From IMG/VR virus record IMGVR_UViG_3300011977_000001: a DNA stretch of 64,000 bases; one strand, given 5' to 3'. This stretch comes from a virus. Positions 1 through 64,000 of this stretch are shown in pieces. The position numbers and the translations under genes were made by a program. The notes under the pieces were generated by a model. It searched no databases. It was not told the origin of the DNA and saw only the letters and a program-made list of their open reading frames with translations. Numbering within the stretch: the first letter of the stretch is position 1; the number at the start of each line of letters is the position of its first letter.

Positions 1-71
1 ACTAAAAGCGCCATCATGCAGAAAGTCCACCGGGCAGTCATTTTTTGAAATTTTATTCGATCGTTTTTCAT
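1..71 (-). CDS. N-terminal fragment of a hypothetical protein running off the left edge
   Basis: ATG at 69-71 sits behind a GAGAGGGGAAAG purine-rich RBS-like run. It reads MKNDRIKFQKMTARWTFCMMALL.. to the window edge (hydrophobic, TM/signal-like). It is truncated, so it is absent from the ORF track. Confidence 0.3.
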   Translation of the reverse strand, partial: MKNDRIKFQKMTARWTFCMMALL

Positions 72-169
72 CGCTTTCCCCTCTCGGCTCAAGCCTTCTG
101 CTCTTGTTTCCTATTCTCAGAGCCGGGAGGACAAAGTACAAGAATCCAGGTGCAAAAGTCTGGACACCA

Positions 170-1300
170 TCACGCACATAATTGATAGAGCTGATACTGG
201 TCCAGCCCGTCTGCACTGTGTTCTTTGCAGAGTATCATTTCTTCATTGACTTTCTTTTCCAGCTGTTTTGAGTCAGTCTTTTTCAGAAGTCCAATAAAGC
301 TCTGATACACCTGCGTACAGTATTCCAGTGTGTACATGCCATGAAGATACCCGTATCGGATACCTGCCAATGATCGTTTAATTCGAAGTGAAGTGGATTT
401 TCTTACATTGATCTGGAACGGTCTGATCTTGAAGCCTACAAACTCACAACCCTGAGCTGCCGGCCTGATACAGGTTTTCTCATTCAGGTCGAGCTGCAGT
501 TCTTCCCTCAGAAAATTGTCAATCAAAGTTTCCCACTGATGCAATTTCTGTTTGCTCTCACTCAGGATGATCACGTCATCCATGTATCGTTCATATAATT
601 TGATTCTCAGCTTCCGCTTGCAATACTGATCAAGCTCATTTAGAAACAGATTTGCGAACATCTGGCTCATCAGGTTCCCAATCGGCATTCCAACTTCAGG
701 AAGCCGGTTCTCCATCGGGACATCCTCTGGCTGCATTCCTCTCGGTAGTCCGAAACACGTGTGTTTGCAATCAATGATACTGAATAGCACACTGAGAAGT
801 CGCTCATCCGCTATGCGCCGTCTGAGAACAGCTTTCAATATTTCATGCGGGATTCTGTAGAAATACTTGCTTATATCAAGTTTGAGATAATATAGGTTCT
901 TACCATCACGGGTTGATTTATCAAGCCACGATTCCAAGCGCAGGATTGCGCTTATCACGCCCCGCCCTGGAATGCAGCCGTAGGAATCATTTATGTATCC
1001 TCGCACAAATATCGGATTCAGCACTTGATATATCGCCCATTGAACGACTCTGTGCTTGAACGCTATCGACATGATGATTCGATATTTCGGTTCATGTATT
1101 TGAAAGATATAATATTTATCAATCTCGTATTCGCCTGAATAAATCTGGTCTCTGAGGTCAGTGACGTTAGTCCAACCATCGTAGTTGAATCTAAGAACAG
1201 GCGGTTCATATCGTCTTCCCCGTGAGGCGTTCTGCAAAGCCTCCCAAAGATTCTCTTTCGAGAATATCTGATCAAAAACGTTCTTTATCTGCTTAGACAC
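170..1300 (-). CDS. DGR reverse transcriptase
   Basis: 376 aa with RT motifs YLKLDISKYFYRIPH, IGNLMSQMFANLFLNELD and catalytic YMDD. The [LIV]GxxxSQ form is typical of DGR RTs, not the group II QGxxxSP form. There is no maturase/endonuclease tail. It lies directly 3' of avd + TR. Confidence 0.9.
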   Translation of the reverse strand: MSKQIKNVFDQIFSKENLWEALQNASRGRRYEPPVLRFNYDGWTNVTDLRDQIYSGEYEIDKYYIFQIHEPKYRIIMSIAFKHRVVQWAIYQVLNPIFVRGYINDSYGCIPGRGVISAILRLESWLDKSTRDGKNLYYLKLDISKYFYRIPHEILKAVLRRRIADERLLSVLFSIIDCKHTCFGLPRGMQPEDVPMENRLPEVGMPIGNLMSQMFANLFLNELDQYCKRKLRIKLYERYMDDVIILSESKQKLHQWETLIDNFLREELQLDLNEKTCIRPAAQGCEFVGFKIRPFQINVRKSTSLRIKRSLAGIRYGYLHGMYTLEYCTQVYQSFIGLLKKTDSKQLEKKVNEEMILCKEHSADGLDQYQLYQLCA

Positions 1301-1540
1301 TTAAATATTCCTATTCGTGCTTAGTGGTTCTCACCATCACTGGTTACTAACGGCTTACACGCTTGCAGCTGTTTTGTTTGTCTCCGCAGCCGCTGGGCTG
1401 TATACGCACACACAGTCCGTCATTTTTCGCATCTTTTCAGCGTGGAAACAGACTCCTTTTCCCCCATCGCACTGAGAAAGAATCCTTAGGCTCTTAATAT
1501 CTGGCTATGCATAGCGTTTCACCATACATCTTGTGTGGGG
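1301..1540 (-). ncRNA. DGR spacer region between TR and RT (expected part of the TR-containing template RNA)
   Basis: 240 nt with no ORF between the TR and the RT start. The position matches the spacer RNA of characterised DGRs. No structure was computed. Confidence 0.4.
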
Positions 1541-1658
1541 TAAAGCCGACCGGAACCCGATGTTGCCGTTCGAGTTCGAGCGAGGGTTGTTCAAGTTGAC
1601 ATAGAACACACCGGCATTGCCCTCATTGTTCCAGTTGCCGCCGCAGTTAGCCACCCGC
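1541..1658 (-). repeat. DGR template repeat (TR)
   Basis: 118 nt aligns without gaps to 2132-2249 (offset 591). All 11 internal mismatches have T on the + strand (A on the coding - strand) in this copy. In the target frame it is rich in Asn AAC/AAT codons. Confidence 0.9.
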
Positions 1659-1678
1659 AATAGCCTGTTCCCTACCGA

Positions 1679-2059
1679 TTATCCTTTTGAAGCCTTTTTC
1701 TTGCTTTCCCACTCCTCCACGATCGTCCGTCTTGCACCCACTAGTCTTCCTATTTCTGTCAAATAGTCGTTCCAGACTTCAAATGTGTGGTGTGAAAAAT
1801 AATGCTCCCTGTCACATATCAGCAGATAATGTTTCAGCTTTGCATTCGCAATGTCCAGGTCTCTCAGGGTAGTCTTCTTAAAATACATTTCATCCGCTTC
1901 AACGGCTCTTTCTAGCATTGTATCCATGCATGATCTCATATCGGATACGATCGTAAACCGTACAGATTTTGGAAATTGGTTGAATGCGTGATACGCATAT
2001 CCCATCATATCCTCAATCTTCAGAAGCGTCTTTTTGTCTTCTTCATTGTTTCTTGCCAT
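1679..2059 (-). CDS. avd: DGR accessory variability determinant (Avd), four-helix-bundle protein
   Basis: 126 aa and basic. Motifs FPKSVRFTIVSDMRS and LDIANAKLKHYLLICDREHYFS...LTEIGRLVG match the Avd / 23S-IVS four-helix-bundle pattern. It sits between target and TR as in the BPP-1 DGR. Confidence 0.85.
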   Translation of the reverse strand: MARNNEEDKKTLLKIEDMMGYAYHAFNQFPKSVRFTIVSDMRSCMDTMLERAVEADEMYFKKTTLRDLDIANAKLKHYLLICDREHYFSHHTFEVWNDYLTEIGRLVGARRTIVEEWESKKKASKG

Positions 2060-2075
2060 AATCGTTTTCTATCCC

Positions 2076-2109
2076 GTGGGGCGGGGCATTCGCTATCGCT
2101 CAGCCCCAC
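2076..2109. other. GC-rich inverted repeat just 3' of the VR / target stop codon
   Basis: GTGGGGC (2076-2082) pairs with GCCCCAC (2103-2109) around a 20-nt loop. It lies between the target stop (2123) and the avd start (2059). Confidence 0.3.
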
Positions 2110-2122
2110 AGGAATCAGGAGC

Positions 2123-3178
2123 TCAGGCAATAAAAGCCGACCGGAACCCGATGCCGCCGTACGAGTTCGAGCGAGGGTCGTTCAAGTAGACAAAGAACAC
2201 ACCGGCAACGCCCTCACTGTTCCAGTCGCCGCCGCAGTCAGCCACCCGCTCGCCCTGGCAGTTCCAGCCATGGTAGTCCCCACCGTAATCCCCGTTAGGT
2301 TCATCCGGATATAGAATCAGCGCTTTGGCCAGCTCAGGAGCTGTAAGCCCACTTTCAATTCCCATTGCTGCGAAAGAAGACCAGTTTGTTACACTTGTAT
2401 CTGGTTTTGCTGTAACGAGTGAATTTGAAGCACCATATTTCAAGGTACCTGCTGTCCCTGGTGTAACCAGTGAACCACTCTTAGAGATTGCTTTCCAAAG
2501 CGTGGAAGAAGATCCAGTATCGCAATCAGCTCCAAGCGCAGCATTGTTATACGGGATGATCTGAATCTCGCCATCAACCAGTCTCAGTCCGGTCTGCCAC
2601 TCCCAGATGTTTCCGTTCAGGTCCTGGATTCCAAATTTCGTATGATCATGTCCCCATGTAGCCGGTCCAGAGCCAGTCAGCACACGATTTATCTTATATG
2701 TATCTCCACTGCCCTCATGAGAGGCTTCCTGACCTTTCTCATACGGGTACGCAGAATCGTGACCGAACTGGTTATTACCATGAGGCATAGTTCCCATCTG
2801 ACGGGTCAGAAGAGCGATTGCAGCCCATTCAGCCTGGCTGGAAAGGTGGAATCCAGCTCCTTTGTTGTCGCAGTAAGTTTTAGCCTGATCATACGTAACA
2901 TATGTAGCCGGGTCTCTCCTGGCCAGGGAATACGCACGTTTGTTGATTACGACATTCTGGTACTTTGAGTAGTAGAAGCAAGGCTTCTCAACTCCGCCAA
3001 CCATGAATGCCGGGTGGACGTTGCTGCTTCCGCCCTTAATCAGCTCAGAATTGAGCATTTTCGGAATCGGTACATAGATTCCAGGCTTGTCCATATCGTC
3101 CATCAGGACAACATTCTCGCCCCCAGACAGTTCAGAGACTGCCGCTGCCATATTGTCATAATTTTCTTTGTAAGCCAT
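2123..3178 (-). CDS. DGR target: tail-fibre / receptor-binding protein with FGE-sulfatase (C-type-lectin fold) C-terminal domain
   Basis: 351 aa. FGE-type motifs are present (GFHLSSQAEWAAIA, GNIWEWQTG). The C-terminus ..CGGDWNSEGVAGVFFVYLNDPRSNSYGGIGFRSAFIA is the usual DGR VR scaffold. It is the last gene of the tail-fibre module. Confidence 0.85.
   Translation of the reverse strand: MAYKENYDNMAAAVSELSGGENVVLMDDMDKPGIYVPIPKMLNSELIKGGSSNVHPAFMVGGVEKPCFYYSKYQNVVINKRAYSLARRDPATYVTYDQAKTYCDNKGAGFHLSSQAEWAAIALLTRQMGTMPHGNNQFGHDSAYPYEKGQEASHEGSGDTYKINRVLTGSGPATWGHDHTKFGIQDLNGNIWEWQTGLRLVDGEIQIIPYNNAALGADCDTGSSSTLWKAISKSGSLVTPGTAGTLKYGASNSLVTAKPDTSVTNWSSFAAMGIESGLTAPELAKALILYPDEPNGDYGGDYHGWNCQGERVADCGGDWNSEGVAGVFFVYLNDPRSNSYGGIGFRSAFIA
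2132..2249 (-). repeat. DGR variable repeat (VR)
   Basis: This covers the last ~39 codons of the target gene. It is identical to the TR except at 11 positions that are all TR adenines on the coding strand, changing 9 codons. Confidence 0.9.
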
Positions 3179-3197
3179 CTGATTCTTTCCCTCCTAG

Positions 3198-3539
3198 TCA
3201 GATTGAGTACAGTTTCAGGGTTACGTTGTCCATGCTGAACGGGACTGCGATTTTCTCCTGAATTACCTTCTGGGAAGTCTCGTCCTCCGGGTCATAGTCC
3301 GGGTTGTCCTTCTCAACCATGTCGTACTGTCTTGCCGGGATCTCGATCTGAGCAACGTACTCTCTCGCCAGGCCGGTGTGAAGAATGCCGTATTCATCGA
3401 TACAAATATCAACTGAAATGTCGTCATCTCTTTCCAACCTTGCCAGGTTGAGTGTGAGCTCGTCATCGCCAAAAGTGATTTTGGTTTTTCTGACCTCGTA
3501 ATCAATCTTTGGTCCTTCATTTACTTCGATTACATTCAT
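3198..3539 (-). CDS. hypothetical tail-fibre-module protein
   Basis: 113-aa ORF tightly packed upstream of the DGR target. No recognisable motif. Confidence 0.6.
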   Translation of the reverse strand: MNVIEVNEGPKIDYEVRKTKITFGDDELTLNLARLERDDDISVDICIDEYGILHTGLAREYVAQIEIPARQYDMVEKDNPDYDPEDETSQKVIQEKIAVPFSMDNVTLKLYSI

Positions 3540-3559
3540 CGAATTTCCCCTTTCCGCCT

Positions 3560-3718
3560 TTATCTCTGGCTTTCGTAAACGGTATTCGTCTTCTGGGCGA
3601 TCTCGTCAGCCATCTCTCTCTGGTGCTGAGTTGCCCGAGACGGGTCAATGCCGTAATTGCGCAGCTCCTGTTCCATCTGCTCTCTGCGCTCATCTGAATA
3701 AATAATTACATTAGCCAT
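3560..3718 (-). CDS. small hypothetical protein (52 aa)
   Basis: Hand-translated as MANVIIYSDERREQMEQELRNYGIDPSRATQHQREMADEIAQKTNTVYESQR. Its ATG overlaps the TGA of the upstream gene (TGATG coupling at 3716-3720). It is below the ORF-track length cutoff. Confidence 0.45.
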   Translation of the reverse strand: MANVIIYSDERREQMEQELRNYGIDPSRATQHQREMADEIAQKTNTVYESQR

Positions 3719-4188
3719 CAGGATGCGTTTCCTCCGTGAACATAGAACTTCACTGTGGCCGAGCTAGCAGAGCCTGTAAACCTTGCCTTGAATCCGTTTA
3801 CCTGCTTGTCGTACACAGCGATGTCGCCGATATTAACGTCTGCAGACTGAATCTCGTAATCCACGATGTAATCCATGGTGTCACGCTTGTTCGTCAGAAC
3901 GATCGTTGTATCGGAATTATTCTGATAGAATCCACCGGTGTTCTTGAGCGTAACGACATGAGTCTCGCCCTTCACATCATTGATGCTTGCTTCGTGGCCG
4001 GTCATGATAGTCGTGAGGTAAGCCAGGAGTTTTGTGTTCGCATCGATTCCGGTTTCCAGGTTGTTGAAATGTTCCTGGTCCATCGGTGTGCCGGTCTGCC
4101 CAATTTCTGGGACATCATCAAGCCAGGTGGTTGGATTGTAATGTTTGTCCCAGTCATTTTCGAGATACGGCTGCTGAATAGTTTCCAT
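3718..4188 (-). CDS. hypothetical tail-fibre-module protein
   Basis: 156-aa ORF with a GAGGAGG RBS upstream. Located in the fibre module. Confidence 0.6.
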   Translation of the reverse strand: METIQQPYLENDWDKHYNPTTWLDDVPEIGQTGTPMDQEHFNNLETGIDANTKLLAYLTTIMTGHEASINDVKGETHVVTLKNTGGFYQNNSDTTIVLTNKRDTMDYIVDYEIQSADVNIGDIAVYDKQVNGFKARFTGSASSATVKFYVHGGNAS

Positions 4189-4231
4189 TCAAGTTTCCTC
4201 CTCTCGTAATTGATAGTTTGCACTATGTAAA

Positions 4232-4247
4232 ATGCACTTCTGTGCGT
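4232..4247 (-). promoter_or_regulatory. copy of the ACGCAC-N-GTGCG palindromic promoter-proximal motif
   Basis: The - sense reads ACGCACAGAAGTGCAT, about 45 nt upstream of the 4188 start. Confidence 0.3.
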
Positions 4248-4275
4248 CTAATAGACATAGAAATGCTTTACACCA

Positions 4276-4584
4276 TCACTGAGTTTCCACGATCGGGAAG
4301 ACGAATTTGTTGACGACTCCCTGCGTTGCTGTACGCTTTGTTGAGATAGTCTGTGAGCCTGCGACATTGCCTCCTACATCGATGATTCGGACCCCGGTGA
4401 TCGTTTCTGTACCGGAACCAATCGGCGGGCAATTAGCCACGATTTCGAGCTGTGAGCCGTTGACCTTCTTTGAGTTGATTGTCGCATCATACCATGAGCC
4501 TCCAACCTGGTATTGAAACTTCACCAGGGAAGCCAGCCAGTGCTCCCTTCTCTTCGCAAGAAAGCTGCTTGACCAGAATTCCAT
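4276..4584 (-). CDS. hypothetical tail/baseplate-module protein
   Basis: 102-aa ORF between the XkdU-like gene and the fibre genes. Confidence 0.55.
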   Translation of the reverse strand: MEFWSSSFLAKRREHWLASLVKFQYQVGGSWYDATINSKKVNGSQLEIVANCPPIGSGTETITGVRIIDVGGNVAGSQTISTKRTATQGVVNKFVFPIVETQ

Positions 4585-4630
4585 CTGTCTTTTCCTCCTT
4601 TACTGGTAATGAGTTGATCTGTCCATTCTG

Positions 4631-5440
4631 TCACTTTGTACCACAGTTTGCTTTGCCGCATACTCTATGCTGGACCACGGCGTTCTGCACCATGAAGTCT
4701 GAATCCGCTTCAGAAGTGACCAAATTTCCAAATGATTGTCTCCCAGGAATCGTGCCTGCTGCAAGCCCTGAAGTCAGTTCGTATGCGTATTCTGCGGCGT
4801 TTTGCTCTTTCAATATGTTTACATCACTCTCACTGCTGCTGCCCAGAATGCTTCGCCATGGCTTTCCGCCTATGAGCTGTGTACCGCTTAGCTTGTACTC
4901 ATAAATTGCTTCCTGTCTGGCTTTTGAGACTTTCACTTTTGTAGTGACCAGTCCCTCAATCTCGAAATCACAGATTGTGTGTGCCGGCTTTGCCATGTTG
5001 ATGAACTTTTCCATCTCGGCCGGCAGGTCTGTATAGTCCGTATGGACCGTAAACCGATTCTTTCCAGTGTTTTCCTCGATCGTTACCTTCGTTCCACCAA
5101 CTGCTGAAAGAATCATCGACACTTTGTACGGGTTAAGTGGAACTTTGAACCGGATTGCAGAGAAGATATTTTTTCGTCTCTGTTCATCTGAAAGAGTTGA
5201 GTTCGTGACGATTCCGTATTCATCTTCGTAATACGGCAGGGACCATGTAGCCGTTGCAATCTGTGACTGAGCGTCAAAGTCGTCCCGGCAGGTATTTGCC
5301 TCGTCCAGAGCCGTTCCGATTGCCTGAAGAAGCCAAAGAAAAACTCTGGCCTCCCCGTAAATCGGACTCATGTAATCGATGATAAGCTGTGCTTCTTCTG
5401 ATGTGAGGATAACCTGCATCAACCTGGTAGGATTCAGCAT
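4631..5440 (-). CDS. baseplate/tail protein, XkdU / DUF2313 (P2 gpI)-like
   Basis: 269 aa directly after the baseplate J-like gene. The LPYYEDEYGI..LSDEQRRKNI region resembles DUF2313. Confidence 0.6.
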   Translation of the reverse strand: MLNPTRLMQVILTSEEAQLIIDYMSPIYGEARVFLWLLQAIGTALDEANTCRDDFDAQSQIATATWSLPYYEDEYGIVTNSTLSDEQRRKNIFSAIRFKVPLNPYKVSMILSAVGGTKVTIEENTGKNRFTVHTDYTDLPAEMEKFINMAKPAHTICDFEIEGLVTTKVKVSKARQEAIYEYKLSGTQLIGGKPWRSILGSSSESDVNILKEQNAAEYAYELTSGLAAGTIPGRQSFGNLVTSEADSDFMVQNAVVQHRVCGKANCGTK

Positions 5441-5446
5441 TTACCA

Positions 5447-6571
5447 TCACCCCCTGGTTTCCGTAAACGTAAGGATCTCGACAATCGGTGACTCATACTT
5501 TGCGATCGGGATATTCTCGGATTTTCCGTTGATCGTCAGCCCAGTAAAGTCGTACACACCAGAAATATCTCCCAGAATGTTTGCAACCTTCTGGTATCGG
5601 ACCTCTCCGTCTGAGATTGCTGTAGGATAATATTGCTGCATAGCATTCGTAAACGCCTTTTCTACGTCTGTAACCGATGTACCATTGAGCTCCAGGGCCG
5701 CTGTTACGGTCAGTTTGACCGGTGTCGGAGGAACTACGTACAGATTAGCGTTGATCGGAGCAAGCCGCTCATACGGGTTGTCAGGGCGCATGATGTAGTT
5801 ATAGACATTCTTGCAGAGCGTATCTGTTGCAGGGGATCCATTACCATCCGTGATAACAATCGTCACCAGGCCAGAGTCGTCAGTCGCCGGGATTATGATC
5901 GCACTTCCTACACCATCGACTTCGTTCGCCCACCTGGTGTAATCGGAAATAGTTCCGGAGTAAGACGTTGTTCTCGACTGGTCAAAGTACAGAATACGCT
6001 CTCTGTAAGCGTCATCTTCCTCTATATCCGTTCCTCCGGTCATCGCCTCATTGTTCGTACAGGTCGTTACACCATCATCTGAATCTTCCACGATGATGAT
6101 CTTCCCTGCTGTACAGTTTCCGACTGTTCCTGTCTCTGCGCACACGACATTGACTTCTACCGTTCCAGTGTCTGGAATCGTATATTCACCATCAGAAGCG
6201 TAAGAAACGCTCGGTATCGTTCCAATTCCCTCAGTCGCAAACAGGTCTCCTTCCAGGATCACCGTTCCCGGATCTCCCGTAATCGTCAGTTTCCCGCTGG
6301 CAGCAGTCGGCTGCTTTCTCGGCAGCCCCCGTGCCTCGCCATGATAGTCCAAGGCTTCTCCTTCTGCGAACTGCGGCCAAATCTGCTGAAAGAGATAATC
6401 CAAGTCGAACTGTTTCATCCGTTCCACTTCTACTGCAGTCGGGTGCAGCAGGTCATATGCGACTGAGCCCTCTGAAACATCAATATCAATAGGCATGTCT
6501 TCAACCATGCGTTTCATAATATCGGTCTCGTCCGCATCCGTAAGCAAGTCCGGAGTTGTGTATTCTTTCAT
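5447..6571 (-). CDS. baseplate J-like protein (XkdT / P2 gpJ-like)
   Basis: 374 aa. Position and overall pattern (N-terminal DLL..DE..I...M, large beta-rich middle) match Baseplate_J proteins of PBSX-like tails. Confidence 0.75.
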   Translation of the reverse strand: MKEYTTPDLLTDADETDIMKRMVEDMPIDIDVSEGSVAYDLLHPTAVEVERMKQFDLDYLFQQIWPQFAEGEALDYHGEARGLPRKQPTAASGKLTITGDPGTVILEGDLFATEGIGTIPSVSYASDGEYTIPDTGTVEVNVVCAETGTVGNCTAGKIIIVEDSDDGVTTCTNNEAMTGGTDIEEDDAYRERILYFDQSRTTSYSGTISDYTRWANEVDGVGSAIIIPATDDSGLVTIVITDGNGSPATDTLCKNVYNYIMRPDNPYERLAPINANLYVVPPTPVKLTVTAALELNGTSVTDVEKAFTNAMQQYYPTAISDGEVRYQKVANILGDISGVYDFTGLTINGKSENIPIAKYESPIVEILTFTETRG

Positions 6572-6572
6572 A

Positions 6573-7163
6573 TCAGCCTCCTAATTCTCCTGCGTCATAC
6601 ACAGTGCTCACATCGATCTTCAGATTCTCAAAGCCTGAGATTTCTGTGGATGCTTCCACCGCATCAGGCGCAATCCAGTTGAAATTGATCGAGTCTACAT
6701 GAGCGGTCCGACCATACGGGTCTGCTTCCAGTGCGCCTTTGATCTCACTTCTCAGGATTTCTTCTGCCTCTGCCCTGGACGTTGCTGAGAAAGCCGCTTC
6801 TACGTCCACTCCCATCTGATCAGAGTAATCGTCACACTGGTATCTTGGGGTCGCCAGAGCCTTTTTACACCAGTTCAGCCAGGCTTCGTCAGGCTCACAG
6901 ATGACAATGTTACCTCCGCCATTGAGAACCAAATCGGTGTCAAATTTGAGGCCAGGAAGGTATGTTGCCTCGTCTGTCGTTGCGGCATTTGCATCGGAGT
7001 TCTCGTCAGCTGCCTCTTCGTCCTCTTCTTCTAGTTCTTCGATTGCGGCTGCATCTTCCTCGTTCGGTCCAGGGATTAGACCATCACCGCTCTGATCGCT
7101 TTCTTCTTCATCTGCGGCATCATCTATCAGCTCTTCATCCAGAGTTTCATCGTCTTCTCCCAC
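6573..7163 (-). CDS. baseplate wedge protein, XkdS / DUF2634-like, with acidic N-terminal tract
   Basis: 196 aa. The C-terminal half (WLNWCKKALATPRYQCDDYSDQMGVDVE...) resembles DUF2634. The N-terminal ~65 aa are D/E-rich. Confidence 0.55.
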   Translation of the reverse strand: MGEDDETLDEELIDDAADEEESDQSGDGLIPGPNEEDAAAIEELEEEDEEAADENSDANAATTDEATYLPGLKFDTDLVLNGGGNIVICEPDEAWLNWCKKALATPRYQCDDYSDQMGVDVEAAFSATSRAEAEEILRSEIKGALEADPYGRTAHVDSINFNWIAPDAVEASTEISGFENLKIDVSTVYDAGELGG

Positions 7164-7200
7164 TGCTGCACCTCCTTTTCTCTATTTACCATCGATTTCC

Positions 7201-7452
7201 TCACAGCTTTGCTACGATCACCGGTTCCCCGGAAGCCCAGCTCACTACGACTCGATTTCCCACTGAGAGTTTGACTCCGGAAGCGGTTGAATAGCCTTTT
7301 CTCGGAATCGTAACCCCCAGTGAATCCATCTTTAGCTTATGACCTGATACTATCACGCCCTGTTCTACGGATACATTGTTGTGGTACGATGCCGTACCAT
7401 GCATCCGCTTTGAAAGAATCTGGGCAAGCCTGGTCGTTCCTTTCGAAACCAT
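7201..7452 (-). CDS. small baseplate protein, XkdR / DUF2577-like
   Basis: 83 aa. GNRVVVSWASGEPVIVAKL at the C-terminus, together with size and position, matches XkdR-type proteins. Confidence 0.55.
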   Translation of the reverse strand: MVSKGTTRLAQILSKRMHGTASYHNNVSVEQGVIVSGHKLKMDSLGVTIPRKGYSTASGVKLSVGNRVVVSWASGEPVIVAKL

Positions 7453-7478
7453 TTTCTTCTCCTTTCCAGCATTTCAGC

Positions 7479-8732
7479 TTATCGATAAAGCACAAATACT
7501 TCGCCAGGATAGATTTTGTCGATATTTCCACCACTCCACTTATTCAATGTTGCAGCATTGTTCCTCTTGAACTTGCTGAAGTCAGCCGTTGTTGGGTAAC
7601 GTCCTAAGAATTTTCTCAGGATCCCTGTTACGGTGTCTCCGCTCTTTACCTTGTATTTGACTCCCTTGCCTTTGTTCGAGTTCTTTTTCTTTGAGGTCTT
7701 TTTGCTAGACTTCTTTGCGGACGGTCCTGTAATTCCTGTTGCACTGCAGGTCTCTATATCCATCTCCTGCTTATCGGCATTGTGTTCTATATCCGTGATG
7801 ATCTGGTATCCGTGGAACGTATCGGTTTTGAGGTATATCCGATCTCCCCTTTTCACCATCGGAATGTCAATGCAGGTGATCGTTCCGGTCTTCTTCGGTT
7901 TCGACTTCTCTTTCAGAATATAATTTGCCTCTTTCGTGGCCTTTTTCTTAGAAGTCTTTTTATCCTTGCTGATTTCATCTTGCAGCCGGCCATAGATTTT
8001 TACATTTTTCTTGACCGTCTTAACGATTTTCGGCTTTCCGCTTTTCGATGCCGGTCCCTGGATAACGACCTGAGTCACGACTTCATCCATCGTGGTTTCC
8101 ATCTCGACTTTTACGGCGTTTTCCTTCTTCTTGATGTTGTAAATTGTGGCATTTGTACCGGTTCCGGTTACATGAAGCGTATTGCCTTTGAAGTAAATTT
8201 CGTACTTCTTCCCGGTCTGCTTCTTTACTTCATCCAAAAAGTCCAGGAAAGTATCTGACAGGCACTTTGACCGGATTGCCCGTTTGTCGTGTTTGATCGA
8301 TTTGTAATTGTAGGAAAGTCCGATTCCCCACTTCTTACACATCTTCTTGAAGATACTCTTTGTCTGTCCGCCCAGATACCATGATGCCTTGCTCTTCTGC
8401 AAATAGATAGCGTAGTCGTAAATCAGAATCTGAAGAACATTTTCATCTGACTCAGATATTTTTACTGTCCATACCAGGCCCCTCATCTTTTCTTTCGGCC
8501 CGGAGCCCACATTGTAATAAACGTAGGCTTTGCAGTTGACTTTGATAATGTCACTTAGATATTTGCTTCCAACCATCAGGTTCACTAGATCCACCTGGCA
8601 CTTCTGAGCGATCTGCTTATCTGGCTGCGCTACACTGCAATTCATCATTGCATTATCGAGCTTGTAGATTCTTCCACCTGACACCACTTTTACGGTGTAT
8701 CGTGGGTCTAACATACTTGCCATCAGGCCCAC
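7479..8732 (-). CDS. baseplate hub-like protein (XkdQ / gpD-like) with C-terminal LysM-like module
   Basis: 417 aa. The C-terminus YKVKSGDTVTGILRKFLG...SGGNIDKIYPGEVFVL is LysM-like. Position follows the XkdP-like gene. Confidence 0.55.
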   Translation of the reverse strand: MGLMASMLDPRYTVKVVSGGRIYKLDNAMMNCSVAQPDKQIAQKCQVDLVNLMVGSKYLSDIIKVNCKAYVYYNVGSGPKEKMRGLVWTVKISESDENVLQILIYDYAIYLQKSKASWYLGGQTKSIFKKMCKKWGIGLSYNYKSIKHDKRAIRSKCLSDTFLDFLDEVKKQTGKKYEIYFKGNTLHVTGTGTNATIYNIKKKENAVKVEMETTMDEVVTQVVIQGPASKSGKPKIVKTVKKNVKIYGRLQDEISKDKKTSKKKATKEANYILKEKSKPKKTGTITCIDIPMVKRGDRIYLKTDTFHGYQIITDIEHNADKQEMDIETCSATGITGPSAKKSSKKTSKKKNSNKGKGVKYKVKSGDTVTGILRKFLGRYPTTADFSKFKRNNAATLNKWSGGNIDKIYPGEVFVLYR

Positions 8733-8736
8733 CTCC

Positions 8737-9969
8737 TCACCATCTCAGCTTTGCGTTCTTTTTTAGTTTGCAGGTCTTCTTTCTTCCAAAATTTCCTGCT
8801 TTATTCAATGCCTTCTTGTTCTTCTTATAAAGCGTTTTCCATTTCGAACCATCCTTATAGACGATCTTTGCAAGCTGATAAAGCGTCTGTCCTTTTTTAC
8901 CTGGATACGGATTAGGCGTTTGCTTCGCAGCTCTGTGATTCCTGGACCTTGATTTCTGTGAAGTTATGCTAGGAAGTCTGGATGATAACCACTCAATGTC
9001 GTAAGTGTAATCACCCATAGGTCCTTTCTTATAATTGAATGAGCTCACGTACACATTGCTGCTGAGCATACCATCGATTGTCAGTTTGACCGGCGTTTTA
9101 TTCACCCGAAACGACTCAATGTTGTTAATGATCTCATTCGGAGGAATGAAAGATTCCTCTTGGACCATGAATCCAAGTGGCTGCCAATATGCCGGCAATC
9201 TTCCTTCCCATGAGATTTTCTCCTGTTCTTGCCCATTCGGTATCTGGATTTCTCCCAGCCCGATGATCGTATGCTTTGCGAAAAGCATTGTCGTTTCGAC
9301 CTTTACCTCAGGCGGTGATACTGGAAAAGGAAACTTATTGATAACACCGCCTTCAACATGAATCCAGTTAATTCCTGCTTTCGGGTTATAGGTTATGATC
9401 CCACTCGGGATCTTTCTTCTGGCTGCTGCCTCGGCTACGATCTGTGCATCATTCTTTGCGGCCTGCCTCTGAAATGCAGCTCTGATCTTTTGCGCCTTTT
9501 TTATCAGTCTCCTTGCTTCAGCTCTCAGGTCGTTCGCCTGATTCATCGCTTTTGTCCGTCTGGCCTTTGACATCTTTTTCGCCTGGCGAGACATTTCTTC
9601 GGCTTGTGCCATTAACGTATCTGCCTGAGTCATGTAGGAAATAGCCTGTTTGCTCACATTGTTCCATGACCTTTCAAGCTCCTTCTGGAAACTTGTGTGA
9701 AGCACTTGCTTGGAAATGTCTGCGGCCGCTTTCGCTGCCTTTTTTTGGGCAACCATGATCGGAGTTTTTTTATTTTTCTGAGCGGCTGCGTTTCGTTTAA
9801 TCTCTCGCTCTTCTCTCCGTTCCTCCTTACCATGAGCTCGCATAATAGGATTTTCTATGACCTTCTGAACGGAGGCAGTTCTACGCTTTTTGGCTATTTC
9901 TGCCTTCCGCTGCCTGCGATACGCAGTCTGTATAGTTTTGCCATTGCCTGCTTTGGCCATTGTAATCAC
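8737..9969 (-). CDS. LysM-containing tail protein (XkdP-like)
   Basis: 410 aa with a basic coiled-coil N-terminal half and a C-terminal GQTLYQLAKIVYKDGSKWKTLYKKNKKAL LysM-like segment. It lies immediately after the tape measure gene. Confidence 0.55.
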   Translation of the reverse strand: MITMAKAGNGKTIQTAYRRQRKAEIAKKRRTASVQKVIENPIMRAHGKEERREEREIKRNAAAQKNKKTPIMVAQKKAAKAAADISKQVLHTSFQKELERSWNNVSKQAISYMTQADTLMAQAEEMSRQAKKMSKARRTKAMNQANDLRAEARRLIKKAQKIRAAFQRQAAKNDAQIVAEAAARRKIPSGIITYNPKAGINWIHVEGGVINKFPFPVSPPEVKVETTMLFAKHTIIGLGEIQIPNGQEQEKISWEGRLPAYWQPLGFMVQEESFIPPNEIINNIESFRVNKTPVKLTIDGMLSSNVYVSSFNYKKGPMGDYTYDIEWLSSRLPSITSQKSRSRNHRAAKQTPNPYPGKKGQTLYQLAKIVYKDGSKWKTLYKKNKKALNKAGNFGRKKTCKLKKNAKLRW

Positions 9970-9975
9970 CTCCTA

Positions 9976-12900
9976 TTAGCCTGCTGCATACGGTGTGTTC
10001 TCATATGCCTGTTCAAGCGCATCTGCCAGGGCATTCGTAACGATCTCTGTAATCTCCGATGCTCTGCTCTGGACCTGAGATACAACGTCTCCTCCATTTC
10101 CATTGATCTGGAATGAGATATTTCCGACTGAAACGCTCCCGTTTCCTCCGGACTTTGGCTTAGCGTCCGAATTGCCGTTTTCACCATCACTCTTGCTACT
10201 CGGCAGCATTCCTCCAACCACGCCGCCGTTTGCGTGCTTCGAAATTCCCAGTGCGTCCTCTGTCTGAGACAGAAGTTCGAGTGCTCTGGACCTTCTATGC
10301 GGTGCGAACGGGATGATCATCTCCGGGTATCCTTCATCTCCTACCCATGTAAGTTCTGCAGAATCTACCAAACCACCATTCGCTTTCTTCTGCACGCCGC
10401 CGACCGTGACAGTTGCAGAACCGGTTCCTCCGCTTGTAGCTGCTACCGTTGCGGATGCGCTCTGTACATTCAGCTGCGGAACAACCGTAACTGGTACATA
10501 CACAGTTCCTGCCGCCTGTGCATTAACCGGTACCGTTGCGGATACCGGGGTTTCTGCTGCTGCTCTCATTGCTTCAGATACGGAAGTTGCATCGATCATA
10601 CCAGGTACTCCAGTTGCGTCTACGACCGGATTTGCGGTTGTAGTTGTTGAAGATGCCTGAGCAGCCACACTTGCTGCTGCTGACACGGTATCTGCCACTC
10701 CTGAAACTCCGCTTGTTACAGTCGGCTGAAGGGTCATATTGACTGGTTTGTCCACGTTTACAGGTTCACCGGCTGATTCCTGAACGGTGCTTTGAAGCTG
10801 TGTATTGTCTACACTTCCAGGTGTCAACTGCTGATTGACTACTACCTGCTGCGTTGTTTCAGCCGGTGCCACCGTTGTTCCGACTCCAACCATCGTTTCC
10901 GGTGCTACTGCTGCCGGCGTTGATTCTTTTACAGTTGCTCCGGATGTCGGTGCTTCTGCTGCCTGTGCTGTAATTCCGAATCCAGGTAGTGTAAACCCAC
11001 TCCACCATCCTTCCAGTCCGGTAACAATGCTTGACCAGAAACTTTCTTTCATTCCACTAGAAGACGAACTCGGAGCTTTTACTTCCCCACCGGAACCAAC
11101 ACCGACAAGAAGCTGATCTGCCGTTCCGTTTCCGCCTGCAGAAGTCGTTTTCCCATTTGCCATATCAATGTACTGCTGAAGCTCTGATGTTGCATCTGGG
11201 AGCTTACTTGCTTCTTCTTTTGTAAGCGTATTGCTTTCTGCCTCTTTAAGTTTTGCATTCACTTCATCGGCGTGTTTTATTAAACCATCCGTATATTCGT
11301 CACTGACCTGAGGTATATTTAGAGCCTTTTCTATCTTTTGTCCTGCTTTTCCAAAGAATCCAACCACTGCCTGTCCAAAGGTCTCAGGTTTTGATGAAAT
11401 CGTTCTTCCGTTTGAAAGCGTTCCATTTTCGCCATAGCGAGTCTCAATCATCTCCTGTTTCTTATCGTTCTGGACCGCTCCTGCCCCAGGTTTCTGGTTA
11501 TTAAGGCCAACTTTTGATCTAATGTTCGCTTCCATTGTTCCAACATGAGACTTGTTATGCAGCTTATCCTCAGCGCCGTAAATATCTTCCGGTGTATTTT
11601 CAACCCACGGCTTCCCGGTAAGGTAATTCGTCCCAAATGTATGAATACCATTCCCAGTCGGGAGCTCTTTCTTTCCTCCTAATTTTGGCTTTTTCTTCTT
11701 TGTTGACTTAATCTGAGGAGAACCAGGTGTGAACCCTTCTTCAGTTGTTTCACCAGATTTTCCTCCCGAAATTGTGAACTTTTCCCCTGGGAATATCAGG
11801 TTAATATCTCCACCACTATATTTATCGAGCACTTTCTGGTTTGCTGTCTGGAAGTTCTGAATATCTTCCTTTGTAGGCTCATGTCCCAGCAACTGCCTCA
11901 AAATTCCAATAACCGTGTCACCATGCTTTACCTCATATTCCTGAGTCTTATCCGTAGTGCCGGTTTTTTCTGATTCTTTTTTGCTAAATTCGTGAGTTGC
12001 CTGTTTCTGCAGACCTTTGTATTCCTGGTCAGTCGTATCTGTCATTGCAAACTTCAATGCTTCTGTGAATGCCTGCTCAACATTTTCATTTCTGAAATAA
12101 TGATCAGTATCACTCAGGATCTTTCCAACCATGTCAACAGCTTCATCGTGATATTGGGAATTTTCATCATTCACGTCCTGAATCAGTCTGAATGCCTGCT
12201 GCTGGACCATAGCGTTGCTATAGCCTGCTGCTGCCATAATTTCAATCCCGCTCTTATAGCTCTCCATCATGCTCTGCGGAACTTCCATTCCTTCGGTTTT
12301 CATCTGGTTTATCGAAGTCTTGACTTCATCGACCCATCCTGCGATTGATGCTCCGTAATCCTGTGCTGATGCCTGAAGCCCAGAATACTGCTTATTCCGA
12401 TTCAGCTGCAGATTCATTGCTTCGCCAATCGACTGAGTTCCCGTTCCAACTGCCGTGAATGTAGTTGCATCGTTTTCCAGGTTACTCATAGCTTTGTACC
12501 ATGAGTCTGCATTATTGATATAAGAGCCAAGGTCGCTGCCGAGTGCATCATCGATCATACCGTTCAGCTGCGACAGAGAATCCACACGTTCTCTTGACTG
12601 ATTGATGAATGTTTGAATATCTGCATTCTTCGCAAGCTGTGCATATTCATCAGATCCAAGTCCAAAGGCTTTTGCATATCCTAATTTGGCATTCGTTGAA
12701 GCAGTCCGGTATTGTTCACTATTTGCCTCATCCATCTGTTTGAACGCTTCGGACATTTTCTCTACACTATCTGCATCAAAATTGCCCATAGAAGACACGG
12801 AAGCCGCCTTCTGCATACTGCTCTGCATACTGGTGAACTCGCTAGCAAGCTGCGTAGAATCAGCCACAAACGGAGTCGCCTTTTTAGCGAACTCGTCAAG

Positions 12901-15438
12901 TGTAATATCGCCTTTAGTATAAGAATCGTAGAGGCCCTTTACTTCCTCCTGATTTTTTTCAAGTTTCTCTTTCGTTGACTTGAACTGCTTTGAATATTCA
13001 GCGTTTGCCTGTGCTTCCAGGTCTGCAACGTTGCCTCCCGCACTCTGGAATGTCCCAAAGTTTTCAAGCATTCCTGCACCATAGCTCATTACAGATGAAA
13101 GGGAATTATCCATCGCTGACATAACCTGCTGGCCGTAAGTATCAGCCTGCTCCTGAGTCAGTGAAATTCCGTTCTGCATCTGTGTATTCATCCCTTCAAC
13201 ATTCTGTGCCGAGGTATTTGCCTGGGTGAAATAATTCTGTCCTTCAACGATCTGCGAATTACCATGTACGAACGCATTTTGAGTTCCGTACACTTTTTCT
13301 ACTGCTGAATTTACCTGATCAGTCGTAATTGAAAGTGTTGCCATATGCCTCTGAGCATAATCCGTTGCTTTCGCATACTCATCAGTTCCTTTCGTCAGGC
13401 GCTCCAAGCTCTTATTTGTGTCTTCTGCGTGTCTCTTCAGCTCATTACCCATGAACAAACTGATAAGTCCACCAGTAGCAGCGCCAAACAGAGCTCCAAG
13501 CGGTCCTGCGACTGCGCCTGCTGCTGCTCCGACACCTACCGCTCCGAGTCTTGACCAACCAGAAGTTTTTGTCGCTCTTTTCTGAATTTCTGTATTCTGT
13601 TTCGATGCAGTTACCAGGTCCTTAATTCCACCTGCCACTGCCAATGCTGCGACTGAAAATGCTGCTGCGTTTGCTACTGGAATCCCTGCATGTGGTTTTG
13701 GTGCGGTCAAGAAGCGATCAATGTCATAGATGTTGTCACCCTCATCTACTAACCCACCATGAGCTGTGCTAAGAGCACTCACACGTCCCAGTGCAGCTGC
13801 GTATCTTTCCATTCCAGTAGCTGCTGTTGTTACGTTTGCTACACCACCGCCTGTAAAGATGTTTCCTAATCCCTTGCCGCCAAACAATCCACTGAGAGTT
13901 TTGATTCCGCCCATCAGGTTCTTTCCACCGAACCCGAGCAGTAACCCGTTTAGAATTGAAGTTCCGCTTAATTTTCCATCAACAAGGGAACTAAATACGC
14001 TTTTAAGCGCATTTGCAATCGAATCAGCAATCGCTTTTGCAACCCCGGAACCATCAAATCCGTGAAGGAATCCCTGTGCAAATCCAGCTCCGATTGTTGT
14101 AGCTTGATTTGCAAGCTCCATATCTCCAGAATTTAATCCGAAGATTCCTTTCATGATCGTAGAAAGTCCGCTTCCGATGTCCTCTCCAAGAGCATTTGCC
14201 TTTCCGATAAACAGGTCATGTCCTTTTGTATCCCACCACTTGCTTAACGGATCTCCGATAACAGTGTCCCATGCGATCTTGAATTTCCCAAGAAGGTCAG
14301 CATTCTGAAATTCCTGGCTATTCATGACTGAGTTAAGATCCTGGATTCGATCAACAAGCCCAGCAAAAGCCTTATCCATGAAAGCGATTGCCTGCGGTCT
14401 GATCTGCCCGACAAAATTTCCGAGTGTTTCTCCAACTTCTTTCAGCGGTCCCTTTACAGTGTTCAAGTCTGTCTTATAAGCAAGCAGGAACTCATGTGCC
14501 TGGCCGGCCAAAGACTTCTGATCGTCAGACGCACCGATCAATGCTTCGCCAATTTTTGCGTAAGCTGCATGAATGTTGTCGATAACACCGGTGATAGTTG
14601 CATCACCCATTGCCTGAGCTGCTCCGTGAATGTTTTCTTCTACGGCTGCTTGCAGCTGGGTAATGCCAATTTCACCATTCTTCGCCATAGCGGTTATCTG
14701 GTCTTCAGTTGTTCCCATCGTTTTGGCGAGCCACTGATAAACTGGGAGACCTCTTTCAGCTAACCTTTGCAGAGTATCGTTCTGCGCTTTACCGGTAGTT
14801 ACGACTGCATTCATGATATTTCCCATATCACCCATCGAAGTACCAGCAATACCAGCCAGGTCTGCAATATCTACCAGATATTTTTCTAGGTCTTTACCAG
14901 GTTTCAGCCCTGCTGCAACTGCTGATGCTGCTGCTGTGACTGCCTCATCGAGTCCGTATGCAGTACCATTAACAGCTGCCAGCGCATTATTCGAGATTTC
15001 GGTGATCGCTTCCGCAGAGTTTCCAAGACCTTTCAGCTTTGCTTTTGCTTTATCAATGTTGACGACACGGGACCAGCCTCTTGTTAGCATTTCATTGCCA
15101 AGTCCTTTTAGCTGTCCAAGTACCATCTGAAGAGGCTGAGTGACTTTATCCAGTATTTCAATACCAAACTTGATTGTGCCAATCCCAGATAGAGTTTTAA
15201 CCCCACGCATGATTGTATCTAGCTTTTTCGATGCATTGTCCTGAATGTCAAAAGAAGCCTGCATCTTCCCACCGTTTGGCATGTCAAATAGTGGACTCCC
15301 ATTCAGAGAGTTCATCATTTTGTTTACTCGCTGCAAAGATTCTTCCAGTCTGTCAAGGGCCTTAGCAGATGCCTCAATTTGTGGAGACATGTTGTCCTGA
15401 TAATTTGTCCTTACATCGATGATGATTGTTTCAGCCAT
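9976..15438 (-). CDS. tail tape measure protein with embedded LysM-like module
   Basis: 1820 aa, A/G/S/Q-rich and helical, lying between the chaperone and baseplate genes. It has an internal YEVKHGDTVIGILRQLLG...SGGDINLIFPGEKFTI segment. Confidence 0.9.
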   Translation of the reverse strand: MAETIIIDVRTNYQDNMSPQIEASAKALDRLEESLQRVNKMMNSLNGSPLFDMPNGGKMQASFDIQDNASKKLDTIMRGVKTLSGIGTIKFGIEILDKVTQPLQMVLGQLKGLGNEMLTRGWSRVVNIDKAKAKLKGLGNSAEAITEISNNALAAVNGTAYGLDEAVTAAASAVAAGLKPGKDLEKYLVDIADLAGIAGTSMGDMGNIMNAVVTTGKAQNDTLQRLAERGLPVYQWLAKTMGTTEDQITAMAKNGEIGITQLQAAVEENIHGAAQAMGDATITGVIDNIHAAYAKIGEALIGASDDQKSLAGQAHEFLLAYKTDLNTVKGPLKEVGETLGNFVGQIRPQAIAFMDKAFAGLVDRIQDLNSVMNSQEFQNADLLGKFKIAWDTVIGDPLSKWWDTKGHDLFIGKANALGEDIGSGLSTIMKGIFGLNSGDMELANQATTIGAGFAQGFLHGFDGSGVAKAIADSIANALKSVFSSLVDGKLSGTSILNGLLLGFGGKNLMGGIKTLSGLFGGKGLGNIFTGGGVANVTTAATGMERYAAALGRVSALSTAHGGLVDEGDNIYDIDRFLTAPKPHAGIPVANAAAFSVAALAVAGGIKDLVTASKQNTEIQKRATKTSGWSRLGAVGVGAAAGAVAGPLGALFGAATGGLISLFMGNELKRHAEDTNKSLERLTKGTDEYAKATDYAQRHMATLSITTDQVNSAVEKVYGTQNAFVHGNSQIVEGQNYFTQANTSAQNVEGMNTQMQNGISLTQEQADTYGQQVMSAMDNSLSSVMSYGAGMLENFGTFQSAGGNVADLEAQANAEYSKQFKSTKEKLEKNQEEVKGLYDSYTKGDITLDEFAKKATPFVADSTQLASEFTSMQSSMQKAASVSSMGNFDADSVEKMSEAFKQMDEANSEQYRTASTNAKLGYAKAFGLGSDEYAQLAKNADIQTFINQSRERVDSLSQLNGMIDDALGSDLGSYINNADSWYKAMSNLENDATTFTAVGTGTQSIGEAMNLQLNRNKQYSGLQASAQDYGASIAGWVDEVKTSINQMKTEGMEVPQSMMESYKSGIEIMAAAGYSNAMVQQQAFRLIQDVNDENSQYHDEAVDMVGKILSDTDHYFRNENVEQAFTEALKFAMTDTTDQEYKGLQKQATHEFSKKESEKTGTTDKTQEYEVKHGDTVIGILRQLLGHEPTKEDIQNFQTANQKVLDKYSGGDINLIFPGEKFTISGGKSGETTEEGFTPGSPQIKSTKKKKPKLGGKKELPTGNGIHTFGTNYLTGKPWVENTPEDIYGAEDKLHNKSHVGTMEANIRSKVGLNNQKPGAGAVQNDKKQEMIETRYGENGTLSNGRTISSKPETFGQAVVGFFGKAGQKIEKALNIPQVSDEYTDGLIKHADEVNAKLKEAESNTLTKEEASKLPDATSELQQYIDMANGKTTSAGGNGTADQLLVGVGSGGEVKAPSSSSSGMKESFWSSIVTGLEGWWSGFTLPGFGITAQAAEAPTSGATVKESTPAAVAPETMVGVGTTVAPAETTQQVVVNQQLTPGSVDNTQLQSTVQESAGEPVNVDKPVNMTLQPTVTSGVSGVADTVSAAASVAAQASSTTTTANPVVDATGVPGMIDATSVSEAMRAAAETPVSATVPVNAQAAGTVYVPVTVVPQLNVQSASATVAATSGGTGSATVTVGGVQKKANGGLVDSAELTWVGDEGYPEMIIPFAPHRRSRALELLSQTEDALGISKHANGGVVGGMLPSSKSDGENGNSDAKPKSGGNGSVSVGNISFQINGNGGDVVSQVQSRASEITEIVTNALADALEQAYENTPYAAG

Positions 15439-15478
15439 GGTGCAAGTCTCCGCTCCTTTTCATCGAAATTTTGCACAA

Positions 15479-15637
15479 TCATAAGTGTTCATGTAGCTTA
15501 TCCTCTAACGCTTTAAGGGTTGAGGCTATTAAAAAAGCACGTTCCCCTGGTGTTCGGGTAAAGAACCATGACGGCTCTTTACCCTGCCACTGCCAAATGT
15601 AGTGCAATACCGTTGCTAGGGAACTGTGCTCAATCAG
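15479..15637 (-). other. -1 frame extension of the tail assembly chaperone (gpGT-like product)
   Basis: Hand translation of the -1 frame from the slippery site gives 52 sense codons (LIEHSSLATVLHYIWQWQGKEPSWFFTRTPGERAFLIASTLKALEDKLHEHL). It then stops at TGA at 15479-15481, about 40 nt before the TMP start. Confidence 0.55.
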
Positions 15638-16182
15638 TTTTTTGCGTAATCTGTGAGGTCAACGTCATATCCGGAAAGCTGATCGATTGCATCAGATACT
15701 GCGTTCTTCCATCCGCCCGGAAGAAGAATATCGACTGCTTCCCATCCTTCGAAAAGGTCAAACTTCTTCTTGATCGCCGGGTTGTCCCAGATTTTCTCAC
15801 GATCCTCATCGATCGTTGCCTCATAAATCTTACGAGACTTGAACTGCGGCCAGTTGACTTCGGTCTCGATCTTCGGAAGATTCTTGCCGGCCGGGTTTCT
15901 TGCGTACTTTGCAGATGCCTTTCTAATCTGAAGCACTTCATCCTCCGAAAGAGGTCTGATCGTAAACTCAAAGAGGAATTTACCATCACGTTTGATCTCA
16001 ATCTTCTGGCGGCTGGACTCGTCCTCCTTATAGTCAGCTGCTTCAAGCAGGGACTTTACCAGGTCGTACTGCTTGTCCTCCACGTTCTCCGGAAGTCCGT
16101 TCTTATCAACAAACTCTTCTTCGAGCTCCTGGTCCTTCTGCTCCACGTTCTCATCTGCAACCGTAGTAGTCTTCTTATTCAT
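15634..16182 (-). CDS. tail assembly chaperone (XkdN / gpG-like)
   Basis: 182 aa, acidic, between the tube and tape measure genes. It ends in a slippery heptamer. Confidence 0.65.
   Translation of the reverse strand: MNKKTTTVADENVEQKDQELEEEFVDKNGLPENVEDKQYDLVKSLLEAADYKEDESSRQKIEIKRDGKFLFEFTIRPLSEDEVLQIRKASAKYARNPAGKNLPKIETEVNWPQFKSRKIYEATIDEDREKIWDNPAIKKKFDLFEGWEAVDILLPGGWKNAVSDAIDQLSGYDVDLTDYAKN
15637..15643 (-). promoter_or_regulatory. programmed -1 frameshift slippery heptamer A_AAA_AAC
   Basis: The - sense reads GCA AAA AAC TGA. This is a canonical X_XXY_YYZ heptamer directly before the chaperone stop codon, at the conserved tube-TMP position. Confidence 0.55.
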
Positions 16183-16326
16183 TTTTTCTCCTTATAGACC
16201 AGGCCACCATCGTAGCCCGGCAAGCGGATTCTAACCGCTTCTGTATGTATGAACCTCAGTTTTTTATTTCGTTTATCTACATCCCCACTCTAAGAGCTGT
16301 GCTCAAAGAGCGGAGACGCTTTCTGG

Positions 16327-16782
16327 TTATACCAGGCTTGCCAAGTAATCCGGTACGGAGTTGATTCTGAACGAGAACGATCTCTTCAGAATGTCTCCTG
16401 GTGTCAGGTTCATCAGGTCGATCGAACCGTCCGGTACGCAGCGCTTGAATGTCATTCTCTGCTTCTGTCCATCCGGTCTCTCGCAAACGCCAGCAAAATC
16501 GAATGTCGGGATCTTACCATCCTTGATTGCATCGATGATCGGCTTTGCAACGTACTGATCAGAAATAACTGCCTCAGAGAAAGTCAGGGAGAAGGAAACT
16601 CCGGTCGGCACTGCGTAGCTCAGGATTGAGCCAACAGGCTGATAATCGGTATTGGAAATGCTAGCCTGGACCTGGAAAGTATCAACCTGTGCCATGAAGA
16701 AGTCGGTTCCATCTACGTTAATGTACATGAAACCGTCCTTCCCACTCATGAGCTGTCTGGTATCAAGAATCTGTCTTGCCAT
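16327..16782 (-). CDS. tail tube protein (XkdM-like)
   Basis: 151 aa immediately downstream of the sheath gene. The N-terminus ..LMSGKDGFMYINVDG..FMAQVDTFQVQ matches the XkdM-type tube pattern. Confidence 0.8.
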   Translation of the reverse strand: MARQILDTRQLMSGKDGFMYINVDGTDFFMAQVDTFQVQASISNTDYQPVGSILSYAVPTGVSFSLTFSEAVISDQYVAKPIIDAIKDGKIPTFDFAGVCERPDGQKQRMTFKRCVPDGSIDLMNLTPGDILKRSFSFRINSVPDYLASLV

Positions 16783-16796
16783 TTATACTTCCCTCC

Positions 16797-18203
16797 TTAA
16801 ACTGCGCTGTATCTGAATGTGTAATTCAGATAAATCTTTTCCAGAGAATCGAGGTCGTCAAGAGCGATCAGGAACCATGCAGAGTCACCCTGATGCGGTC
16901 TGTCTGGATCCTCAATGAACGAATAGCCGGCCTGAATCTTTCCTTCTGCGAACATTGCATCCAGAACATCGGTTCCGAGCTTTATGACATTTGCAATTCC
17001 ATCATCGTCATTGTCGATTCTTCCTGACAGCGGGTCGAGTGTTCTGTCGATACGGTCCATCGCTTCCTGACGAACCTTTACACGGCGAATCTTCTTCCAG
17101 CCTGCATCCTGATCACTGTTCGGATTGACCAGTGTAGTAACACCGGACTCAACTCTGACAGTGCCATCAGCAGCAGAGCTGAACATTACGCAGCCGTGCT
17201 GGATAGCCTCTATGTGCTGAGAATCGGTAAGGACCTCTCCCAGGTCTTCCATGTCAGTGACAGTCGCATGTACGATCGAGTCATTGGACGGAGTAGAAGC
17301 GATCATTCCAGCCACAATAGCCGCTGCTTCATAACCCTCAACCAGGTCTCCGTCTGTGTCGATTGCGGAACCGCCGACATAAACCACGTTCTCATCATTG
17401 AATGCTGCTGAATGCTGGATTCTGGTCTTAAAGGCAACGCTCTTCGGTTCACCAACAACTGCGATAAACAGAGCTCCCAGGGACTTCATTCTTGTAACGA
17501 ACGCATGAACCAGGGTGTGAACCGCCGGGTCGCCTGAATCTACACACAGAACATTGAAGCGATACGCTTCCAGAAGTGAAAGCGCAGTGCTGTAATTTTC
17601 TGTCTTAGTAGTCGGGTTCGTTCCTGCGGTAATCGATGCCTGAGTAACATCAGCGATCTTTCCGGTCGCACCATCAGCTGTCTTTGCGGTGAATACTGCT
17701 GAATACTGATTGACTGCATCAACCAGGTTCTGAATTTCGCTGTCGCCGGCAACAAAATTGACCTTCTCGATCACAGTCGTTCCTTCATAAACGATCAGTT
17801 CCTTCATTCCTGCGTCTGCAAGAGTAGACTGAATCGTAACCTTGAAAGCACGATCAGACGGATACTTTGTGCTCAGGGTTACAGCAACCTTTTCGCCTGC
17901 CTTAACCTCATAACTTCCTGAAGTACCATCAGCGCCGACACGAACAACTCTCAGTTTGTTCGCTCCTGCCTGAAGTGCCCGGAACGCCACCTTCTTGACG
18001 CTATCGCTCTTGCCGTAAAGTTCTTCGAGCTCTGCCACGGTAGTGATCTCGTCACCAACTCCCAGAGGCCCCCAGTCTGCCTGGATGACTGCTGCGACAG
18101 TACCATCGTCTGCGCCTGCGACAACACCCACGCTAGTGGTGGTGTATCTGCGGTACACGCCTGGTCTGACCTTTGTTTCACCGACTGTGTATAAAGATGC
18201 CAT
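16797..18203 (-). CDS. contractile tail sheath protein (XkdK-like)
   Basis: 468 aa. The N-terminal TKVRPGVYRRY motif and the size are typical of sheath proteins. It is followed by the tube gene. Confidence 0.85.
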   Translation of the reverse strand: MASLYTVGETKVRPGVYRRYTTTSVGVVAGADDGTVAAVIQADWGPLGVGDEITTVAELEELYGKSDSVKKVAFRALQAGANKLRVVRVGADGTSGSYEVKAGEKVAVTLSTKYPSDRAFKVTIQSTLADAGMKELIVYEGTTVIEKVNFVAGDSEIQNLVDAVNQYSAVFTAKTADGATGKIADVTQASITAGTNPTTKTENYSTALSLLEAYRFNVLCVDSGDPAVHTLVHAFVTRMKSLGALFIAVVGEPKSVAFKTRIQHSAAFNDENVVYVGGSAIDTDGDLVEGYEAAAIVAGMIASTPSNDSIVHATVTDMEDLGEVLTDSQHIEAIQHGCVMFSSAADGTVRVESGVTTLVNPNSDQDAGWKKIRRVKVRQEAMDRIDRTLDPLSGRIDNDDDGIANVIKLGTDVLDAMFAEGKIQAGYSFIEDPDRPHQGDSAWFLIALDDLDSLEKIYLNYTFRYSAV

Positions 18204-18463
18204 CAGCCTTCTACCTTCCTTTCTCCAAATTCCTCAACCATTCTCTTTGCTTCCTCAATCGTTGCCGCTCCTACAATTCCCTTATAGTGGAAAGCAGCCC
18301 AGACCATATCTTTCGTGCTTCCGATCACTTCTGGGTGTTCGTAGAAGTCTTCAAACGGATAGAGTTTGAGCGGCTTCTTCTCGGTTTCCTTCGGAACCTG
18401 TGCTTCAACAACGTCCTTCTGGACGGTTTCTGCTTCATTGCTCTTCTTCGACATAGCTTTCAC
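18203..18463 (-). CDS. hypothetical protein (86 aa)
   Basis: ORF directly coupled to the sheath gene start (shared base at 18203). Confidence 0.5.
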   Translation of the reverse strand: MKAMSKKSNEAETVQKDVVEAQVPKETEKKPLKLYPFEDFYEHPEVIGSTKDMVWAAFHYKGIVGAATIEEAKRMVEEFGERKVEG

Positions 18464-18473
18464 TCCATTTCGT

Positions 18474-19334
18474 TCATCGAACTATTATATTTTTAAGCGG
18501 TGTCCCACCGAACTGAGTAAGTATTCCGTAGGTACCGGTAATCGTGATTTGCCCGGTTTTCAGCTGATCTGCACCCATCTGAGTGTCTGTTCTGTTCACC
18601 ATCATTGGCGAATCATCGGGCATTGTGATTCGCTGTCTTCTGATTGCGATTGCTTCCAGCAGCATTTTTGCGATCGTTGACCTGGTTGTCAGGTCCGGAG
18701 CTATGATATGAACCATCAGGGTTGCATCGTACCACTGAGTGAAGTATGTATTCGGCCTGCTGCTGTCGCTGAGATTTCTCAGTCTCACATACAGGACCGG
18801 TTTCTCATCAGTCGCCTCGAACACTTCCGGAAGATTGTCCTGCCCAATTACAATGTAATCAGGGAAGAGCTTCTTCACGAATGAATCAACGGCTGTAACC
18901 GGGCACGGATAGTTCAAATGTTGTACAGGAAGTGCAACGACATCAAATACCATCGTGACTCCTGCGATCTGATCTCCCGATTCCGGGGTGGTGAACGGAG
19001 TATTTGTGCGCCAGTTCACTGCGATCGTGTTCTCCGCATCTGCAAAAAACTTCTGATCAAGTGCCTTATGCACAATCGGCTCGATGTTTTCCAGAAAAAC
19101 GTCAGGTGTAATATACACATCCAGCGTCAGAGTTCCTGAAATTTCTCGTTCAGGGTCATCCTGCATATCGAGCCCAAAAATGATTCGTGGATATTGAGTC
19201 TGACCATCATTCCAATTCTCATCTATCGCTGCCGGTGCTTCTCGGTTGAAAATCGCCGGCGTATCAGCATACTTCGCAAGCAGGTCCGTGATCTCCGTAT
19301 TTTTTGTTAGGTACTTGTAAATGACTTCATCCAT
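18474..19334 (-). CDS. hypothetical head-tail / tail-completion module protein
   Basis: 286-aa ORF between the gp10-like gene and the sheath gene. Confidence 0.55.
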   Translation of the reverse strand: MDEVIYKYLTKNTEITDLLAKYADTPAIFNREAPAAIDENWNDGQTQYPRIIFGLDMQDDPEREISGTLTLDVYITPDVFLENIEPIVHKALDQKFFADAENTIAVNWRTNTPFTTPESGDQIAGVTMVFDVVALPVQHLNYPCPVTAVDSFVKKLFPDYIVIGQDNLPEVFEATDEKPVLYVRLRNLSDSSRPNTYFTQWYDATLMVHIIAPDLTTRSTIAKMLLEAIAIRRQRITMPDDSPMMVNRTDTQMGADQLKTGQITITGTYGILTQFGGTPLKNIIVR

Positions 19335-19737
19335 AGTACGGTGCCTCGAAAATCTGCTTTATCATCGGTTCTGACTGATCTTTGATCTTCTGGAAATGCG
19401 GTCTCGCAGCAATCTTTGAATTACCATATTCCAGGTAAGTTGAAAGAAGATGACCATTGCGGACCGTTCTTCCGTTCTTAACCTGAATCACTACCGTAAC
19501 AGCTCGATTGGATTCGCCGGCAACCCGGTTCTCACCTTTCATCGCCGCCCGGTATTGTCCGGTCCGGACACCAGGCGGATTCCCTGGTGCTGAAGGACTA
19601 GGGTTCGTTACAACCTGCTGTGCGGTCTGCTGAGTGTTCTGCGCAGCCTTAGCCGCCCTGGTCTTCACTCCCGAGATGATAGTCCTGTCGATTTTCTCCC
19701 TGATCTCCATCAGCTGCACTGACGGCCTTTGAGCCAT
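19327..19737 (-). CDS. HK97 gp10-like tail-completion protein
   Basis: 136 aa. LEYGNSKIAARPHFQKI matches the vEfGt.k..a.PF signature of the gp10 family. The start is possibly at the internal Met (19710). Confidence 0.55.
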   Translation of the reverse strand: MAQRPSVQLMEIREKIDRTIISGVKTRAAKAAQNTQQTAQQVVTNPSPSAPGNPPGVRTGQYRAAMKGENRVAGESNRAVTVVIQVKNGRTVRNGHLLSTYLEYGNSKIAARPHFQKIKDQSEPMIKQIFEAPYYG

Positions 19738-20086
19738 ATTGCAGGTCCTTTCTCTCGTTCAGTCTGTACGCAGTGAAATGACCGAGTTCTCCGTGATCGT
19801 GGAATGTTTCTACCCGGAACATCCGATTTCCTTCCAACATGAACAGATAGTCATTTTGCTGCAACTGCGGGCCTCCGAACGTGACCAGTGTGTGTGAAAC
19901 TTCGAGACCGTTCTGCTTGTAAGTTTCCCGTTCGGTCGGATTGATCTGAGACAACATTCCGTAAATTACGGTCCCGGTGTCTTCAAATTTCGCTGCCTTT
20001 CCGACCGCTCCCGCAGCAGAAACCATCGTTTTACGCTTCAGCAGCTTAAACTCTTTATGTCCCTGCCACGGTACAATGAACGGCAT
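19649..20086 (-). CDS. head closure / head-tail adaptor protein (SPP1 gp16-like)
   Basis: 145 aa. Size, position and an I..P....E......G......H.. pattern fit. The 3' end overlaps the next ORF. Confidence 0.45.
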   Translation of the reverse strand: MPFIVPWQGHKEFKLLKRKTMVSAAGAVGKAAKFEDTGTVIYGMLSQINPTERETYKQNGLEVSHTLVTFGGPQLQQNDYLFMLEGNRMFRVETFHDHGELGHFTAYRLNERKDLQYGSKAVSAADGDQGENRQDYHLGSEDQGG

Positions 20087-20099
20087 TTCGTTTCACCTC

Positions 20100-20510
20100 T
20101 TAGTCTTCATGCGGATAATTCATGTTTGTCTGCATATTCTTGTGGAAGTAGTGCGGATCACTCGGGCCATAGTAAGAACCGTACACAGCTGTCGGCACTC
20201 CGCTGGAAAGTTCCTTTTTCAGCTCTTTTCGCATCTGCCTCCACCTTTCCGCTCTTGAATCGAGACTGTACGAGAGACCATCAACTGACGTATTCACCTC
20301 AAATGAAAGTCTCATCACGATTGCGTCCAGGCATTTCAGCTTTGCTCGCTTCCAGTTAGTCGGGTGCTCACTGATCATCTGTGCATATTCTTCATCACAC
20401 AGTGCAGCAGTCGCCTTCCCGCCTTCCACAATCGTGTCGCCCAGTTCAAATCTCATTCGGTTTACACCTCCTGAAATCTGAGACGGGTCATATGTGTACG
20501 TTCCAGCCAT
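20100..20510 (-). CDS. hypothetical head-tail connector protein
   Basis: 136-aa ORF downstream of the capsid genes. Confidence 0.5.
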   Translation of the reverse strand: MAGTYTYDPSQISGGVNRMRFELGDTIVEGGKATAALCDEEYAQMISEHPTNWKRAKLKCLDAIVMRLSFEVNTSVDGLSYSLDSRAERWRQMRKELKKELSSGVPTAVYGSYYGPSDPHYFHKNMQTNMNYPHED

Positions 20511-20514
20511 GCCC

Positions 20515-20820
20515 TTATGCCCCTACTTTCTTCCTGCCGCCCCTCTTGCCGGTTTTGGCCGGCTGAGAGGGTACTTCTTTGGGTACATCGCTTTCAGGCT
20601 TTTCTGGGGCTTTCTGAGCGGTCTGAGCGGAATCGGATTTCTCCTCCTCCGCCTCGTTTGCCTTTTCATCAGTCTTCGGCTTTTCACCATCGACCTCAGC
20701 GATCATGCCCCACCTGATCAGCGCAGAAACCCTCGATTTAACGATTGCCTCCTCCGGAATAGACTCTCCTACACGGAAAGTCTTTCCTCCGAAGTGGCAC
20801 GGTTTCTTGGCAATATACAT
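20515..20820 (-). CDS. hypothetical protein with K/E/P-rich C-terminal tail
   Basis: 101-aa ORF directly after the major capsid gene. Confidence 0.5.
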   Translation of the reverse strand: MYIAKKPCHFGGKTFRVGESIPEEAIVKSRVSALIRWGMIAEVDGEKPKTDEKANEAEEEKSDSAQTAQKAPEKPESDVPKEVPSQPAKTGKRGGRKKVGA

Positions 20821-20839
20821 TTAATTCACTCCTTCACCA

Positions 20840-21859
20840 TCAAACGCAGTCAGACAGGAACGCACCCAGGTCCTGAGAAGTAACCTTCATATCCATAGAC
20901 ATAAGGCCCTCAATGTACTCGGAATGAGTTCCGTTCTCGCCGGTCCACTGCAGAACCGGAAGATAATTGCCATCTCCCAGCGGATCCCATGTGAAGATGT
21001 AGCCTGCGGACGGCTCTTCGATAGACGGTGCATCGGTAGCGTACAGAAGCAGTGCCCCCTTCGGGTCGCAGATGAAATCCATCTGACCATCAGCACCGGT
21101 CTTTGCCTTATTGACGATCGAGTCAAATACGACAACCTTATCGACTCCAAACAGGGTTGCGAGAACATTCTCGTTTGCCTGAGCCGGGTTAGAAGACGAG
21201 CCCTGGCCGGTAACACGCTCGATGATTGACGGATGATTGATCAGTGCGTTGTAGGTTTCCTCACCAAGACCCAGCTTATTCGGCTTGCGGCCCTTCTTCT
21301 TCAGGTCAGAAATCAGATTGCGGAAAAACGGAATCGGTTCAGAGTTGGAATCGCTGAACTTCACGAAGCTATTGGAAGCGGATGCGTTATCAGCTCCAGC
21401 CATGTCGGTTCCCCACACGCCCTTCTTGAAGAACTTCTCAGCGAAGAGAATATCCTGATGAATAGCCATCTGCTGAGAAATTGTCTTGGTCTTCATGTTC
21501 TGCTTGTTCATGAATGCCGGTGCATTGGTTCTTGCATAGTTGATCTGCTCAATCTGGTCAATGCCAAGGATGATCTGCTCAACGGTGCAGTCGTAAACGC
21601 CAGTCTCATGTGCGATCTGAGCCGGGTCAACCTTGCCGAACTGAGGTTTTGCATGAACGTTGTCACGCAGCAGGTCTTCTTTGGACCAGATGTAGTAAGA
21701 TGCGCTGGACAGTCTTACCGGAAGAATCGGGAACAGGGACTTTGCCGGTCTGTTCTGCTCATTCTGGAAATAAGCCATCGCCATAGTTGTCAGGTAAATA
21801 TTGGGATTAAAAGCTCCCTTTGCGATTGCGGTAGAAATATCGCCAGTATTAACGGACAT
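20840..21859 (-). CDS. major capsid protein (gpE-like family)
   Basis: 339 aa following the scaffold and decoration genes. The size and the LLLYATDAPSIEEPSAGYIFTW region fit the major capsid protein E type. Confidence 0.75.
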   Translation of the reverse strand: MSVNTGDISTAIAKGAFNPNIYLTTMAMAYFQNEQNRPAKSLFPILPVRLSSASYYIWSKEDLLRDNVHAKPQFGKVDPAQIAHETGVYDCTVEQIILGIDQIEQINYARTNAPAFMNKQNMKTKTISQQMAIHQDILFAEKFFKKGVWGTDMAGADNASASNSFVKFSDSNSEPIPFFRNLISDLKKKGRKPNKLGLGEETYNALINHPSIIERVTGQGSSSNPAQANENVLATLFGVDKVVVFDSIVNKAKTGADGQMDFICDPKGALLLYATDAPSIEEPSAGYIFTWDPLGDGNYLPVLQWTGENGTHSEYIEGLMSMDMKVTSQDLGAFLSDCV

Positions 21860-21883
21860 TCTTATACCCTCCTTTTATCTGGT

Positions 21884-22279
21884 TTACGCATTCTTCTGAT
21901 ACTTCGTCATCTGGAAGTAGAAGAACTCACCTGCTGATGCAGACTCAAGAGCGATGCCTGCAACAAAGTTGCCAGCTGCTGCCTTAGCGGCGGTTCCGGT
22001 CGCATCGGTAGCGATCTCGTCACCCTTTGCGATCTCTGCGCCTGCCTTAGCAAGTCCGATGTCTTTAATCTGGACATCAACGTTTGCGTCCTTTTCTAGG
22101 TTGACACGATTGGTGATAATTCCAACACCAAATACGACTTCACCTGCGGTATCAGCCGGGACGACTTTACCATCAACGTACTTGAGGAACTTTCCTCTTA
22201 CGTCTTCAATAGCTGCGCCAGCGGTCTCAGCAAATACTGCTGAATTGTTGATCTGGCTTGTCATATAAGTCTTAGCCAT
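21884..22279 (-). CDS. head decoration / DUF2190-like protein
   Basis: 131 aa, Gly/Ala-rich beta pattern (GVGIITN...GDEIATDATGTAAKAAAGNFVAGIAL). Located immediately upstream of the capsid gene. Confidence 0.6.
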   Translation of the reverse strand: MAKTYMTSQINNSAVFAETAGAAIEDVRGKFLKYVDGKVVPADTAGEVVFGVGIITNRVNLEKDANVDVQIKDIGLAKAGAEIAKGDEIATDATGTAAKAAAGNFVAGIALESASAGEFFYFQMTKYQKNA

Positions 22280-22294
22280 TGTATTTTCCTCCTT

Positions 22295-23449
22295 TTATCT
22301 CCTGCGGTTCTGCTCGTACTCAAGTGCAATCTCCGGATGATCGGACCATGCCTTTGCTTTCGCATCGATATAGTTCATTCCCGGCTGCGACTTGATGTAC
22401 GACTTTGCAATCTGCTCAATCCTGGACTCCGGGTCATCGGATGACGGTCCTGCGAAGGACTTTCCGATTTCGCCAAAGACACTGGACTTCTCATAAAGGG
22501 ATAGTGTCTTGTCCAGGTTGTCCAGATAAGACTTGTAGATACCATCACCGGCCTGCTTCATCTCATAAAGGGTTTCTGCAAGTTTGTCCGGGTCCTCTCC
22601 GATCGTCTCATACTTCTTGGCGATCTCGGTGAGCTCCTGCATATCGAATCTCTTCTGAAGAACTGCGATGTTCTCCTCCTGCTTTTTCAGCAGATTCTTA
22701 TATGCTGCGCTCTTTGCTACATCGGACTTCTTGCAAGCCTTCTTTACGCACTTCTTAGTGACCGGCTTGGTCTCAGGTGCTTCCTCCGGTACATCTTCCT
22801 CGGTATCGTCCTCGGGCTCTTCGTCCCCGGTGTCATCCTGGTATTCGGCATCGTCCTCTTCACCATCATCCTCGTACTCGTCCTCAGACTCCTCAATCTC
22901 ATCATCCTCGGAATAATCCTCAGAATCTTCTGTGTCGTCCTCCTCCTCGTAGTCGGAATCTTCCTCTTCATCCTCAGCCTTTGTGACCTTGCCGCACTTC
23001 TTTGTAACCTTGCCACATGCCTTTCCGATCAGTGCGGACAGCTGCTCCTTCTCCTCGTCAGTCAGGTTTTCGCTCTTGAGCATGTCACCATACTTGGCTG
23101 TAACGTCATCCTCTTCTGCCGGTTCCTTCTCGAAGGAATAGCTCTTGATAATGTCGTTGTACATTGCTTCATTGAACTGGACCAGACTCTTCGCAAGAAG
23201 GTCTCTTGCCTCACTGTCGGTGATGTCCTGATCGTCCATAATGGACTTATAGGACTTGTAGAGGCAATCGAGATTGGTCCCGGTTGCTTCCATTGACTTA
23301 TTCACCATCACATCCACCTCGTCTGCTGATTTCAAAATTGGTGTCTCCGCATCTGCGCTCTTATAGAGCTTGATGTCTGCATCCGGGTTTGCACCTCTCC
23401 GGACCAGATCAACACTTTTCAAAATCATGTGCTTTAATCTGTTTGCCAT
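22295..23449 (-). CDS. scaffolding-like protein with long D/E-rich tract
   Basis: Start chosen at MANRLKH (ATG 23447-23449) behind an AAAGGAG RBS. It has a ~70-aa acidic run and a helical C-terminal part, and lies between the protease-like and capsid genes. Confidence 0.6.
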   Translation of the reverse strand: MANRLKHMILKSVDLVRRGANPDADIKLYKSADAETPILKSADEVDVMVNKSMEATGTNLDCLYKSYKSIMDDQDITDSEARDLLAKSLVQFNEAMYNDIIKSYSFEKEPAEEDDVTAKYGDMLKSENLTDEEKEQLSALIGKACGKVTKKCGKVTKAEDEEEDSDYEEEDDTEDSEDYSEDDEIEESEDEYEDDGEEDDAEYQDDTGDEEPEDDTEEDVPEEAPETKPVTKKCVKKACKKSDVAKSAAYKNLLKKQEENIAVLQKRFDMQELTEIAKKYETIGEDPDKLAETLYEMKQAGDGIYKSYLDNLDKTLSLYEKSSVFGEIGKSFAGPSSDDPESRIEQIAKSYIKSQPGMNYIDAKAKAWSDHPEIALEYEQNRRR

Positions 23450-23531
23450 CTTGGTCTCCTTTCTTTCAATATTTGCTGGCAAATTTATCTGGTCGGGTCT
23501 CCCCGGATCAGCGTCCTCATGTTTCTCTGGA

Positions 23532-23963
23532 TCATGTCTCTGGCCTCCTGTTCTGCTCCATGTACCTGTTCAGACTATCTTCGAAATTTGGAAGCAATTT
23601 CCGTTTCCTGAGCTCCGACTCGCTCAGCCATCGTGCGTGAAGCATTTCAACCTCATCTGTTTTCGGTTCTCCCTTAAACTCGTCCGTCCAGAAATAGACG
23701 GTTTTGCTCAGGGTATTTCCAAATTTTGTTCTGTTCAGTGGCCTGAGATGGAGTGGTATGATATTGAACTCTTCTTTTGCCTCCCTCTTAGCCGCCTGCT
23801 GTGGGGTCTCTCCCCACTCAGCGTGGCCTCCTGGTCCACAAAGCCCTCTACCATCACTTCGTTCTCCTACGAGAAACTTTCCGTCCCGCACTACCAGGAC
23901 TGCCGCTGAATGCGTTTTCGTATCAGCGTTCTTCCGAATTTGCTCAAATGTCTGTGCAGCCAT
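23532..23963 (-). CDS. NUDIX hydrolase
   Basis: 143 aa with a Nudix box: GGHAEWGETPQQAAKREAKEEFN (GX5EX7REUXEEXGU). Confidence 0.85.
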   Translation of the reverse strand: MAAQTFEQIRKNADTKTHSAAVLVVRDGKFLVGERSDGRGLCGPGGHAEWGETPQQAAKREAKEEFNIIPLHLRPLNRTKFGNTLSKTVYFWTDEFKGEPKTDEVEMLHARWLSESELRKRKLLPNFEDSLNRYMEQNRRPET

Positions 23964-23965
23964 CG

Positions 23966-24892
23966 TTACCTCATTGGAACTCGCTTACCCTGCCCTGCGA
24001 TCGAGAACATCTGATATGTTCCGTTCTTTACAAGCTCCCAGGTCCGTGGGTCATCAACTTTGAAGCCTATCCACCATCCAAGCGGCACCGTTCCCTGCGG
24101 GATTCCCATTGCTTTCAACTTCTCGTCCGTAAAGACTACGGACTCGACCAGACGACATTTGTTCTGAAGCATCGGGTTATGTTCCTCTCCGCCCGTATGC
24201 CAGTTCAGAACATATTCATACACAGCCTTTTCGAGTTCCTGCGGGGAAACCATATCTCCCTGAAGATCCAGGACCTGCTCTCCGTTCTTTCGTTCAGAGA
24301 CGTTTGCCCATCCGAATACCAGCTGCTGATCGTCAACAGACTTTTTTACCATGAACTCGGTTTCTTCTGGCTCTTCCTCTTTCTTCGGTTCTTTACCATC
24401 AGACTCATCCGGTTCCTCAGAATCTTCTTCCTCAACTCCATACACAGCCTGCGGAATATCCGCCGAAAGACTCAGCTGCTGTTTCCTGAACGGCAACCCA
24501 GGTTCAACATATCCAAGAGTCATATGCGGTCTGTAGACTTCAAAGTCTCCGACAACATTCATTCCCATATTTCTGAGAATACGGAGAAGTTTTGACCGAA
24601 GTGCTTCGAGCTGCCCCTGCTGCACTCTTGCATAGATCACGTCTTTACCATCGCTGCTCTCAGACGCATCGAATCGCCCAGTTTCATCGAACTGAATCTT
24701 CTCAGGAATGTCATTTGTGACCTCACTGATTGCTTCCTCGACTCTCTTCTCTGCCTCCTCAGTAGTCAGGGTAGTGTTTCTTACCCATCCATAAATCAGA
24801 GTTATGTGGAGGTCATCGGTGTCCTCAGTGTGAGCAATGTCATCCGGGTTATTCAGCACTGTTTTCAATGCGATATAAACTTTCAAATCCAT
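23966..24892 (-). CDS. fusion of a 2H phosphoesterase (LigT-like) domain and an XkdF-like putative prohead serine protease domain
   Basis: 308 aa. There are two H-x-T motifs (LHITLIYG, PHMTLGYV) in the N-terminal half. The C-terminal half (QLVFGWANV...GDMVSPQELEKAVYEY...GWWIGFKVDD..TWELVKNGTYQMFSIAG) resembles XkdF-family proteins. Confidence 0.6.
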   Translation of the reverse strand: MDLKVYIALKTVLNNPDDIAHTEDTDDLHITLIYGWVRNTTLTTEEAEKRVEEAISEVTNDIPEKIQFDETGRFDASESSDGKDVIYARVQQGQLEALRSKLLRILRNMGMNVVGDFEVYRPHMTLGYVEPGLPFRKQQLSLSADIPQAVYGVEEEDSEEPDESDGKEPKKEEEPEETEFMVKKSVDDQQLVFGWANVSERKNGEQVLDLQGDMVSPQELEKAVYEYVLNWHTGGEEHNPMLQNKCRLVESVVFTDEKLKAMGIPQGTVPLGWWIGFKVDDPRTWELVKNGTYQMFSIAGQGKRVPMR

Positions 24893-24935
24893 TTGCTATC
24901 ACCTCAAAACGCACATTTGTGTCTTCCTGATTTGC

Positions 24936-24955
24936 ATAATAGTGCACCTGTGCAC
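24936..24955 (-). promoter_or_regulatory. palindromic motif + -10-like hexamer
   Basis: The - sense reads GTGCACAGGTGCAC followed directly by TATTAT. A second copy, ACACAAATGTGCGT, lies at 24909-24922. Both are upstream of the 24892 start. Confidence 0.4.
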
Positions 24956-25013
24956 ACTGCTTCAATGAGCCAGGTGATTTTTTGACAACTTTTGTGCGGA
25001 CTTTCATAATGAA

Positions 25014-25568
25014 TTACTTAGTCCGTTTCTTTTTAGGTCTTGAATTGCCGCCTCTGAGAATGTCATAGACCTGATTGTTGCGTTTCCATGAATCGTCATA
25101 CTTTCTGCCAGCCTGGCGTGTAGTTGCCGTTGTCCCGGTCTTCTTGTTCTGTCTTCTTACTCTCTTCAGGCGGTTTTTCCTCTCTCTTGCGGACTCAACG
25201 GGTTCGCCAGCCTGTGAAAGATGATGTGTACGGGTGTACTGTCTCTGAGCGTCACCTATTTTCTTCGCATTTTTGCGATGATTCTCGTAGACATCAGTTC
25301 CTTCGGCATCATCGTCTACCCTCGTTCCAACCATGCGTACCCCGCTTCCGAGCTTTCCAGTACGAACAACCTCACGGGCGATTGCTCTGTTATGAGCTTT
25401 GCTTGCTCCCGGCTTATACGTAAATGAAACAGCATTCGGTCCAGTTGAGAAGCGGCCAAGTGCATCGTGGAACGGGTTGAACTTTTCAATATCTTTCTCT
25501 TCAACTGCTTTGAAGTCTGCGTCTTTCGATGCAGTCTTCATAATGTCAAAAAACAGTTCAGCCATCAT
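25014..25568 (-). CDS. YNPYHG-tagged basic protein of unknown function
   Basis: Start chosen at MMAELFFDIMK (25568). Tag variant EKFNPFHDALGRFSTG is at 25449-25484. The C-terminal half is R/K-rich. Confidence 0.6.
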   Translation of the reverse strand: MMAELFFDIMKTASKDADFKAVEEKDIEKFNPFHDALGRFSTGPNAVSFTYKPGASKAHNRAIAREVVRTGKLGSGVRMVGTRVDDDAEGTDVYENHRKNAKKIGDAQRQYTRTHHLSQAGEPVESARERKNRLKRVRRQNKKTGTTATTRQAGRKYDDSWKRNNQVYDILRGGNSRPKKKRTK

Positions 25569-26547
25569 TTTCCCCTTTCTTCTTATTTCCCAGCTCAACC
25601 AGATCTCCCAGGACGGTTGCCAGCTTTTCGTCCTTTTTGAACAGGTCATTGAGCAGTGGAAGCGCCACTTCCACCATCTGTGGATGCGGTGCTCCTGTGG
25701 TTCCTAGTGCCCTCAATTCAAAGAAGTGCCTCCACTCCCTCATGTTTGCAGTCATAACCAGTTCTGTTTTTACAGAAATCGGAAGTACAGACCGAGCCAT
25801 CTGAGGAGTCACGTTTCCACCGATCATTGTTTCGTAAGCGTCTTCTGTGCCTTCGGCAATCTTGTTCCACCAATCTCCTGGCCAGTCATTCTCTGGGAAC
25901 TCGAACGGTTTGACAAATGTCACTCCATTACCATAGTTGCAATACCTTGTGCTTTCCTGGGCGAAAGACGCTTCTCTATGTCTCACAATCTCGTGTGAAA
26001 CTCCCCTGTCGCAGATGAATTTCACGGTGAGGTCGTAATGAACCATCATTTCCCTGGGCGAAAGGTTTTCTTTATCCAGCTCTGTGTATTTTGAGGTGAG
26101 CTTTCCAGCAGTGATCTTGCTGAAATCGATCATGTCAAATATCGGAAAATATTTTTTCTGCTGGAATATCTCGGCTAGGTCCTTTGAAATTCTGCAGTTA
26201 TTTCTGGCGCAGGCTTCGAAGAACTCCAACCATGCCCGCATGTTCCCTGAAACAATGTTTCTTCCGGAATATTCAAAGCTAGTGGCTCTGAGTTTCAGCA
26301 ACTCACCATAGTTCTGCACGAATATCGTGCACAGTCTAGGAACTTCATCCGTCCTGCTTTCCAGGATGATTGATGCATGTTCAAGCATTGCATAGTGCTT
26401 ATGTTTCACCAGGGCTCGTACCATCTTTACGGCTGAGCCCTCTGTGATCCTCTTTTCGGACTTGTAACAAGTCCTCGCTACCTTCTCGATCTTCTTCACC
26501 GGATCCTTCTCGGTGATAATCTCGTGTCCCGCCTTGACTAGCTTCAT
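25558..26547 (-). CDS. thyX: flavin-dependent thymidylate synthase ThyX
   Basis: 329 aa with the ThyX signature RHREASFAQESTRY (RHRxxSxxxxSxRY). Confidence 0.85.
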   Translation of the reverse strand: MKLVKAGHEIITEKDPVKKIEKVARTCYKSEKRITEGSAVKMVRALVKHKHYAMLEHASIILESRTDEVPRLCTIFVQNYGELLKLRATSFEYSGRNIVSGNMRAWLEFFEACARNNCRISKDLAEIFQQKKYFPIFDMIDFSKITAGKLTSKYTELDKENLSPREMMVHYDLTVKFICDRGVSHEIVRHREASFAQESTRYCNYGNGVTFVKPFEFPENDWPGDWWNKIAEGTEDAYETMIGGNVTPQMARSVLPISVKTELVMTANMREWRHFFELRALGTTGAPHPQMVEVALPLLNDLFKKDEKLATVLGDLVELGNKKKGENDG

Positions 26548-27545
26548 TCATTTCTCCCGTTTCTGAACCATGCATGTCTTACTTTCACGTCAGCAGACTT
26601 GTTGATCTCACTGAAAAGGGAATAGGATTTCTCAAATGTCCCGCTAGACGGAAGGCCCAGCTGTGCCAGGTCATCCACACGCCCTCCCTGTCTCTTCATC
26701 GGTTTGATATGATGCTGCCTCAGAATTTCGTCTGTCTCTTTATCATTCAGAAGTCGATCAACTCTCATTGAACCTGTGATCCACCATGGATTCGTATCGG
26801 TTCTCGGGTTTGTTCTGTACTTGTAGCAGCCTCCCTTTGGAAGTTTGGGGAGCCCAGCCAGAGAATGCTGGAACTTTCCGGTCTTTGTGTACCCGTAGCT
26901 CATTGCTTCTTCCTGGTAGTCGTGATCTGCATCGATCGTGCACTCAGCCCATACAAAGTTCTTTGGAAAAAGAGTCCTCACACCATCATCGTCTTTGCGA
27001 GCGAACTGCTTAGCGTCCGGTGTGTCTCCAAGATGCCAACCAGGTCTGTAAGCAAGTTTTCCGCTGCCTCCCTGTGTACCTTTTCCTCCCTGCTTTACCT
27101 GAGGTCTCCCAGTCTTTGAGGTCCCGGCTTTCTCGCCTTCTCTCGCATCAAGCCAAACGCCAAATGGAGTAGGAGCTCCGCCAGGGTTTGCAACCATTGG
27201 AGGATACAGCTTCCCGTTTTTCGTGAAGAAAACTTTATATGCTTTCCTGGTATTTCTCGGAGGTGGGTCCTTCCTCAGGAAAGTGCAGTTTGCAATATCC
27301 TCGGCATTCGTGGTCTGGGGCACCGGTGCTTTCGGTTTTCTCCTTTTCTTCGGCTTTGCTGTCGTTTTTCCTGCAGACGCACTCGAATGAGTTCTTGCCT
27401 CAGTAGTTGATGCAGCCATGATTTTCTTCGCAGATGTGTGGCTATCAGGAACCGTTGTCTTTGCACCACCACCGCTTGTGAACTTACCATCCTTGCCGTG
27501 GTACGGGTTGTACTTTGTAAGCCAAACGTACTGATCTGTGTTCAT
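26544..27545 (-). CDS. YNPYHG-tagged protein of unknown function
   Basis: 333 aa. The N-terminus is MNTDQYVWLTKYNPYHGKDGKFTSGGGAKTTVP (tag at 27480-27515). The rest has no motif I recognise. Confidence 0.65.
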   Translation of the reverse strand: MNTDQYVWLTKYNPYHGKDGKFTSGGGAKTTVPDSHTSAKKIMAASTTEARTHSSASAGKTTAKPKKRRKPKAPVPQTTNAEDIANCTFLRKDPPPRNTRKAYKVFFTKNGKLYPPMVANPGGAPTPFGVWLDAREGEKAGTSKTGRPQVKQGGKGTQGGSGKLAYRPGWHLGDTPDAKQFARKDDDGVRTLFPKNFVWAECTIDADHDYQEEAMSYGYTKTGKFQHSLAGLPKLPKGGCYKYRTNPRTDTNPWWITGSMRVDRLLNDKETDEILRQHHIKPMKRQGGRVDDLAQLGLPSSGTFEKSYSLFSEINKSADVKVRHAWFRNGRNE

Positions 27546-27583
27546 CGGCTTCTCCTTTCTTTTTTGATTCCTGTGACCATCAT

Positions 27584-27604
27584 GTCATAATCACGTTTGT
27601 GCGT
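27584..27604 (-). promoter_or_regulatory. palindromic motif + -10-like hexamer
   Basis: The - sense reads ACGCACAAACGTGA, then T, then TATGAC, about 40 nt upstream of the 27545 start. Confidence 0.35.
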
Positions 27605-27646
27605 TAATAGTTGAGGTAAACTTATTTAAGTGCGTTGTCATTGCAT

Positions 27647-27671
27647 AAAAAAAGAGTGGCCGAAGCCACTC
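27647..27671 (-). terminator. rho-independent terminator
   Basis: The - sense reads GAGTGGC-TTCG-GCCACTC: a perfect 7-bp stem with a UUCG tetraloop, followed by TTTTTTT. Confidence 0.8.
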
Positions 27672-27695
27672 AGGTGCTCTTGTATCTTGTATCAA

Positions 27696-27869
27696 TTACT
27701 TGTTTTCAGAATCTCGTTCCTTCCTGCGATCATTGAGCATTCTGCGAAACTCCTCGGTTTCTTCCTTAGTATGTCTCTCTCCGGAAGGATTGTATTTGAA
27801 ATTGATCTTTGACGGTGTGAAATGAAATGCCTGAGCTCCTTCTTTTTCCCACCTCTCTGTCATTTTCAT
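27696..27869 (-). CDS. small protein (57 aa) carrying a degenerate tag (FKYNPSGERH)
   Basis: Hand-translated as MKMTERWEKEGAQAFHFTPSKINFKYNPSGERHTKEETEEFRRMLNDRRKERDSENK. An AAAGGAG RBS lies upstream and a terminator follows. It is below the ORF-track cutoff. Confidence 0.5.
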   Translation of the reverse strand: MKMTERWEKEGAQAFHFTPSKINFKYNPSGERHTKEETEEFRRMLNDRRKERDSENK

Positions 27870-27992
27870 AGCAATTTCTCCTTTCTGGCCATCGGCTGTG
27901 CATTTGCTGTAAGTGTAACACTTTCATGTCATTCGGAATGACGCACCTGTGTATGTTTCACGTGAAACATAGCTATCATTTATGTGCGCCTT

Positions 27993-30900
27993 TCAAGTAA
28001 AAGAATAGCCGAATCTTAATTCATCGAACGATACAGCACAGTCAAAGCTCTTCGATACTCCTGCTGCACCATCAGGACCAGCCTCAACCACGTAAATCGT
28101 TGTCTTTCTCGCTCCGCTCGGCCAGGTCTGTTCTTCTTTGTGAAGTACCGTCCAGGAAGCCTTAGAGCTCGCCATGACCTCTTTTTCTCCGTAGGTAGAT
28201 AAGTGATCGACTGGTGCGGCAGTCCTGTTGTGCAGGCATACAATCATAACAGAATCCTCATCATTTGCGCCTACATGAGCAAAGTTCAGCCCGACTGCTT
28301 TGTCGCTTGACCATGAGCTCATCCTGCCTCGCATATCGATCGTTGCGCCTTTGCCGGCCTTTTTCATGAACTCGTCATAGTCTTCACGCCTGCCGAAATG
28401 TATTCCTCGATACATCGTACCATCAAATGCTGGTGCTCTGTCCAGGTAGACTTCTGCTGCATCCTGGTCGGACTTTCTGAGTGTTTCATCAGCAAAATAC
28501 TTTTCCAGCCCTTTCAGGCTTTTCTCTACTGAACCTCGGTCCAGTCCGGAGTCTTCTTGCATGTGTTTCAGCCTTGCTTCGATGTATCCTTCTCTCTCCC
28601 CTTCTTTTATGATACTGATCTGCCCTTTTGTCGGCTTTGTTGGCCGATAATCCCCATTTTGCTGAAGCAACTGGAAGCCATCGTCCAGAACATCTTTCAT
28701 TTTCCCAGAGTTGAATGCCTCTATACAGTCATCTTCAGAAATAAAGCCGTTGTCGATTGCATACAGAGCCTGATCAGAATCATCTCCATCGTCAAGCTGT
28801 TTCCGTACTTCTTTCAGGTGATTCCACCAGGAAGAGGACCCGGCCTCAGCTTTTGCTTTGATCTTCATTTCACCATGAGAGTTGCTTGTGTGCTGCTTAG
28901 TAGTCTTTCCTGTATGAGCTTTTCCTTTTCCTGGCTTGTAGTTGATGACTAAGGCGGCAGCGGTTCCGGTCGTAAATTTCCCGTCCTTACCGTGATACGG
29001 ATTATACTTTTCAATAGCACTCTTCTCGACTTCTTTACCATCACTGTATGACGGCCAGAAGCCGAACTCATTCAGACTATCGCCGGCGAACTGAATCTCT
29101 TTAGCTTTAACTTTGAATGCATGTACTGGGACGTTTTCATATCTTCCTTCTCCTTTTGCATAAGTTCTTGACAGTGATACCCAGTCGCCCTCATTCAGCT
29201 CGTCCTTCGGGCTTGCCCTATACACAGTCACTTCTGCATCTGGGCTATCTTTGATCTTCCGCAGCGCAACCATCGATTCACGCAGCTCCGGTCCGTCAAG
29301 AGAATACCAGTCCGGGTGTTCCCAGAAATCATCTGGAATCGCACCTTTCTCGGTTATGTCAAACGCTCTTCCTGACCTGCTCGGCCTGTGCTGAAGCGCA
29401 TAATCCAGCTCCCCGCTCGGGTTATGCCTGTGTATTCTCTGGTCCGAATCGGGTTCTGATTTTGCTGCTTTCTTTCTCGGAACTGTAGATTTTGCGTTGC
29501 CTCCGGTTGTGAATTTACCATCAGCTCCGTGATAAGGGTTGTATTTGTCTATTCTCTCTACCCCTAACATTTTCAAAACGGTATCATCCTGCAGACCATT
29601 CGCTGACTTACCGATGCCATCATCAGGGCCAGTCTCTACTACATAGATATATGTTTTTCTCGCTCCTTGATATTCAGTTGTTTCTGAGTACATTACCGTC
29701 CATCTTGCAGTTGAGCTTGCAAGAATCTCTTGTTCTCCCTGGCTGCTAATATGTGCGACCGGTGTTGATGTTCTGTTCTTTACGCACTGTATTACGACTG
29801 AATCCGCTTTTGAGTCTACTGCGTGCGCAAATCCTCTGGCTATTTCTTCTAAGCTGGTCCATGAGCTAGGTTCGTCACGCATTCCAATCGTGCTTCCAGG
29901 CTTAACATGGGACATAAATTCGTCATACTGCTTGCTTCCCTTATCCCAGGCTATTCCTCGGTATGATATGCCATCAAACGCTGGAGATTTTGATACAAAA
30001 TCATCGATCACATCACGGTCTTCTTCGTAGTAGGATCCTCCAAAATATTTTTTCAGTTTCTGGTAGTATTCCTCTGCTTTGTTCCTGTCTACTCCCGTAT
30101 CTTCGCAGATATGTCTTAGCCTGGCTTCATCCCATCCAACTTTTGAGGCTTCTGCTGAAATGCTAGTCTGTCCTTTAGTCGGTTTTGTTGGGCGATAATC
30201 TCCATTTTTTTCGAGAATATTGAAGCCAGTGTCTAATAGCTCATCTGCAGTTCCTTCCTGCATAGCTTTTATACAGTCTGTTTGTGATGCGAAGTAATGT
30301 TTCTTTGCATACAGGGCTTTTTTGTTTTCTTTTTCTCCTCTTAGTTTGTCTCGCTCATTTTTTATATGATCGAACCACTCATTATTATGAGACTCATTCT
30401 CTCTTGAAATATCATTTTCATGCGTTTCACTGGTATGCGAAATATTACTTACCATCGAAGCGGCCATTTCCTTTTGGCTTGTCTTAAATGGAACAGTTGT
30501 CTTAGCATTTCCACCAGTCGTAAATTTCCCGTCTTTCCCGTGGTAGGGATTATATTTGACGATCTCTTCCAGGCTATTCATTCCAAGAAGTTTTGCGGTC
30601 GAATCATCAAATCCGAGCATCTTGGCAACTTTTACCATGGGTTCCGACTTCTCAATGCTCCCGTCTTCCTTTGTGACATAAAGGACCGGTATCTTGTCGA
30701 GTCCCAGGTTGTATGCAGCCATCGCACGATGTCTCCCCTCCTGGCCTCCGTTGCCTTCTCCGACATTCAGATACGGCATATCCATTTCCGTTCCGTTTTC
30801 CATCTTTCCAGCCAAGTTCTCAATGTTCTTCTTATCCAAACCCAGCACCTGGCTAAGGGCTGTTGTGGTTCCTTCCCCTGTTTCTTTCCCTGTGTTGAAG

Positions 30901-33131
30901 TTTGCTGCGCATCTTTCCAGATACTCTTCAGGGGACATTTCAACGATTGTGGCTTTCAGACCATGATCTCGTAAGTTTTCCCGATCATCGTAGAAACTGA
31001 TTCCTGTACTATCCTTAAATCCCGGATAATGTTTCTGGCTTGCCGGTGTCGGTTCAGGCATATCTGCGTTTGTCTTTGGTCCACCATCTGCATTCGCTAT
31101 GACCTGCTTCAGATGTTTGTTCGCCTGCTGTAAGTCTTCCAGGGCTTTATCAGACTTTTGAGCTGCTGCATGAAATTCTTCTCTTCCTTCTTCAGGTGGA
31201 AGTCCGATTGAAGCCATGAACTTATCATCCTCGGTCCATTGGTCCTTCGGCTTTTGTTTCAGGTTCTTGTATGCCCTGTCTTTCTCTGCATCTGCTTCAT
31301 TAAATGCGTCTGCTGCAGCTTTCAGCCTTGCCCTTGCTTCTTTGTACTCTGACGTAGAAAGGACTTTCGCTCCGATCTCTTTCGAGTAGTCATGCATCGG
31401 TTCTCCACTCAGCTTCGATACTTTCTGTGAATGAGCTGAGGTCCCATTCGGGTCCACTACAACGCCAGCCCCTGCTGCACAAAACCTCCCGTTTGCATCG
31501 TGATTGTGATTGTATTTCAGGATCTCACCATCGATTTTGTCCAGGTCGCTCTGTGCATCGTCCGCTTTTTGAATGATTTCTTCTTCAGGCAGTCCCAGCA
31601 TTTTCTGAATGATCTTCCTTTTTGCCGGTTCCACCATCAAAAGCTGTGGGCAACGGACCGCTGATTTTTTCAAGCTGCTTCCTCCTGCAAACTGTCCCTG
31701 TGTATGATCGATCCAGGCTACATCTTCCAGTTTTACTGTTCTTGAATACGGGGGATTTCCGCCATAAGAGACCGCATCCTCCCGGCTCGGTGTTACAAAA
31801 ATTCCGTTCGTGATCGGATGTGAGGAATATATTCTGATCTTTCCCGTCTTCAATGCTTTCTGTGCATCAGCCCAGGTATAATCATCTGTATAGTCGTCTC
31901 CTGGTTCAAATCCCTCATTAGCCAAGTTTTCAGGCTGAAGTGTCTCGGCAAATGTCTTAATGTCATCGACTGATCTTATCCATGTCTGATAGCTATTCGG
32001 TGCGGGATTGCCGGCCGTAACGATCTTGAACTGTCTCTTTTTCAGGTCCGCTACACTTTCTGTGCTTTCTTTGGCTTCCGCTTCTGGTGTCTTTCCACCA
32101 TCGCCTGTGACATTGTGCCCAGCTCCGACAAACTTGCCGTCCTTCCCGTGATTATGATTGTATTTTTCTATCGATTCTTCTGCAGACTTCTCAACATCAT
32201 CCGGTATCCGATAAATGACATTCAGCTGATAATCTTTATCACCCATGACAGGCTGTGCTCCGACCAATTCCAGCTTTTTGTTTCTCCCCAGTACCACTTC
32301 GCTCTCGCCCTCATTATCTGTAACAAGTGCATGTGTTCCCTCTGGTGTCAGAATTGAAACTCTTACAGGACGATCTCTGAAGTAATTCAGCTCGCTAGCC
32401 ATCGATGCCGACATATATCCAGGGTTTCTAAGCATCTTTCCAGTGTGCTTATTGATCTGATCTGCGATAGCCTGTACGGATTGAAGATCCCACTTGCCTG
32501 ATTTGACCGCTCTCTCAACATCTTCTCCGATTGCATACACACTTTGAATGTCGTTCATCCTGGTCAACATGACCTCTTTTTTCAAAGTATCTGCGTGTGT
32601 TGCTTTATCCAGTTCGCCAATCAGATCATCTTTCAAGCTCTCTTTCATCAAGTACATTTCAACTTCAATTTCCCGATCGGTTTTTCCTTCTTTTTTCAGA
32701 TGTTCTCTATAAGATTCCTCAGTTCCGCCGCACCGAAGATAAGCATTGATTCTTTTGGATTTACCATTGTTTACATATTCGTTCTGCGCTCTTCTGACAG
32801 CTTCAGCGGTATCTTTGTCCATCGGCTTTTCTCTTGTTGGGCCCTGCTTATTCAAATAGGCCCAATAATCAGTTTCGGACATGTCCTGGTATGTTTTCCC
32901 ACCTACTGTGATCTTTTCGCCTGAATATCGTGTCATGTACTCATCCATCTGGGCAAAGTTATAGCCGCTGGTATCTTCATTCATGTCCACCTGTTCAAAA
33001 CTCAATCCGCTATCGCCATCACCGGTTACATTCTGGCCACTTGGTGCAAATTTTCCGTCCTTCCCGTGGTTGTGGTTATATTTGAGTATGCTGACTCTGT
33101 TCTTTCGTGCTTCTGTGAACAGTATTGCCAT
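27993..33131 (-). CDS. polyvalent effector protein: six tag-delimited modules including three ADP-ribosyltransferase domains and a ParB-like domain
   Basis: Start chosen at MAILFTEARK (ATG 33129-33131, AAAGGAG RBS), giving 1712 aa. ART R-S-E triads are present three times: INAYLR/LTRM..YMSAS..EGESEVV; YRG..SSWTS..GEQEIL; YRG..SSWSS..GEKEVM. A GGQEGRHRAMAAYNLG ParB/Srx-like motif is also present. There are six KYN[PH][YN]H[GD]xxG[KR]F tags. Confidence 0.8.
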   Translation of the reverse strand: MAILFTEARKNRVSILKYNHNHGKDGKFAPSGQNVTGDGDSGLSFEQVDMNEDTSGYNFAQMDEYMTRYSGEKITVGGKTYQDMSETDYWAYLNKQGPTREKPMDKDTAEAVRRAQNEYVNNGKSKRINAYLRCGGTEESYREHLKKEGKTDREIEVEMYLMKESLKDDLIGELDKATHADTLKKEVMLTRMNDIQSVYAIGEDVERAVKSGKWDLQSVQAIADQINKHTGKMLRNPGYMSASMASELNYFRDRPVRVSILTPEGTHALVTDNEGESEVVLGRNKKLELVGAQPVMGDKDYQLNVIYRIPDDVEKSAEESIEKYNHNHGKDGKFVGAGHNVTGDGGKTPEAEAKESTESVADLKKRQFKIVTAGNPAPNSYQTWIRSVDDIKTFAETLQPENLANEGFEPGDDYTDDYTWADAQKALKTGKIRIYSSHPITNGIFVTPSREDAVSYGGNPPYSRTVKLEDVAWIDHTQGQFAGGSSLKKSAVRCPQLLMVEPAKRKIIQKMLGLPEEEIIQKADDAQSDLDKIDGEILKYNHNHDANGRFCAAGAGVVVDPNGTSAHSQKVSKLSGEPMHDYSKEIGAKVLSTSEYKEARARLKAAADAFNEADAEKDRAYKNLKQKPKDQWTEDDKFMASIGLPPEEGREEFHAAAQKSDKALEDLQQANKHLKQVIANADGGPKTNADMPEPTPASQKHYPGFKDSTGISFYDDRENLRDHGLKATIVEMSPEEYLERCAANFNTGKETGEGTTTALSQVLGLDKKNIENLAGKMENGTEMDMPYLNVGEGNGGQEGRHRAMAAYNLGLDKIPVLYVTKEDGSIEKSEPMVKVAKMLGFDDSTAKLLGMNSLEEIVKYNPYHGKDGKFTTGGNAKTTVPFKTSQKEMAASMVSNISHTSETHENDISRENESHNNEWFDHIKNERDKLRGEKENKKALYAKKHYFASQTDCIKAMQEGTADELLDTGFNILEKNGDYRPTKPTKGQTSISAEASKVGWDEARLRHICEDTGVDRNKAEEYYQKLKKYFGGSYYEEDRDVIDDFVSKSPAFDGISYRGIAWDKGSKQYDEFMSHVKPGSTIGMRDEPSSWTSLEEIARGFAHAVDSKADSVVIQCVKNRTSTPVAHISSQGEQEILASSTARWTVMYSETTEYQGARKTYIYVVETGPDDGIGKSANGLQDDTVLKMLGVERIDKYNPYHGADGKFTTGGNAKSTVPRKKAAKSEPDSDQRIHRHNPSGELDYALQHRPSRSGRAFDITEKGAIPDDFWEHPDWYSLDGPELRESMVALRKIKDSPDAEVTVYRASPKDELNEGDWVSLSRTYAKGEGRYENVPVHAFKVKAKEIQFAGDSLNEFGFWPSYSDGKEVEKSAIEKYNPYHGKDGKFTTGTAAALVINYKPGKGKAHTGKTTKQHTSNSHGEMKIKAKAEAGSSSWWNHLKEVRKQLDDGDDSDQALYAIDNGFISEDDCIEAFNSGKMKDVLDDGFQLLQQNGDYRPTKPTKGQISIIKEGEREGYIEARLKHMQEDSGLDRGSVEKSLKGLEKYFADETLRKSDQDAAEVYLDRAPAFDGTMYRGIHFGRREDYDEFMKKAGKGATIDMRGRMSSWSSDKAVGLNFAHVGANDEDSVMIVCLHNRTAAPVDHLSTYGEKEVMASSKASWTVLHKEEQTWPSGARKTTIYVVEAGPDGAAGVSKSFDCAVSFDELRFGYSFT

Positions 33132-33235
33132 ATGCTTGCTCCTTTCTGTGCGTCCACCTGCCTTAACTTTATGCATTAGTACGTTTTTCATAAAGGATTC
33201 AGGTCACATTCAACGGGGTACGCATTTGACAGAGC

Positions 33236-33282
33236 ATAAAAAAGACGGCTGCCCTGGTTTTTGCCATGACAACCGTCTTTTA
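33236..33282 (-). terminator. rho-independent terminator
   Basis: The - sense reads AAAGACGGTTG...CAGCCGTCTTT, an 11-bp stem followed by a T-run. It lies downstream of the 33297-33485 gene and upstream of the polyvalent gene. Confidence 0.6.
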
Positions 33283-33296
33283 CTGATTTGTTTATT

Positions 33297-33485
33297 CTAT
33301 TCTATCTCTCGTTCCGGGCACTTGCTGGTGCTATCAGCGTCAACATACTTGCCAGGCTTTTCTCCGTACTTTTCGCATTTCAGTCCTGCGTTGTGTACAC
33401 AGTCGAAGCATTGAGATTCTTTCACTGCCTCCAATATCAAATTATCTTCCATATCGGAGACTCGCCTTTTCGGTCTTTCAGCCAT
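33297..33485 (-). CDS. small Cys-containing hypothetical protein
   Basis: 62 aa with CFDC...C...C spacing. Confidence 0.5.
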   Translation of the reverse strand: MAERPKRRVSDMEDNLILEAVKESQCFDCVHNAGLKCEKYGEKPGKYVDADSTSKCPEREIE

Positions 33486-33497
33486 CGTTGCCTCCGA

Positions 33498-33695
33498 TCA
33501 CAGCATAATTCCACGATTCTTTGCGGTCTCTATCATTTCTACATACTTTGCGTATGCCTGGACCGCTTTATCCGGTGCGCCCGGCTTCAGTCCTTTGATT
33601 CCACCATCATGAACACCATCATATCCAGGCTGATCAAAGGCAGGATAATACTCCACATACTGGTCAAAGTCTTTGATCGCATCATATGAAATCAT
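33498..33695 (-). CDS. small hypothetical protein, paralog of 33707-33913
   Basis: 65 aa. It shares the core P.DQPG[FY]DG[IV]H.GGIKGLKPGAPD.A[IV]QAYAKYV with its neighbour. Confidence 0.6.
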   Translation of the reverse strand: MISYDAIKDFDQYVEYYPAFDQPGYDGVHDGGIKGLKPGAPDKAVQAYAKYVEMIETAKNRGIML

Positions 33696-33706
33696 ATGTA
33701 TCCTCC

Positions 33707-33913
33707 TCAGTCGATAAATTCTTTCTTGCCAGGTTCATTACCTTCTTCAGCTTCAGCAACGTACTTCGCATACGCTTGTATTGCCTCATCCGGTGCACCA
33801 GGTTTCAGTCCCTTGATTCCTCCGTAGTGAATACCATCAAACCCAGGCTGGTCCGGAAACGGCCAGTGTTCAATGTAATCTTCAAACTTTCTGAACGTTT
33901 CTTCTCTGGTCAT
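33707..33913 (-). CDS. small hypothetical protein, paralog of 33498-33695
   Basis: 68 aa; tandem duplicate (see previous feature). Confidence 0.6.
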   Translation of the reverse strand: MTREETFRKFEDYIEHWPFPDQPGFDGIHYGGIKGLKPGAPDEAIQAYAKYVAEAEEGNEPGKKEFID

Positions 33914-33932
33914 CGCACATCCTCCCTATCTG

Positions 33933-34850
33933 TTATGAATTATCGCTCATGTACTTCGGCCTATATGCCTTATCCAGTTCTTCTCTGGCCAATCTTACCA
34001 CCTCTTTGGCTACTGGTGTAGCATTATCACCATTAGCATTGACATCCGCAAAGCTCTCTGCGAATGCCTCTTTATAGCCCTTTTCGACCGACTGTCTGGA
34101 CAGTTCCATCAGAATAGCAGTAGCGTCTTTTCCTCTTCCCTCCGGTGTCTGCTGTACATGTTTGACTGCTGTATCAACAATCTGATTTGCGTAAGTATGC
34201 GCATTCCACATGTTTACTTCATCCACACCGGTATGACCATGGGCTATAATTATTGCGCTTTCTACGCAATGTCCTGCCTCGTGGGCAATCGTTGACTGCG
34301 GAGTGGCATTTTTTACCCACCATCTTTGCTTTCCACTTCCGAACAGGTTATCGGTACTTTCAATCTTAGCCGCTGCAGCCGCTTGTTTCAGGGTTCCCCA
34401 GTCCTCCGGATTCAGTTCAAGCGTATTACCATTTGTTTGAGCACATGCGTCTCTCCTACGACATATCACAACCTTGTCCAAATAGCTCTTGATCTCAGGA
34501 AATTGCTGAGCCACTGAGCCGAATCCTTCCATTGCCGCTTTTGCCGCATCTAATCCAATTTTCTTTTTTACTGAAGGTGAGAATCCGTTCCGAAATCCGC
34601 ATACTTCTCTAGCTGCTATTGTCAGCTCTCTGTAATCCTTACGCTTTGAGATAGCACTGCTTTTTCTGGCTGCCTCACTTGCTGCGTATCTCTTCTTTTC
34701 TCTTGCTACCGCATGATCAGCCAGAGACTGTTTCGCAGGATTCTTCGTTCTGAACGTAAATGAAGTAGCTGCTGCGCCAGTTGTAAACCGGCCGTCTGAG
34801 CCGTGATACGGATTAAATTTCTTTATCTCTTCTACCAGCTCCACCATCAC
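33933..34850 (-). CDS. YNPYHG-tagged HExxH metallopeptidase-like protein
   Basis: 305 aa. The N-terminus is MMVELVEEIKKFNPYHGSDGRFTTG (tag at 34785-34820). It carries HEAGH (TIAHEAGHCVE) plus a downstream EAFAESFAD motif. Confidence 0.65.
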   Translation of the reverse strand: MMVELVEEIKKFNPYHGSDGRFTTGAAATSFTFRTKNPAKQSLADHAVAREKKRYAASEAARKSSAISKRKDYRELTIAAREVCGFRNGFSPSVKKKIGLDAAKAAMEGFGSVAQQFPEIKSYLDKVVICRRRDACAQTNGNTLELNPEDWGTLKQAAAAAKIESTDNLFGSGKQRWWVKNATPQSTIAHEAGHCVESAIIIAHGHTGVDEVNMWNAHTYANQIVDTAVKHVQQTPEGRGKDATAILMELSRQSVEKGYKEAFAESFADVNANGDNATPVAKEVVRLAREELDKAYRPKYMSDNS

Positions 34851-35196
34851 TGTTTACCTCCGTGATTCGATTGTAAGTTGAGTTGTGCACAATCTGTAAG
34901 AACCCAGGTAAGCTCTTTATTGCTTTGAAAATATGCAAATCAGTATATCGATCTCTCCTGCTGCCACCATCACTAGAACAAATGACCGGAAGAGCAATCT
35001 CAGAGTCTTTCCTTCTGACTCCTCGGTCTTCTCTTCTTCACTCTTCCCGTTCATCAGAATATCATTTTTGCGCTTCTATTTTCCGCTGTGACAGCTTTTT
35101 CGCTATCACATATATTATATTGTGTCTGTAAGAGCTAGGAGCGGAGCTGGGGTCAATACGCTAGCCACCTGGGCAACCATGCAATCTGAGACACTG

Positions 35197-35454
35197 TTAC
35201 TTCCCGTTCTTTTCAGCTGCGAGTTTTGCAAAATGTCTCATTACCTCATAGCATTCTTCCACGTCAGTGAGCCGGCATTTTCCATCCTTTTCCAGGATAT
35301 AAAGCGGAGGTCCGCTGAAATTGATTTCGCCTTCTTTTTCAAAGAATCCTTTATAAGCGTTATAGCCGTTCCACTGACCATAATACTTAATGACCTTATA
35401 CGGAAGATTCTCTTCTTTGATGAAATCCATCACCAGGAGTTCTCGCTTTGTCAT
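35197..35454 (-). CDS. small hypothetical protein (possible immunity/partner protein)
   Basis: 85-aa ORF starting 14 nt after the stop of the 582-aa effector gene. No tag. Confidence 0.5.
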   Translation of the reverse strand: MTKRELLVMDFIKEENLPYKVIKYYGQWNGYNAYKGFFEKEGEINFSGPPLYILEKDGKCRLTDVEECYEVMRHFAKLAAEKNGK

Positions 35455-35467
35455 TCTTCTTCCTCCG

Positions 35468-37216
35468 TCACGTTGTTGCCTTTGAAAGAATTGTTTCCAC
35501 TACTACAGGGCTTATATCGTAATCGCTCACCGGCAGCAGTCTGATCGCTCCACCATTCCACTGTGAAAGTCTCGGCTGTCCCCCTACGCCTCCGATCTCG
35601 CTGACATACTTCTTCACCTCGTCAGCTCCGACAAATGACTTTCCGCTCTGAGGGTCATACAGCCATGTAGTTCCTTTTGATCTCTCGGCTATGATAATGT
35701 GTGCACCAGCGCCGTCTCCCCAGCCAAATTCCATTGTGTATCTCTTACCCTCTTTCAGGGTATTATCCAGGAATCCTGCTGCCTCTTCTGCATCCTTAAA
35801 TGTTGCCGGGCTATGAATGTTCTTCGGTCTATCCTTTGTTCCAGGGATTCGCCATGCCCAGGTTGAATCTTGCGATAGCTGGTCCTGATCATAGTTTCCT
35901 TGCATTCTCGGTTTTGCCTCTACATTGAAGCCTCTTCTTCTAGCTTCATAAGCCAGCACGCAGGTCTGGCAATTATAATGCCTGTAAGTTGAGTTTTCAA
36001 ATCCAGGATTGGCTTTCTGGCTGTTTGCCTGCTCAAATGTCATAGGTTCTCCCTTATGAACTCCTGCTAAGCTCTTCGGGTCTGTAACCCCTGGGCCGCA
36101 GTGAGTACCATCATCCGTGTCAAACCCGTTCTGATGCACTTTCGGGTTGTTCACTCCTCCGACTCCCTCATTGTGTCCCATTCCGACAACCTTCTCTTCT
36201 GCTCCTCCTGTCGTAAATCGGCCGTCTTTACCATGATAAGGGTTGTATTTTCTGATCACAGAATAGTTATGATCATAGCTTTTCTTGATGAATCCTTCTT
36301 CGATTGCTCTTTCTCGGCTTATGATGTCGTTGTCCAAATACTGCTGTAGGTGTTCCGGGTTTTCTTTCAGTTCTTCGACTACCTTATCCTCAAAGGCTCT
36401 TCTGGCTTTTCTCCTTTTCTCCTTATATCCATCAATTTTCTTACGGGCCGTCTCTGCGATCTCTTTGGAAAACGGGTGTGCATTCTTCCCATTCACGCAA
36501 TAATCAGAAATAGCCTCGGCAAAAAGCTCCTGTCCTCCTCCTGTCCGCTCTGCGTATCCGCTAACCGCTTTTCTCAGGTCGGAAATTGACGGAACAGTAC
36601 CACCCGCTTCCTCAATTTTCTTCTTATAGCTGTCGTAAGCCTCCATCATTACATCGTAAGATTCTTCTCCAGCTCTCCATCCATCAGCTATCATAAGGCC
36701 GCCTGCATGTTTCATCTCATACATTGTCTTTTCCAGAACGTGGCCCGCTTCGTGTGCTCCGATAAGTTTCATCGCATCCCCATTTGGATGAAACCCGATT
36801 TTTTGGTCTCCTTCATATGCAGCCTTTATCCTTTCCGGGTTGGAATACCATGAAGAATTAACCGAAATATCTTCCCCTTCTGTTCCTGCATACGCAGCTG
36901 GGCCAAGGGCCATATCATTACCGACACTTATACTTTTTATTTTTCCTGTTAATTCCGGAAATTTATCGATTGCAGCAGCCACTCCGTCAGCAGTGCCCTT
37001 TACAGAGTCAAAATCCAGGCTTTCTATATCTCCGACCATGCGGATTCCGTATTTTTTATCCACTGTATTGGCCAACTGCTTTGCAGTTTTACATCCAGCC
37101 ACTTGGCTTTTCCTGCTCCTTACCGTTTTAGCCGCACTTCCTCCGGACGTAAATTTTCCATCTTTACCATGGTAAGGATTATACTTTTTGATCTGTTCGA
37201 ATGTCTGTGCTCTCAT
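35468..37216 (-). CDS. two-module tagged effector: HExxH metallopeptidase-like domain + papain/transglutaminase-like Cys-His-Asp domain
   Basis: 582 aa with tags at 37151-37186 and 36215-36250. Module 1 has GAHEAGHVLE and ELFAEAISD. Module 2 has YNCQTCVLAYE (Cys), GAHIIIAE (His) and YDPQSG (Asp). Confidence 0.65.
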   Translation of the reverse strand: MRAQTFEQIKKYNPYHGKDGKFTSGGSAAKTVRSRKSQVAGCKTAKQLANTVDKKYGIRMVGDIESLDFDSVKGTADGVAAAIDKFPELTGKIKSISVGNDMALGPAAYAGTEGEDISVNSSWYSNPERIKAAYEGDQKIGFHPNGDAMKLIGAHEAGHVLEKTMYEMKHAGGLMIADGWRAGEESYDVMMEAYDSYKKKIEEAGGTVPSISDLRKAVSGYAERTGGGQELFAEAISDYCVNGKNAHPFSKEIAETARKKIDGYKEKRRKARRAFEDKVVEELKENPEHLQQYLDNDIISRERAIEEGFIKKSYDHNYSVIRKYNPYHGKDGRFTTGGAEEKVVGMGHNEGVGGVNNPKVHQNGFDTDDGTHCGPGVTDPKSLAGVHKGEPMTFEQANSQKANPGFENSTYRHYNCQTCVLAYEARRRGFNVEAKPRMQGNYDQDQLSQDSTWAWRIPGTKDRPKNIHSPATFKDAEEAAGFLDNTLKEGKRYTMEFGWGDGAGAHIIIAERSKGTTWLYDPQSGKSFVGADEVKKYVSEIGGVGGQPRLSQWNGGAIRLLPVSDYDISPVVVETILSKATT

Positions 37217-37232
37217 TCTTCTCTCCTGCTAC

Positions 37233-37254
37233 ATTGTAACGCACTTATGTGCGT
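37233..37254 (-). promoter_or_regulatory. palindromic motif + -10 hexamer (best copy)
   Basis: The - sense reads ACGCACATAAGTGCGT (perfect CGCAC/GTGCG arms) abutting TACAAT, 17 nt upstream of the AGGAGAG RBS of the 37216 start. Confidence 0.5.
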
Positions 37255-37257
37255 TGG

Positions 37258-37407
37258 TCAATCTTCTTTCTGGTCTTCATCCGGAGCCATAAATTCATAT
37301 CTTCCGTTCCAAAACTTAATGCTCTTAGGATCCACATGGTACTTCTCTGCTATTAGCTGCTTTACTTCGTCCGCTTTCACAATCATGATTGTCGCTTTCT
37401 CTGCCAT
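37258..37407 (-). CDS. small hypothetical protein
   Basis: Start chosen at MAEKATIMIVKADEV (ATG 37405-37407), giving 49 aa. It is the last phage gene before the IS insertion. Confidence 0.45.
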   Translation of the reverse strand: MAEKATIMIVKADEVKQLIAEKYHVDPKSIKFWNGRYEFMAPDEDQKED

Positions 37408-37440
37408 TTTTCTTTTCCTCGTATTATAGTGTGTAGCCAA

Positions 37441-37659
37441 TCTTTACCTGTTCTTGGTAAAAGGCTATGCTGTTATGGATGCTGTGGATTAGTATTTGTT
37501 TCCTACCACCAGATGGTTTCAGAAAGGGTCTGACCACAGCCTCCTGCTACTTTGTTGATCAGTCAGATACCGCATGACGGTTTATGTGGAACGAGGATAC
37601 GAAAGCAGCGAGTCCTTGTGGGTCCAACAGCATCAAATAATCTTACGGAGGTGATCTCT
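37441..37659 (+). ncRNA. candidate IS110 5' non-coding end / bridge-RNA region
   Basis: About 220 nt non-coding stretch directly upstream of the recombinase ATG, the position where IS110-group elements encode their guide (bridge) RNA. No fold was computed. Confidence 0.3.
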
Positions 37660-38838
37660 ATGATCATTGTTGCTGTTGATGTCGCAAAGGATAAGCACGA
37701 CTGCTTTATCACCAACACGGATGGCGAAGTCCTTTATGATTCCTTCGCCATTCAGAACAATCAGGAGGGCTTTGAAGACCTGTATCAGAAGATATGCTCT
37801 GTGACCGATTCCTCACAGAATGTAAAAGTAGGACTGGAAGCGACCGGTCACTACCATCTCAACCTCCTTGGCTATCTCCTTGATAAAGGTTTCCCCACCT
37901 GTCTTATCAACCCGTTACAAACAAGTCTTTTCAGAAAAAGTCTAAGCTTTAGAAAGACGAAAACGGATCCGGTAGACGCCAGAGCGATTGCGAGATTGCT
38001 CATGAGCGATCGGACTTTACAGCCCTACTCGCTCACATCATACCAGAACGAAGAGCTTAAGTCACTAACCCGTTATCGCGCCGATAAAGTCCGTGAACGA
38101 GCAAAGCTGAAATCTTCTCTTTCCAGGCTTGTCGTGATCCTCTTTCCGGAACTGGAGAAACTCGTTCCGACTCTGCATATGCCTACCGTTTATGACCTGC
38201 TCAACGAGTTTCCCGGAGCTTCACACATCGCTTCTGCTCATCTGACCCGGTTATCTCATCTCTTTTCAGAAGCCTCCAAAGGTCATTATGGAAAAGATGA
38301 TGCCATCAGGATCAGAAATGCCGCTCGTCGATCAATCGGCTTGGTCTTGCCTTCTAAATCTCTTGAACTTCAACATACGATCGCCCATATCCGTTTTCTG
38401 GATCGTGAGATCGATGAGATCGAGTCGCAGATCTTTGCTCTTCTGGATAAACATCCGCCGAAGATGCTGGACATCCCGGGCATGGGGCCGCGTATGGCTG
38501 CCGTTATCGTTGCAGAGATCGGAGACTTCAGACGCTTCTCATCACCGGATAAGCTGCTTGCGTACGCTGGTCTTTCTCCGACGACCTACCAGTCCGGACA
38601 GCTGACTTCCACTTATGCCAAAATGGAGAAGCGCGGCTCCAGATATCTTCGTTTCGCATTGTTTAATGCCACGAAATATGTCTGTGTCTGGGATCCGACG
38701 TTTCGTGCCTATCTGGCGAAAAAGCGAGCTGAAGGAAAGCACTATAACGTTGCGGTCTCACATGCGGCGAAAAAGCTCGTCCGTCTGATCTATCATCTGG
38801 AGACGACCGGAGAAACATACGTTTCGAAAGCCTGCTGA
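37660..38838 (+). CDS. IS110-family transposase / recombinase
   Basis: Start chosen at MIIVAVDVAKDKHD (GGAGG RBS at 37647-37651). DEDD-type N-terminal motifs are present (VDVAKDKH, GLEATGHYH). The C-terminal Transposase_20-like motif IPGMGPRMAAVIVAEIGDFRRFSSPDKLLAYAGLSPTTYQSG is also present. Confidence 0.9.
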   Translation: MIIVAVDVAKDKHDCFITNTDGEVLYDSFAIQNNQEGFEDLYQKICSVTDSSQNVKVGLEATGHYHLNLLGYLLDKGFPTCLINPLQTSLFRKSLSFRKTKTDPVDARAIARLLMSDRTLQPYSLTSYQNEELKSLTRYRADKVRERAKLKSSLSRLVVILFPELEKLVPTLHMPTVYDLLNEFPGASHIASAHLTRLSHLFSEASKGHYGKDDAIRIRNAARRSIGLVLPSKSLELQHTIAHIRFLDREIDEIESQIFALLDKHPPKMLDIPGMGPRMAAVIVAEIGDFRRFSSPDKLLAYAGLSPTTYQSGQLTSTYAKMEKRGSRYLRFALFNATKYVCVWDPTFRAYLAKKRAEGKHYNVAVSHAAKKLVRLIYHLETTGETYVSKAC

Positions 38839-38916
38839 TAGTATCCTGATATCCTGTTCCAGGGCACCCTTTCGGATGCTCTGTTTGTCATGCAGTTTTC
38901 AAGGTGCTGACTTATG

Positions 38917-38938
38917 AAAAACTCGCTTGCGAGTTTTT
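38917..38938 (+). terminator. rho-independent terminator after the transposase
   Basis: AAAACTCGC-TT-GCGAGTTTT perfect hairpin running into a T-run. Confidence 0.65.
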
Positions 38939-39144
38939 AGCGATTAGCTTCTTTTTCAACTTGACTATTAATAGTCAGTCTTTCTGGCATTATTACCAGG
39001 TCTTCGTTTAATCATCTTTCTGAATTGTAAGCTCACCTGCTGCATTGACTGAAGAGTTCAGGTTCAAAACTGCCGTTTCACCATCACGTTGTAACTATGT
39101 GGCATTCTTAAAATTACAAATTTGTCACTATATTTTCATAGCAA

Positions 39145-39184
39145 TAAAAAAGACCGTCTCATCAACCGAGGCGGCCTTTTCCAT
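39145..39184. terminator. bidirectional-looking terminator hairpin
   Basis: CCGTCTC-ATCAACC-GAGGCGG stem-loop flanked by AAAAAA on one side and TTTT on the other. On the - strand it follows the 39199-39351 ORF. Confidence 0.5.
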
Positions 39185-39198
39185 TTCACTATAGATTT

Positions 39199-39351
39199 TT
39201 ATTCCTGATCGTCCTGATCATCCTGATCATCGTCTTTCTGTGCTCTCTTCGCATCATACTTTTCCAGGAACTCTCCGATTGCGTCAGAAATGGACTTTGC
39301 ATCCGCTCCCTGCGTCATCGTGATCGGAATCCTCTTTCCACTTTTCTCCAT
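39199..39351 (-). CDS. small acidic protein (50 aa)
   Basis: Hand-translated as MEKSGKRIPITMTQGADAKSISDAIGEFLEKYDAKRAQKDDDQDDQDDQE. It starts 13 nt after the stop of the 39364-39879 gene. It is below the ORF-track cutoff. Confidence 0.4.
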   Translation of the reverse strand: MEKSGKRIPITMTQGADAKSISDAIGEFLEKYDAKRAQKDDDQDDQDDQE

Positions 39352-39363
39352 CGTATCTCTCCT

Positions 39364-39879
39364 TTACTGCGGAGGCAGATTGCTCCCCGTTCCACCCGTG
39401 GAAATATTTTCAGCGTTTCCAATATCCCAGATAGCCTTTTCATTATGCTCTCTTGCATAATCGATTGCCGCATTCTTGTCGGACATGCAGGTCGAAATAT
39501 CCAGGCTGATCATACCGGTATCCGGGTCCAGCCATGTTCCGAGATAATTGTCCTTCTGGGACAACAGATCCGCATTGTCTTTCATGAACTTTCTGATTGC
39601 TGCCTCTCTGGTATCCGGATCCCTGGCCTCTTTTGCACTAATCCACCTGCTGCGGTCTGCGTGAGCCGCAACCATGTATCCGCTCTTCGGTTCTTTTCCG
39701 GTCTTTACATGCACAGACATTCCGCCCTGGCGCATAGTGTGATTGGAAATTCCACCCACTACAGTCCCATATGTGAATCTTCCTCTCGCATCGTGATTTG
39801 TATTGTATTTTTCAACATCTTCAAAGTCCTTGTCCCGTGAGGACATGCTCTTTCTAATGTCAAAGAATAGCTTTACCAT
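39364..39879 (-). CDS. YNPYHG-tagged protein of unknown function
   Basis: 171 aa. The N-terminus is MVKLFFDIRKS...VEKYNTNHDARGRFTYG (tag at 39775-39810). Confidence 0.6.
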   Translation of the reverse strand: MVKLFFDIRKSMSSRDKDFEDVEKYNTNHDARGRFTYGTVVGGISNHTMRQGGMSVHVKTGKEPKSGYMVAAHADRSRWISAKEARDPDTREAAIRKFMKDNADLLSQKDNYLGTWLDPDTGMISLDISTCMSDKNAAIDYAREHNEKAIWDIGNAENISTGGTGSNLPPQ

Positions 39880-39967
39880 GATTCCTCTCCTTTCAGTAGA
39901 TTTACTGTTATCTCGAATGTAACTGCTCTTCTGCTGAAAGTTAAGGCTTCAGGTCAACAAATCCATG

Positions 39968-40423
39968 TTATGCGGTTCTCCGGTTTCTGTTACTGATCTC
40001 GTTCAGGAATCTCAGGGCTTTGTAGTATTTCATCATCCGTTCCCCGTCTTTCACTGTGAAGTGAATGATCCTTGACCGGTCCATATTGTGCCTCAGGTCG
40101 GCCATCTTTACTTTGACGGCCAACGGGTTTTTACTCAGTTTCTCGACATATACCATGTAGGGCTCACTTTTATCGTGAGTCATCGCTTTGATCGCCGATA
40201 GCTGTTTCTCAGTAAATCCCGCTTCTCTAAGATTATCAATCGTGATTGCAGTGTCCTCAACCACATCATGAAGCAATGCTACCACACAGCTGTCTTCATC
40301 ATTCATCTGCTCAGCCACATGAACCGGATGCATGATATAGGGCATTCCAGCTTTATCAGTCTGACCATCGTGTGCCCTATATGCTATCTGCATCGCTTTT
40401 CTGGTAAGATCCGTGTATACCAA
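39968..40423 (-). CDS. small alarmone hydrolase (SpoT/RelA-type HD domain)
   Basis: 151 aa. Motifs AHDGQTDKAGMPYIMHPVHVAE, ALLHDVVEDT and KMADLRHNM match the (p)ppGpp hydrolase HD signature. No tag. Confidence 0.85.
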   Translation of the reverse strand: MVYTDLTRKAMQIAYRAHDGQTDKAGMPYIMHPVHVAEQMNDEDSCVVALLHDVVEDTAITIDNLREAGFTEKQLSAIKAMTHDKSEPYMVYVEKLSKNPLAVKVKMADLRHNMDRSRIIHFTVKDGERMMKYYKALRFLNEISNRNRRTA

Positions 40424-40439
40424 TACTCAGCATCCTTCC

Positions 40440-40667
40440 TCAGGCTTTGAAATATTTCGCTTTCATCCTCGCTTTAAGCTCGATCGCCTGATCTTTTGTC
40501 AGCTCGTCATAGTAAGTCGTGTCATACGGTGCCTCAAATGCATTTTCAGTGTCTTTCCACTCGTCAGAGCCAGCTGCATAGAACTGCCCGATATTGTTTT
40601 CCTGATCGAGTCGGTACAGGGTTTCGTAGTCGCCGGCATCAATGTCGATTCTACCGAAGTACCTCAT
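40440..40667 (-). CDS. small hypothetical protein
   Basis: 75-aa ORF between the toxSAS-like and SAH genes. Confidence 0.5.
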   Translation of the reverse strand: MRYFGRIDIDAGDYETLYRLDQENNIGQFYAAGSDEWKDTENAFEAPYDTTYYDELTKDQAIELKARMKAKYFKA

Positions 40668-40715
40668 GTTCGTTCCTCCTTTCCTTCTTTAGGATATACC
40701 TATATATGTATATTG

Positions 40716-41624
40716 TCAACGCCTATAATCGTAGGGAAGTGTCTTGTCATAGTACATATAGTACGGAGAATCCGACTTTTTAACGGCCAGGTCGTCAAAA
40801 GGCTTGATCGCATCAATGTCCTTCGGTGTCGGAATTGATCTGGCGTTCTCACTCATCTGCTTTTTCAGCTGCTTCTTCCGCTCCGGTGGGGTATCATCTT
40901 TGCGTTCTTCTTCGTACATGACGTGGTTTACTTCTTTTACTTCAAGAGACTTCTTTGTATGGAACTGAAGCTCGAATCTTGTACCATCCTTTGTCTCAAT
41001 GACACAGTTCACGCCTCTGTAATCAGCGTTAGTATCACCCAGGGTATTCTTGACACGTTTTACCTTATATCCCTTTGCTTCAAATCGTCTTTTTGTCTCC
41101 ATGAAAGTTGCCGTAAGATGCTCTTCGTCATCCATCACTGTATAACGGTTAATATCATACATCCTCTTAACCGCTTCATCCGGATGCACATCTCGATTCT
41201 TTTTATCGCTCTGTTCCTTACACTCCGTAACGAGTTTTCTGGTTAGCGATTTTTCAGTCTTGAGTCTAAAATCACGGTCGGCAAGCTCGCTCCCGGTAAT
41301 ATCAGCGATCTCATCCAGGTCATTTGTGATCTGTTTCTCTGCTTTACTCGCTTTCGCTACGGCCGCTTTCGCTGTTGCAGCCGCCTCTCTGTGCAGTTTC
41401 TTTCCCTCCGGGCTGTTATCATCCATTGAGCTTGATATTGTATGCCCAGATGAACTTCCAGAGCTGCCTGCTGAGGCTCCTGCTCCGCTGGTCCCGCCTT
41501 TGTACGGAACTGTAGTCTTGGATCCCCCACCCGTGGTAAATCTTCCGTCTTTACCATGATAGGGATTATACTTTTCAACTTTATTATCTATGCCATTTCT
41601 TATTTCACTAAATACTTTCGCCAT
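40716..41624 (-). CDS. YNPYHG-tagged RelA/SpoT-homologue nucleotide pyrophosphokinase (toxSAS-like)
   Basis: 302 aa with the tag at 41538-41573. Synthetase-fold motifs are present: RLKTEKSLTRKL, YDINRYTVM, ADYRGVNCVIETKDGTRFELQFHT and NHVMYEEER. Confidence 0.75.
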   Translation of the reverse strand: MAKVFSEIRNGIDNKVEKYNPYHGKDGRFTTGGGSKTTVPYKGGTSGAGASAGSSGSSSGHTISSSMDDNSPEGKKLHREAAATAKAAVAKASKAEKQITNDLDEIADITGSELADRDFRLKTEKSLTRKLVTECKEQSDKKNRDVHPDEAVKRMYDINRYTVMDDEEHLTATFMETKRRFEAKGYKVKRVKNTLGDTNADYRGVNCVIETKDGTRFELQFHTKKSLEVKEVNHVMYEEERKDDTPPERKKQLKKQMSENARSIPTPKDIDAIKPFDDLAVKKSDSPYYMYYDKTLPYDYRR

Positions 41625-41647
41625 ATCGGTGCCCTCCGTTATATCAA

Positions 41648-41673
41648 ATCATATCGAAGCGCACAGATGTGAG
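41648..41673 (-). promoter_or_regulatory. palindromic motif + -10-like hexamer
   Basis: The - sense reads CTCACATCTGTGCGC, then TTCGA, then TATGAT, upstream of the 41624 start. Confidence 0.4.
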
Positions 41674-41711
41674 CAATTATCCAGGTCCTGTTTTACAGAT
41701 GTTTTTCGCCA

Positions 41712-41951
41712 TCAAGGTGATAATACTTTCCATTTTTTCAAAAAGCCTTCCATGGAATAATACGGGCAGGGCAGCTCACCGTGGCTACCAAACCAGATTG
41801 CCGATCTTCCCAGATATTCCACTATCCATGTTCTAAGTTCATACACAGTACCGTGGATGTAATGTTCCCCCAGGCCAGTTACAAGAGACTGTCCCGATAT
41901 ATTTTGCTTTCGTCTCTCAGTTCTCCTTCTGGACTTTTTCTGAGCAACCAT
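41712..41951 (-). CDS. possible small basic protein
   Basis: 79-aa ORF with a weak RBS. It overlaps the 3' end of the RHH gene by 35 nt. Confidence 0.3.
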   Translation of the reverse strand: MVAQKKSRRRTERRKQNISGQSLVTGLGEHYIHGTVYELRTWIVEYLGRSAIWFGSHGELPCPYYSMEGFLKKWKVLSP

Positions 41952-42165
41952 CAGCTTCTGCAGTTATCTTCTCCTCCACATCTCTCATGACCGTGCTGGT
42001 GATATATCCGTTCACTGATTTGTTTTCAATAGCAGCAGCAGCCCTGATTTTGTCCTTCTCACCTTTTTTGAATAGAACTAGGATGCGATCGTAGGCTTTT
42101 TGATCATACTTCCTAGATGCCCTCATTTGGGCCTCTGAAACCGGCATAGTTTCCTCTCCTTTCAT
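41917..42165 (-). CDS. Arc/ribbon-helix-helix-like small DNA-binding protein
   Basis: 82 aa. MPVSEAQMRASRKYDQKAYDRILVLFKKGEKDKIRAAAAIENKSVNGYI fits the Arc/RHH pattern common in Firmicutes antitoxins and regulators. Confidence 0.5.
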   Translation of the reverse strand: MKGEETMPVSEAQMRASRKYDQKAYDRILVLFKKGEKDKIRAAAAIENKSVNGYITSTVMRDVEEKITAEADGCSEKVQKEN

Positions 42166-42255
42166 GAAATTTTGTTCTCATAATATACCTATATCGGTAT
42201 ATGTTTCAAGTATAGAAAAACACCACACGGTCTCTTCAACCATGTGGTGTTCTCA

Positions 42256-42534
42256 TTACGATTTGAAGTTTTTCCAGGCTTCTTCGTGATACACGTCCAA
42301 TCCTTCATCGTCTGTCTCATACTCAACCGGTGAGAATGCAGCCTTCGGATTGATCTTCCGATACCTGGCAAGCTCTTTCTGCATGTTCTGATACACAAAC
42401 AGCTCGCCCTCATTCAGCTCCGGTTTGATCTGATCTGGTGTCATGTCATCATTCACAGCCAGAATCAGCTGGTTCCAGCGTCTTCCGTTGATCTGATGAA
42501 TGAGCTCTCTCTGACGATTTGTTCTCTCAACCAT
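42256..42534 (-). CDS. small hypothetical protein
   Basis: 92-aa ORF starting 13 nt after the zeta-like gene stop. Confidence 0.5.
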   Translation of the reverse strand: MVERTNRQRELIHQINGRRWNQLILAVNDDMTPDQIKPELNEGELFVYQNMQKELARYRKINPKAAFSPVEYETDDEGLDVYHEEAWKNFKS

Positions 42535-42546
42535 GCAGTTCCTCCC

Positions 42547-43476
42547 TTAGTTTGCTTTATTCAGGAACTCTTCGAACTTTTTCTCCTGGCCCGGAACCGG
42601 CGTGAATCCTTTTCCCTTGCCTCCAGCAGCAATTAGGACCGGCTTTGAGCCTATCGGGCCATTATTGTCGTACAGTTCTGCCTTATCAAACAGATGTGCA
42701 ACCTGTACTCCGATCGATGTTACTTTCGGGTGGCACTCCCTGAGAAAGTCGTCTGGGACCAGTCGTGGGCTCTCTCCCTTCTTCATTGCGGACAGATACC
42801 TGCTGACGTTTCTCTTAGACGCTTCATCCGTATTTACTGTAACATATTCCGCCTCAGTTCGGTAGCCGTGTTCTTTTGCTACTTTCAGCTTAGCCATAAC
42901 ACTTTCAACGCTCCCGTCTCCGGTTCCATCGTAAGTGATATTGTAGTGTTCATCTGCTGCCACTTTCAGCAATCTTTTGGCGATCATTGAGCTCTCTTCG
43001 TGATAGAATGCTGCTGCTCTATCCGTTTTCTTTGACATAGCTTTGAACCCTGGAAGCATTTCTTTGATCACATCCGGGTCTATCCTGACTGAAGTGGCTG
43101 GGTCCATCTTAGAAACGAATCCATCTTTGATGACTCGTCCTTTTCCGGATGCCGGCCCGCCGCCCATCATTCGGTAAACTCCCTGTCCAGTTGTTGGTTT
43201 GAGTCCTTTCAGATACTGTCTGATAATTCTCTTATGCAATTCTTCCCGCTTAGGATCTATCTTACCATCAGCAGTGATATGACCGCTCATAGAGTTCTTG
43301 AATCCAGTCCTCTGCTCAGCCAGGACATCAGTCGGGTCGGACGAGTGATAGTCTCTATGCACAGCTTTCGCTGAAGTAGTAAATCTTCCGTCTGCACCAT
43401 GATAGTGATTGTACTTCTTAATCTCTTCAAACGTGCGTGAGCTCTTCATACTCTTCTTGATATATCCTTCCTTCAC
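42547..43476 (-). CDS. YNPYHG-tagged P-loop kinase, zeta-toxin-like
   Basis: GTG start at 43476 or ATG at 43449. The tag EEIKKYNHYHGADGRFTT is at 43381-43416. Walker A is GGGPASGKG, followed by a FYHEESSMIAKRLL region as in the zeta/AAA_33 family. Confidence 0.55.
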   Translation of the reverse strand: MKEGYIKKSMKSSRTFEEIKKYNHYHGADGRFTTSAKAVHRDYHSSDPTDVLAEQRTGFKNSMSGHITADGKIDPKREELHKRIIRQYLKGLKPTTGQGVYRMMGGGPASGKGRVIKDGFVSKMDPATSVRIDPDVIKEMLPGFKAMSKKTDRAAAFYHEESSMIAKRLLKVAADEHYNITYDGTGDGSVESVMAKLKVAKEHGYRTEAEYVTVNTDEASKRNVSRYLSAMKKGESPRLVPDDFLRECHPKVTSIGVQVAHLFDKAELYDNNGPIGSKPVLIAAGGKGKGFTPVPGQEKKFEEFLNKAN

Positions 43477-43544
43477 TGCTCTTTCCCGTGATATGGATTG
43501 TGCTTTCTTATCTCATCCAGCGTTTTCACCATGAATCCCCTATT

Positions 43545-44318
43545 TTACTTAGAATACTCAACCCAGCACCTGCAATTTGCTTTATTTTTCATGCTGGCTC
43601 TTGGGTCGCACGGATACCGCAGCAGTTCCCCTCCGACATTGAAATACTCGTTAAGTTTTCTCAGTTGTCCTGCTGCCTGTTCATGTGCCTCTCTGACCTT
43701 TTCATCCTCGCAGGTATGCCAGATTTTATACTTCATCCCGGTCCTGGAAGCGTCAATATCTTCCGAATCAGCATTGATCTCTGAAGATTCCTCTACTCCG
43801 ATTCCGTATGCTCTTCGGTCTGAGAACGTGTAGCCATCCAGGTCGTACCCAGACTGTTCAAGCATTCGTTCCGTTGAGCCGATGATCATTTCCGGGAAGA
43901 GGAATGCCATTTCCCCGATAATCGGTGCATCAACTTTATATCTCTTGTGTGCTATCTCGATGTAACCATCAGATAACCACTTGAAAAGTTTCAGCATGTC
44001 AAAGTTCTGAGTCTTGATCTGCTTCTTGTATTCCCTGAAGAATTTTGTGACGACATGAAACATATCAAAAGCATCATGTGCTCGATTCTGCTTCTGCCAC
44101 TTTTTGATTCCCATCGGAGCGAACCATCGCATGAAGTCTGCATAAGACAGTTTCTTCTCAAAATTCACGAAATCCGCTTTGACTATTTCAGGAAGCTCTT
44201 CGCTCATCGTGTAATTTCTATCAGGCGATACTGATGAAGCAGCTCCGCTTCCGGTAAACTTCCCATCTTTCCCGTGATAAGGATTATACTTTTTGATTTC
44301 GTTAAATGTTTTCGCCAT
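43545..44318 (-). CDS. YNPYHG-tagged MuF / SPP1 gp7-family head morphogenesis domain protein
   Basis: Start chosen at MAKTFNEIKKYNPYHGKDGKF (AGGAGA RBS). The C-terminus CEDEKVREAHEQAAGQ...NCRCWVEY matches the MuF signature (D..vR..H...G ... nCRC). Confidence 0.65.
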   Translation of the reverse strand: MAKTFNEIKKYNPYHGKDGKFTGSGAASSVSPDRNYTMSEELPEIVKADFVNFEKKLSYADFMRWFAPMGIKKWQKQNRAHDAFDMFHVVTKFFREYKKQIKTQNFDMLKLFKWLSDGYIEIAHKRYKVDAPIIGEMAFLFPEMIIGSTERMLEQSGYDLDGYTFSDRRAYGIGVEESSEINADSEDIDASRTGMKYKIWHTCEDEKVREAHEQAAGQLRKLNEYFNVGGELLRYPCDPRASMKNKANCRCWVEYSK

Positions 44319-44457
44319 GACGTTCTCCTGCATCAATCTCATTGATCAATCACGATCAGTGTACTCGACAACCATCCAATCTTTCATGACTGTGTTCTCG
44401 AATGTATACGGAGTATTCATTCTTCTCTCCTGCTGCTTAAAGCAAAGTTTTCTATCC

Positions 44458-44742
44458 TTACTCAGCTGATTCACCATTGTTCAGGTACTTTGATAATCTG
44501 TTCTGACCTGATACATTCATCTGAACATTGAATTTCTTCATAGCTCGCTTTATGTTTCTTGCCAGCTCCGCCTCGTATTTCGGTGAAACATAATTGAACA
44601 TAACCACTGCAGATCGCACATGCTGTGCATCGTTCAGCGGGTATTTTCTCAGCTCCGGGATTCCGAATGTTTTCTCCGAAAAGTTGTCTCTTTGCTCCTG
44701 AGTCAAAACCTTCTTCTTGATCTCATTGAAAAGTTTAACCAT
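44458..44742 (-). CDS. hypothetical protein sharing only the MxKLFxEIKK start of the tagged family
   Basis: 94 aa. It begins MVKLFNEIKKK but lacks the YNPYHG core. Confidence 0.5.
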   Translation of the reverse strand: MVKLFNEIKKKVLTQEQRDNFSEKTFGIPELRKYPLNDAQHVRSAVVMFNYVSPKYEAELARNIKRAMKKFNVQMNVSGQNRLSKYLNNGESAE

Positions 44743-45898
44743 CGTTTTTCCCCCTCATGAACCTCTGGATCCTGTGAATAGCCACTCTTCTGATTTCTTT
44801 TGAAAGAGGCTTAGCATTTTCACCATTTGCGATGCAGTCACCGAATGCTTCTGCAAGCGCTTCGCTATAAGACCTCCCAGAATACCCACTTATTTCCTCA
44901 ATGTGATGCTTTTCCCTTTGTTTATTTCCGCTCTTTTTTTCGATGTTTCTGATCGCCGTTCTGACTACGTTCTGGGCCTCCTGGTGCCGTTTAGTCATAG
45001 CAGTCCCCTTAGCATAGTGCGGAATGTCAGGATTGAGTTCTGTCAAAACATATTCGATATGATGTCCAGCTTCATGAGCTGCAACGCTTTCTGCCGAAGA
45101 GTTTGAATGCCACCATCCTTTTTCGGAATTGTTTTGACAAGATTCTTTTATATGCCCACCTGTTCCATAGAAATCCGGGTTTAGTATTATGTTTCCATGC
45201 TCAAACATTCCAGGAACGTATGTGTCATCCGGAATCTCATACTTAAATGCATGTCTCATATTGACATTATAGAGTTTGGTGCTTCGATGCATCTGGATTG
45301 GCTCACACTCGCTAATTACGGTAGTTATTCCGGTCATAGCAGCTTTGCCAGCTTCCAGGTCAATACCGTCCATTCCTTTAGCAAAATCAATTCCGTACTT
45401 TTGTTGAACGTACTCTTTTAATTCTGCAACACTTTTGCATTTGCTTATATCATGATCAGTATTAAGTTTTGGAGGCATATACCCATCAGGCACATCTTCA
45501 AAGTCTGTAGATTCATCAAGTTCACGCTGAATCTGCGCTTCTCTTTCAGCTTCTAGCTTTTCTTGTTTTTTCTGTTCTTCTTCCCATCTATCCTCTCTTT
45601 GCTTGCGTTCTTCCTCATCTTGTTTGATAGCAGTATCAACTTTTCTGTCAAAATCCGGGTCGTTCTGATCGATTCCATAGAAAAATTCATATAGCCATCG
45701 GTCCTCGTCACTATACTTGCTCTCTTTTGTTGAGCTAGAAGCGGGCCCTGCGTTTGTTGATCTGGTGTCCGTAGCTGAGCTTCTTTCTAACTTTGGTTTT
45801 TCGTCTGCAGTCATTCCGCCTGGGGCAAAGCCAAAACGTCCACCCTTCTGCCTAGGATAGGGATTCGATTTACGGATTTCGTAAAAAAGTTTCGCCAT
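44735..45898 (-). CDS. HExxH metallopeptidase-like protein with degenerate tag
   Basis: Start chosen at MAKLFYEIRKSNPYPRQKGGRFGFAPGG (GAGGGAGA RBS). It carries AAHEAGHHIE and EALAEAFGD, making it a paralog of the 33933 and 35468 peptidase-like domains. Confidence 0.6.
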   Translation of the reverse strand: MAKLFYEIRKSNPYPRQKGGRFGFAPGGMTADEKPKLERSSATDTRSTNAGPASSSTKESKYSDEDRWLYEFFYGIDQNDPDFDRKVDTAIKQDEEERKQREDRWEEEQKKQEKLEAEREAQIQRELDESTDFEDVPDGYMPPKLNTDHDISKCKSVAELKEYVQQKYGIDFAKGMDGIDLEAGKAAMTGITTVISECEPIQMHRSTKLYNVNMRHAFKYEIPDDTYVPGMFEHGNIILNPDFYGTGGHIKESCQNNSEKGWWHSNSSAESVAAHEAGHHIEYVLTELNPDIPHYAKGTAMTKRHQEAQNVVRTAIRNIEKKSGNKQREKHHIEEISGYSGRSYSEALAEAFGDCIANGENAKPLSKEIRRVAIHRIQRFMRGKNDG

Positions 45899-46469
45899 CG
45901 TTCTCCCTCTCTTTCTTTTCGTGCACAATCACCCAGTCTTCCGCAAGAACATCTTCTATCTCGGCCATCCATCCGATGCCAAGTGAACCGTCCTCTTCCC
46001 GGATAATGAAATAGCCTCTGATCTCGATACGGCCGTTCTTGTCAATGCTCCTTGTTCCCCTAAGTCGGTTCCGGTACTCCTGGCTCAGCTCTGCGAAAAA
46101 GATTTTTTTGTTTGGCATGTAAAATACAAAGACACCATTAGGCCAGGCTTCCCTGGTGATTTTGTATCCTTCACGCATCCTAGCAGTTGCTTCACCGAAG
46201 TTCATGCAGTTTCCTTTGCCGGCCAGGATTCTTGCTGTATAGTCAGCATCATTAGAAAGCCGCATCAGGGAGACACGAAGATACCTGCTAAGGCTTCTCG
46301 GTACCTCCTTGTGGATTGACAGACTGATCAGTCTTTTTGCTGTATCAAAGTCTGAGATGTGCGTATGTCCTTCTTTGAACTCTTTTTCAGTGTTCCAGAC
46401 AATGTAACCATCACGGACTTTTTGGACCGCAAATTTATCTTTCTGGTAGACAGTTCTGATCTCGTTCAC
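45870..46469 (-). CDS. hypothetical protein with C-terminal DUF2829 (Tad2-like) domain
   Basis: 199 aa. The C-terminal half MNFGEATARMREGYKITREAWPNGVFVFYMP ... GWMAEIEDVLAEDWVIV fits the DUF2829 pattern (M.FgeAl..lk.G.k..R.gW...; DlLAeDWei at the end). Confidence 0.55.
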   Translation of the reverse strand: MNEIRTVYQKDKFAVQKVRDGYIVWNTEKEFKEGHTHISDFDTAKRLISLSIHKEVPRSLSRYLRVSLMRLSNDADYTARILAGKGNCMNFGEATARMREGYKITREAWPNGVFVFYMPNKKIFFAELSQEYRNRLRGTRSIDKNGRIEIRGYFIIREEDGSLGIGWMAEIEDVLAEDWVIVHEKKERENDGETFLRNP

Positions 46470-48169
46470 TCGCCATCAGCCTCTTTCTTCTCTTCGGTTT
46501 TTACCGGTGGCGTTCCCGCTGCTGCATTGACATGTTCCTTTATGCCGTTTCTACGCTGCTGCGGCTTTTCCATCTTGTCAGTTTGCTTCTCTGGCTTCGT
46601 ATTTGCCGCTTCTACACGTTTTTCAGCATTTTCATGTTCTGCTCTAGCTTCAGCTGATTTTCGGCTCGGCGTGCCGTCTAGGACGGTCTGGCCATCAGGT
46701 GACAGTTTGTGGTTTCGGTCAATAGACTGCAAGTATTCCTCAGCCCGTTCCTCATTTATTCCGATTCCTTCCAGCATCTGTTTTGTCAGGTCTCTTGGGA
46801 ACTCTCCTCGTATGTACTTGCTCAGTGCCGACTGAATCTTGTACATAGTCGCTGACTCTGATTTTTCATCCACTGGTGTCTGGTCTTGAGGGTCTCCCTC
46901 ACCATCAGGCTGCTCTGTAGCAACTTTTTCTGGAAGTCCACCGATCTGTCTCACATAACGCTCCAGTTCCGGGTCCGGTGTGATCACGCCTGCATCGATC
47001 ATTCCTTTCAGGAAGTTTGCGAATGCTGTCAAGTCTGGCTTCTCAATATCAGTGTGAGTCATCTTCGGATAGTCGGTGATACCATCAAATGCATGTCCGT
47101 TAATATCGATCAGTCTTCGGATTCCCTGGTTGTTGAAAGCCTCACAAATCGTATCCAGATAGGTTCCAACTGCCAGTGCGAACATAGCCGTTTTGCTATC
47201 AGCCAAAGCAAACGATCCAACAGAGTTCTGCCCCAGGAGTACAAAGTCTGCCAGGACCGATGTGGCAATCTCTTTGTGGTATCGATCAATGATCTGGTTT
47301 GTATCGAACTGCCTCCTGCTGCCTGACGTAAGGAGCTGAAGTTGCCATCCATTCGGGAGAACCAGTCCTTCACGCTCATCTCTACGAATACCGGAAACGA
47401 TTGACTGTGCACGGGCAAGCATCCGTTTCATATCCTGGTCACTATCGTCCCAAATGTCTACATCTGCCGGTGCTGTCAGTGTTGGAAAACCAGCCAGGTC
47501 TCTCTCGATACCGATTCCTTCAATCTCTTCAATTCTTTTCACGAAATACCATGCCCGGTATGCGCTTCGAAGAATTGATCTTCCCTCAGGATTTGCTTTG
47601 ACGGATTTTGTCGTAAAGTGAAGGGCTTTATCGATCGGAATCAGGACCTGTGTATAATTTGGCGGAGCACTCTGGACCATTCCAAGCAGCTTATCGGAAT
47701 TTTCTTCATATCTCCACTCGTAGAAAGTGTCCTGAGAACGTATCGGTAGCTTCTTCCAGCCAATCAGACCATCATTGTATTTTGAGCTCAGTCCGACATC
47801 CTTCTTCTTTCCACGTCTCAGCTTATAAACGATCTCATGATAAGACCATCCGTATGTGAGAAAGCTCAAAATTTCCGAAAGTGTATCCTGCCAGGTATAT
47901 TCCATGTCATTCATGCACTGTTCGACAAATTCTGCAGCCTTCTTGTCAATGTCTTTGTCACCGCCTGGAACGACCATGAACTTACACTGCCGAATCAACA
48001 TCTCGATTGCATATAGAATGCCGCCTACCACGGCATCGTTGTTCGACATTTCTTTGTAAGCCTCAACGCCCCTCAGACCATGAAGTTCTGGTACGAACTC
48101 CTCATAGAATATTCCGTTGTAGAATCGCTTTTGCCCGAGTCGCCCGTATTCGGCACCGATTTTTGCCAT
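46466..48169 (-). CDS. portal protein (Mu gp29 / DUF935-like)
   Basis: 567 aa immediately downstream of TerL. The N-terminal region EEFVPELHGLRGVEAYKEMSNNDAVVGGILYAIEMLI resembles DUF935 portals. Confidence 0.8.
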   Translation of the reverse strand: MAKIGAEYGRLGQKRFYNGIFYEEFVPELHGLRGVEAYKEMSNNDAVVGGILYAIEMLIRQCKFMVVPGGDKDIDKKAAEFVEQCMNDMEYTWQDTLSEILSFLTYGWSYHEIVYKLRRGKKKDVGLSSKYNDGLIGWKKLPIRSQDTFYEWRYEENSDKLLGMVQSAPPNYTQVLIPIDKALHFTTKSVKANPEGRSILRSAYRAWYFVKRIEEIEGIGIERDLAGFPTLTAPADVDIWDDSDQDMKRMLARAQSIVSGIRRDEREGLVLPNGWQLQLLTSGSRRQFDTNQIIDRYHKEIATSVLADFVLLGQNSVGSFALADSKTAMFALAVGTYLDTICEAFNNQGIRRLIDINGHAFDGITDYPKMTHTDIEKPDLTAFANFLKGMIDAGVITPDPELERYVRQIGGLPEKVATEQPDGEGDPQDQTPVDEKSESATMYKIQSALSKYIRGEFPRDLTKQMLEGIGINEERAEEYLQSIDRNHKLSPDGQTVLDGTPSRKSAEARAEHENAEKRVEAANTKPEKQTDKMEKPQQRRNGIKEHVNAAAGTPPVKTEEKKEADGE

Positions 48170-48185
48170 CGTTTAAGCGTCCTCC

Positions 48186-49643
48186 TTATCTCCAATAACT
48201 CATCTTCATGTTTCCAGGTTCCTCCGGTGGTGCGGAAGAAGTGTTTGCTTTTTCAAGCTCTGAGAAAGCTGAAGAACTAGCATCCACCATGTCCTTCCAT
48301 TTCCCGTCTGGGAATCCTTCGAGCTGTGCAAAATACATTTCATTCCATTCGCCGGCAATTATCTCGACATTTCCAGCCTGCCATTGGGCTGCATACGGCT
48401 CCGCTCTTGTGACCTTATCGCCTGACTCACGCTCCACTGCCACGGAGAATCCTGCCAACATCTTGATAAAGTTTGCTGCCTGGTCTTTTCCTGCCTGTCC
48501 CGGGTCCTGAGGAAGTCTTACCTTTACCTTGTGTTTGAATCGTTTTTTGTCGATAATTGCCGTATTATGTATCAGTCTCCGCACTTCATCTGCGGAATAC
48601 TGCTTATTGACCACATCAGCGACAACATATTTCCCGTTTTTGCGCTTTCCCATCAGGACACCAGCTGTGTAAGCTGCCTCCCCGTTCTCGTCTTTCTCGG
48701 TTGCTGCTAGGTCCCAGCCCCTTACCCATCTGACCACATCATCCGGGATTTGATCGATTACTGTGATCTGCGATCTCTTGAACATCAGGCCGGCAGCAGG
48801 ACGTATCAGCCAGTTTCCCTTTAACAGTCGTTCTCTCTCGACCAATCCCAGGGCCTGAAGATTCGTCAAGTACATCGGGTTCTGCTTTAGCAGCTCTTTG
48901 TTGTCGTAAATAGAAGAAGCTATAAAAGTGAAGGACAAGATGAAATTGTCCAGACCATACCGGATCCCCTGGCTTTCAAATTCATGTTTTGTAGCCTCAT
49001 ATGTTTCCATTACTCCTGGCTGTTTGAGAATTTCTTCCCTGGTATCACCCCAGACAAGTTCCTCATTCACTCTAGCGAAATATCGTATTTTCCCGCTTCT
49101 CTCCGGAATCGCATATCCGGTCTTCGGGTCCCACCACCATGAGATAAGTTTTGCCACGAACGAATCAGGGTCCGGGTTACATGTTGCTCTCACATATGGC
49201 TTCACTCCACATGTTGATCTGTTTCGGGATAGCATGTACCAAAACTGTCCTTCTGTGAAATGGCAAACCTCATCGAACTCAATCAGACAGATTTCTGCGC
49301 CCTGATAGTCCATTTTTGAGTTTTCCTTCTCCAAGTGTGCAAACATCACATTTGCGCCGCTTTGGAATTTCCAGTTCGGTCTCGGTGTTTTGACTGCTCT
49401 CGCTCCCGGATAAAGGTTGTAAATTCCAAACGATGCGTCCCATATAGAACCAGAGTTCATGACCTGTGCCATCGTTCTTCGGAATATTACGCAGTTGAAT
49501 TTCGGGTTATCTACATGTCTGAGCGGTTCATAGAGGATTGACCATGACTTGCCTCCACCTGCTGCTCCTCCGTAAATCACGATGTCAGCTGGTGACGACA
49601 AGAACTGCTCTTGTGGTCCTGGCTGCGGCTTCAATATCTTCAT
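48186..49643 (-). CDS. terL: terminase large subunit
   Basis: 485 aa with Walker A (YGGAAGGGKS), Walker B-like (CLIEFDEV) and a C-terminal RNaseH-like nuclease half (GWDLAAT...). Confidence 0.9.
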   Translation of the reverse strand: MKILKPQPGPQEQFLSSPADIVIYGGAAGGGKSWSILYEPLRHVDNPKFNCVIFRRTMAQVMNSGSIWDASFGIYNLYPGARAVKTPRPNWKFQSGANVMFAHLEKENSKMDYQGAEICLIEFDEVCHFTEGQFWYMLSRNRSTCGVKPYVRATCNPDPDSFVAKLISWWWDPKTGYAIPERSGKIRYFARVNEELVWGDTREEILKQPGVMETYEATKHEFESQGIRYGLDNFILSFTFIASSIYDNKELLKQNPMYLTNLQALGLVERERLLKGNWLIRPAAGLMFKRSQITVIDQIPDDVVRWVRGWDLAATEKDENGEAAYTAGVLMGKRKNGKYVVADVVNKQYSADEVRRLIHNTAIIDKKRFKHKVKVRLPQDPGQAGKDQAANFIKMLAGFSVAVERESGDKVTRAEPYAAQWQAGNVEIIAGEWNEMYFAQLEGFPDGKWKDMVDASSSAFSELEKANTSSAPPEEPGNMKMSYWR

Positions 49644-49662
49644 TCTTCCTATTCCTCATCCT

Positions 49663-49694
49663 AAAAAGGAGCGGTGATCACCATCACTCGCTCC
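49663..49694 (-). terminator. rho-independent terminator directly upstream of terL
   Basis: The - sense reads GGAGCGAGTGAT-GGTG-ATCACCGCTCC, an 11-bp stem with one bulge, followed by TTTTT. It lies 20 nt before the terL start region. Confidence 0.6.
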
Positions 49695-49695
49695 A

Positions 49696-49716
49696 ATTTT
49701 AGACACGCACTTCTGT
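49696..49716 (-). promoter_or_regulatory. palindromic-motif half + -10-like hexamer abutting the terminator
   Basis: The - sense reads ACAGAAGTGCGTGTC then TAAAAT. The predicted start point falls inside the 5' arm of the terminator hairpin. Confidence 0.35.
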
Positions 49717-49738
49717 TCTTTTCTAGTATTCAGGTAAT

Positions 49739-49888
49739 TTACAGTGACTCGATCAGTTCTTTGAACTCGACTTTCCATTCTTTCACATCCATCTGCATTT
49801 CTGTGCGTTTTTCAGTCGATATAAGCGGATTCTTCTCTGCTTCTTCGAGCCATGAATCGCACATGTCGTAATACATGTGTTTAAGCAT
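49739..49888 (-). CDS. small hypothetical protein
   Basis: Start chosen at MLKHMYYDMC (overlaps the TerS-like stop by 8 nt), giving 49 aa. Confidence 0.4.
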   Translation of the reverse strand: MLKHMYYDMCDSWLEEAEKNPLISTEKRTEMQMDVKEWKVEFKELIESL

Positions 49889-50405
49889 TTTCTTCCGCTC
49901 CGACCTGAATGTTATCGGCATCTTTCTCGTCCCTCCCATTGTCAGGCATATAGAATTTCACTGCCGGTTCGGTCTTTCCACCATCTTTGATCTCAATAGA
50001 ATCTGTCGTGTCTCCTCTGGATAGTCTTTCCAGTTGTGCAGCCACATCCACCATGCGGGTTATGTCTGCTGGTTTCATTGCGCCGTCTGGCAAGTCCTTC
50101 AGTGCTTTTGCCGCTTTCAGCAGCATCGACTCTGCCAGCTTTGTGTGCCTCGACCGCATTTTGGCGATCTCCTGGATGTGTTCTTTCTGGGCCTTCCGGT
50201 CCTGCTCATTGTCCCAGGCTCTCGCTCTTTCATCCCAGTCCCAAGCGTTTGACCATCGATATAAAAGGCTTCCACTCTTTTGTAACCGCTTTGACACCTC
50301 GCTTATCGTTCTCTCGGGCCCCAAATCCCGGAATGTAGCAAACGCTTCGAAACTCTTTGCAGATTCTCCTTTCTGCCTCTCCCACGGCTGTGCCTGTACG
50401 TTCAT
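49881..50405 (-). CDS. terminase small subunit-like HTH protein
   Basis: 174 aa. It has an N-terminal HTH-like segment (SAKSFEAFATFRDLGPERTISEVSKRLQKSGSLLYRWS). Located just upstream of terL. Confidence 0.5.
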   Translation of the reverse strand: MNVQAQPWERQKGESAKSFEAFATFRDLGPERTISEVSKRLQKSGSLLYRWSNAWDWDERARAWDNEQDRKAQKEHIQEIAKMRSRHTKLAESMLLKAAKALKDLPDGAMKPADITRMVDVAAQLERLSRGDTTDSIEIKDGGKTEPAVKFYMPDNGRDEKDADNIQVGAEENA

Positions 50406-50592
50406 GTAAATCCTCTCCTTCCTGCCTCTGGTTGCTGATGCACAAAAATAGAGCGGGCTTCACCAGACCGCTCTTTTTCTCCCTAGTTGTATTCAGTTTG
50501 TTAAAATGTACGGTTTGTATTTATATCATCACTACCATGTGCCTCCTGCTGCCCTCTCCAGCAGCTTTTTTGTGCCTGGTAGATGTTATCCT

Positions 50593-51027
50593 TTACTTGC
50601 TTCCCTCCGCTGCTTCATCGGAGCTTACCATCGCTTCCCTCTTCATTACTTCATCGAATACGTCAAGCGTAGCCTCTTCGTATCCTGCTGCCTTATCATC
50701 CCCATTCATTATCATGTCTGCACTTCTGGCCATAAGTCTTCCTATCAGGCTTTCTACGTCCATCTCGCCTCGGCTCTTTGCCTCGATCATGTTCCTAGCC
50801 AGGTTAGCTCTGCTCACCAGTTCTTCGACTCGGACCAGTCTATCCATGTTTCTGTGGTACTCTCTAACCGCATCATCGCCGGCCAGCCACTTATTCCAGT
50901 CTTCTAATGTCCCCTTGATCTGATTGATTTGTGGCTTGCTAGCCTGCTTCCTGACATGCAGTTCCAGTTCTCCGCCCTTTACCATCATTGTCAGCTCTTC
51001 CCCTTCTTGCACTCTACCTGTTTGCAT
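50593..51027 (-). CDS. hypothetical protein (candidate late regulator by position only)
   Basis: 144-aa helical ORF upstream of the packaging genes. Confidence 0.45.
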   Translation of the reverse strand: MQTGRVQEGEELTMMVKGGELELHVRKQASKPQINQIKGTLEDWNKWLAGDDAVREYHRNMDRLVRVEELVSRANLARNMIEAKSRGEMDVESLIGRLMARSADMIMNGDDKAAGYEEATLDVFDEVMKREAMVSSDEAAEGSK

Positions 51028-51096
51028 TTGTTTCTGAAATCCGTGGTTTATTCAAACTTTGCATATCTGGTGTTTGCTTTAGGTGAGTTATCGCTA

Positions 51097-51396
51097 TCAC
51101 CAATCCCAGCTGTTCCTCCGGTCATCTGCCAAATAATTGATCGTGTTCAGGCAAGCATTCCAGCCTATTGCGAAGCCTCCGTTGTACTCGTTTCCACGGG
51201 CTATCTGATCTGCTGCATCCTCAACACTATTCTGATTCGGTTCTTTGATAATCGGGCAGGTTCTCTTCCTCTGGCCTATCACCATCGGCTCTTCCTGGTC
51301 CGAAAATGCACAGTCCTGATGATCGTCCCCAGTCCCTCTCATCGGGCATATGTCGCACGTTTCAGGCTCGAAGTCCAATACCATAAGCGTTCTCAT
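51097..51396 (-). CDS. hypothetical Cys-containing protein
   Basis: 99-aa ORF. Confidence 0.45.
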   Translation of the reverse strand: MRTLMVLDFEPETCDICPMRGTGDDHQDCAFSDQEEPMVIGQRKRTCPIIKEPNQNSVEDAADQIARGNEYNGGFAIGWNACLNTINYLADDRRNSWDW

Positions 51397-51538
51397 CTCT
51401 TATTCCTCTCTGTGTGGGAGTTCATGTAAAGATTACGGTCACATTTCCCGCTCATCTGCGGATCCCTCTCAGCTAAGAGTCAGTTTCCATGCTCCGCTGT
51501 GAAATTTCACTCCCTCACGTAGTATTTCATTTCAAAAG

Positions 51539-51626
51539 TGGGGCGGTGGGATTCGAACTCACGGCCATGAGAAGGGGAGTTGTAATAAGTCTCATGTGTC
51601 TCCTGGGGAGTTTTTACGTTCCGCCC
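51539..51626 (-). tRNA. tRNA-like element (88 nt, degenerate or atypical; anticodon not assignable by eye)
   Basis: The - sense 3' part GTGAG-TTCGAAT-CCCAC-CGCCCCA gives a canonical T-loop. The 5' GGGCGG pairs with CCGCCC. The central 50 nt do not fold into standard D/anticodon arms by hand. Confidence 0.35.
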
Positions 51627-51853
51627 TGCTGGTCTCTCCCAACTGCCATACCTGTTTTCAGCATTGTTTCCAGGAATGCAACGGTATCAAAAGCATCCTC
51701 TCACTTTTCCCAAATGTTGAGGCAAAGGGCTTTTAGCCATCCCCCGGCATCCGATTGTCTTAAAGTCAAGAAATCGTTAAAGACTCAGGCTGCCAGGCTA
51801 CCCTGATTTCCATTCCGGACCATGCACCGCTAGCAGTGTGGTTCGGCGGGCAA

Positions 51854-51932
51854 TCGGGAAGGCGGGATTCGAACCCGCAAAATCACAATATAGATGGAGG
51901 TCTTATATGTTTTCCTGTTAAACTACTTCCCG
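51854..51932 (-). tRNA. tRNA-like gene with canonical acceptor, D and T arms but an expanded anticodon region
   Basis: The - sense has acceptor CGGGAAG/CTTCCCG (7 bp), D arm GTTT-AACAGGA-AAAC and T arm GCGGG-TTCGAAT-CCCGC. There are 30 nt between the D and T arms instead of ~23: ATATA(A)GA-CCTCCA-TCTATAT plus a 9-nt variable region. Confidence 0.5.
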
Positions 51933-51934
51933 AG

Positions 51935-51956
51935 ACACCGCATCATGATGCGGTGT
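51935..51956. other. perfect 22-nt palindrome between an ORF stop and the tRNA-like gene
   Basis: ACACCGCATCATGATGCGGTGT. It lies 2 nt from the tRNA-like 5' end and 6 nt from the stop at 51962. Confidence 0.6.
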
Positions 51957-51961
51957 ATTTC

Positions 51962-52210
51962 TTATGCTACCTCCTGCTGCTGTGCATACCTCTCGGCACG
52001 CTTCTCTGCTTTCACCTTTTCTTTATAGTCATCCATGAACTGGTCATAGAGGAGATAGCTGTAAAGCTCGTAACAAACGATAGAAAACGCTGAGATGAAC
52101 CACATCTTCGGCACCGTATCCGGTCTCACTGCTGCAAAAAAACCTATTACGCCGGCAGCTGTAATCAGCTTCGCTTTGATCTTGTTCTTGATCTTCACCA
52201 TGCGGTACAT
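51962..52210 (-). CDS. small membrane protein
   Basis: 82 aa with two hydrophobic helices (LITAAGVIGFFAAV, MWFISAFSIVCYELYSYLLY). Confidence 0.55.
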   Translation of the reverse strand: MYRMVKIKNKIKAKLITAAGVIGFFAAVRPDTVPKMWFISAFSIVCYELYSYLLYDQFMDDYKEKVKAEKRAERYAQQQEVA

Positions 52211-52767
52211 TCATACCCTCTCTTTCTCGGCCTAGCCGTTACATATGTCGTTCCACGTGAGTTCAGATTCATTTTTACTTTCTTGCCGCAATTCAGGCAG
52301 TTATATCTGATTTCCATTGCGGTCTCATTCGTTTTGTACTTGAAGTGTGCACCGCAAGTACAATCCATGTAGGCCATTTTCAGGTCAGGCAGTGGTGTTA
52401 TCGCTCCGCATTCCGAACATCTATATTCGCTGATCGGATTTCTGGCATTGAATGCTCTCAGTTTTCGGCATCTATCGCATCGAATCAGAAGGAATCCTTT
52501 GTACTTCTTAGGCTCCGTAATTGCTCCTACTGTCTCTCCATCTGAATTAGACGGAAACCCGATCACCGTTGAGTCCTTAGGCATTTCTGCTACTGTTACA
52601 AGCCCATCCGTCCCGGTCTGTTTAAGCTCCTCATCCGGAATGATCATATCTGGCTGAATTTCTTCTCCAGGCTGGACCACAATCATGCGCTCCCTCGCAT
52701 AGTTGATTACGTCCCAGGCATCATCCTGAGACATCGGAAAATCAAACCCGTTGATCGTCAGAACCAT
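52195..52767 (-). CDS. multi-zinc-ribbon protein
   Basis: 190 aa with CDRC..(17)..CSEC and CTC..(19)..CLNC Cys pairs. Confidence 0.6.
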   Translation of the reverse strand: MVLTINGFDFPMSQDDAWDVINYARERMIVVQPGEEIQPDMIIPDEELKQTGTDGLVTVAEMPKDSTVIGFPSNSDGETVGAITEPKKYKGFLLIRCDRCRKLRAFNARNPISEYRCSECGAITPLPDLKMAYMDCTCGAHFKYKTNETAMEIRYNCLNCGKKVKMNLNSRGTTYVTARPRKRGYECTAW

Positions 52768-52878
52768 TTAATTTTCGCTCCCTTTCTTTGTTACTCAACT
52801 AGGTCCTACGCTGTAATAATACACTTTATACAGTGTATTTTCTACTGGCAAAACGCACAATAAATCATCTTTTCTTTT

Positions 52879-52901
52879 ATTATAACTGCACATATGTGCG
52901 T
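52879..52901 (-). promoter_or_regulatory. palindromic motif + consensus -10 (TATAAT)
   Basis: The - sense reads ACGCACATATGTGCAG, then T, then TATAAT, in a 160-nt AT-rich intergenic gap upstream of the 52767 start. An extra half site, ACGCACA, is at 52853-52859. Confidence 0.5.
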
Positions 52902-52929
52902 TGTATAGACAAAATTTGAAAAATCTCCC

Positions 52930-53139
52930 TCAAGTCTTGCTTTCTCCCTCATCCATGACAATCTCCGCTTGACATTCTGTCTGGTCCTTACCAGCAACGG
53001 TAAGCTCAAATGCACACTGTATTCTATTATGCTTATCCGTATATGCGATCGGACATTCAAAACAGTCTCCCGGTTTCCATCTTCTGGAAACGAAAAACTC
53101 AATCTTTGCTTTCATCTTTCGCCTCTCTCGGAATCGCAT
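52930..53139 (-). CDS. small Cys-containing hypothetical protein
   Basis: 69-aa ORF (CFECP...C...C). Confidence 0.4.
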   Translation of the reverse strand: MRFRERRKMKAKIEFFVSRRWKPGDCFECPIAYTDKHNRIQCAFELTVAGKDQTECQAEIVMDEGESKT

Positions 53140-53380
53140 CTGCGCAATACCACTTGTAGCTCGGAATCTTTTTCATACCATGATTGCAGAACTCTAATCC
53201 ATATTGGTCTTTCACTCTGTGTCCACAGCTCTCACAGTGGATGATCTTTTCTGTATCAATCACTTCAGCTACATAGATTGCGTATTTTGCTGCATCCAAG
53301 CCAGCGCAGTATTCCTCGCTCTTGTTCTCGTAATAGCCATTGATTTCATTCAGTACATCAGCTTTCTTGATCAGTTCCAT
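53099..53380 (-). CDS. Cys-rich early protein (HCxxCxH ... WYCAD family)
   Basis: 93 aa: HCESCGHR..FCNHG..KWYCADA. Confidence 0.55.
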   Translation of the reverse strand: MELIKKADVLNEINGYYENKSEEYCAGLDAAKYAIYVAEVIDTEKIIHCESCGHRVKDQYGLEFCNHGMKKIPSYKWYCADAIPREAKDESKD

Positions 53381-53708
53381 TTTGGTCTCCTAAGTCCATG
53401 CGGGCTCCACAATAAGGGCAATACTTGTATGTTTTGTTTGTATCCATCGCTACATTTCGAATCGTGATCTCTCCGCACTCTGAGCAGCGCCAGGATGTGG
53501 ATATTCCAGGGTCAATCGGCTCGACTATCAGCCACTTACCATGCCTTATCATATCCGCATCCTCTTTGGGTGCGTCTTCCAGAATCGTTTTGATCAAATG
53601 TTCACACGCATTTACGAAATTCTCTTCTTTTGGGTCTACGTTTCCGCATCCAAACATTCTAGGCAGGTCAGAAATCAATTTATCAGCGTTAATCAGTTTA
53701 GCCATCAA
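53358..53708 (-). CDS. early protein with C-terminal zinc ribbon (CSECG...YCPYCGARMD)
   Basis: 116 aa; member of the CPxCGAxM ribbon family. Confidence 0.6.
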   Translation of the reverse strand: MMAKLINADKLISDLPRMFGCGNVDPKEENFVNACEHLIKTILEDAPKEDADMIRHGKWLIVEPIDPGISTSWRCSECGEITIRNVAMDTNKTYKYCPYCGARMDLGDQNGTDQES

Positions 53709-53886
53709 TCTCCCTGGTCCTTCCTCTCAATCTCCACTCTCGTGGATTCATACCTTCTAGCTTACAAAATCCGTACTGATCTCCAAGCTCGCAATTCAAA
53801 CAGCTTTCTGTCTTCGTGCACAGCTTCCTGATCTGTTTTGCCAGCTCTTTTATTGTTTTCTTCTCGTTCACCATCGCAGGAGACAT
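53698..53886 (-). CDS. small Cys-containing hypothetical protein
   Basis: 62-aa ORF. Confidence 0.45.
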   Translation of the reverse strand: MSPAMVNEKKTIKELAKQIRKLCTKTESCLNCELGDQYGFCKLEGMNPREWRLRGRTREIDG

Positions 53887-54168
53887 TCAGGCAGTCCAGT
53901 CTTTGAACCGATTTACCCAGTATCGAATTTTCTTTGAGTTCTGCTGCTCAATCACTCTGTACCAGTCGTCAGGTAAAATATCTGTCTCAACGTTCGTGTC
54001 ACCATCACTGTTCATTGTGATTCCCCTGATTGCTCCTGGGAAGCTCTGGTTCAGCCGCTGCTCGGCCTTCGCTATCCGATTCAGGCAGCTGTTGATTCTT
54101 CTCATCAGGATTATTTGCTTTTCTGTCATTTCTTGTCTCCTACCATGAATCCTCCGCATTTTGGGCAA
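53887..54168 (-). CDS. hypothetical early protein
   Basis: 93-aa ORF. Confidence 0.5.
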   Translation of the reverse strand: MPKMRRIHGRRQEMTEKQIILMRRINSCLNRIAKAEQRLNQSFPGAIRGITMNSDGDTNVETDILPDDWYRVIEQQNSKKIRYWVNRFKDWTA

Positions 54169-54437
54169 TAGTGCGGTACCTTTTCACCGTCCTCTGCCAC
54201 AGATTCAAGCACAGCATTCTCAAACTTACGGCCGCAGATTGAACAGGTATAAGCTCCCTGATCAGGTCCGTACTTCCACTCACCATGAGGCATGATCTTC
54301 TTTACAGCAGCAATTCCAGCTCTCAGGGCCCTTCCTTTGTACCTCCTCTTTGGGTCATCGTAGTTCTTCGCCACTCTGCAATTTCTTTCCATTTCCTTCA
54401 GAAACTTGATCGTGATTTCTTTTTCCTTCTCTGTCAT
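54126..54437 (-). CDS. early protein with zinc ribbon (CSICG...YCPKCGGFM)
   Basis: 103 aa. Confidence 0.55.
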   Translation of the reverse strand: MTEKEKEITIKFLKEMERNCRVAKNYDDPKRRYKGRALRAGIAAVKKIMPHGEWKYGPDQGAYTCSICGRKFENAVLESVAEDGEKVPHYCPKCGGFMVGDKK

Positions 54438-54814
54438 TCTTCCGTTCCTCTATCTCCATCTGCGCAGAACCAGTCCTCTTCATGCTCAACAAATGTTCTT
54501 TTGCAGAAGTTATGTGCTTCGCTCAATTCCCTATTCTCTGTAAAGAGTTTGAATCTGACATAATTGCAACATTCTCTGCAGAACACAATGTCCAGCCCCG
54601 GCATTGAATCGACTGATTCTACTGCTTCCTCGACTCCGCTGTTGTAGAAAAGGTCCAGGTCATCCATTGGTTGAAAATTTGTCTTTGCTTCAACTGCACG
54701 GATTGTTGACCTCTTCGGTATCATCTCCACTGCTGTATCCCCCAATATCACGTCTAAGAGTATTCCTAGCTGGGCTTTTATCGCTTTCGCAATCGTTTTC
54801 TTCCAGCTCTGCAA
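54434..54814 (-). CDS. Cys-rich early protein (FCRECCNY ... DWFCADG family)
   Basis: 126-aa ORF. The real start is probably MDDLDLFYNSG at 54667, which removes the overlap with the HTH gene. Confidence 0.5.
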   Translation of the reverse strand: MQSWKKTIAKAIKAQLGILLDVILGDTAVEMIPKRSTIRAVEAKTNFQPMDDLDLFYNSGVEEAVESVDSMPGLDIVFCRECCNYVRFKLFTENRELSEAHNFCKRTFVEHEEDWFCADGDRGTEE

Positions 54815-55079
54815 TCTCTTTTTTCACATCTTCCAAATGCTTCTTCAGGGCTTTGATCTTCTGTTCTTTTTCCAGAGTCTTACTGACCATTGAATCCAGC
54901 GACATGTCCAAATACTTAGCGATGTTATAAGCACAATCCAGAGATATTCTTTTCTGTCTTGAAATATAGCCTCTTGAAATCCCGGCGTTTTTCTCGACTT
55001 CTCCGATCATTATTCCGCTGTTCTCGCATATATATTTGACATTCTTACAGAACTCGACTGATATTTCTTTATCTATCAT
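54690..55079 (-). CDS. XRE-family helix-turn-helix regulator
   Basis: 129 aa with an N-terminal HTH (IGEVEKNAGISRGYISRQKRISLDCAYNIAKYL) and a coiled-coil C-terminal part. Confidence 0.7.
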   Translation of the reverse strand: MIDKEISVEFCKNVKYICENSGIMIGEVEKNAGISRGYISRQKRISLDCAYNIAKYLDMSLDSMVSKTLEKEQKIKALKKHLEDVKKEIAELEENDCESDKSPARNTLRRDIGGYSSGDDTEEVNNPCS

Positions 55080-55453
55080 TCCACCATGACCTCCCTCACA
55101 CTGTCGATCTGATAAAAGTTTGGGTGCTGGTTTGTCTCATCCAGCCACTCTTTCAGCAATTTATCCAGTTTTTCTTGCAGCAGGTCCTCTCCTAACCATC
55201 CCTTTCCTCTTTCAAAATGCGGCCAATCACTATCTTCCGGTGCATACTCAGTTGAATCCTCCATCAGCAGCTCGCACACACTGTCAGCGCTGATCTGAGG
55301 AATGTACGGAATGGCCTCTCCGATAAAGATTTTCTCGCCTGGACTTACGTCATTCTCTTTTGCTTCCTGAATACATTCCTCGATCGATTCATGCAGGCCG
55401 TGTCTCCACGGATCATTGAACTGATCTGTCTCCCAACAGTATTTCACGCTCAT
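55076..55453 (-). CDS. hypothetical early protein
   Basis: 125-aa acidic ORF with ATGA-type coupling to its neighbours. Confidence 0.55.
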   Translation of the reverse strand: MSVKYCWETDQFNDPWRHGLHESIEECIQEAKENDVSPGEKIFIGEAIPYIPQISADSVCELLMEDSTEYAPEDSDWPHFERGKGWLGEDLLQEKLDKLLKEWLDETNQHPNFYQIDSVREVMVE

Positions 55454-55767
55454 GCTTTCTCCTCCTGATCAGTCTTCTCGCCTGCCTTTTCAACTTTACT
55501 GTGTTTAAGCCGGTCCTTTTCACCATCGTCTATGCCGGCAGTCCTGTATTCAACTCCCGCCATTTTTTCTAATGTGTACAGAGCTCTCATATCCGCATAC
55601 ATCATGTTCCATAAATCATGAATCTGGCCGGTCCCCACCATGCTCGGATAGCGTTCCTCATTAAAACTCTCCCGCCAATGACAAAAGATTGCGGTAGACA
55701 GATGCTGGATTGCTACTCCTGCCGAAAGCCTGTCTTTATCTAAAACATCCTCAACCTTTTCCTTCAT
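55450..55767 (-). CDS. hypothetical early protein
   Basis: 105-aa ORF. Confidence 0.55.
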   Translation of the reverse strand: MKEKVEDVLDKDRLSAGVAIQHLSTAIFCHWRESFNEERYPSMVGTGQIHDLWNMMYADMRALYTLEKMAGVEYRTAGIDDGEKDRLKHSKVEKAGEKTDQEEKA

Positions 55768-56315
55768 ACATTGTCCTCTTTCATCCTGATTTCGACCTCA
55801 TAGCCTAATGCGTCCAGGATCTTCATAGCCATGTCCCAGTCAGGAACACGTAGTGCCTTTGCATATCTTCCTATCGAGACCGGTGTTGTTCCAACTTTTT
55901 TTGCAAGATCCTGCTTTTTCATTCCGGTCTTTTCCAGTCCGAGTTTAATCAGTGCCTTAAAGTTATTTGGCATCTTTTTCAAGTCTTTCTTCTGACTTCC
56001 ATCAGCGCAGAACCAATCATTTTGGTGATCTGGCAGGTAATCTACTCCGTTATGAACTACTTTGTCGCATACACACCATCCATCAGGAGATTCGGTCATT
56101 CTGTGCTCGCACTCTTCACAATGTACGATTGCATCCGGAAGATTTTCCGCATATTCGATCGCAGTTTCTATCCCCAGAATGAAGTCTAATTTCCCGTTTT
56201 CCTCATCGTAGTGGTCCATGCGAATCGGTATTGACTGAAGCTCTGATAATCTGATTAGCTTATCCCTCTTCTTTTCACTCATCTGACCATCCATTTCTAT
56301 TATGAGCTCAGGCAT
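55764..56315 (-). CDS. Cys-rich domain (HCEECEH ... DWFCADG) fused to a C-terminal XRE-type HTH
   Basis: 183 aa. The C-terminal part KKQDLAKKVGTTPVSIGRYAKALRVPDWDMAMKILDALG is HTH-like. Confidence 0.6.
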   Translation of the reverse strand: MPELIIEMDGQMSEKKRDKLIRLSELQSIPIRMDHYDEENGKLDFILGIETAIEYAENLPDAIVHCEECEHRMTESPDGWCVCDKVVHNGVDYLPDHQNDWFCADGSQKKDLKKMPNNFKALIKLGLEKTGMKKQDLAKKVGTTPVSIGRYAKALRVPDWDMAMKILDALGYEVEIRMKEDNV

Positions 56316-56524
56316 CTAGCATACGTCTGTGCTGCTTCTTGCAGGTTCTCAGTCGCTATAAGCCTCTTTTCCATAAACCATACGTGATAAACTGGAAGTC
56401 TCTGATCACAAGGCTTCCAGCTCTTGTACAGGCCAGTCCCGGGCAGCTCTGATCTTATCCCGATTCTGGCCAGGTTTATATCTGTATCTCTGAAGCTCTC
56501 TGCCCACATTTCAAAAATTGTCAT
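56300..56524 (-). CDS. hypothetical early protein
   Basis: 74-aa ORF. Confidence 0.45.
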   Translation of the reverse strand: MTIFEMWAESFRDTDINLARIGIRSELPGTGLYKSWKPCDQRLPVYHVWFMEKRLIATENLQEAAQTYARCLSS

Positions 56525-56811
56525 TGTGTTCCCTCGATCACTCTGATAATGTCGTCAGCCGTCAACCATCCATCAGGATCTGCTCCGTAGCCTCTTATCC
56601 AGCATTCCAACAGCCCCTGCTGGTATCCGTAGGTACCGAATCCGTAAACAACACTCCACTCATTACCATAGAGTTCAAATTTTTTTCGAACTATCGGTTC
56701 GATCTGCTTTCCAAATGCTTCGATCTTTTCCTGGTTAGGTTCTGAGTCATCACGCCAGGGAATGTTATGTGCCGTAAGATAATCCCTCAGTTTCTGCATT
56801 TCCGCATTCAT
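56521..56811 (-). CDS. hypothetical early protein
   Basis: 96-aa ORF. Confidence 0.55.
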   Translation of the reverse strand: MNAEMQKLRDYLTAHNIPWRDDSEPNQEKIEAFGKQIEPIVRKKFELYGNEWSVVYGFGTYGYQQGLLECWIRGYGADPDGWLTADDIIRVIEGTQ

Positions 56812-56823
56812 ACCATCAGCTCC

Positions 56824-57099
56824 TCAATAAATCTGCATCGGTTTTCCGCAGTTCGGACAAAATTCATATTTGCAGGTCTTAGGTTTTTCTTGCTTTTTCC
56901 TGTTTCCCTGAGGGTAATAAGCAATTTTCCCACATTCGCTGCATATGAACATCATTGACTTATCCCGAATGTTTGCGGGTTTCCAAGTTCCTGTCTTTTC
57001 TCTTTCATCCATGCGCCGAAGCAGTCTTTCCAGAACCGATTTGCGCTCCGGGTCGGATTCTTCTTCTATCATTCCAAGCAGGATTGCTCGATCACTCAT
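56824..57099 (-). CDS. early protein with zinc ribbon (CSECG...FCPNCGKPM)
   Basis: Start chosen at MSDRAILLG (ATG 57097-57099, ATGA overlap with the upstream stop), giving 91 aa. Confidence 0.55.
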   Translation of the reverse strand: MSDRAILLGMIEEESDPERKSVLERLLRRMDEREKTGTWKPANIRDKSMMFICSECGKIAYYPQGNRKKQEKPKTCKYEFCPNCGKPMQIY

Positions 57100-57557
57100 T
57101 TTCTCTTCCTGGCTTTCTTTGCCGGCTTTACCTCTGGTTGCTTTTCTGTATTGTCCGGAATGATTTTGCTTGGGACATCGATAATCGATATGATGCAAAT
57201 CAACCAGTTAAGCTGCTGCAAAGCTGCTGACATTTTCATATCCTGTTCTTTAGCTGGCATACCATCCGTTATCCCGTAATCTTCATAATCCAGTCCGCAT
57301 TCTGTGAATACCTTATCAATATCGCAGCAATCAGAGCTTTCCCAGATAACGATCCTGTCATTTGCGATGCAGACAGATGCTATAAATGAGTCTCCCAGGT
57401 CTCCCTGATATAGCTCCGGTTCTCCGTCCACCACGTAAACCCCATCTTTCACCATCGGTACGACTGGCAGGTCCGGATGCTGCTTCATCAGTCTTTCCAG
57501 CTTCCCGAAGTTTTTCTTTTCTCTCCTGATCTCCTTAATGCTTGCAGGTACTATCAT
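57096..57557 (-). CDS. hypothetical early protein
   Basis: 153-aa ORF. Confidence 0.55.
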   Translation of the reverse strand: MIVPASIKEIRREKKNFGKLERLMKQHPDLPVVPMVKDGVYVVDGEPELYQGDLGDSFIASVCIANDRIVIWESSDCCDIDKVFTECGLDYEDYGITDGMPAKEQDMKMSAALQQLNWLICIISIIDVPSKIIPDNTEKQPEVKPAKKARKRK

Positions 57558-57851
57558 TCGCTAGACCTCTCTTTCACGATTCTTTTTTCATGCGGAAATA
57601 CCGTCTTCTCATTCCACTGGTAACTGCCGTGTTATCGTTCTCTTCATCGTAGCTGCAGGAAGAGCTCTTCTGACCACGAGTCTCCTCTTGCCAGCCAATC
57701 TTGTCGAAGTATCGATAGCAATCTATTAGGTCAGCTTCTGTTTGACGCTCCCCACGGCTGAAGCCGGGGGATTCCTGCTTCGGCGACCACTACATTGCCA
57801 CAAAGGACTTTAGTTTTACACGGTCTCCACAGGCGTATATTCCCGTACGTC

Positions 57852-58007
57852 CTACGGTACTGTTATGTTTTCTAAACTGCGGCGGTGAGTCCTTTCCGGA
57901 GGATAATAAAAGTCTTTCTTATGCAGCTTTGTGTATTTTCTTACCAGACCTATGTTTGGAGCAGAGCCTCGTGAGCAGGCTTCTTTCTCAAACTCTTCCT
58001 TTATCAT
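57852..58007 (-). CDS. possible small protein (51 aa)
   Basis: Hand-translated as MIKEEFEKEACSRGSAPNIGLVRKYTKLHKKDFYYPPERTHRRSLENITVP, with GGAGA 8 nt upstream. It lies in an otherwise ORF-poor 450-nt gap. Confidence 0.35.
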   Translation of the reverse strand: MIKEEFEKEACSRGSAPNIGLVRKYTKLHKKDFYYPPERTHRRSLENITVP

Positions 58008-58010
58008 TTT

Positions 58011-58562
58011 TCAATCTCCGTCCCATACACCATCAGGTCTAAGTTTTGCGAATGCTTCCAACTGTTTAAGAGCTTTGATAGCGTTTGCTGCGGTCCGCTC
58101 ATAGTAATTACTGGTATCTCCCTCACTCACTACATAATCGTCCTCTTTACAGCTTCGCTTGCCATCAGGTAGCTTTATGTATTGAGGAAAGTCGATCTCG
58201 ATTCCGTGATTGTCGAAGAAACGTTGTCTCTTTCTCCTAGCAGTTTTCCACGTACCATCAGGGTTCTTATACTTTTTTCCTATCCTGGCCGCCAGGTCTT
58301 CTAGCATCGGTATTGATTCCACTGCGGTTTTTCCGTACAGTCCTCTGAATCCATGCTCGATCTTTCCGTCTGAATCTTGATAGGCAAATCTCTCGTCACC
58401 ATCAGCTGCTTCAAAGTAATAGTTTGAATAGTTCCAGGTAACATTAAGCCAGCACTCTCTTGTTCCTCCAATGGCATAAGTTCCGCCTCTCATCTGGTGT
58501 GGCTCATCCAGCAGCAGAGTATTTCCAGTCACTGGATCATTCAGTGTTACGTCCCAGCTCAT
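58011..58562 (-). CDS. hypothetical early protein
   Basis: 183-aa ORF. Confidence 0.6.
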   Translation of the reverse strand: MSWDVTLNDPVTGNTLLLDEPHQMRGGTYAIGGTRECWLNVTWNYSNYYFEAADGDERFAYQDSDGKIEHGFRGLYGKTAVESIPMLEDLAARIGKKYKNPDGTWKTARRKRQRFFDNHGIEIDFPQYIKLPDGKRSCKEDDYVVSEGDTSNYYERTAANAIKALKQLEAFAKLRPDGVWDGD

Positions 58563-58645
58563 TCACTCACCATCCTTTTCTTCGGTGTAGCGTCTTTGCA
58601 GCTGAAGTTTTCATTAGTCAGCCACTTTCCGCTCTGAATTACTTT

Positions 58646-58933
58646 TCAACCTTCTGTTCCTTTTGGCTCATTCAGCAATGGATTTGAATATTTCGGATTT
58701 ATGCACCATCCTGCTGCTGCCTTCTCTGGGTTAAGCCAAAAGTTGCATTGTGCACAATGAATCGTCTTTGTGTCCCTGGTCGAGTCAGCCAGAATCGTAA
58801 TCCTGTTATTCACCATGCTGATTCCGATCACTCGAAGCGGTTTATGGTCTCCGTCCGTCACAAATATCTCTTTCGGATAATTTTTATGATCAGCAATTTT
58901 TACAACTTCATTCAAAAACTCGACCAGTTTCAT
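58646..58933 (-). CDS. hypothetical early protein (HCAQCNFW Cys motif)
   Basis: 95-aa ORF. Confidence 0.55.
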   Translation of the reverse strand: MKLVEFLNEVVKIADHKNYPKEIFVTDGDHKPLRVIGISMVNNRITILADSTRDTKTIHCAQCNFWLNPEKAAAGWCINPKYSNPLLNEPKGTEG

Positions 58934-58995
58934 TTGTTACCTCTCTGCTAACATTCCCGACATTTCTTCCAGGAATGTTTATCTACATCTGTCTA

Positions 58996-59451
58996 TTATT
59001 CCTCGTCTGGAATTTTCTCTACACCGACTCTGACCATCCATCCTGGGATACCCGATACCCTGGTTTTGATCTCATATCCGTCTGTTTCGTTTTTCTCTGC
59101 ATCCTCTATCAGGGCTCTGATAATGCTGGTCGTCACGATCATGAAAGTGTGGTTCTCTTCATTTGATTCCTGCTTTTTATCCGAAATAGAAATCACTTTG
59201 CTGTCCTTTTTCCCGGCTGGTTGTTCAGTTTCTTCCGGTGGTTTAATTCCCAGCAGCTGAGCAATAAATCCTTGAACCTTTGTCAAATCTTCACGATCTG
59301 CATCAGGCATAGCCATGAAGTTTTCTTTCTTCATGTACGGACCGTCATTCGGTCCAAGTCCGTGCCCGCTATTTGGAATTTGCAATAAATCGTACTTATC
59401 GAAATAGGCTTGAACTATATCGATCAGGTCCGGGACGTTTCGTTCCCTCAT
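58996..59451 (-). CDS. hypothetical protein, paralog of 59448-59858
   Basis: Start chosen at MRERNVPDLID (ATGA overlap with the upstream stop). It shares ..EDREDL..A..L.G...... and the C-terminal [AI]PGW..[QR][IV]GVEK with its neighbour. Confidence 0.55.
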   Translation of the reverse strand: MRERNVPDLIDIVQAYFDKYDLLQIPNSGHGLGPNDGPYMKKENFMAMPDADREDLTKVQGFIAQLLGIKPPEETEQPAGKKDSKVISISDKKQESNEENHTFMIVTTSIIRALIEDAEKNETDGYEIKTRVSGIPGWMVRVGVEKIPDEE

Positions 59452-59858
59452 ATTTTCACGCCTCCGTTTTCCTTTTCGACTCCGATCTGAGCTTTCCATC
59501 CAGGTGCATATCTGAGCTGTACTTCCAGATAATCTCCGTCAACACCATTCTTCATTGCGTCCTCGATCATCCTAAGAGCTGTGCTTTTTGTAAGCTGGAC
59601 GATTGTTTCACCATCATTATCTTTCTTTGTTAGCTTGTCATATTCCGGGATACCGGTGTTCTTCTGGCCTGTAAGTCTTCCTACAAGTTCGATTGCTTTG
59701 ATCAGGTCCTCCCGCTCATCCTCTGGCATCTTTTCAAGATTTTCCTGATCAAGTTCTGCAGTATTATCATCCGTCTGTTGATCTGCCGGCAGCGGTTTCA
59801 GCAGCTGATACTTTTCGATATATTTTCCAATCTGATTCGCAATCTCAATTCTCGCCAT
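59448..59858 (-). CDS. hypothetical protein, paralog of 58996-59451
   Basis: Start chosen at MARIEIANQIG (GAGGAGG RBS), giving 136 aa. Confidence 0.55.
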   Translation of the reverse strand: MARIEIANQIGKYIEKYQLLKPLPADQQTDDNTAELDQENLEKMPEDEREDLIKAIELVGRLTGQKNTGIPEYDKLTKKDNDGETIVQLTKSTALRMIEDAMKNGVDGDYLEVQLRYAPGWKAQIGVEKENGGVKI

Positions 59859-59859
59859 C

Positions 59860-60294
59860 TTATTCCTCCTCATTTTGAGTTTTATAGGATTCTGGCAGCG
59901 GTTTCCAAGCAAGAACAGAATAATAAATCGGAAGCCATTTCCCGTTTGCCAGCTTCCACTCATAGCAAAGTTCATTATTCTGTCTTCTCGCCAGATGTAC
60001 GTTTCTGCTTTCTTCGCTTGTACTGATCTCAACCCATTCCCCATAGTCTGGCATTCGTTCCTTAACCGGAACCCATCTGTACCGTTTCAAAATCTTAATA
60101 GCTTCCATGCAGGCATCGACCGTTGTCTTGTCATCCTTGTTCAGATTAGCGGGCATCTTTGTTTCCCCGCTCATTGGATCAAGCAAAAACATGTCAACTG
60201 TAAACCTCCCAAAACTTTCCTTCACCTGATCCTCAAAATCATCCGGAAGAGCCAGCGTATCAAACGGTTTAATCCATGGCAGCTCTATTTTCAT
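59860..60294 (-). CDS. hypothetical protein with DUF551-like C-terminal half
   Basis: 144 aa. RWVPVKERMPDYGEWVEIS....VLAWKPLPESY fits the phage DUF551 pattern. Confidence 0.5.
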   Translation of the reverse strand: MKIELPWIKPFDTLALPDDFEDQVKESFGRFTVDMFLLDPMSGETKMPANLNKDDKTTVDACMEAIKILKRYRWVPVKERMPDYGEWVEISTSEESRNVHLARRQNNELCYEWKLANGKWLPIYYSVLAWKPLPESYKTQNEEE

Positions 60295-60357
60295 TTTTCG
60301 TTTCCTCCAGGTCCAACAAATTTCAGATTATTGGACTTATCAGCCAGTTAGTTCAAT

Positions 60358-60612
60358 TTATCGCTTATCTTTTGATTTATCGCTTGTGTCCATCTTCGCG
60401 CCACAGTTTGGGCAATAGTTATGTGGTCTTCCGTTAAACAAATCAACATTCCCATAACCACATTCAGAGCAATATGCGTGTTCATGTGCCTTATCAACAA
60501 ATACCCACTGTCCTGTCTTTTGCAAAGGTGTAACATAACACATTGCCACTTCATCTTCGTTACACTCTTCCAAAATCATTTTTATTCTTTTTACTGCTTC
60601 TTCCCTTGTCAT
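60358..60612 (-). CDS. early protein with zinc ribbon (YCSECG...YCPNCGAKMD)
   Basis: 84 aa. Confidence 0.6.
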   Translation of the reverse strand: MTREEAVKRIKMILEECNEDEVAMCYVTPLQKTGQWVFVDKAHEHAYCSECGYGNVDLFNGRPHNYCPNCGAKMDTSDKSKDKR

Positions 60613-60694
60613 TCTTCCACCTCAAAAGCATCTGTCCAGTAACCTCTGATCCAATCTCTTAACATTTTCTTCAGTGCATCTGCGTCAATCAGCC

Positions 60695-60946
60695 TCATGT
60701 CCTCAATTCCTCTTCAATTTCTTTGGTGTAACATTCTATGCAAACGACATATTCCATGCCGTAAAGCGTGTGAATCTTCCTGCTGGTGTATCCATAACCA
60801 AACATAATTGTTCTCCCGCATTCCGCACAGTTGACTATTGATCCCATATCATCCTCGTAAGTCGATACATTCCAGTCATCCGGAACTTCATAAGGATCAT
60901 ACTTATTGGTTTTATAATTCCACTTACGCAGCATCATCCCAACCAC
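60695..60946 (-). CDS. small zinc-ribbon protein (CAECG...CIEC)
   Basis: 83 aa. Confidence 0.55.
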   Translation of the reverse strand: MVGMMLRKWNYKTNKYDPYEVPDDWNVSTYEDDMGSIVNCAECGRTIMFGYGYTSRKIHTLYGMEYVVCIECYTKEIEEELRT

Positions 60947-61069
60947 CCCATTTCAGCAAACGGACAATTTTCGCATTCTTCAAATACTCCGTCCTCAGAC
61001 GGATGTCCTTAACCGTTTGAATACCGACAGTAATCATCGCAGATTTCATCTATTGCGTCCTGGATAATC

Positions 61070-61267
61070 TCATAAGCTGTCCTTTCCTTCATCTTCCGTC
61101 CCTTTCCACTTGTTAGCTGGATCTCCGCAGGCTCCACTGGACTTGCAAGTGTCTTTCACACGGTCGTAGTCAGCGCAATCTATGCACGGATTTCCCAGAG
61201 CGCAATACTTACAACGATACTTGCAATCCAAATTTTCATATTCATAACATAATTCACACGCATCCAT
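61070..61267 (-). CDS. small Cys-rich protein
   Basis: Start chosen at MDACELCYEYENLDCKYRCKYCALGNPCIDCADY (ATG 61265-61267). 65 aa with 11 Cys. Confidence 0.45.
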   Translation of the reverse strand: MDACELCYEYENLDCKYRCKYCALGNPCIDCADYDRVKDTCKSSGACGDPANKWKGTEDEGKDSL

Positions 61268-61607
61268 CTTCAATCTCCTCGTCCATCTTTGCGCCGCAAC
61301 TAGGACAATATATAAATTTCGGTTTTCTGTGTTGTGTAAAATCTTCACCACAGCTTGAACATATCCACACGTTGTCATACGCCGTATCTTCAGAGGCGAG
61401 TTCCCAATGTGCATGTACCACCGGCACGGAATCAATGGTTTTTGCATTGTCGATATAGTCCTTCGCATATTCAATTTCCATCGAACGGTTCCCCACCATG
61501 TTAGTGAAGCTTTGCGGATATTGCCCGCTCATCAATTCTAATGATTCAAATACTTTTATCAGATCATCTGCATCAATCGCCGCCTGTCTGTCAATCAGAT
61601 CTTTCAT
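61254..61607 (-). CDS. RQAAIDA-box protein with zinc ribbon (CSSCG...YCPSCGAKMD)
   Basis: Start chosen at MKDLIDRQAAIDA, giving 117 aa. Confidence 0.55.
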   Translation of the reverse strand: MKDLIDRQAAIDADDLIKVFESLELMSGQYPQSFTNMVGNRSMEIEYAKDYIDNAKTIDSVPVVHAHWELASEDTAYDNVWICSSCGEDFTQHRKPKFIYCPSCGAKMDEEIEDGCV

Positions 61608-62100
61608 GCTCTTTCCTCCAGTCATTCGCCACCCACGACAGCACTTCACACGGTGTATATCTGCCTTTCAGTTCTGCCGCCTTAATCTGATAATCAAGTA
61701 ACCATGTCCATACTGATTTCATATAGGCATCGGACAGCGGTTCTGGCTGTGCGGATGGCAAGTCCTCAATTTCGTCAAGACATTCAGCAACCGCACCAAG
61801 CCACCCTTGTTCGTCTTGTACACTTGCATTTACTCTCTGCATTAATTCATGTTTTGTTTTAAACATCGTAATGCCAATAAGCGCATCAATCGCCGCCTGT
61901 CTGCTGATTGAATCCGAACCATTCGGTATTTCCGAACACTTCAATGCGTCAATTGCCATATCTAATGCTACATTTCGTTTTGTTTGCATTACTGCCGCTT
62001 TTGGCACCGGAATATCAATCCTCATGCCTTCCAGAATCGTTATTGCTTCTTTTGGACTTAAATTCTTCATACCTAGGCCTTCATTCTTCATCCCTCTCAC
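61591..62100 (-). CDS. RQAAIDA-box / PSAQPE-box protein
   Basis: 169 aa with an internal SISRQAAIDALIG and a later LPSAQPEPLSD. Confidence 0.55.
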   Translation of the reverse strand: MRGMKNEGLGMKNLSPKEAITILEGMRIDIPVPKAAVMQTKRNVALDMAIDALKCSEIPNGSDSISRQAAIDALIGITMFKTKHELMQRVNASVQDEQGWLGAVAECLDEIEDLPSAQPEPLSDAYMKSVWTWLLDYQIKAAELKGRYTPCEVLSWVANDWRKEHERSD

Positions 62101-62354
62101 CTCTCTGCCTTAAAGCAATAATCGTCAGGTGCTGTGTAATCGCGCATAACGTTGCAACCATGTTTTCCGCTTATTGAAAGATATGCTCTCATCCAGTACT
62201 TGCAATCCTTGCACCGTATGATTTCTGGCTGTGCGGATGGCACGTTTTCAAGAACTTTATCGCCTAAAGGGCTTGTCCCATCCCATGCAAAAACACGTTC
62301 AAATGCTTTATTAATCGCATCAATCGCCGCCTGCCTGCTGATTAAATCATCCAT
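62097..62354 (-). CDS. RQAAIDA-box / PSAQPE-box protein with CKDCKYW Cys domain
   Basis: 85 aa: MDDLISRQAAIDAI...VPSAQPEIIRCKDCKYW...GCNV...DDYCFKAE. Confidence 0.6.
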   Translation of the reverse strand: MDDLISRQAAIDAINKAFERVFAWDGTSPLGDKVLENVPSAQPEIIRCKDCKYWMRAYLSISGKHGCNVMRDYTAPDDYCFKAER

Positions 62355-62371
62355 CGGTTCTCCTTTCTGCC
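62317..62371 (-). repeat. 55-nt gene-junction cassette, copy A
   Basis: 54/55 identical to 62645-62699. It encodes the ..AERRTDG stop of the upstream gene, the AAAGGAGAA RBS and MDDLISRQAAIDA of the downstream gene. Confidence 0.9.
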
Positions 62372-62682
62372 CTGTGCGTCAGAAACTGCTCCCAACACGC
62401 AACTCCGACAGGATTCGGGCAAGCATCAATCACTTCGCATTTTTCGGGTAACCATTCATCAATGCCGTTGTAGTTGCAAGCGCAAGCATCCCCAAACAAC
62501 TCTGCTAATAGGCAGGCAACTGTATGGTTGTTCCATTCGGTCTGTGGCTGTGCGGATGGCACTTCATTCAACCATTCCGTCAATGCCGAAATAATTCCAG
62601 GATAGCTTACTGGAACGTCTGTCGTTTGCAAATGCTTATCAAGTGCATCAATCGCCGCCTGTCTGCTGATTAAATCATCCAT
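62347..62682 (-). CDS. RQAAIDA-box / PSAQPE-box protein
   Basis: 111 aa: MDDLISRQAAIDAL...VPSAQPQTEW... ending AERRTDG. Confidence 0.6.
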   Translation of the reverse strand: MDDLISRQAAIDALDKHLQTTDVPVSYPGIISALTEWLNEVPSAQPQTEWNNHTVACLLAELFGDACACNYNGIDEWLPEKCEVIDACPNPVGVACWEQFLTHRAERRTDG

Positions 62683-62699
62683 CGGTTCTCCTTTCTGCC
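62645..62699 (-). repeat. 55-nt gene-junction cassette, copy B
   Basis: See copy A. Shorter copies of the 21-29-nt core are at 61570-61590, 61883-61909 and 63724-63752. Confidence 0.9.
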
Positions 62700-62983
62700 T
62701 TATCCGCTTTCATTTCAAACATATGTGTTTCTGCTCTCTTGAATCCACACTTCTCATAAACGTGAATTGCTCTCGAATTATCAGACCGCACCCATAAAGA
62801 TTTGTACCCCTGTGATACCAGTTCCTTAACAACCTTTGTACCATAACCTTTATTCTGATATGGTTCAAAGATAATCAGTCTTGCAATTTCATTTCTTTCA
62901 GGACATAATTCCACAGTACCTATCTTTATGCCATCAACCCAAATATCGTTTTCCACAAATGTTTCTGTCTTTTCAATCAGCAT
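62675..62983 (-). CDS. small GNAT-like acetyltransferase
   Basis: Start chosen at MLIEKTETF (ATG 62981-62983), giving 102 aa. The acetyl-CoA motif A-like segment is RLIIFEPYQNKGYGTKVVKELV. This is short for a GNAT. It ends AERRTDG. Confidence 0.5.
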   Translation of the reverse strand: MLIEKTETFVENDIWVDGIKIGTVELCPERNEIARLIIFEPYQNKGYGTKVVKELVSQGYKSLWVRSDNSRAIHVYEKCGFKRAETHMFEMKADKAERRTDG

Positions 62984-63281
62984 TCTCCCCCACCTCCATC
63001 TTTGCTCCGCAGTTCGGGCAGAAATTTGTATCGTTTGTATGTAATTCGTAATCACACAACGAGCAATATGCAACTCCATGCACGTGAGGCTTTTCAATCC
63101 ACCGCCCTCTAATGCGTTCTGGCTGTGCGGATGGTAACTGTTCGGCATTTCCGAACTGTTCAAGCGATTCAAACGCTTTTCTTACAGCAACAATGAGCGA
63201 ATCCCTTTCTGTGGGTCTGTTCGCTAATACATCGTCCAATATGCGGCACACTTTTTTGCATTGCTCTTCTCTAAGGCTCAT
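62973..63281 (-). CDS. PSAQPE-box protein with zinc ribbon (CSLCDY...FCPNCGAKME)
   Basis: Start chosen at MSLREEQ (AAAGGAG RBS, ATGA overlap), giving 102 aa. Confidence 0.55.
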   Translation of the reverse strand: MSLREEQCKKVCRILDDVLANRPTERDSLIVAVRKAFESLEQFGNAEQLPSAQPERIRGRWIEKPHVHGVAYCSLCDYELHTNDTNFCPNCGAKMEVGENAD

Positions 63282-63457
63282 TCTGTTCTCCTTTCCCACG
63301 GATATTTTTCAGCCCTTTTGCCATCCACAATTTTGCAATAGCATCTTTCGTCACTCATAACATATTTGCCATTATTTTCAATATTCACATCACAATCATG
63401 ATACTTTCCGTAGATACTTCTGTCGCAATCCTTGCAGTATGTTTCTCTATTATCCAT
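63278..63457 (-). CDS. small Cys-rich protein (59 aa)
   Basis: Hand-translated as MDNRETYCKDCDRSIYGKYHDCDVNIENNGKYVMSDERCYCKIVDGKRAEKYPWERRTE. It overlaps both neighbours by a few nt. It is below the ORF-track cutoff. Confidence 0.45.
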   Translation of the reverse strand: MDNRETYCKDCDRSIYGKYHDCDVNIENNGKYVMSDERCYCKIVDGKRAEKYPWERRTE

Positions 63458-63758
63458 CGCTTTCTCCTCTCATATCCGCACCGCAGTTCGGGCAGAAATG
63501 ATAATCCTTTATGAAATTAATAAACTTGTGAGTATAATCCCACGGCACAAAGAATCCGCATTTATCGCAGTGATAGCCGTCTATGCCATACTCATCCTCG
63601 CCGTATGTCCACTTTCCCCTCATCCTCTGGGGCTGTGCGGAGGGCAGATTTCTCAAATCTTTTCGTAATAACAAAATCTCTGTCGTCTGCTCCATTGGTA
63701 TAGAGTCAAACCTTTTATCGAGTGCATCAATCGCCGCCTGTCTGCTGATTAAGTCCAT
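63450..63758 (-). CDS. RQAAIDA-box / PSAQPE-box protein with zinc ribbon (CDKCG...FCPNCGADM)
   Basis: 102 aa: MDLISRQAAIDALDK...LPSAQPQRMRGKW... Confidence 0.6.
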   Translation of the reverse strand: MDLISRQAAIDALDKRFDSIPMEQTTEILLLRKDLRNLPSAQPQRMRGKWTYGEDEYGIDGYHCDKCGFFVPWDYTHKFINFIKDYHFCPNCGADMRGESDG

Positions 63759-64000
63759 AGCGCACCTTTTACCTTTCTTACGATTTCATGGCAAGTTCTG
63801 ACAAGGCTGTCCTCATACGGCTCACGACAATCTCTGAGCTCATCATCTACCTGTTTGCAGACCTTCTCTTCTCTACCCATCGCCGCAAGGAATATTCTTT
63901 GCTCTTTGTCAGTAAGCGGCTCTGGCTGTGCGGATGGCAATTCTAGCAACGCCCCTTCCATCACATCACTGTAAACAGCTTCGGCACTCCACGCCACATG
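63749..64000 (-). CDS. PSAQPE-box protein, 5' end probably outside the window
   Basis: The ORF is open to the right edge and contains LELPSAQPEPLTDKEQ. Confidence 0.45.
   Translation of the reverse strand, partial: HVAWSAEAVYSDVMEGALLELPSAQPEPLTDKEQRIFLAAMGREEKVCKQVDDELRDCREPYEDSLVRTCHEIVRKVKGALWT

Follow-up and report, generated by a model that had tools for sequence, protein, structure and literature searches.

Evidence for a complete, active BPP-1-type diversity-generating retroelement in a contractile-tailed phage

Introduction

The diversity-generating retroelement (DGR) of Bordetella phage BPP-1 is arranged as mtd-avd-TR-brt, and adenine-specific transfer from TR to VR alters the C-terminus of a CLec-fold protein. 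Retrohoming in BPP-1 needs a GC-rich stem with a 4-nt GRNA loop, located 4-34 bp from VR (PMC3240598), and the element carries an imperfect IMH/IMH* repeat. The 140-nt BPP-1 spacer is RT-10 (PMC5737381). It pairs over a long range with a region upstream of TR; a hairpin and adenosines come next, and directly after TR a further stem encloses a stem-loop (bioRxiv 10.1101/2023.10.23.563531). The roles of the catalytic and template-contacting residues of the BPP-1 reverse transcriptase (RT), bRT, as used below, are those given in the same preprint.

Three other described systems bear on the present locus. Faecalibacterium phage FP_Lagaffe, for which DGR activity (VR hypervariability) was shown experimentally (Cornuault et al. 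2018, PMC5883640), has the same cassette block as Clostridium phage Saumur, Dulem virus 37, and Bacillus phage BalMu-1. TaqVP, the variable protein of a Thermus aquaticus prophage DGR, is a single-domain monomer (5VF4; PMC6328139). Members of the Rfam family RT-14 (RF02921; Weinberg et al. 2017, PMC5737381) are encoded on the same strand as RT, in the interval separating it from TR, and the family model spans only the first ~145 nt and leaves an AAAGGAG..UUUCC block unpaired.

Here we describe a DGR within a viral window, the whole 64-kb stretch of DNA that was analyzed (IMG/VR record IMGVR_UViG_3300011977_000001). We are highly confident that it is a complete, currently active element of the BPP-1 type in a contractile-tailed phage.

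Results

The cassette was found in the order target-avd-TR-RT, with all of its parts on the (-) strand, as originally predicted and with the gene order and strand of BPP-1. The RT gene (170-1300) encodes a 376-residue protein matching PF00078 and PHROG 1423 (E 2.9e-119). Its best solved relative by phmmer is bRT (8ub7; E 1.4e-38), a remote similarity in two aligned stretches, and the best group II intron RT reaches 3.9e-17. The sequences IGNLMSQ (207-213) and YMDD (239-242) correspond to the [LIV]GxxxSQ and YxDD motifs of DGR-clade RTs and argue for the DGR-type enzyme that had been proposed; IGNLMSQ is invariant in five related phage RTs. Residues F66, R74, and I76 of bRT are retained, catalytic D142 corresponds to bRT D138, and I207, G208, and Q213 correspond to bRT I181, G182, and Q187. 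The Y239-M-D-D sequence is also conserved.

The possibility was considered that the RT is an unrelated group II intron or retron enzyme lying near an ordinary duplication, or near recombining tail-protein alleles shaped by point mutation and selection. The best NCBIfam RT model is that of a group II intron RT/maturase, at 108 bits and far under its 300-bit cutoff, and no DGR RT model appeared among the NCBIfam matches. The retron models likewise scored far under their cutoffs, and no intron RNA domain or retron msr/msd gave an Rfam match in positions 1-4000 at E<=1. A group II intron or retron identity was rejected on these grounds. The closer similarity to bRT, the SQ motif, and the adjacent Avd also speak against it.

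This adjacent gene is avd (accessory variability determinant; 1679-2059). Its 126-residue product scores 63.7 bits against PF22296 bAvd, above the 40-bit cutoff, and matches PHROG 3206 'Avd protein of DGR' (E 4e-25), in agreement with the earlier identification. Its score against NCBIfam NF033474 DivGenRetAVD, 71 bits, is under the 80-bit cutoff, and no solved-structure relative was matched by sequence. The locus thus has an Avd adjoining TR and RT, as expected of a DGR.

Direct ungapped comparison aligned a 117-nt TR (1542-1658) with a 117-nt VR (2133-2249) at an offset of 591, from 1542/2133 through 1658/2249, and the homology ends abruptly on either side. The gapless match at this offset had been claimed originally, and the repeat proper starts at 1542/2133. 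A twelfth T/A difference at 1541/2132 marks the repeat boundary, because the same base is present there in all five natural VRs described below. The 11 internal mismatches fall at TR positions 1563, 1564, 1570, 1588, 1597, 1602, 1617, 1618, 1626, 1636, and 1648, exactly as listed before. The TR base at each is T as read on the + strand, which corresponds to A on the coding strand; in VR it is replaced by C or A. As only 25 of the 117 TR positions are T on the + strand, the hypergeometric probability of 11/11 mismatches on T is 5e-9. This restriction of the differences to TR adenines, in a pair within the range of about 100-135 bp, is that of a DGR.

VR occupies codons 311-349 of the target gene, with the stop codon two codons later, and TR is outside any gene. 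Nine codons are altered from TR to VR (N314D, N318D, N321S, N324V, Y329F, N331Y, N334D, N340Y, and N342G); these are the changes first reported, in reverse order when read in the target frame. The 25 TR adenines fall in 14 codons. Eleven of these are AAY (AAC or AAT), as is characteristic of DGRs, and no adenine substitution in TR can produce a stop codon. The final 19 nt of the repeat (TCGGGTTCCGGTCGGCTTT) are GC-rich, adenine-free, and common to TR and VR. A second VR was not found in the whole window when both strands were scanned with TR adenine positions ignored.

Natural variants were then compared. Exact copies of the RT protein were indexed in 128 blocks of a public collection, from which 24 contigs were read and four distinct places were fetched. 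In these four metagenome contigs (L001-L004), the RT and TR are identical to those of the window and VR is different in each, which gives five VRs in all. The VR substitutions comprise 63 at TR adenines and 3 elsewhere, the latter all in the VR of L001, and 25/25 adenine sites were changed. Over 7300 positions, the L002 contig and the window disagree at 16, every one within VR; the other three contigs have 3-8 differences outside VR and 16-21 inside. Natural variants therefore differ almost solely at TR-adenine positions, the pattern that the original prediction had anticipated for populations. Clustering at 90% identity gave 62 distinct target sequences, compared with 8 for the RT (one on 95 contigs) and 4 for Avd (one on 117 contigs). 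Among 14 full-length target variants, with a truncated and frameshifted fifteenth sequence left out, residues 1-313 show no difference other than Q/M127, and the variants otherwise differ only in the TR adenine codons. Of the 84 fetched loci of related phages and IMG/VR records (L005-L088), 66 likewise contain a TR and VR that differ with an adenine bias. Diversification is unidirectional, with TR invariant and VR varying among near-identical genomes, and the element is active in nature.

These data bear on two alternatives. Duplication with ordinary mutation and selection would have to account for 63/66 natural substitutions at TR adenines, the p value of 5e-9 in the window, and a TR that never varies while lying outside genes, and we consider it very improbable. 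The locus could also be a decayed DGR in which the genes and the TR/VR pair remain, mutagenic retrohoming has ended, and the 11 differences are relics. Past and present activity look the same in one genome, and nothing specific was found in support of decay. Against it stand the five different VRs accompanied by an identical RT protein and TR, the otherwise complete identity of L002 with the window over 7.3 kb, the excess of target variants over those of RT and Avd, and the intact catalytic residues of the RT. Assembly chimeras of unrelated strains could mimic such variation, but the near-identical flanks speak against them. We regard a fossil element as very unlikely, and the variation is best read as the product of an active DGR.

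The phage is a gut or rumen phage whose host probably belongs to the Lachnospiraceae or related Clostridia, a Gram-positive anaerobe lineage unlike the host of BPP-1. A near-identical prophage was not found among GTDB species genomes, and there was no nucleotide-level match to GenBank phages. Beyond the contigs carrying exact copies, the nearest RT among IMG/VR and genomes is 62% identical.

The target, or variable protein, gene (2123-3178) encodes 351 residues. The product matches PF03781 FGE-sulfatase at 34.4 bits (cutoff 23.3) and aligns with TaqVP (PDB 5vf4) across residues 8-350 (11-384 of TaqVP) at E 1e-62. It is accordingly predicted to be a CLec-fold protein of the FGE subtype, TaqVP/Mtd-like, with VR at its C-terminus as in BPP-1 and other DGR variable proteins, in keeping with the claim that VR forms the last 39 codons of such a protein. 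TaqVP shares the C-terminal VR with its GGxW...AG(V/L)...PR...G(F/A)R framework, is longer by ~30 residues in the stretch that separates the conserved core from VR, and comes from a different organism and environment. Its structure is solved, whereas the window protein is known from sequence, and surface exposure of the variable residues is predicted by homology to it.

The baseplate/tail module ends with the target gene both in this window and in four isolated phages. Genes for a sheath, tape measure, YqbQ, baseplate J, and a Mu gp48-like protein identify a contractile Xkd/PBSX-type tail, so the PBSX-like myovirus proposed originally was upheld, and the phage differs from BPP-1 in this respect. 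Baseplate J, the gp48-like gene, and four small conserved ORFs immediately precede the target gene. FP_Lagaffe, Saumur, Dulem virus 37, and BalMu-1 have the same order of baseplate J, gp48/P2 I-like protein, small ORFs, FGE-fold target, Avd, TR, RT, and lysis genes, with RTs 39-47% and targets 37-43% identical to those of the window. Unlike these phages, the window has a metallopeptidase gene between RT and the lysis genes, and its phage appears larger, since contigs of ~100-106 kb recur, compared with 40-54 kb.

Because the gene closes the baseplate/tail-fiber module, its product most likely binds the host receptor, a role suggested by gene position and homology. The target had been described as a tail-fiber tip; its place at the end of the tail module stands, while the protein resembles single-domain TaqVP, not the tip of a long fiber. 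An active DGR might instead diversify a virion-surface adhesin for mucus or glycans, or a non-structural protein. The 351-residue single-domain target, TaqVP-like (PMC6328139) and unlike that of BPP-1, lacks a recognizable fiber or trimerization domain, and its match to PHROG 2889 (E 1.7e-124) is to a family of 'unknown function'. Other gut-phage DGRs aim at Hoc-like decoration proteins that are not receptor binders (PMC5883640). On the other hand, the gene is at the usual tail-fiber position, its order relative to baseplate J, the gp48-like gene, and the small ORFs is kept in at least those four isolated phages, PHROG 5302 'tail protein' was matched more weakly, and homologues are annotated as Mtd-like or antireceptor. 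We therefore consider a target other than a receptor binder unlikely, though appreciably less so than the alternatives above, and retain receptor binding as the probable role.

The structured, non-coding spacer between TR and RT (1301-1540) is 240 nt long, compared with 140 nt in BPP-1. Its first helices are P1 (1536-1540/1462-1466) and the P1b-P2 stem-loop (1469-1505). In an alignment of 24 loci (A3), 84% of cells are paired as opposed to 40-48% in slid controls, and 149 cells have double changes as opposed to 41-54. Spacer positions 1444-1454 pair with an 11-nt strand just upstream of TR (GGGAACAGGCT; 1662-1672). This long-range duplex is paired in 96% of cells over 28 loci, with compensatory changes at 7 of 11 pairs; in alignment A4, FP_Lagaffe and BalMu-1 form 11/11 pairs, Dulem virus 37 forms 9/11, and Saumur 4/11. 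The P4 hairpin (1428-1442) and an A-run (1423-1427) follow, and then P5 (1394-1419), P6 (1365-1393), and P8 (1321-1350). By topology, the 1662-1672 strand may correspond to the strand that avd contributes to the BPP-1 'cPRT Stop' duplex, and the matching of the other helices to BPP-1 elements is likewise a putative one based on topology. An extra 30-nt hairpin, GUAUGGUG-AAA-CGCUAUGC (1506-1535), interrupts the first spacer stem at its internal loop. This hairpin is lineage-specific: in alignments A3 and A4 no row other than that of the window has it, and it sets the window apart from the FP_Lagaffe group. It is also a helix in the single-sequence fold. A candidate pairing between the TR 3' end (1551-1559) and spacer positions 1351-1359 is 91-93% paired with weak covariation. 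Such a pairing would form a pseudoknot with the long-range duplex, which leaves the RNA model incomplete.

A local search gave a weak full-length match of the spacer to RT-14 (1398-1516; 27.3 bits, E 0.09), so Rfam, whose gathering threshold for the family is 48.1 bits, does not count it as a member. With 70.4 bits the BalMu-1 spacer is a true member, and that of Saumur scores 34.6 bits; the window spacer is homologous to both, with the same covarying helices. It is thus a distant relative of RT-14, unlike the BPP-1 spacer, an RT-10 RNA. It shares with RT-14 its location and strand, the blocks GCCAGA, CAGUGC, AAAGGAG..UUUCC, and GAAAAAUG, and the first multi-part stem. Unlike in the Rfam model, the AAAGGAG..UUUCC block in the window pairs with the sequence upstream of TR.

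A GC-rich hairpin/cruciform, GGGGC-tga-GC[GATA]GC-gaat-GCCCC (2083-2107), is located 25 nt downstream of VR. Sequence reading and a DNA fold indicate a GATA loop of the GRNA tetraloop type, and in stem, loop, and distance the hairpin fits the element required in BPP-1 retrohoming (PMC3240598). Homologous hairpins with GATA, GGTA, or GGCA loops are present in most of a set of >50 related loci. VR thus has the 3' marks of a DGR target site, an IMH-like GC-rich segment and a GRNA hairpin. TR and VR cease to be homologous immediately past this GC-rich segment, where their flanks simply diverge, so an imperfect IMH/IMH* repeat like that of BPP-1 is absent.

In contrast to BPP-1, the VR flank carries four CTG triplets (2124-2126, 2116-2118, 2109-2111, and 2101-2103), 7-8 nt apart, from the VR end to the hairpin, with the last inside the hairpin. 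At least three CTG within 40 nt after VR were found in 47 of 52 related loci (mean in shuffles, 0.8), with a spacing of 7 nt in 84 cases and 8 nt in 43. None of the related loci examined has such an array after TR. The FP_Lagaffe group also has the array and tetraloop hairpin after VR. We suggest the array as a candidate clade-specific IMH-type target mark, which is possibly new and the sole such detail of this element.

Discussion

Nothing found here contradicts the assignment of this locus to the known DGR class, to which it belongs. From its components, the adenine-only differences, the diversification of VR under an invariant TR, and the covarying helices, we infer a priming site, roles for individual RNA helices and the CTG array, and a receptor-binding function as follows. 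A transcript of the avd end, TR, and the 240-nt spacer would fold into the conserved structure and bind an RT-Avd complex. The 11-bp duplex, followed by its hairpin and A-run, would set the far cDNA end, like the BPP-1 'cPRT Stop'. A short duplex between the sequence just after TR and the spacer, enclosing a stem-loop, would position the RNA for self-primed reverse transcription; its topology is that of the BPP-1 template:primer duplex with the Avd-binding stem-loop. The RT would copy TR faithfully except opposite its 25 adenines, and the cDNA would replace the 3'-terminal VR of the target gene, guided by the adenine-free, GC-rich last 19 nt and by the VR-specific flank with its CTG array and GRNA hairpin. 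This is predicted to randomize 14 codons without ever introducing a stop, and could give some 5.5e14 protein variants at most. Judging from homologues, the 14 positions would be on the ligand-binding face of the lectin-fold protein that most likely contacts the host receptor.

Knowledge of how DGRs work is unchanged by this element. For annotation, the region can confidently be labeled an active DGR with each part mapped to the base, and the many 'strain variants' seen for the target gene in metagenomes have been generated by one element; they are not separate lineages. The clade provides dozens of natural, diverged DGRs with a covarying long-range duplex, stem-loops, and VR-flank signals. Cryo-EM has revealed the RNA architecture of the Bordetella phage element, and these Gram-positive gut and rumen phages support it independently by comparison. 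The CTG array is the one new candidate cis element suggested. We propose tentatively, giving the idea somewhat less than even credence, that in this clade of Bacillota-phage DGRs an array of 3-4 CTG marks VR as the recipient and integration site, unlike the IMH/IMH* of BPP-1, and that RT-14 is the spacer RNA whose AAAGGAG..UUUCC block pairs upstream of TR. If so, the array would be a binding or alignment site directing cDNA integration.

A template repeat whose copy differs only at adenines

Direct ungapped comparison at a constant offset of 591 nt showed that positions 1542-1658 of the + strand, the template repeat (TR), are identical to positions 2133-2249, the variable repeat (VR), except at 11 sites. 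The alignment in the original prediction was thereby borne out, and exactly the 11 mismatch positions that it had listed were recovered. At every one of these the TR base is T on the + strand (and so A on the coding - strand), opposite C or A in the VR. As 25 of the 117 TR bases are T, the chance of all 11 mismatches falling on T is 5e-9, in keeping with the adenine-only pattern described earlier. One more T/A difference between the two sides, at 1541/2132, was assigned to the edge of the repeat rather than to a mutated site because the same base is present there in all five natural VRs compared below.

In the frame of the target gene, the changes from TR to VR are N314D, N318D, N321S, N324V, Y329F, N331Y, N334D, N340Y, and N342G, the same set of eight Asn codons and one Tyr codon that had been read previously. 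Adenine occurs in 14 TR codons, comprising 11 AAY codons together with GAG, TAT, and ATC, which gives a coding capacity of approximately 5.5e14 protein variants in which a stop codon is never possible. The repeat ends in an adenine-free stretch of 19 nt (TCGGGTTCCGGTCGGCTTT), which is therefore copied faithfully, and beyond it the flanks of the VR and the TR show no relation to each other. No further copy of the VR or the repeat was found within the 64-kb window, even when the TR adenines were ignored.

Genes of the cassette

The predicted gene order on a single strand was confirmed on the - strand, where the target gene (3178-2123) is followed by avd (2059-1679), the TR (1658-1542), a non-coding spacer of 240 nt, and the gene for the reverse transcriptase (RT, 1300-170). 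Promoter and terminator scans returned nothing above chance.

The RT matched PF00078 and PHROG 1423 (E 2.9e-119). Its best solved relative was bRT, the RT of the diversity-generating retroelement (DGR) of Bordetella phage BPP-1 (8ub7, E 1.4e-38), far ahead of the group II intron RTs (3.9e-17), as would be expected of the DGR enzyme it had been proposed to be. The alignment with bRT is collinear and retains F66, R74, I76, the catalytic Asp (D142, corresponding to bRT D138), and YMDD, as well as I207, G208, and Q213 (bRT I181, G182, and Q187). In a cryo-EM study, bRT residues of this set make contact with the base of the template and with the incoming dNTP (bioRxiv 10.1101/2023.10.23.563531). 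A weak HigB_toxin Pfam match in the RT N-terminus (23.1 bits versus a cutoff of 27) was taken as noise. The 126-aa product of avd matched PF22296 above cutoff and PHROG 3206, upholding its earlier identification as Avd, the accessory protein; it scored slightly under the NCBIfam cutoff and matched none of the solved structures by sequence.

The target protein matched PF03781 (FGE-sulfatase) and is a full-length homologue of PDB 5VF4 (E 1e-62). This entry is TaqVP, a variable protein with a CLec fold from the DGR of a Thermus aquaticus prophage, and its VR, too, is C-terminal (PMC6328139). Judged from sequence matches to TaqVP and bRT, the fold and family of target and RT can be regarded as already fixed. 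The target had been described as the lectin-fold tip of a tail fibre. The lectin fold and the location at the end of the tail module were retained; the protein is instead of the stand-alone TaqVP type, and its gene position and homology make it a candidate receptor-binding protein.

Natural diversification of the VR

In a public assembly collection, 128 blocks are indexed as containing exactly this RT protein, and four contigs (L001-L004), each from another sample, were fetched for comparison of TR and VR. The TR was identical in the window and all four contigs, and the VR was different in each of the four. Across the five VRs there were 63 substitutions at TR adenines (35 to G, 17 to T, and 11 to C) versus three elsewhere, in line with the earlier suggestion to look for population variation confined to TR-adenine positions, and all 25 TR adenine positions were altered in at least one genome. 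The three non-adenine changes are all in the L001 VR (5052-5168), at TR positions 31 (C>A), 38 (G>T), and 97 (C>T), each adjoining mutated adenines, and no such change is present in any other of the five VRs. Of 7300 bases aligned between L002 and the window, 16 differed, and every one of them lies in the VR; in L001, L003, and L004, 16-21 differences fell within the 117 nt of the VR and 3-8 elsewhere.

The same contrast was apparent in clusters formed at 90% identity. The target cluster comprises 62 different sequences, none of them present on more than a few contigs, versus eight members for the RT (one present on 95 contigs) and four for Avd (one present on 117 contigs). In 14 full-length target variants, residues 1-313 were constant except for Q/M127 and variation was limited to the codons with TR adenines; a 15th listed variant, truncated and frameshifted, was left out. 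Outside the VR, Q127/M127 is the sole protein difference that recurs, and it divides the variants in two. Behind it is a pair of neighboring base changes, seen in L001, L003, and L004 at 4501-4502 (window 2799-2800). This pattern of substitution marks retrohoming that is ongoing, runs in one direction, and is specific for adenines.

Phage context, relatives, and host

The window is phage DNA. It encodes a terminase, a Mu-like portal, an XkdF-type protease, a sheath, an 1820-aa tape measure, YqbQ, a protein resembling sheath initiators, baseplate J, and a Mu gp48-like protein, and after these come four small conserved ORFs and the target. The sheath, tape measure, YqbQ, baseplate J, and gp48-like genes support the PBSX-like contractile tail that had been assigned to this phage.

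Several other genes were observed. Directly downstream of the RT and extending beyond the left edge is a gene for a 304-aa Peptidase_M10 (metzincin) protein (window 1-71 on the - strand; L001 7230-8144), followed by three small ORFs and a lysozyme+CHAP endolysin; in related phages, holin and lysis genes instead come directly after the RT. In the - strand segments 23966-24892 and 25558-26547, the XkdF-type prohead protease has a fused N-terminal 2',5'-RNA-ligase/LigT-like phosphoesterase domain, and a ThyX thymidylate synthase with two matched stretches lies nearby. Between the head and packaging genes, also on the - strand, are an ORF of 1732 aa almost without Pfam match (27993-33191), a protein of 582 aa that carries a papain-fold glutamine deamidase toxin domain at its C-terminus (35468-37216), and a Zeta-toxin-like kinase (42547-43476), which are probably the "effector arsenal" mentioned in the original prediction. 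The + strand at 37552-38838, opposite to that of the phage genes around it, encodes an IS110-family transposase (DEDD_Tnp_IS110 and Transposase_20), which probably represents an insertion sequence within the phage genome. Contigs with this element cluster in size at ~60 kb and ~100-106 kb (99964, 101839, 104142, 104322, and 106169-106419), which suggests a phage genome of ~105 kb, exceeding the window and roughly double those of Lagaffe, Saumur, and BalMu-1.

Megablast of window positions 1-8000 against GenBank phages gave no match, nor did the exact TR/VR pattern with wild-carded adenines against IMG/VR. The block baseplate J-target-Avd-TR-RT-lysis genes is common to Clostridium phage Saumur (RT 47% identical to that of the window), Dulem virus 37, Bacillus phage BalMu-1, and Faecalibacterium phage FP_Lagaffe, whose DGR and VR hypervariability are already published (PMC5883640). 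IMG/VR yielded 80 more loci with RTs 43-62% identical, and 66 of these 84 loci (IMG/VR plus the four isolated phages) have an adenine-biased TR/VR pair and share this layout; their spacers are 150-430 nt long. A single-protein RT scan of GTDB species genomes confirmed no relative, and an alignment-based scan found relatives at 62% identity or less only, with no near-identical prophage among these genomes. Because prophages of Roseburia, Acetatifactor, and Blautia were the closest genomic relatives (59-62%), the host is probably a member of the Lachnospiraceae or a related group.

A conserved structure in the spacer RNA

A single-sequence RNA fold of TR plus spacer was no better than shuffles (z = +0.38), and the structure of the spacer emerged only from comparative analysis. 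The Rfam RT-14 model gave a full-length but weak match in the window spacer (1398-1516, - strand; 27.3 bits versus a gathering score of 48.1); for the TR-RT spacers of two relatives its scores were 70.4 bits in BalMu-1 (L007 4331-4474) and 34.6 bits in Saumur (L005 4226-4398). RT-14 was published as an RNA motif near RT genes in elements of unknown type, and of those motifs RT-10 alone was linked to a DGR, namely the one in BPP-1 (PMC5737381). Since it maps to TR-RT spacers, RT-14 appears from these matches to be a DGR spacer RNA.

A structure with eight helices was drawn by hand and tested on 24 aligned spacers from loci with RTs 53-62% identical to that of the window. In this alignment 84% of cells were paired versus 40-48% in slid controls, with 149 double-change cells versus 41-54, and none of 500 shuffles reached the observed values. 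When the alignment was extended upstream (28 loci, including four isolated phages), a long-range duplex was found between a conserved 11 nt just before the TR (1662-1672, GGGAACAGGCT) and 1444-1454 (AGTCTGTTTCC), the most conserved block of the spacer, with 96% pairing and compensatory changes in 7 of 11 pairs. The block AAAGGAG..UUUCC, "unpaired" in RT-14, pairs with sequence upstream of the TR. RNAalifold proposed a local pairing of the invariant GGAG/UUCC block, which was rejected in favor of the covarying upstream duplex.

Directly after duplex strand 1444-1454 come a hairpin (1428-1442) and AAAAA (1423-1427), the same arrangement as the BPP-1 "cPRT Stop", in which a duplex of avd with Sp is followed by a stem-loop and then by adenosines. 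A short covarying stem, P1, joins 1536-1540, just after the TR, with 1462-1466. With the stem-loop enclosed by it (1469-1505), P1 has the same topology as in BPP-1, where the template:primer duplex surrounds the Avd-binding stem-loop. If the analogy with BPP-1 holds, cDNA synthesis would start at about the TR boundary (1541) and stop near the upstream duplex, which would match the observed extent of TR/VR homology. A further RNAalifold pairing, of the TR 3' end (1551-1559, CGGGTTCCG) with spacer 1351-1359 (TGTAAGCCG), was 91-93% paired with mostly one-sided changes; it would make a pseudoknot with the upstream duplex and may be an alternative conformation. The window spacer also has a lineage-specific 30-nt insertion (1506-1535, - strand) in the first spacer stem, where it forms a hairpin of 8 bp closed by an AAA loop; the other 27 aligned spacers lack it.

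A hairpin and a CTG array beside the VR

A GC-rich hairpin with a GATA tetraloop is located at 2083-2107, 25 nt after the VR, and at the same position 57 non-redundant related loci usually have a GC-rich stem capped by GATA, GGTA, or GGCA. Retrohoming in BPP-1 requires a GC-rich stem of 7-10 bp with a 4-nt GRNA loop, 4-34 bp from the VR (PMC3240598), and the window hairpin fits this downstream element in stem, loop, and distance. A DNA fold of the entire VR flank was not significant (z = -1.24); the support for the hairpin is conservation, not folding energy.

Between VR and hairpin, 47 of 52 related loci contain at least three CTG triplets within the first 40 nt after the VR (counted in L005-L088, the related phage and IMG/VR loci), spaced by 7 nt (84 cases) or 8 nt (43), versus an average of 0.8 loci in shuffled sequences. 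None of the loci compared has such an array after the TR. The window has four triplets on the - strand within 2101-2126 (2124-2126, 2116-2118, 2109-2111, and 2101-2103), the first of which overlaps the target stop codon. A limited search of the DGR literature found no mention of the array, which may be the means by which this clade tells VR from TR.

Overall, the element represents a fully intact, textbook DGR of BPP-1/Lagaffe type that is diversifying in nature, and both the observation and the DGR interpretation of the original prediction stand. This kind of system is already well described, as are its layout and its target family; the phage itself has no nucleotide-level match in GenBank phages or IMG/VR. 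Of possible interest to specialists are the array of CTG triplets flanking the VR and the support that comparison across loci lends to a "cPRT Stop"-like duplex in an RT-14-type spacer.

Follow-up and report, generated by a model that had tools for sequence, protein, structure and literature searches.

A probable Apk2-type toxin-immunity cassette in a phage head-morphogenesis block, with a toxin that bears a shared peptide tag in place of a MuF domain

What is an alarmone synthetase that begins with a short peptide tag doing among the head genes of a phage, and what is the tag for? The question is raised by a 64,000-nucleotide viral record (IMG/VR IMGVR_UViG_3300011977_000001; the whole stretch is called the window here), in which one and the same tag recurs on gene after gene. 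The family of MuF polymorphic toxins was defined in PMC5576092, and papers of 2023-2025 still state that the role of these toxins in the viral life cycle, including their packaging and injection, is unknown. A related body of work on polyvalent proteins and packaged phage effectors describes RelA/SpoT, zeta, ART, 2H and deamidase domains in MuF- or portal-linked arrays or fusions that are believed to be injected together with the DNA (PMC5512222), and the window likewise holds effector-domain arrays linked to MuF or portal.

Gene content and setting of the cassette

A sequence-only reading of the window had described, between positions 39968 and 41624, a tagged RelA/SpoT-like toxin accompanied by an untagged small alarmone hydrolase. 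Three open reading frames are present there, all on the minus strand (40716-41624, 40440-40667 and 39968-40423), and every peptide string quoted in that reading can be found in their products. The features on which the following analysis draws are:

43545-44342, minus strand: stand-alone MuF-like head protein that starts with the tag; Phage_Mu_F (Pfam) at residues 183-261, under the curated cutoff, and several PHROG head-morphogenesis families
42547-43476, minus strand: tagged zeta-toxin kinase of the adjoining cassette; Pfam Zeta_toxin, E = 1e-22
42256-42534 and 41917-42165, minus strand: small untagged open reading frames after the zeta-toxin kinase, the second with a weak TacA-like match
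40716-41624, minus strand: tagged Apk2-type alarmone synthetase, predicted toxin, 302 residues; ATG start, SD sequence GGAGGG 7 nt upstream
41505-41624, minus strand: tag region of the toxin, residues 1-40 (MAKVFSEI...EKYNPYHGKDGRFTTGGGSKTTVP), with the core of the tag pattern at 41538-41570, residues 19-29
40800-41411, minus strand: synthetase (adenosine 3'-pyrophosphokinase-like) domain of the toxin, residues ~72-275; five syn motifs, pLDDT > 90
40691-40719, minus strand: sigma-70-like promoter TTGACA-17-TATCCT from a motif scan, overlapping the toxin stop codon and upstream of the immunity pair
40440-40667, minus strand: untagged 75-residue protein, ATG start, SD sequence AAGGAGG; probable IapK-type immunity protein
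39968-40423, minus strand: untagged Aph1-type protein with an HD domain, predicted (p)ppApp hydrolase, 151 residues; TTG start, AGGAAGG upstream

The region is likely to be a single three-gene cassette of a phage polymorphic-toxin array, made up of an Apk2-family toxin, an IapK-like blocker and an Aph1-type hydrolase. We assign the trio to apk2tox-iapK-aph1, a known three-gene module of phage MuF polymorphic toxins that has been described from prophages of Bacteroides caccae, S. pneumoniae SPNA45, M. haemolytica and P. multocida (PMC10083569, PMC12226406). The window shares with that module the order of toxin, ~70-residue protein and ~140-150-residue HD hydrolase, a homologous toxin domain with Apk-type syn motifs, the Aph1 signature residues and a (pro)phage location flanked by portal and capsid genes. 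The canonical Apk2 toxin, however, is fused to MuF, whereas the window toxin carries a tag of ~25 residues and a Gly/Ser linker, and a tagged MuF is encoded by a separate gene 2 kb upstream; the window cassette, moreover, shares a ~20-kb array with many further tagged ones. The biochemistry of such trios has already been characterised. What is new at this locus is that the toxin is not fused to MuF and bears instead a short peptide tag, which is common to about 15 cargo modules. New, too, are the place of the tag in proteins from elsewhere, right behind portal, MuF or prohead-protease domains, and the sigma-70-like promoter ahead of the immunity genes at each of the four loci.

The cassette belongs to the late block of head-morphogenesis genes in a (pro)phage with a contractile tail. 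The genes of that block follow one another as small terminase, large terminase, portal, MuF, a stretch of ~20 kb taken up by tagged effector cassettes, prohead protease, major capsid protein, sheath and tape measure. Tagged toxin cassettes (zeta, glutamine deamidase and others) stand in a row in this array, all with the same tag, and a search around the toxin gene found no minus-strand terminator. The gene order of toxin, 68-75-residue open reading frame and HD gene recurs at the related loci L001, L002/L003 and L004, with toxin identities of 40-57%, and at every related locus the trio is placed between portal/MuF and scaffold/capsid genes. A megablast search of GenBank phages with positions 39300-45000 returned no match.

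The toxin and its relatives

The layout of the toxin is an N-terminal tag (KYNPYHGKDGRFT), a disordered Gly/Ser linker, a synthetase domain of the RelA/SpoT fold and a short C-terminal tail. Both parts of the original description of this gene, a start with the tag and a RelA/SpoT synthetase fold behind it, are borne out. All five syn motifs are present (syn1 RLKTEKSLTRK, syn2 DINRYT, syn3 YRGVN, syn4 ELQFHT, syn5 HVMYE), and with them the catalytic Asp (syn2) and Glu (syn4) of the RSH fold. The protein matches PDB 8vx3 by phmmer (E = 1e-17) and by profile (E = 2e-39); this is the structure of SaEAS, the exported alarmone synthetase of Streptomyces albidoflavus and a member of the EAS family (PMC12691689). 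An AlphaFold2 model has core residues with pLDDT > 90, and a Foldseek search with it returned 8vx3 (TM 0.82, E = 5e-14), then SAS1, RelP, Tas1, CapRel and Rel, each with E < 1e-3. The loss of conserved residues, named in the sequence-only reading as a sign of a dead enzyme, is not seen: the catalytic-motif columns are invariant in an alignment of 23 homologues, and the invariant family columns comprise K122, S126, K130, D157, R160, T162, Y202, N206, E218, Q220, H222, T223, H234 and Y237.

Among Pfam families RelA_SpoT (PF04607) is silent on the toxin, for which nothing is matched at E <= 0.01 and a cutoff of E <= 10 brings up noise alone. This silence is not counter-evidence, because the same family equally fails to detect Apk2 of phage K13 and Apk2 of the Mannheimia phage; the miss follows from how far the Apk/EAS clade has diverged. 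Toxin domains of MuF proteins from S. pneumoniae and Mannheimia phages are 33-35% identical to the window toxin, with the K13 MuF-Apk2 aligned by BLASTP at 33% identity over 209 residues (E = 5e-29). By tblastn 128 phage records were matched, with Streptococcus and Mannheimia at the top (E 4e-21 to 2e-20), and the C-terminus of PHROG 7625 matches at E = 1e-28. Neither Pfam nor PHROG finds a MuF domain within the 302 residues, so the protein would work in the manner of Apk2tox without being a MuF fusion.

These relatives bear on the name that the pair had been given. As a toxSAS with an SAH antitoxin, it was described correctly as to its folds and too generically as to its system, for Apk2-IapK-Aph1, which has a pair of immunity proteins, is the known system closest to it. 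A conventional toxSAS toxin-antitoxin of the FaRel/ATfaRel or CapRel type, serving addiction or abortive infection, would act in the lysogen only and would leave the tag irrelevant. In toxSAS as in the window, the toxin has the RelA/SpoT fold and a small alarmone hydrolase can clear its product; SAH-type antitoxins are established for toxSAS (discussed in PMC10083569), the immunity pair of the window is apparently under its own promoter, and CapRel is among the fold matches of the toxin. CapRel is, however, a distant match (TM 0.36-0.40, E about 1e-4), and the toxSAS-SAH systems are stand-alone toxin-antitoxin or defence operons of different RSH subfamilies that act in the encoding cell, whereas the window toxin is encoded in a virion-assembly block without a detected terminator around it, in a row with zeta, glutamine-deamidase and other cassettes under the same tag. 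It is most closely related to domains that are delivered or belong to polymorphic toxins, namely MuF-Apk2, SaEAS, the C-terminus of XopAD and an actinobacterial form with a long N-terminus. We therefore regard a conventional toxSAS system as very unlikely and retain the Apk2-IapK-Aph1 assignment.

Two of the delivered relatives are instructive by their differences. SaEAS is the closest solved structure (27-29% identity), has the same motif variants and shares the general theme of a delivery module to which an alarmone synthetase domain is joined; unlike it, the window toxin shows no N-terminus resembling a signal peptide, is accompanied by two immunity genes and lies in a phage head module. 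Tas1/Apk1-Tis1, a T6SS effector system of P. aeruginosa (PDB 6ox6), is a relative by fold (Foldseek E = 6e-6) with marginal sequence similarity (profile E = 0.14), but it is delivered by PAAR/T6SS and has no hydrolase, and the small protein of the window has no fold match to Tis1.

One residue of the window toxin stands out. Position 116 is Asp here and Gly in all more distant homologues (22 of the 23 aligned sequences), as it is in the Apk2 of K13 and Mannheimia and in SaEAS; the window copy could be attenuated. Also, an IS110-family transposase is inserted ~1.1 kb downstream, so the array is no longer pristine. An attenuated or inactive toxin that is merely carried along in the array nevertheless seems improbable to us, given that the catalytic-motif residues are all intact, that both immunity genes are intact and conserved, and that Asp116 is a common allele (within the 90% cluster, 42 contigs have D and 59 have G).

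The immunity genes and the expected product

The gene at 39968-40423 does encode an untagged HD hydrolase, as had been recognised from its motifs. Its product matches Pfam HD_4 and PHROG 990, and its closest relative in the PDB is 7smg, the '(p)ppApp hydrolase' Aph1 (E = 2e-31, 139 of 151 residues). The alignment to residues 6-144 of 7smg is free of gaps and places the HD metal-binding pair, H52-D53, within LLHDVVED; the N-terminus MVYTDLTRKAM is also found in the L001 homologue. The asymmetry of tagged toxin and untagged hydrolase holds as well and extends to the 75-residue protein, which is likewise without the tag: immunity proteins are never tagged.

The signature of Aph1 consists of D24, R96, D116, R119, K133 and Y134, of which D24 and R119 set the specificity for (p)ppApp; mutating D24/R119 lets Aph1 hydrolyse ppGpp (PMC10083569). 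The corresponding residues of the window hydrolase are D23, K95, D115, R118, K132 and Y133, so that five of the six are kept, R96 is replaced by K, and both specificity determinants are retained. Among the matches listed, HD genes of S. pneumoniae phages are 44.5-45.5% identical to the hydrolase. Several of these S. pneumoniae phages are also found among the Apk2 toxin matches.

The motifs of the toxin agree with this specificity but leave its product unfixed when taken alone. The toxin has the Apk signature of RYT in syn2, GxN (as GVN) in syn3 and FH in syn4, where Phe replaces Tyr, in place of the AVR, SxH and IR of RSH. For S. pneumoniae and Mannheimia, Apk2 has been shown to yield (p)ppApp alone (PMC12226406), whereas SaEAS, with the same RYT/GxN/FH motifs, is promiscuous and there are relatives of it that make only (p)ppGpp (PMC12691689). 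An enzyme that is not (p)ppApp-specific and also makes (p)ppGpp, like SaEAS, or pyrophosphorylates tRNA, like CapRel/FaRel2, thus has the closest solved structure and the related exported synthetases on its side. The toxin is, however, nearer to the MuF-Apk2 domains (about 98-103 bits) than to SaEAS (68 bits), and the linked hydrolase has the Aph1 determinants. Since Aph1 enzymes do not hydrolyse ppGpp, a toxin that made (p)ppGpp would not be covered by the hydrolase gene. A hydrolase of Aph1 type leads us to expect (p)ppApp as the toxin product; (p)ppGpp or pyrophosphorylated tRNA would be less likely products, and we think a broader specificity unlikely.

As an Apk2-family adenosine 3'-pyrophosphokinase, the toxin would move pyrophosphate from ATP to the 3'-OH of ATP or ADP, giving (p)ppApp and AMP, and the drain on the adenylate pool would stop growth. 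The Aph1-type hydrolase would turn (p)ppApp back into ATP/ADP, and the idea that it neutralises the synthetase has good support in precedent.

The middle gene had been treated only as a possible rescuer beside the hydrolase; a more specific role can now be proposed for it. [quoted passage not shown] It corresponds to iapK in size and place: the reference loci (K13, Mannheimia vB_MhS_1152AP2, Javan452 and Pmp13) have open reading frames of 68-72 residues, and one of 68-75 residues lies in the matching place in the window, L001, L002/L003 and L004 (4/4 loci). An hhalign comparison of 18 window-type sequences with four IapK sequences gave a probability of 86% (E = 5e-6, 44 columns), a value that had climbed from 18% through 48% with added sequences; the small protein of the window resembles IapK at the profile level only. 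A tblastn search of phages with the 75-residue protein found no IapK, and an exhaustive HMM search gave only 14 representative relatives. The best of five structural models has a pLDDT of 92, with the five disagreeing among themselves; against PDB folds it gave nothing at E < 0.25, with Tis1 absent from the matches, and against BFVD weak matches only. Designed TIM barrels that appeared in a PDB sequence search were dismissed as spurious.

The toxin gene and iapK adjoin directly in phage K13, whereas in the window a sigma-70-like promoter lies between them, ahead of the immunity pair. Each of the four loci has a -35 hexamer, 17 nt and a -10 hexamer where the toxin gene gives way to the immunity genes: L001 has the perfect consensus TTGACA-17-TATAAT, L004 has TTGACT-17-TATAAT and L002 has TTTACA-17-TATATT, while the promoter of a further locus (L012) is identical to that of the window. 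The window -10 hexamer, TATCCT, is weaker than that of L001, and across the region the overall count of promoter-like matches is not above chance. The conservation of this promoter gives rise to a testable idea about the time at which immunity is expressed relative to toxin delivery.

Distribution and possible roles of the tag

The tag has a consensus of ~25 residues, AKxFxEI...K[YF]NP[YN]H[GD]xxG[RK]F[TS]. Scanning of the whole window with the pattern [YFW]N..H(3-5)G[RKQ][FWY] gave 15 matches, all in minus-strand coding frames and none in any other frame, where a rough estimate from amino-acid frequencies predicts ~0.03 by chance. Besides the toxin, MuF and no fewer than 13 further effector modules bear the tag. 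Synonymous positions vary freely among the copies and the peptide alone is conserved, from which it follows that selection acts on the peptide; the same free variation rules out the tag as a mere DNA-level recombination repeat. The literal string K[YF]NP[YN]H[GD]xxG[RK]F was not found in the literature searched, no Pfam or NCBIfam family matches the tag in the tagged proteins scanned, and searching proteins by word index with a profile built from the 15 tags yielded one 56-residue fragment only.

Outside the window, IMG/VR proteins have the tag directly after Portal_Mu, MuF or XkdF prohead-protease domains and before toxin domains such as zeta; in these fused proteins it lies 10-90 residues past the head domain. 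Among GenBank phages the tag follows the portal domain in two annotated portal proteins, from two phages. A Rel_Spo-like gene that adjoins the tagged portal of the Nitrososphaera provirus Pro-Nvie1 was considered and set aside as a canonical PF04607 member and not a close relative of the toxin; the open reading frame downstream of it is not IapK-like.

Short peptides that direct proteins into procapsids are known from other phages. The T4 capsid-targeting sequence first targets its protein and is then cleaved, and the targeting tail of the HK97 protease is another procapsid-directing peptide. By analogy with these, the tag may steer cargo into procapsids: it occurs on head-module proteins only, adjoins portal, MuF and protease domains, is disordered (pLDDT < 50 in the toxin) and is under selection as a peptide. 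We tentatively propose that it is a portable signal for capsid loading and/or processing, by which separately encoded toxins, including a (p)ppApp synthetase, a zeta kinase and a glutamine deamidase, would be packed without fusion to MuF. The toxin would be produced together with the head proteins, be drawn by the tag into the procapsid and/or be marked there for processing, and exit alongside the DNA when the phage next infects a cell. The untagged pair of immunity genes, with its own sigma-70-type promoter, would shield the producer and lysogens and may also reset the newly infected cell, so that the immunity genes, on incoming DNA or in a lysogen, would decide between reset and death of the recipient. 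The head-module position of the cassette, the association of the tag with portal, MuF and prohead-protease domains and the conserved promoter before the immunity pair all fit such a model of export with the DNA.

Equally, the tag could serve processing or mark a junction, for instance as a prohead-protease site that frees cargo from its anchor domains, or it could be a module boundary that eases the shuffling of cassettes, with any packaging effected by something else. A 1732-residue protein (27993-33191) is cut by six internal tags into pieces of 180-340 residues, the size of the stand-alone tagged proteins, and homologous toxin domains occur behind four or more different N-terminal partners, with the tag as the joint. 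These six internal tags, and the tags that follow head-resident domains, are no harder to explain by a role in processing or as a junction than by one in loading. Against this, the unconserved synonymous sites make the tag more than a handle for DNA recombination, and in the stand-alone proteins only ~10-25 residues precede the tag, so there is little left to cleave off; a dual role, as in the T4 capsid-targeting sequence, would suit both readings. We hold the junction reading, too, to be a plausible one that falls short of being probable.

Should the tag prove to be a loading or processing signal, it would offer a simple experimental handle on the packaging question, and the cargo of uncultured gut phages could be listed from sequence alone. 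Among GTDB genomes a search for close relatives of the toxin found none, and a profile search with the toxin gave 231 loci; among the best 80 of these, the tag is present in one and an Aph1-like gene lies downstream in nine.

Identity of the toxin, hydrolase and small protein

Judged by its relatives, the three-gene cassette at 39968-41624 belongs to the known Apk2tox-IapK-Aph1 class of polymorphic-toxin/immunity cassettes, here in a new architecture. The sequence-only reading had seen a tagged toxin beside an untagged hydrolase, and that outline stands: all the peptide strings it quoted were found in the window, and our regex search placed the tag at residues 19-29 of the toxin and detected none in the two downstream proteins. 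Its filing of the genes as a toxSAS-SAH pair gives way to the Apk2 assignment. The product of the toxin, its toxicity, its neutralisation and its loading into virions are predictions from sequence.

Almost every gene in the window lies on the minus strand, and PHROG and Pfam scans put the trio among the late structural genes of a (pro)phage with a contractile tail.

Features of the cassette and its surroundings
49881-50405, small terminase
48186-49643, large terminase
46466-48169, portal
43545-44342, MuF-like protein
40716-41624, minus, toxin, 302 aa; start ATG, GGAGGG 7 nt upstream
40440-40667, minus, small protein, 75 aa; start ATG, AAGGAGG upstream
39968-40423, minus, HD hydrolase, 151 aa; start TTG, AGGAAGG upstream, N-terminus common to one homologue
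23966-24892, minus, fusion of an N-terminal 2H phosphoesterase/2'-5' RNA-ligase-like domain to an XkdF (Peptidase_S78_2) prohead protease
20840-21859, major head protein
16797-18203, sheath
9976-15438, tape measure

A similar 2H-XkdF fusion, with a weak match to the anti-CBASS protein Acb1, is followed by the tag and a further domain in the IMG/VR locus L034.

The Pfam RelA_SpoT model does not match the window toxin, which is not counter-evidence, because the same model misses Apk2 of both S. pneumoniae phage K13 and a Mannheimia phage. The solved structure 8vx3 (SaEAS) was matched by phmmer (E = 1e-17) and by a profile of 23 homologues (E = 2e-39), to which Tas1 (6ox6) was a marginal match. 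In the AlphaFold2 model, pLDDT exceeds 90 for residues ~60-280 and residues 1-57 are disordered; Foldseek ranked 8vx3 nearest (TM 0.82), followed by SAS1, RelP, Tas1, CapRel and the long Rel/SpoT enzymes. By sequence, the toxin is nearer than to 8vx3 to the C-terminal toxin domains of MuF "head morphogenesis" proteins from phages of S. pneumoniae, Mannheimia and Pasteurella: tblastn gave 128 records at 34-35% identity, and BLASTP against the phage K13 protein gave 33% identity (E = 5e-29). NCBIfam relates the domain to the C-terminal part of XopAD type III effectors, as does the EAS survey (PMC12691689).

Those MuF toxin domains are the Apk2 toxins, which make only (p)ppApp and are toxic in E. 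coli (PMC10083569, PMC12226406). The motif variants RYT, GxN and aromatic-His, which distinguish Apk from (p)ppGpp synthetases, appear in the window toxin as NRYT, GVN and FH, and no column of the catalytic motifs varies in the family alignment. Codon 116 (41277-41279) specifies Asp, whereas every more distant homologue, K13 and Mannheimia Apk2 and SaEAS have Gly. Within the 90%-identity cluster, Asp occurs on 42 contigs (the window and four other variants) and Gly on 59 (seven variants); since both alleles are common, this is a real polymorphism rather than an error. The Asp116 allele may attenuate the toxin.

The closest solved relative of the hydrolase is Aph1 of Bacteroides caccae (7smg; E = 2e-31, gapless over 139 residues), far ahead of Rel, SpoT and Mesh1 hydrolases. 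Six signature residues have been described for Aph1, with (p)ppApp specificity set by D24 and R119 (PMC10083569). Alignment to 7smg places these positions at D23, K95, D115, R118, K132 and Y133 of the hydrolase; five of the six match Aph1 exactly, both specificity determinants among them, and the remaining one is conservatively replaced. These Aph1-type residues are the strongest indirect support for (p)ppApp as the relevant product of the toxin.

The 75-aa protein is probably an IapK homologue. Its relatives are few: a word search found 8 and an exhaustive HMM search 14 representatives. PDB sequence and fold searches gave no match, none to Tis1 included. An ORF of 68-75 aa occupies the same place in all related loci, as does iapK in the reference Apk2 loci (phages K13, Mannheimia vB_MhS_1152AP2, Javan452 and Pmp13). 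When 18 window-type sequences were compared, profile to profile, with these four IapK proteins, the probability reached 86% (E = 5e-6), having climbed from 18% through 48% as sequences were added, and the two profiles have in common the motif W...[FY][DE]E[IL][ST]E.[DE]A.

Conservation of the trio and a candidate promoter

Three other metagenomic phage loci have the same order of tagged toxin, small ORF and HD hydrolase (toxin identity 40-57%), always between the portal/MuF and scaffold/capsid genes. In one of these, L002, an XkdF-type prohead protease precedes the toxin in a single fused protein, and the tag sits where the two join. In another, L004, the Apk2-like cassette adjoins a cassette at 2976-5987 in which an XkdF-protease-ADP-ribosyltransferase fusion precedes a 48-aa ORF and an ADP-ribosylglycohydrolase, which is the Bxa-Bsi-BAH pattern (PMC11699363). 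Related toxin domains were found at 231 GTDB species loci; among the best 80, the tag is present in only one and an Aph1-like gene lies downstream in nine, in line with the variable presence of aph genes noted in the literature.

A sigma-70-like motif overlaps the toxin stop codon, and motifs lie at the same place in the related loci.

Promoter-like motifs ahead of the immunity pair
40691-40719, minus, window, TTGACA-17 nt-TATCCT
6881-6909, L001, TTGACA-17-TATAAT, perfect consensus
~6801-6829, L004, TTGACT-17-TATAAT
~7302-7330, L002, TTTACA-17-TATATT

The window -10 is weaker than that of L001, and the 17-nt spacer is common to all four loci; L004 and L002 are unrelated at the DNA level. Promoter-like matches are not enriched in the region overall, so the case rests on conserved position. 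No terminator-like sites were found on the minus strand between 38800 and 44800. The conserved motif suggests that iapK-aph1 could have transcription of its own, separate from that of the late operon, which would fit lysogen protection and/or early expression from incoming DNA. Similar promoter-like sites (42689-42661 and 42209-42182) stand ahead of the small ORFs that follow the zeta toxin.

The tag and the array of tagged ORFs

Canonical Apk2 toxins are fused to MuF; the window toxin is unfused and carries a short shared peptide. Its cassette belongs to a large array of many such cassettes, and its immunity pair has its own apparent promoter. The loose tag regex has 15 matches in the window, all in minus-strand coding frames, against a rough chance expectation of about 0.03. 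All 15 copies keep K, N, H, G and F, and their synonymous positions vary freely; it is therefore the peptide that is under selection, rather than a DNA repeat.

AlphaFold2 predicts the tag to be disordered. In toxin homologues it always directly precedes the toxin domain, both where no domain lies upstream and where an XkdF protease or a different N-terminal domain does. A strict DNA pattern for the tag recovered 29 IMG/VR stretches; in larger IMG/VR proteins the tag stands a few tens of residues after a Portal_Mu, MuF or XkdF-protease domain and before C-terminal domains such as zeta toxin. Among GenBank phages the consensus matches two records only, both in proteins annotated as portals.

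Tagged portals in GenBank
2618-4855, MW202897.1, 745-aa portal; tag at ~aa 462-476, then a ~270-aa extension with a DUF3626 match
3001-3087, Nitrososphaera provirus Pro-Nvie1 (FR725450.1), archaeal portal with the tag near its C-terminus, EFNPYHDERGRFASATGATNFSV
3176-4019, Pro-Nvie1, next gene, overlapping the portal gene; canonical RelA_SpoT-domain protein, then a 72-aa ORF

The Pro-Nvie1 portal extends the tag's range to both bacterial and archaeal viruses. The tag is absent from Apk2 of phage K13 and of the Mannheimia phage, and our literature search found no description of the peptide. It may serve to load proteins into the capsid or as a processing/junction site, roles that are not mutually exclusive; its six internal occurrences in a single polyprotein favour a per-module function, e.g. 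cleavage.

Some 20 kb of tag-bearing ORFs separate MuF from the prohead protease.

Members of the array
42547-43476, zeta-toxin kinase, tagged
39364-39879, minus, next cassette downstream of the hydrolase; tagged 171-aa protein, PHROG 17808
39199-39351, minus, 50-aa acidic ORF following it
35468-37216, glutamine deamidase/zincin protein, two tags
27993-33191, minus, 1732-aa protein, six tags, segments of ~180-340 aa; Pfam gave a weak YCII match only

The 171-aa protein and the acidic ORF may be another toxin-immunity pair. The 1732-aa protein resembles a string of tagged cassettes. An IS110-family transposase ORF (37552-38838, plus), named by inspection, breaks into the array, and a ThyX-like (Thy1) domain protein (25558-26547, minus) lies within it, flanked by tagged ORFs at 26544-27545 and 25014-25649.
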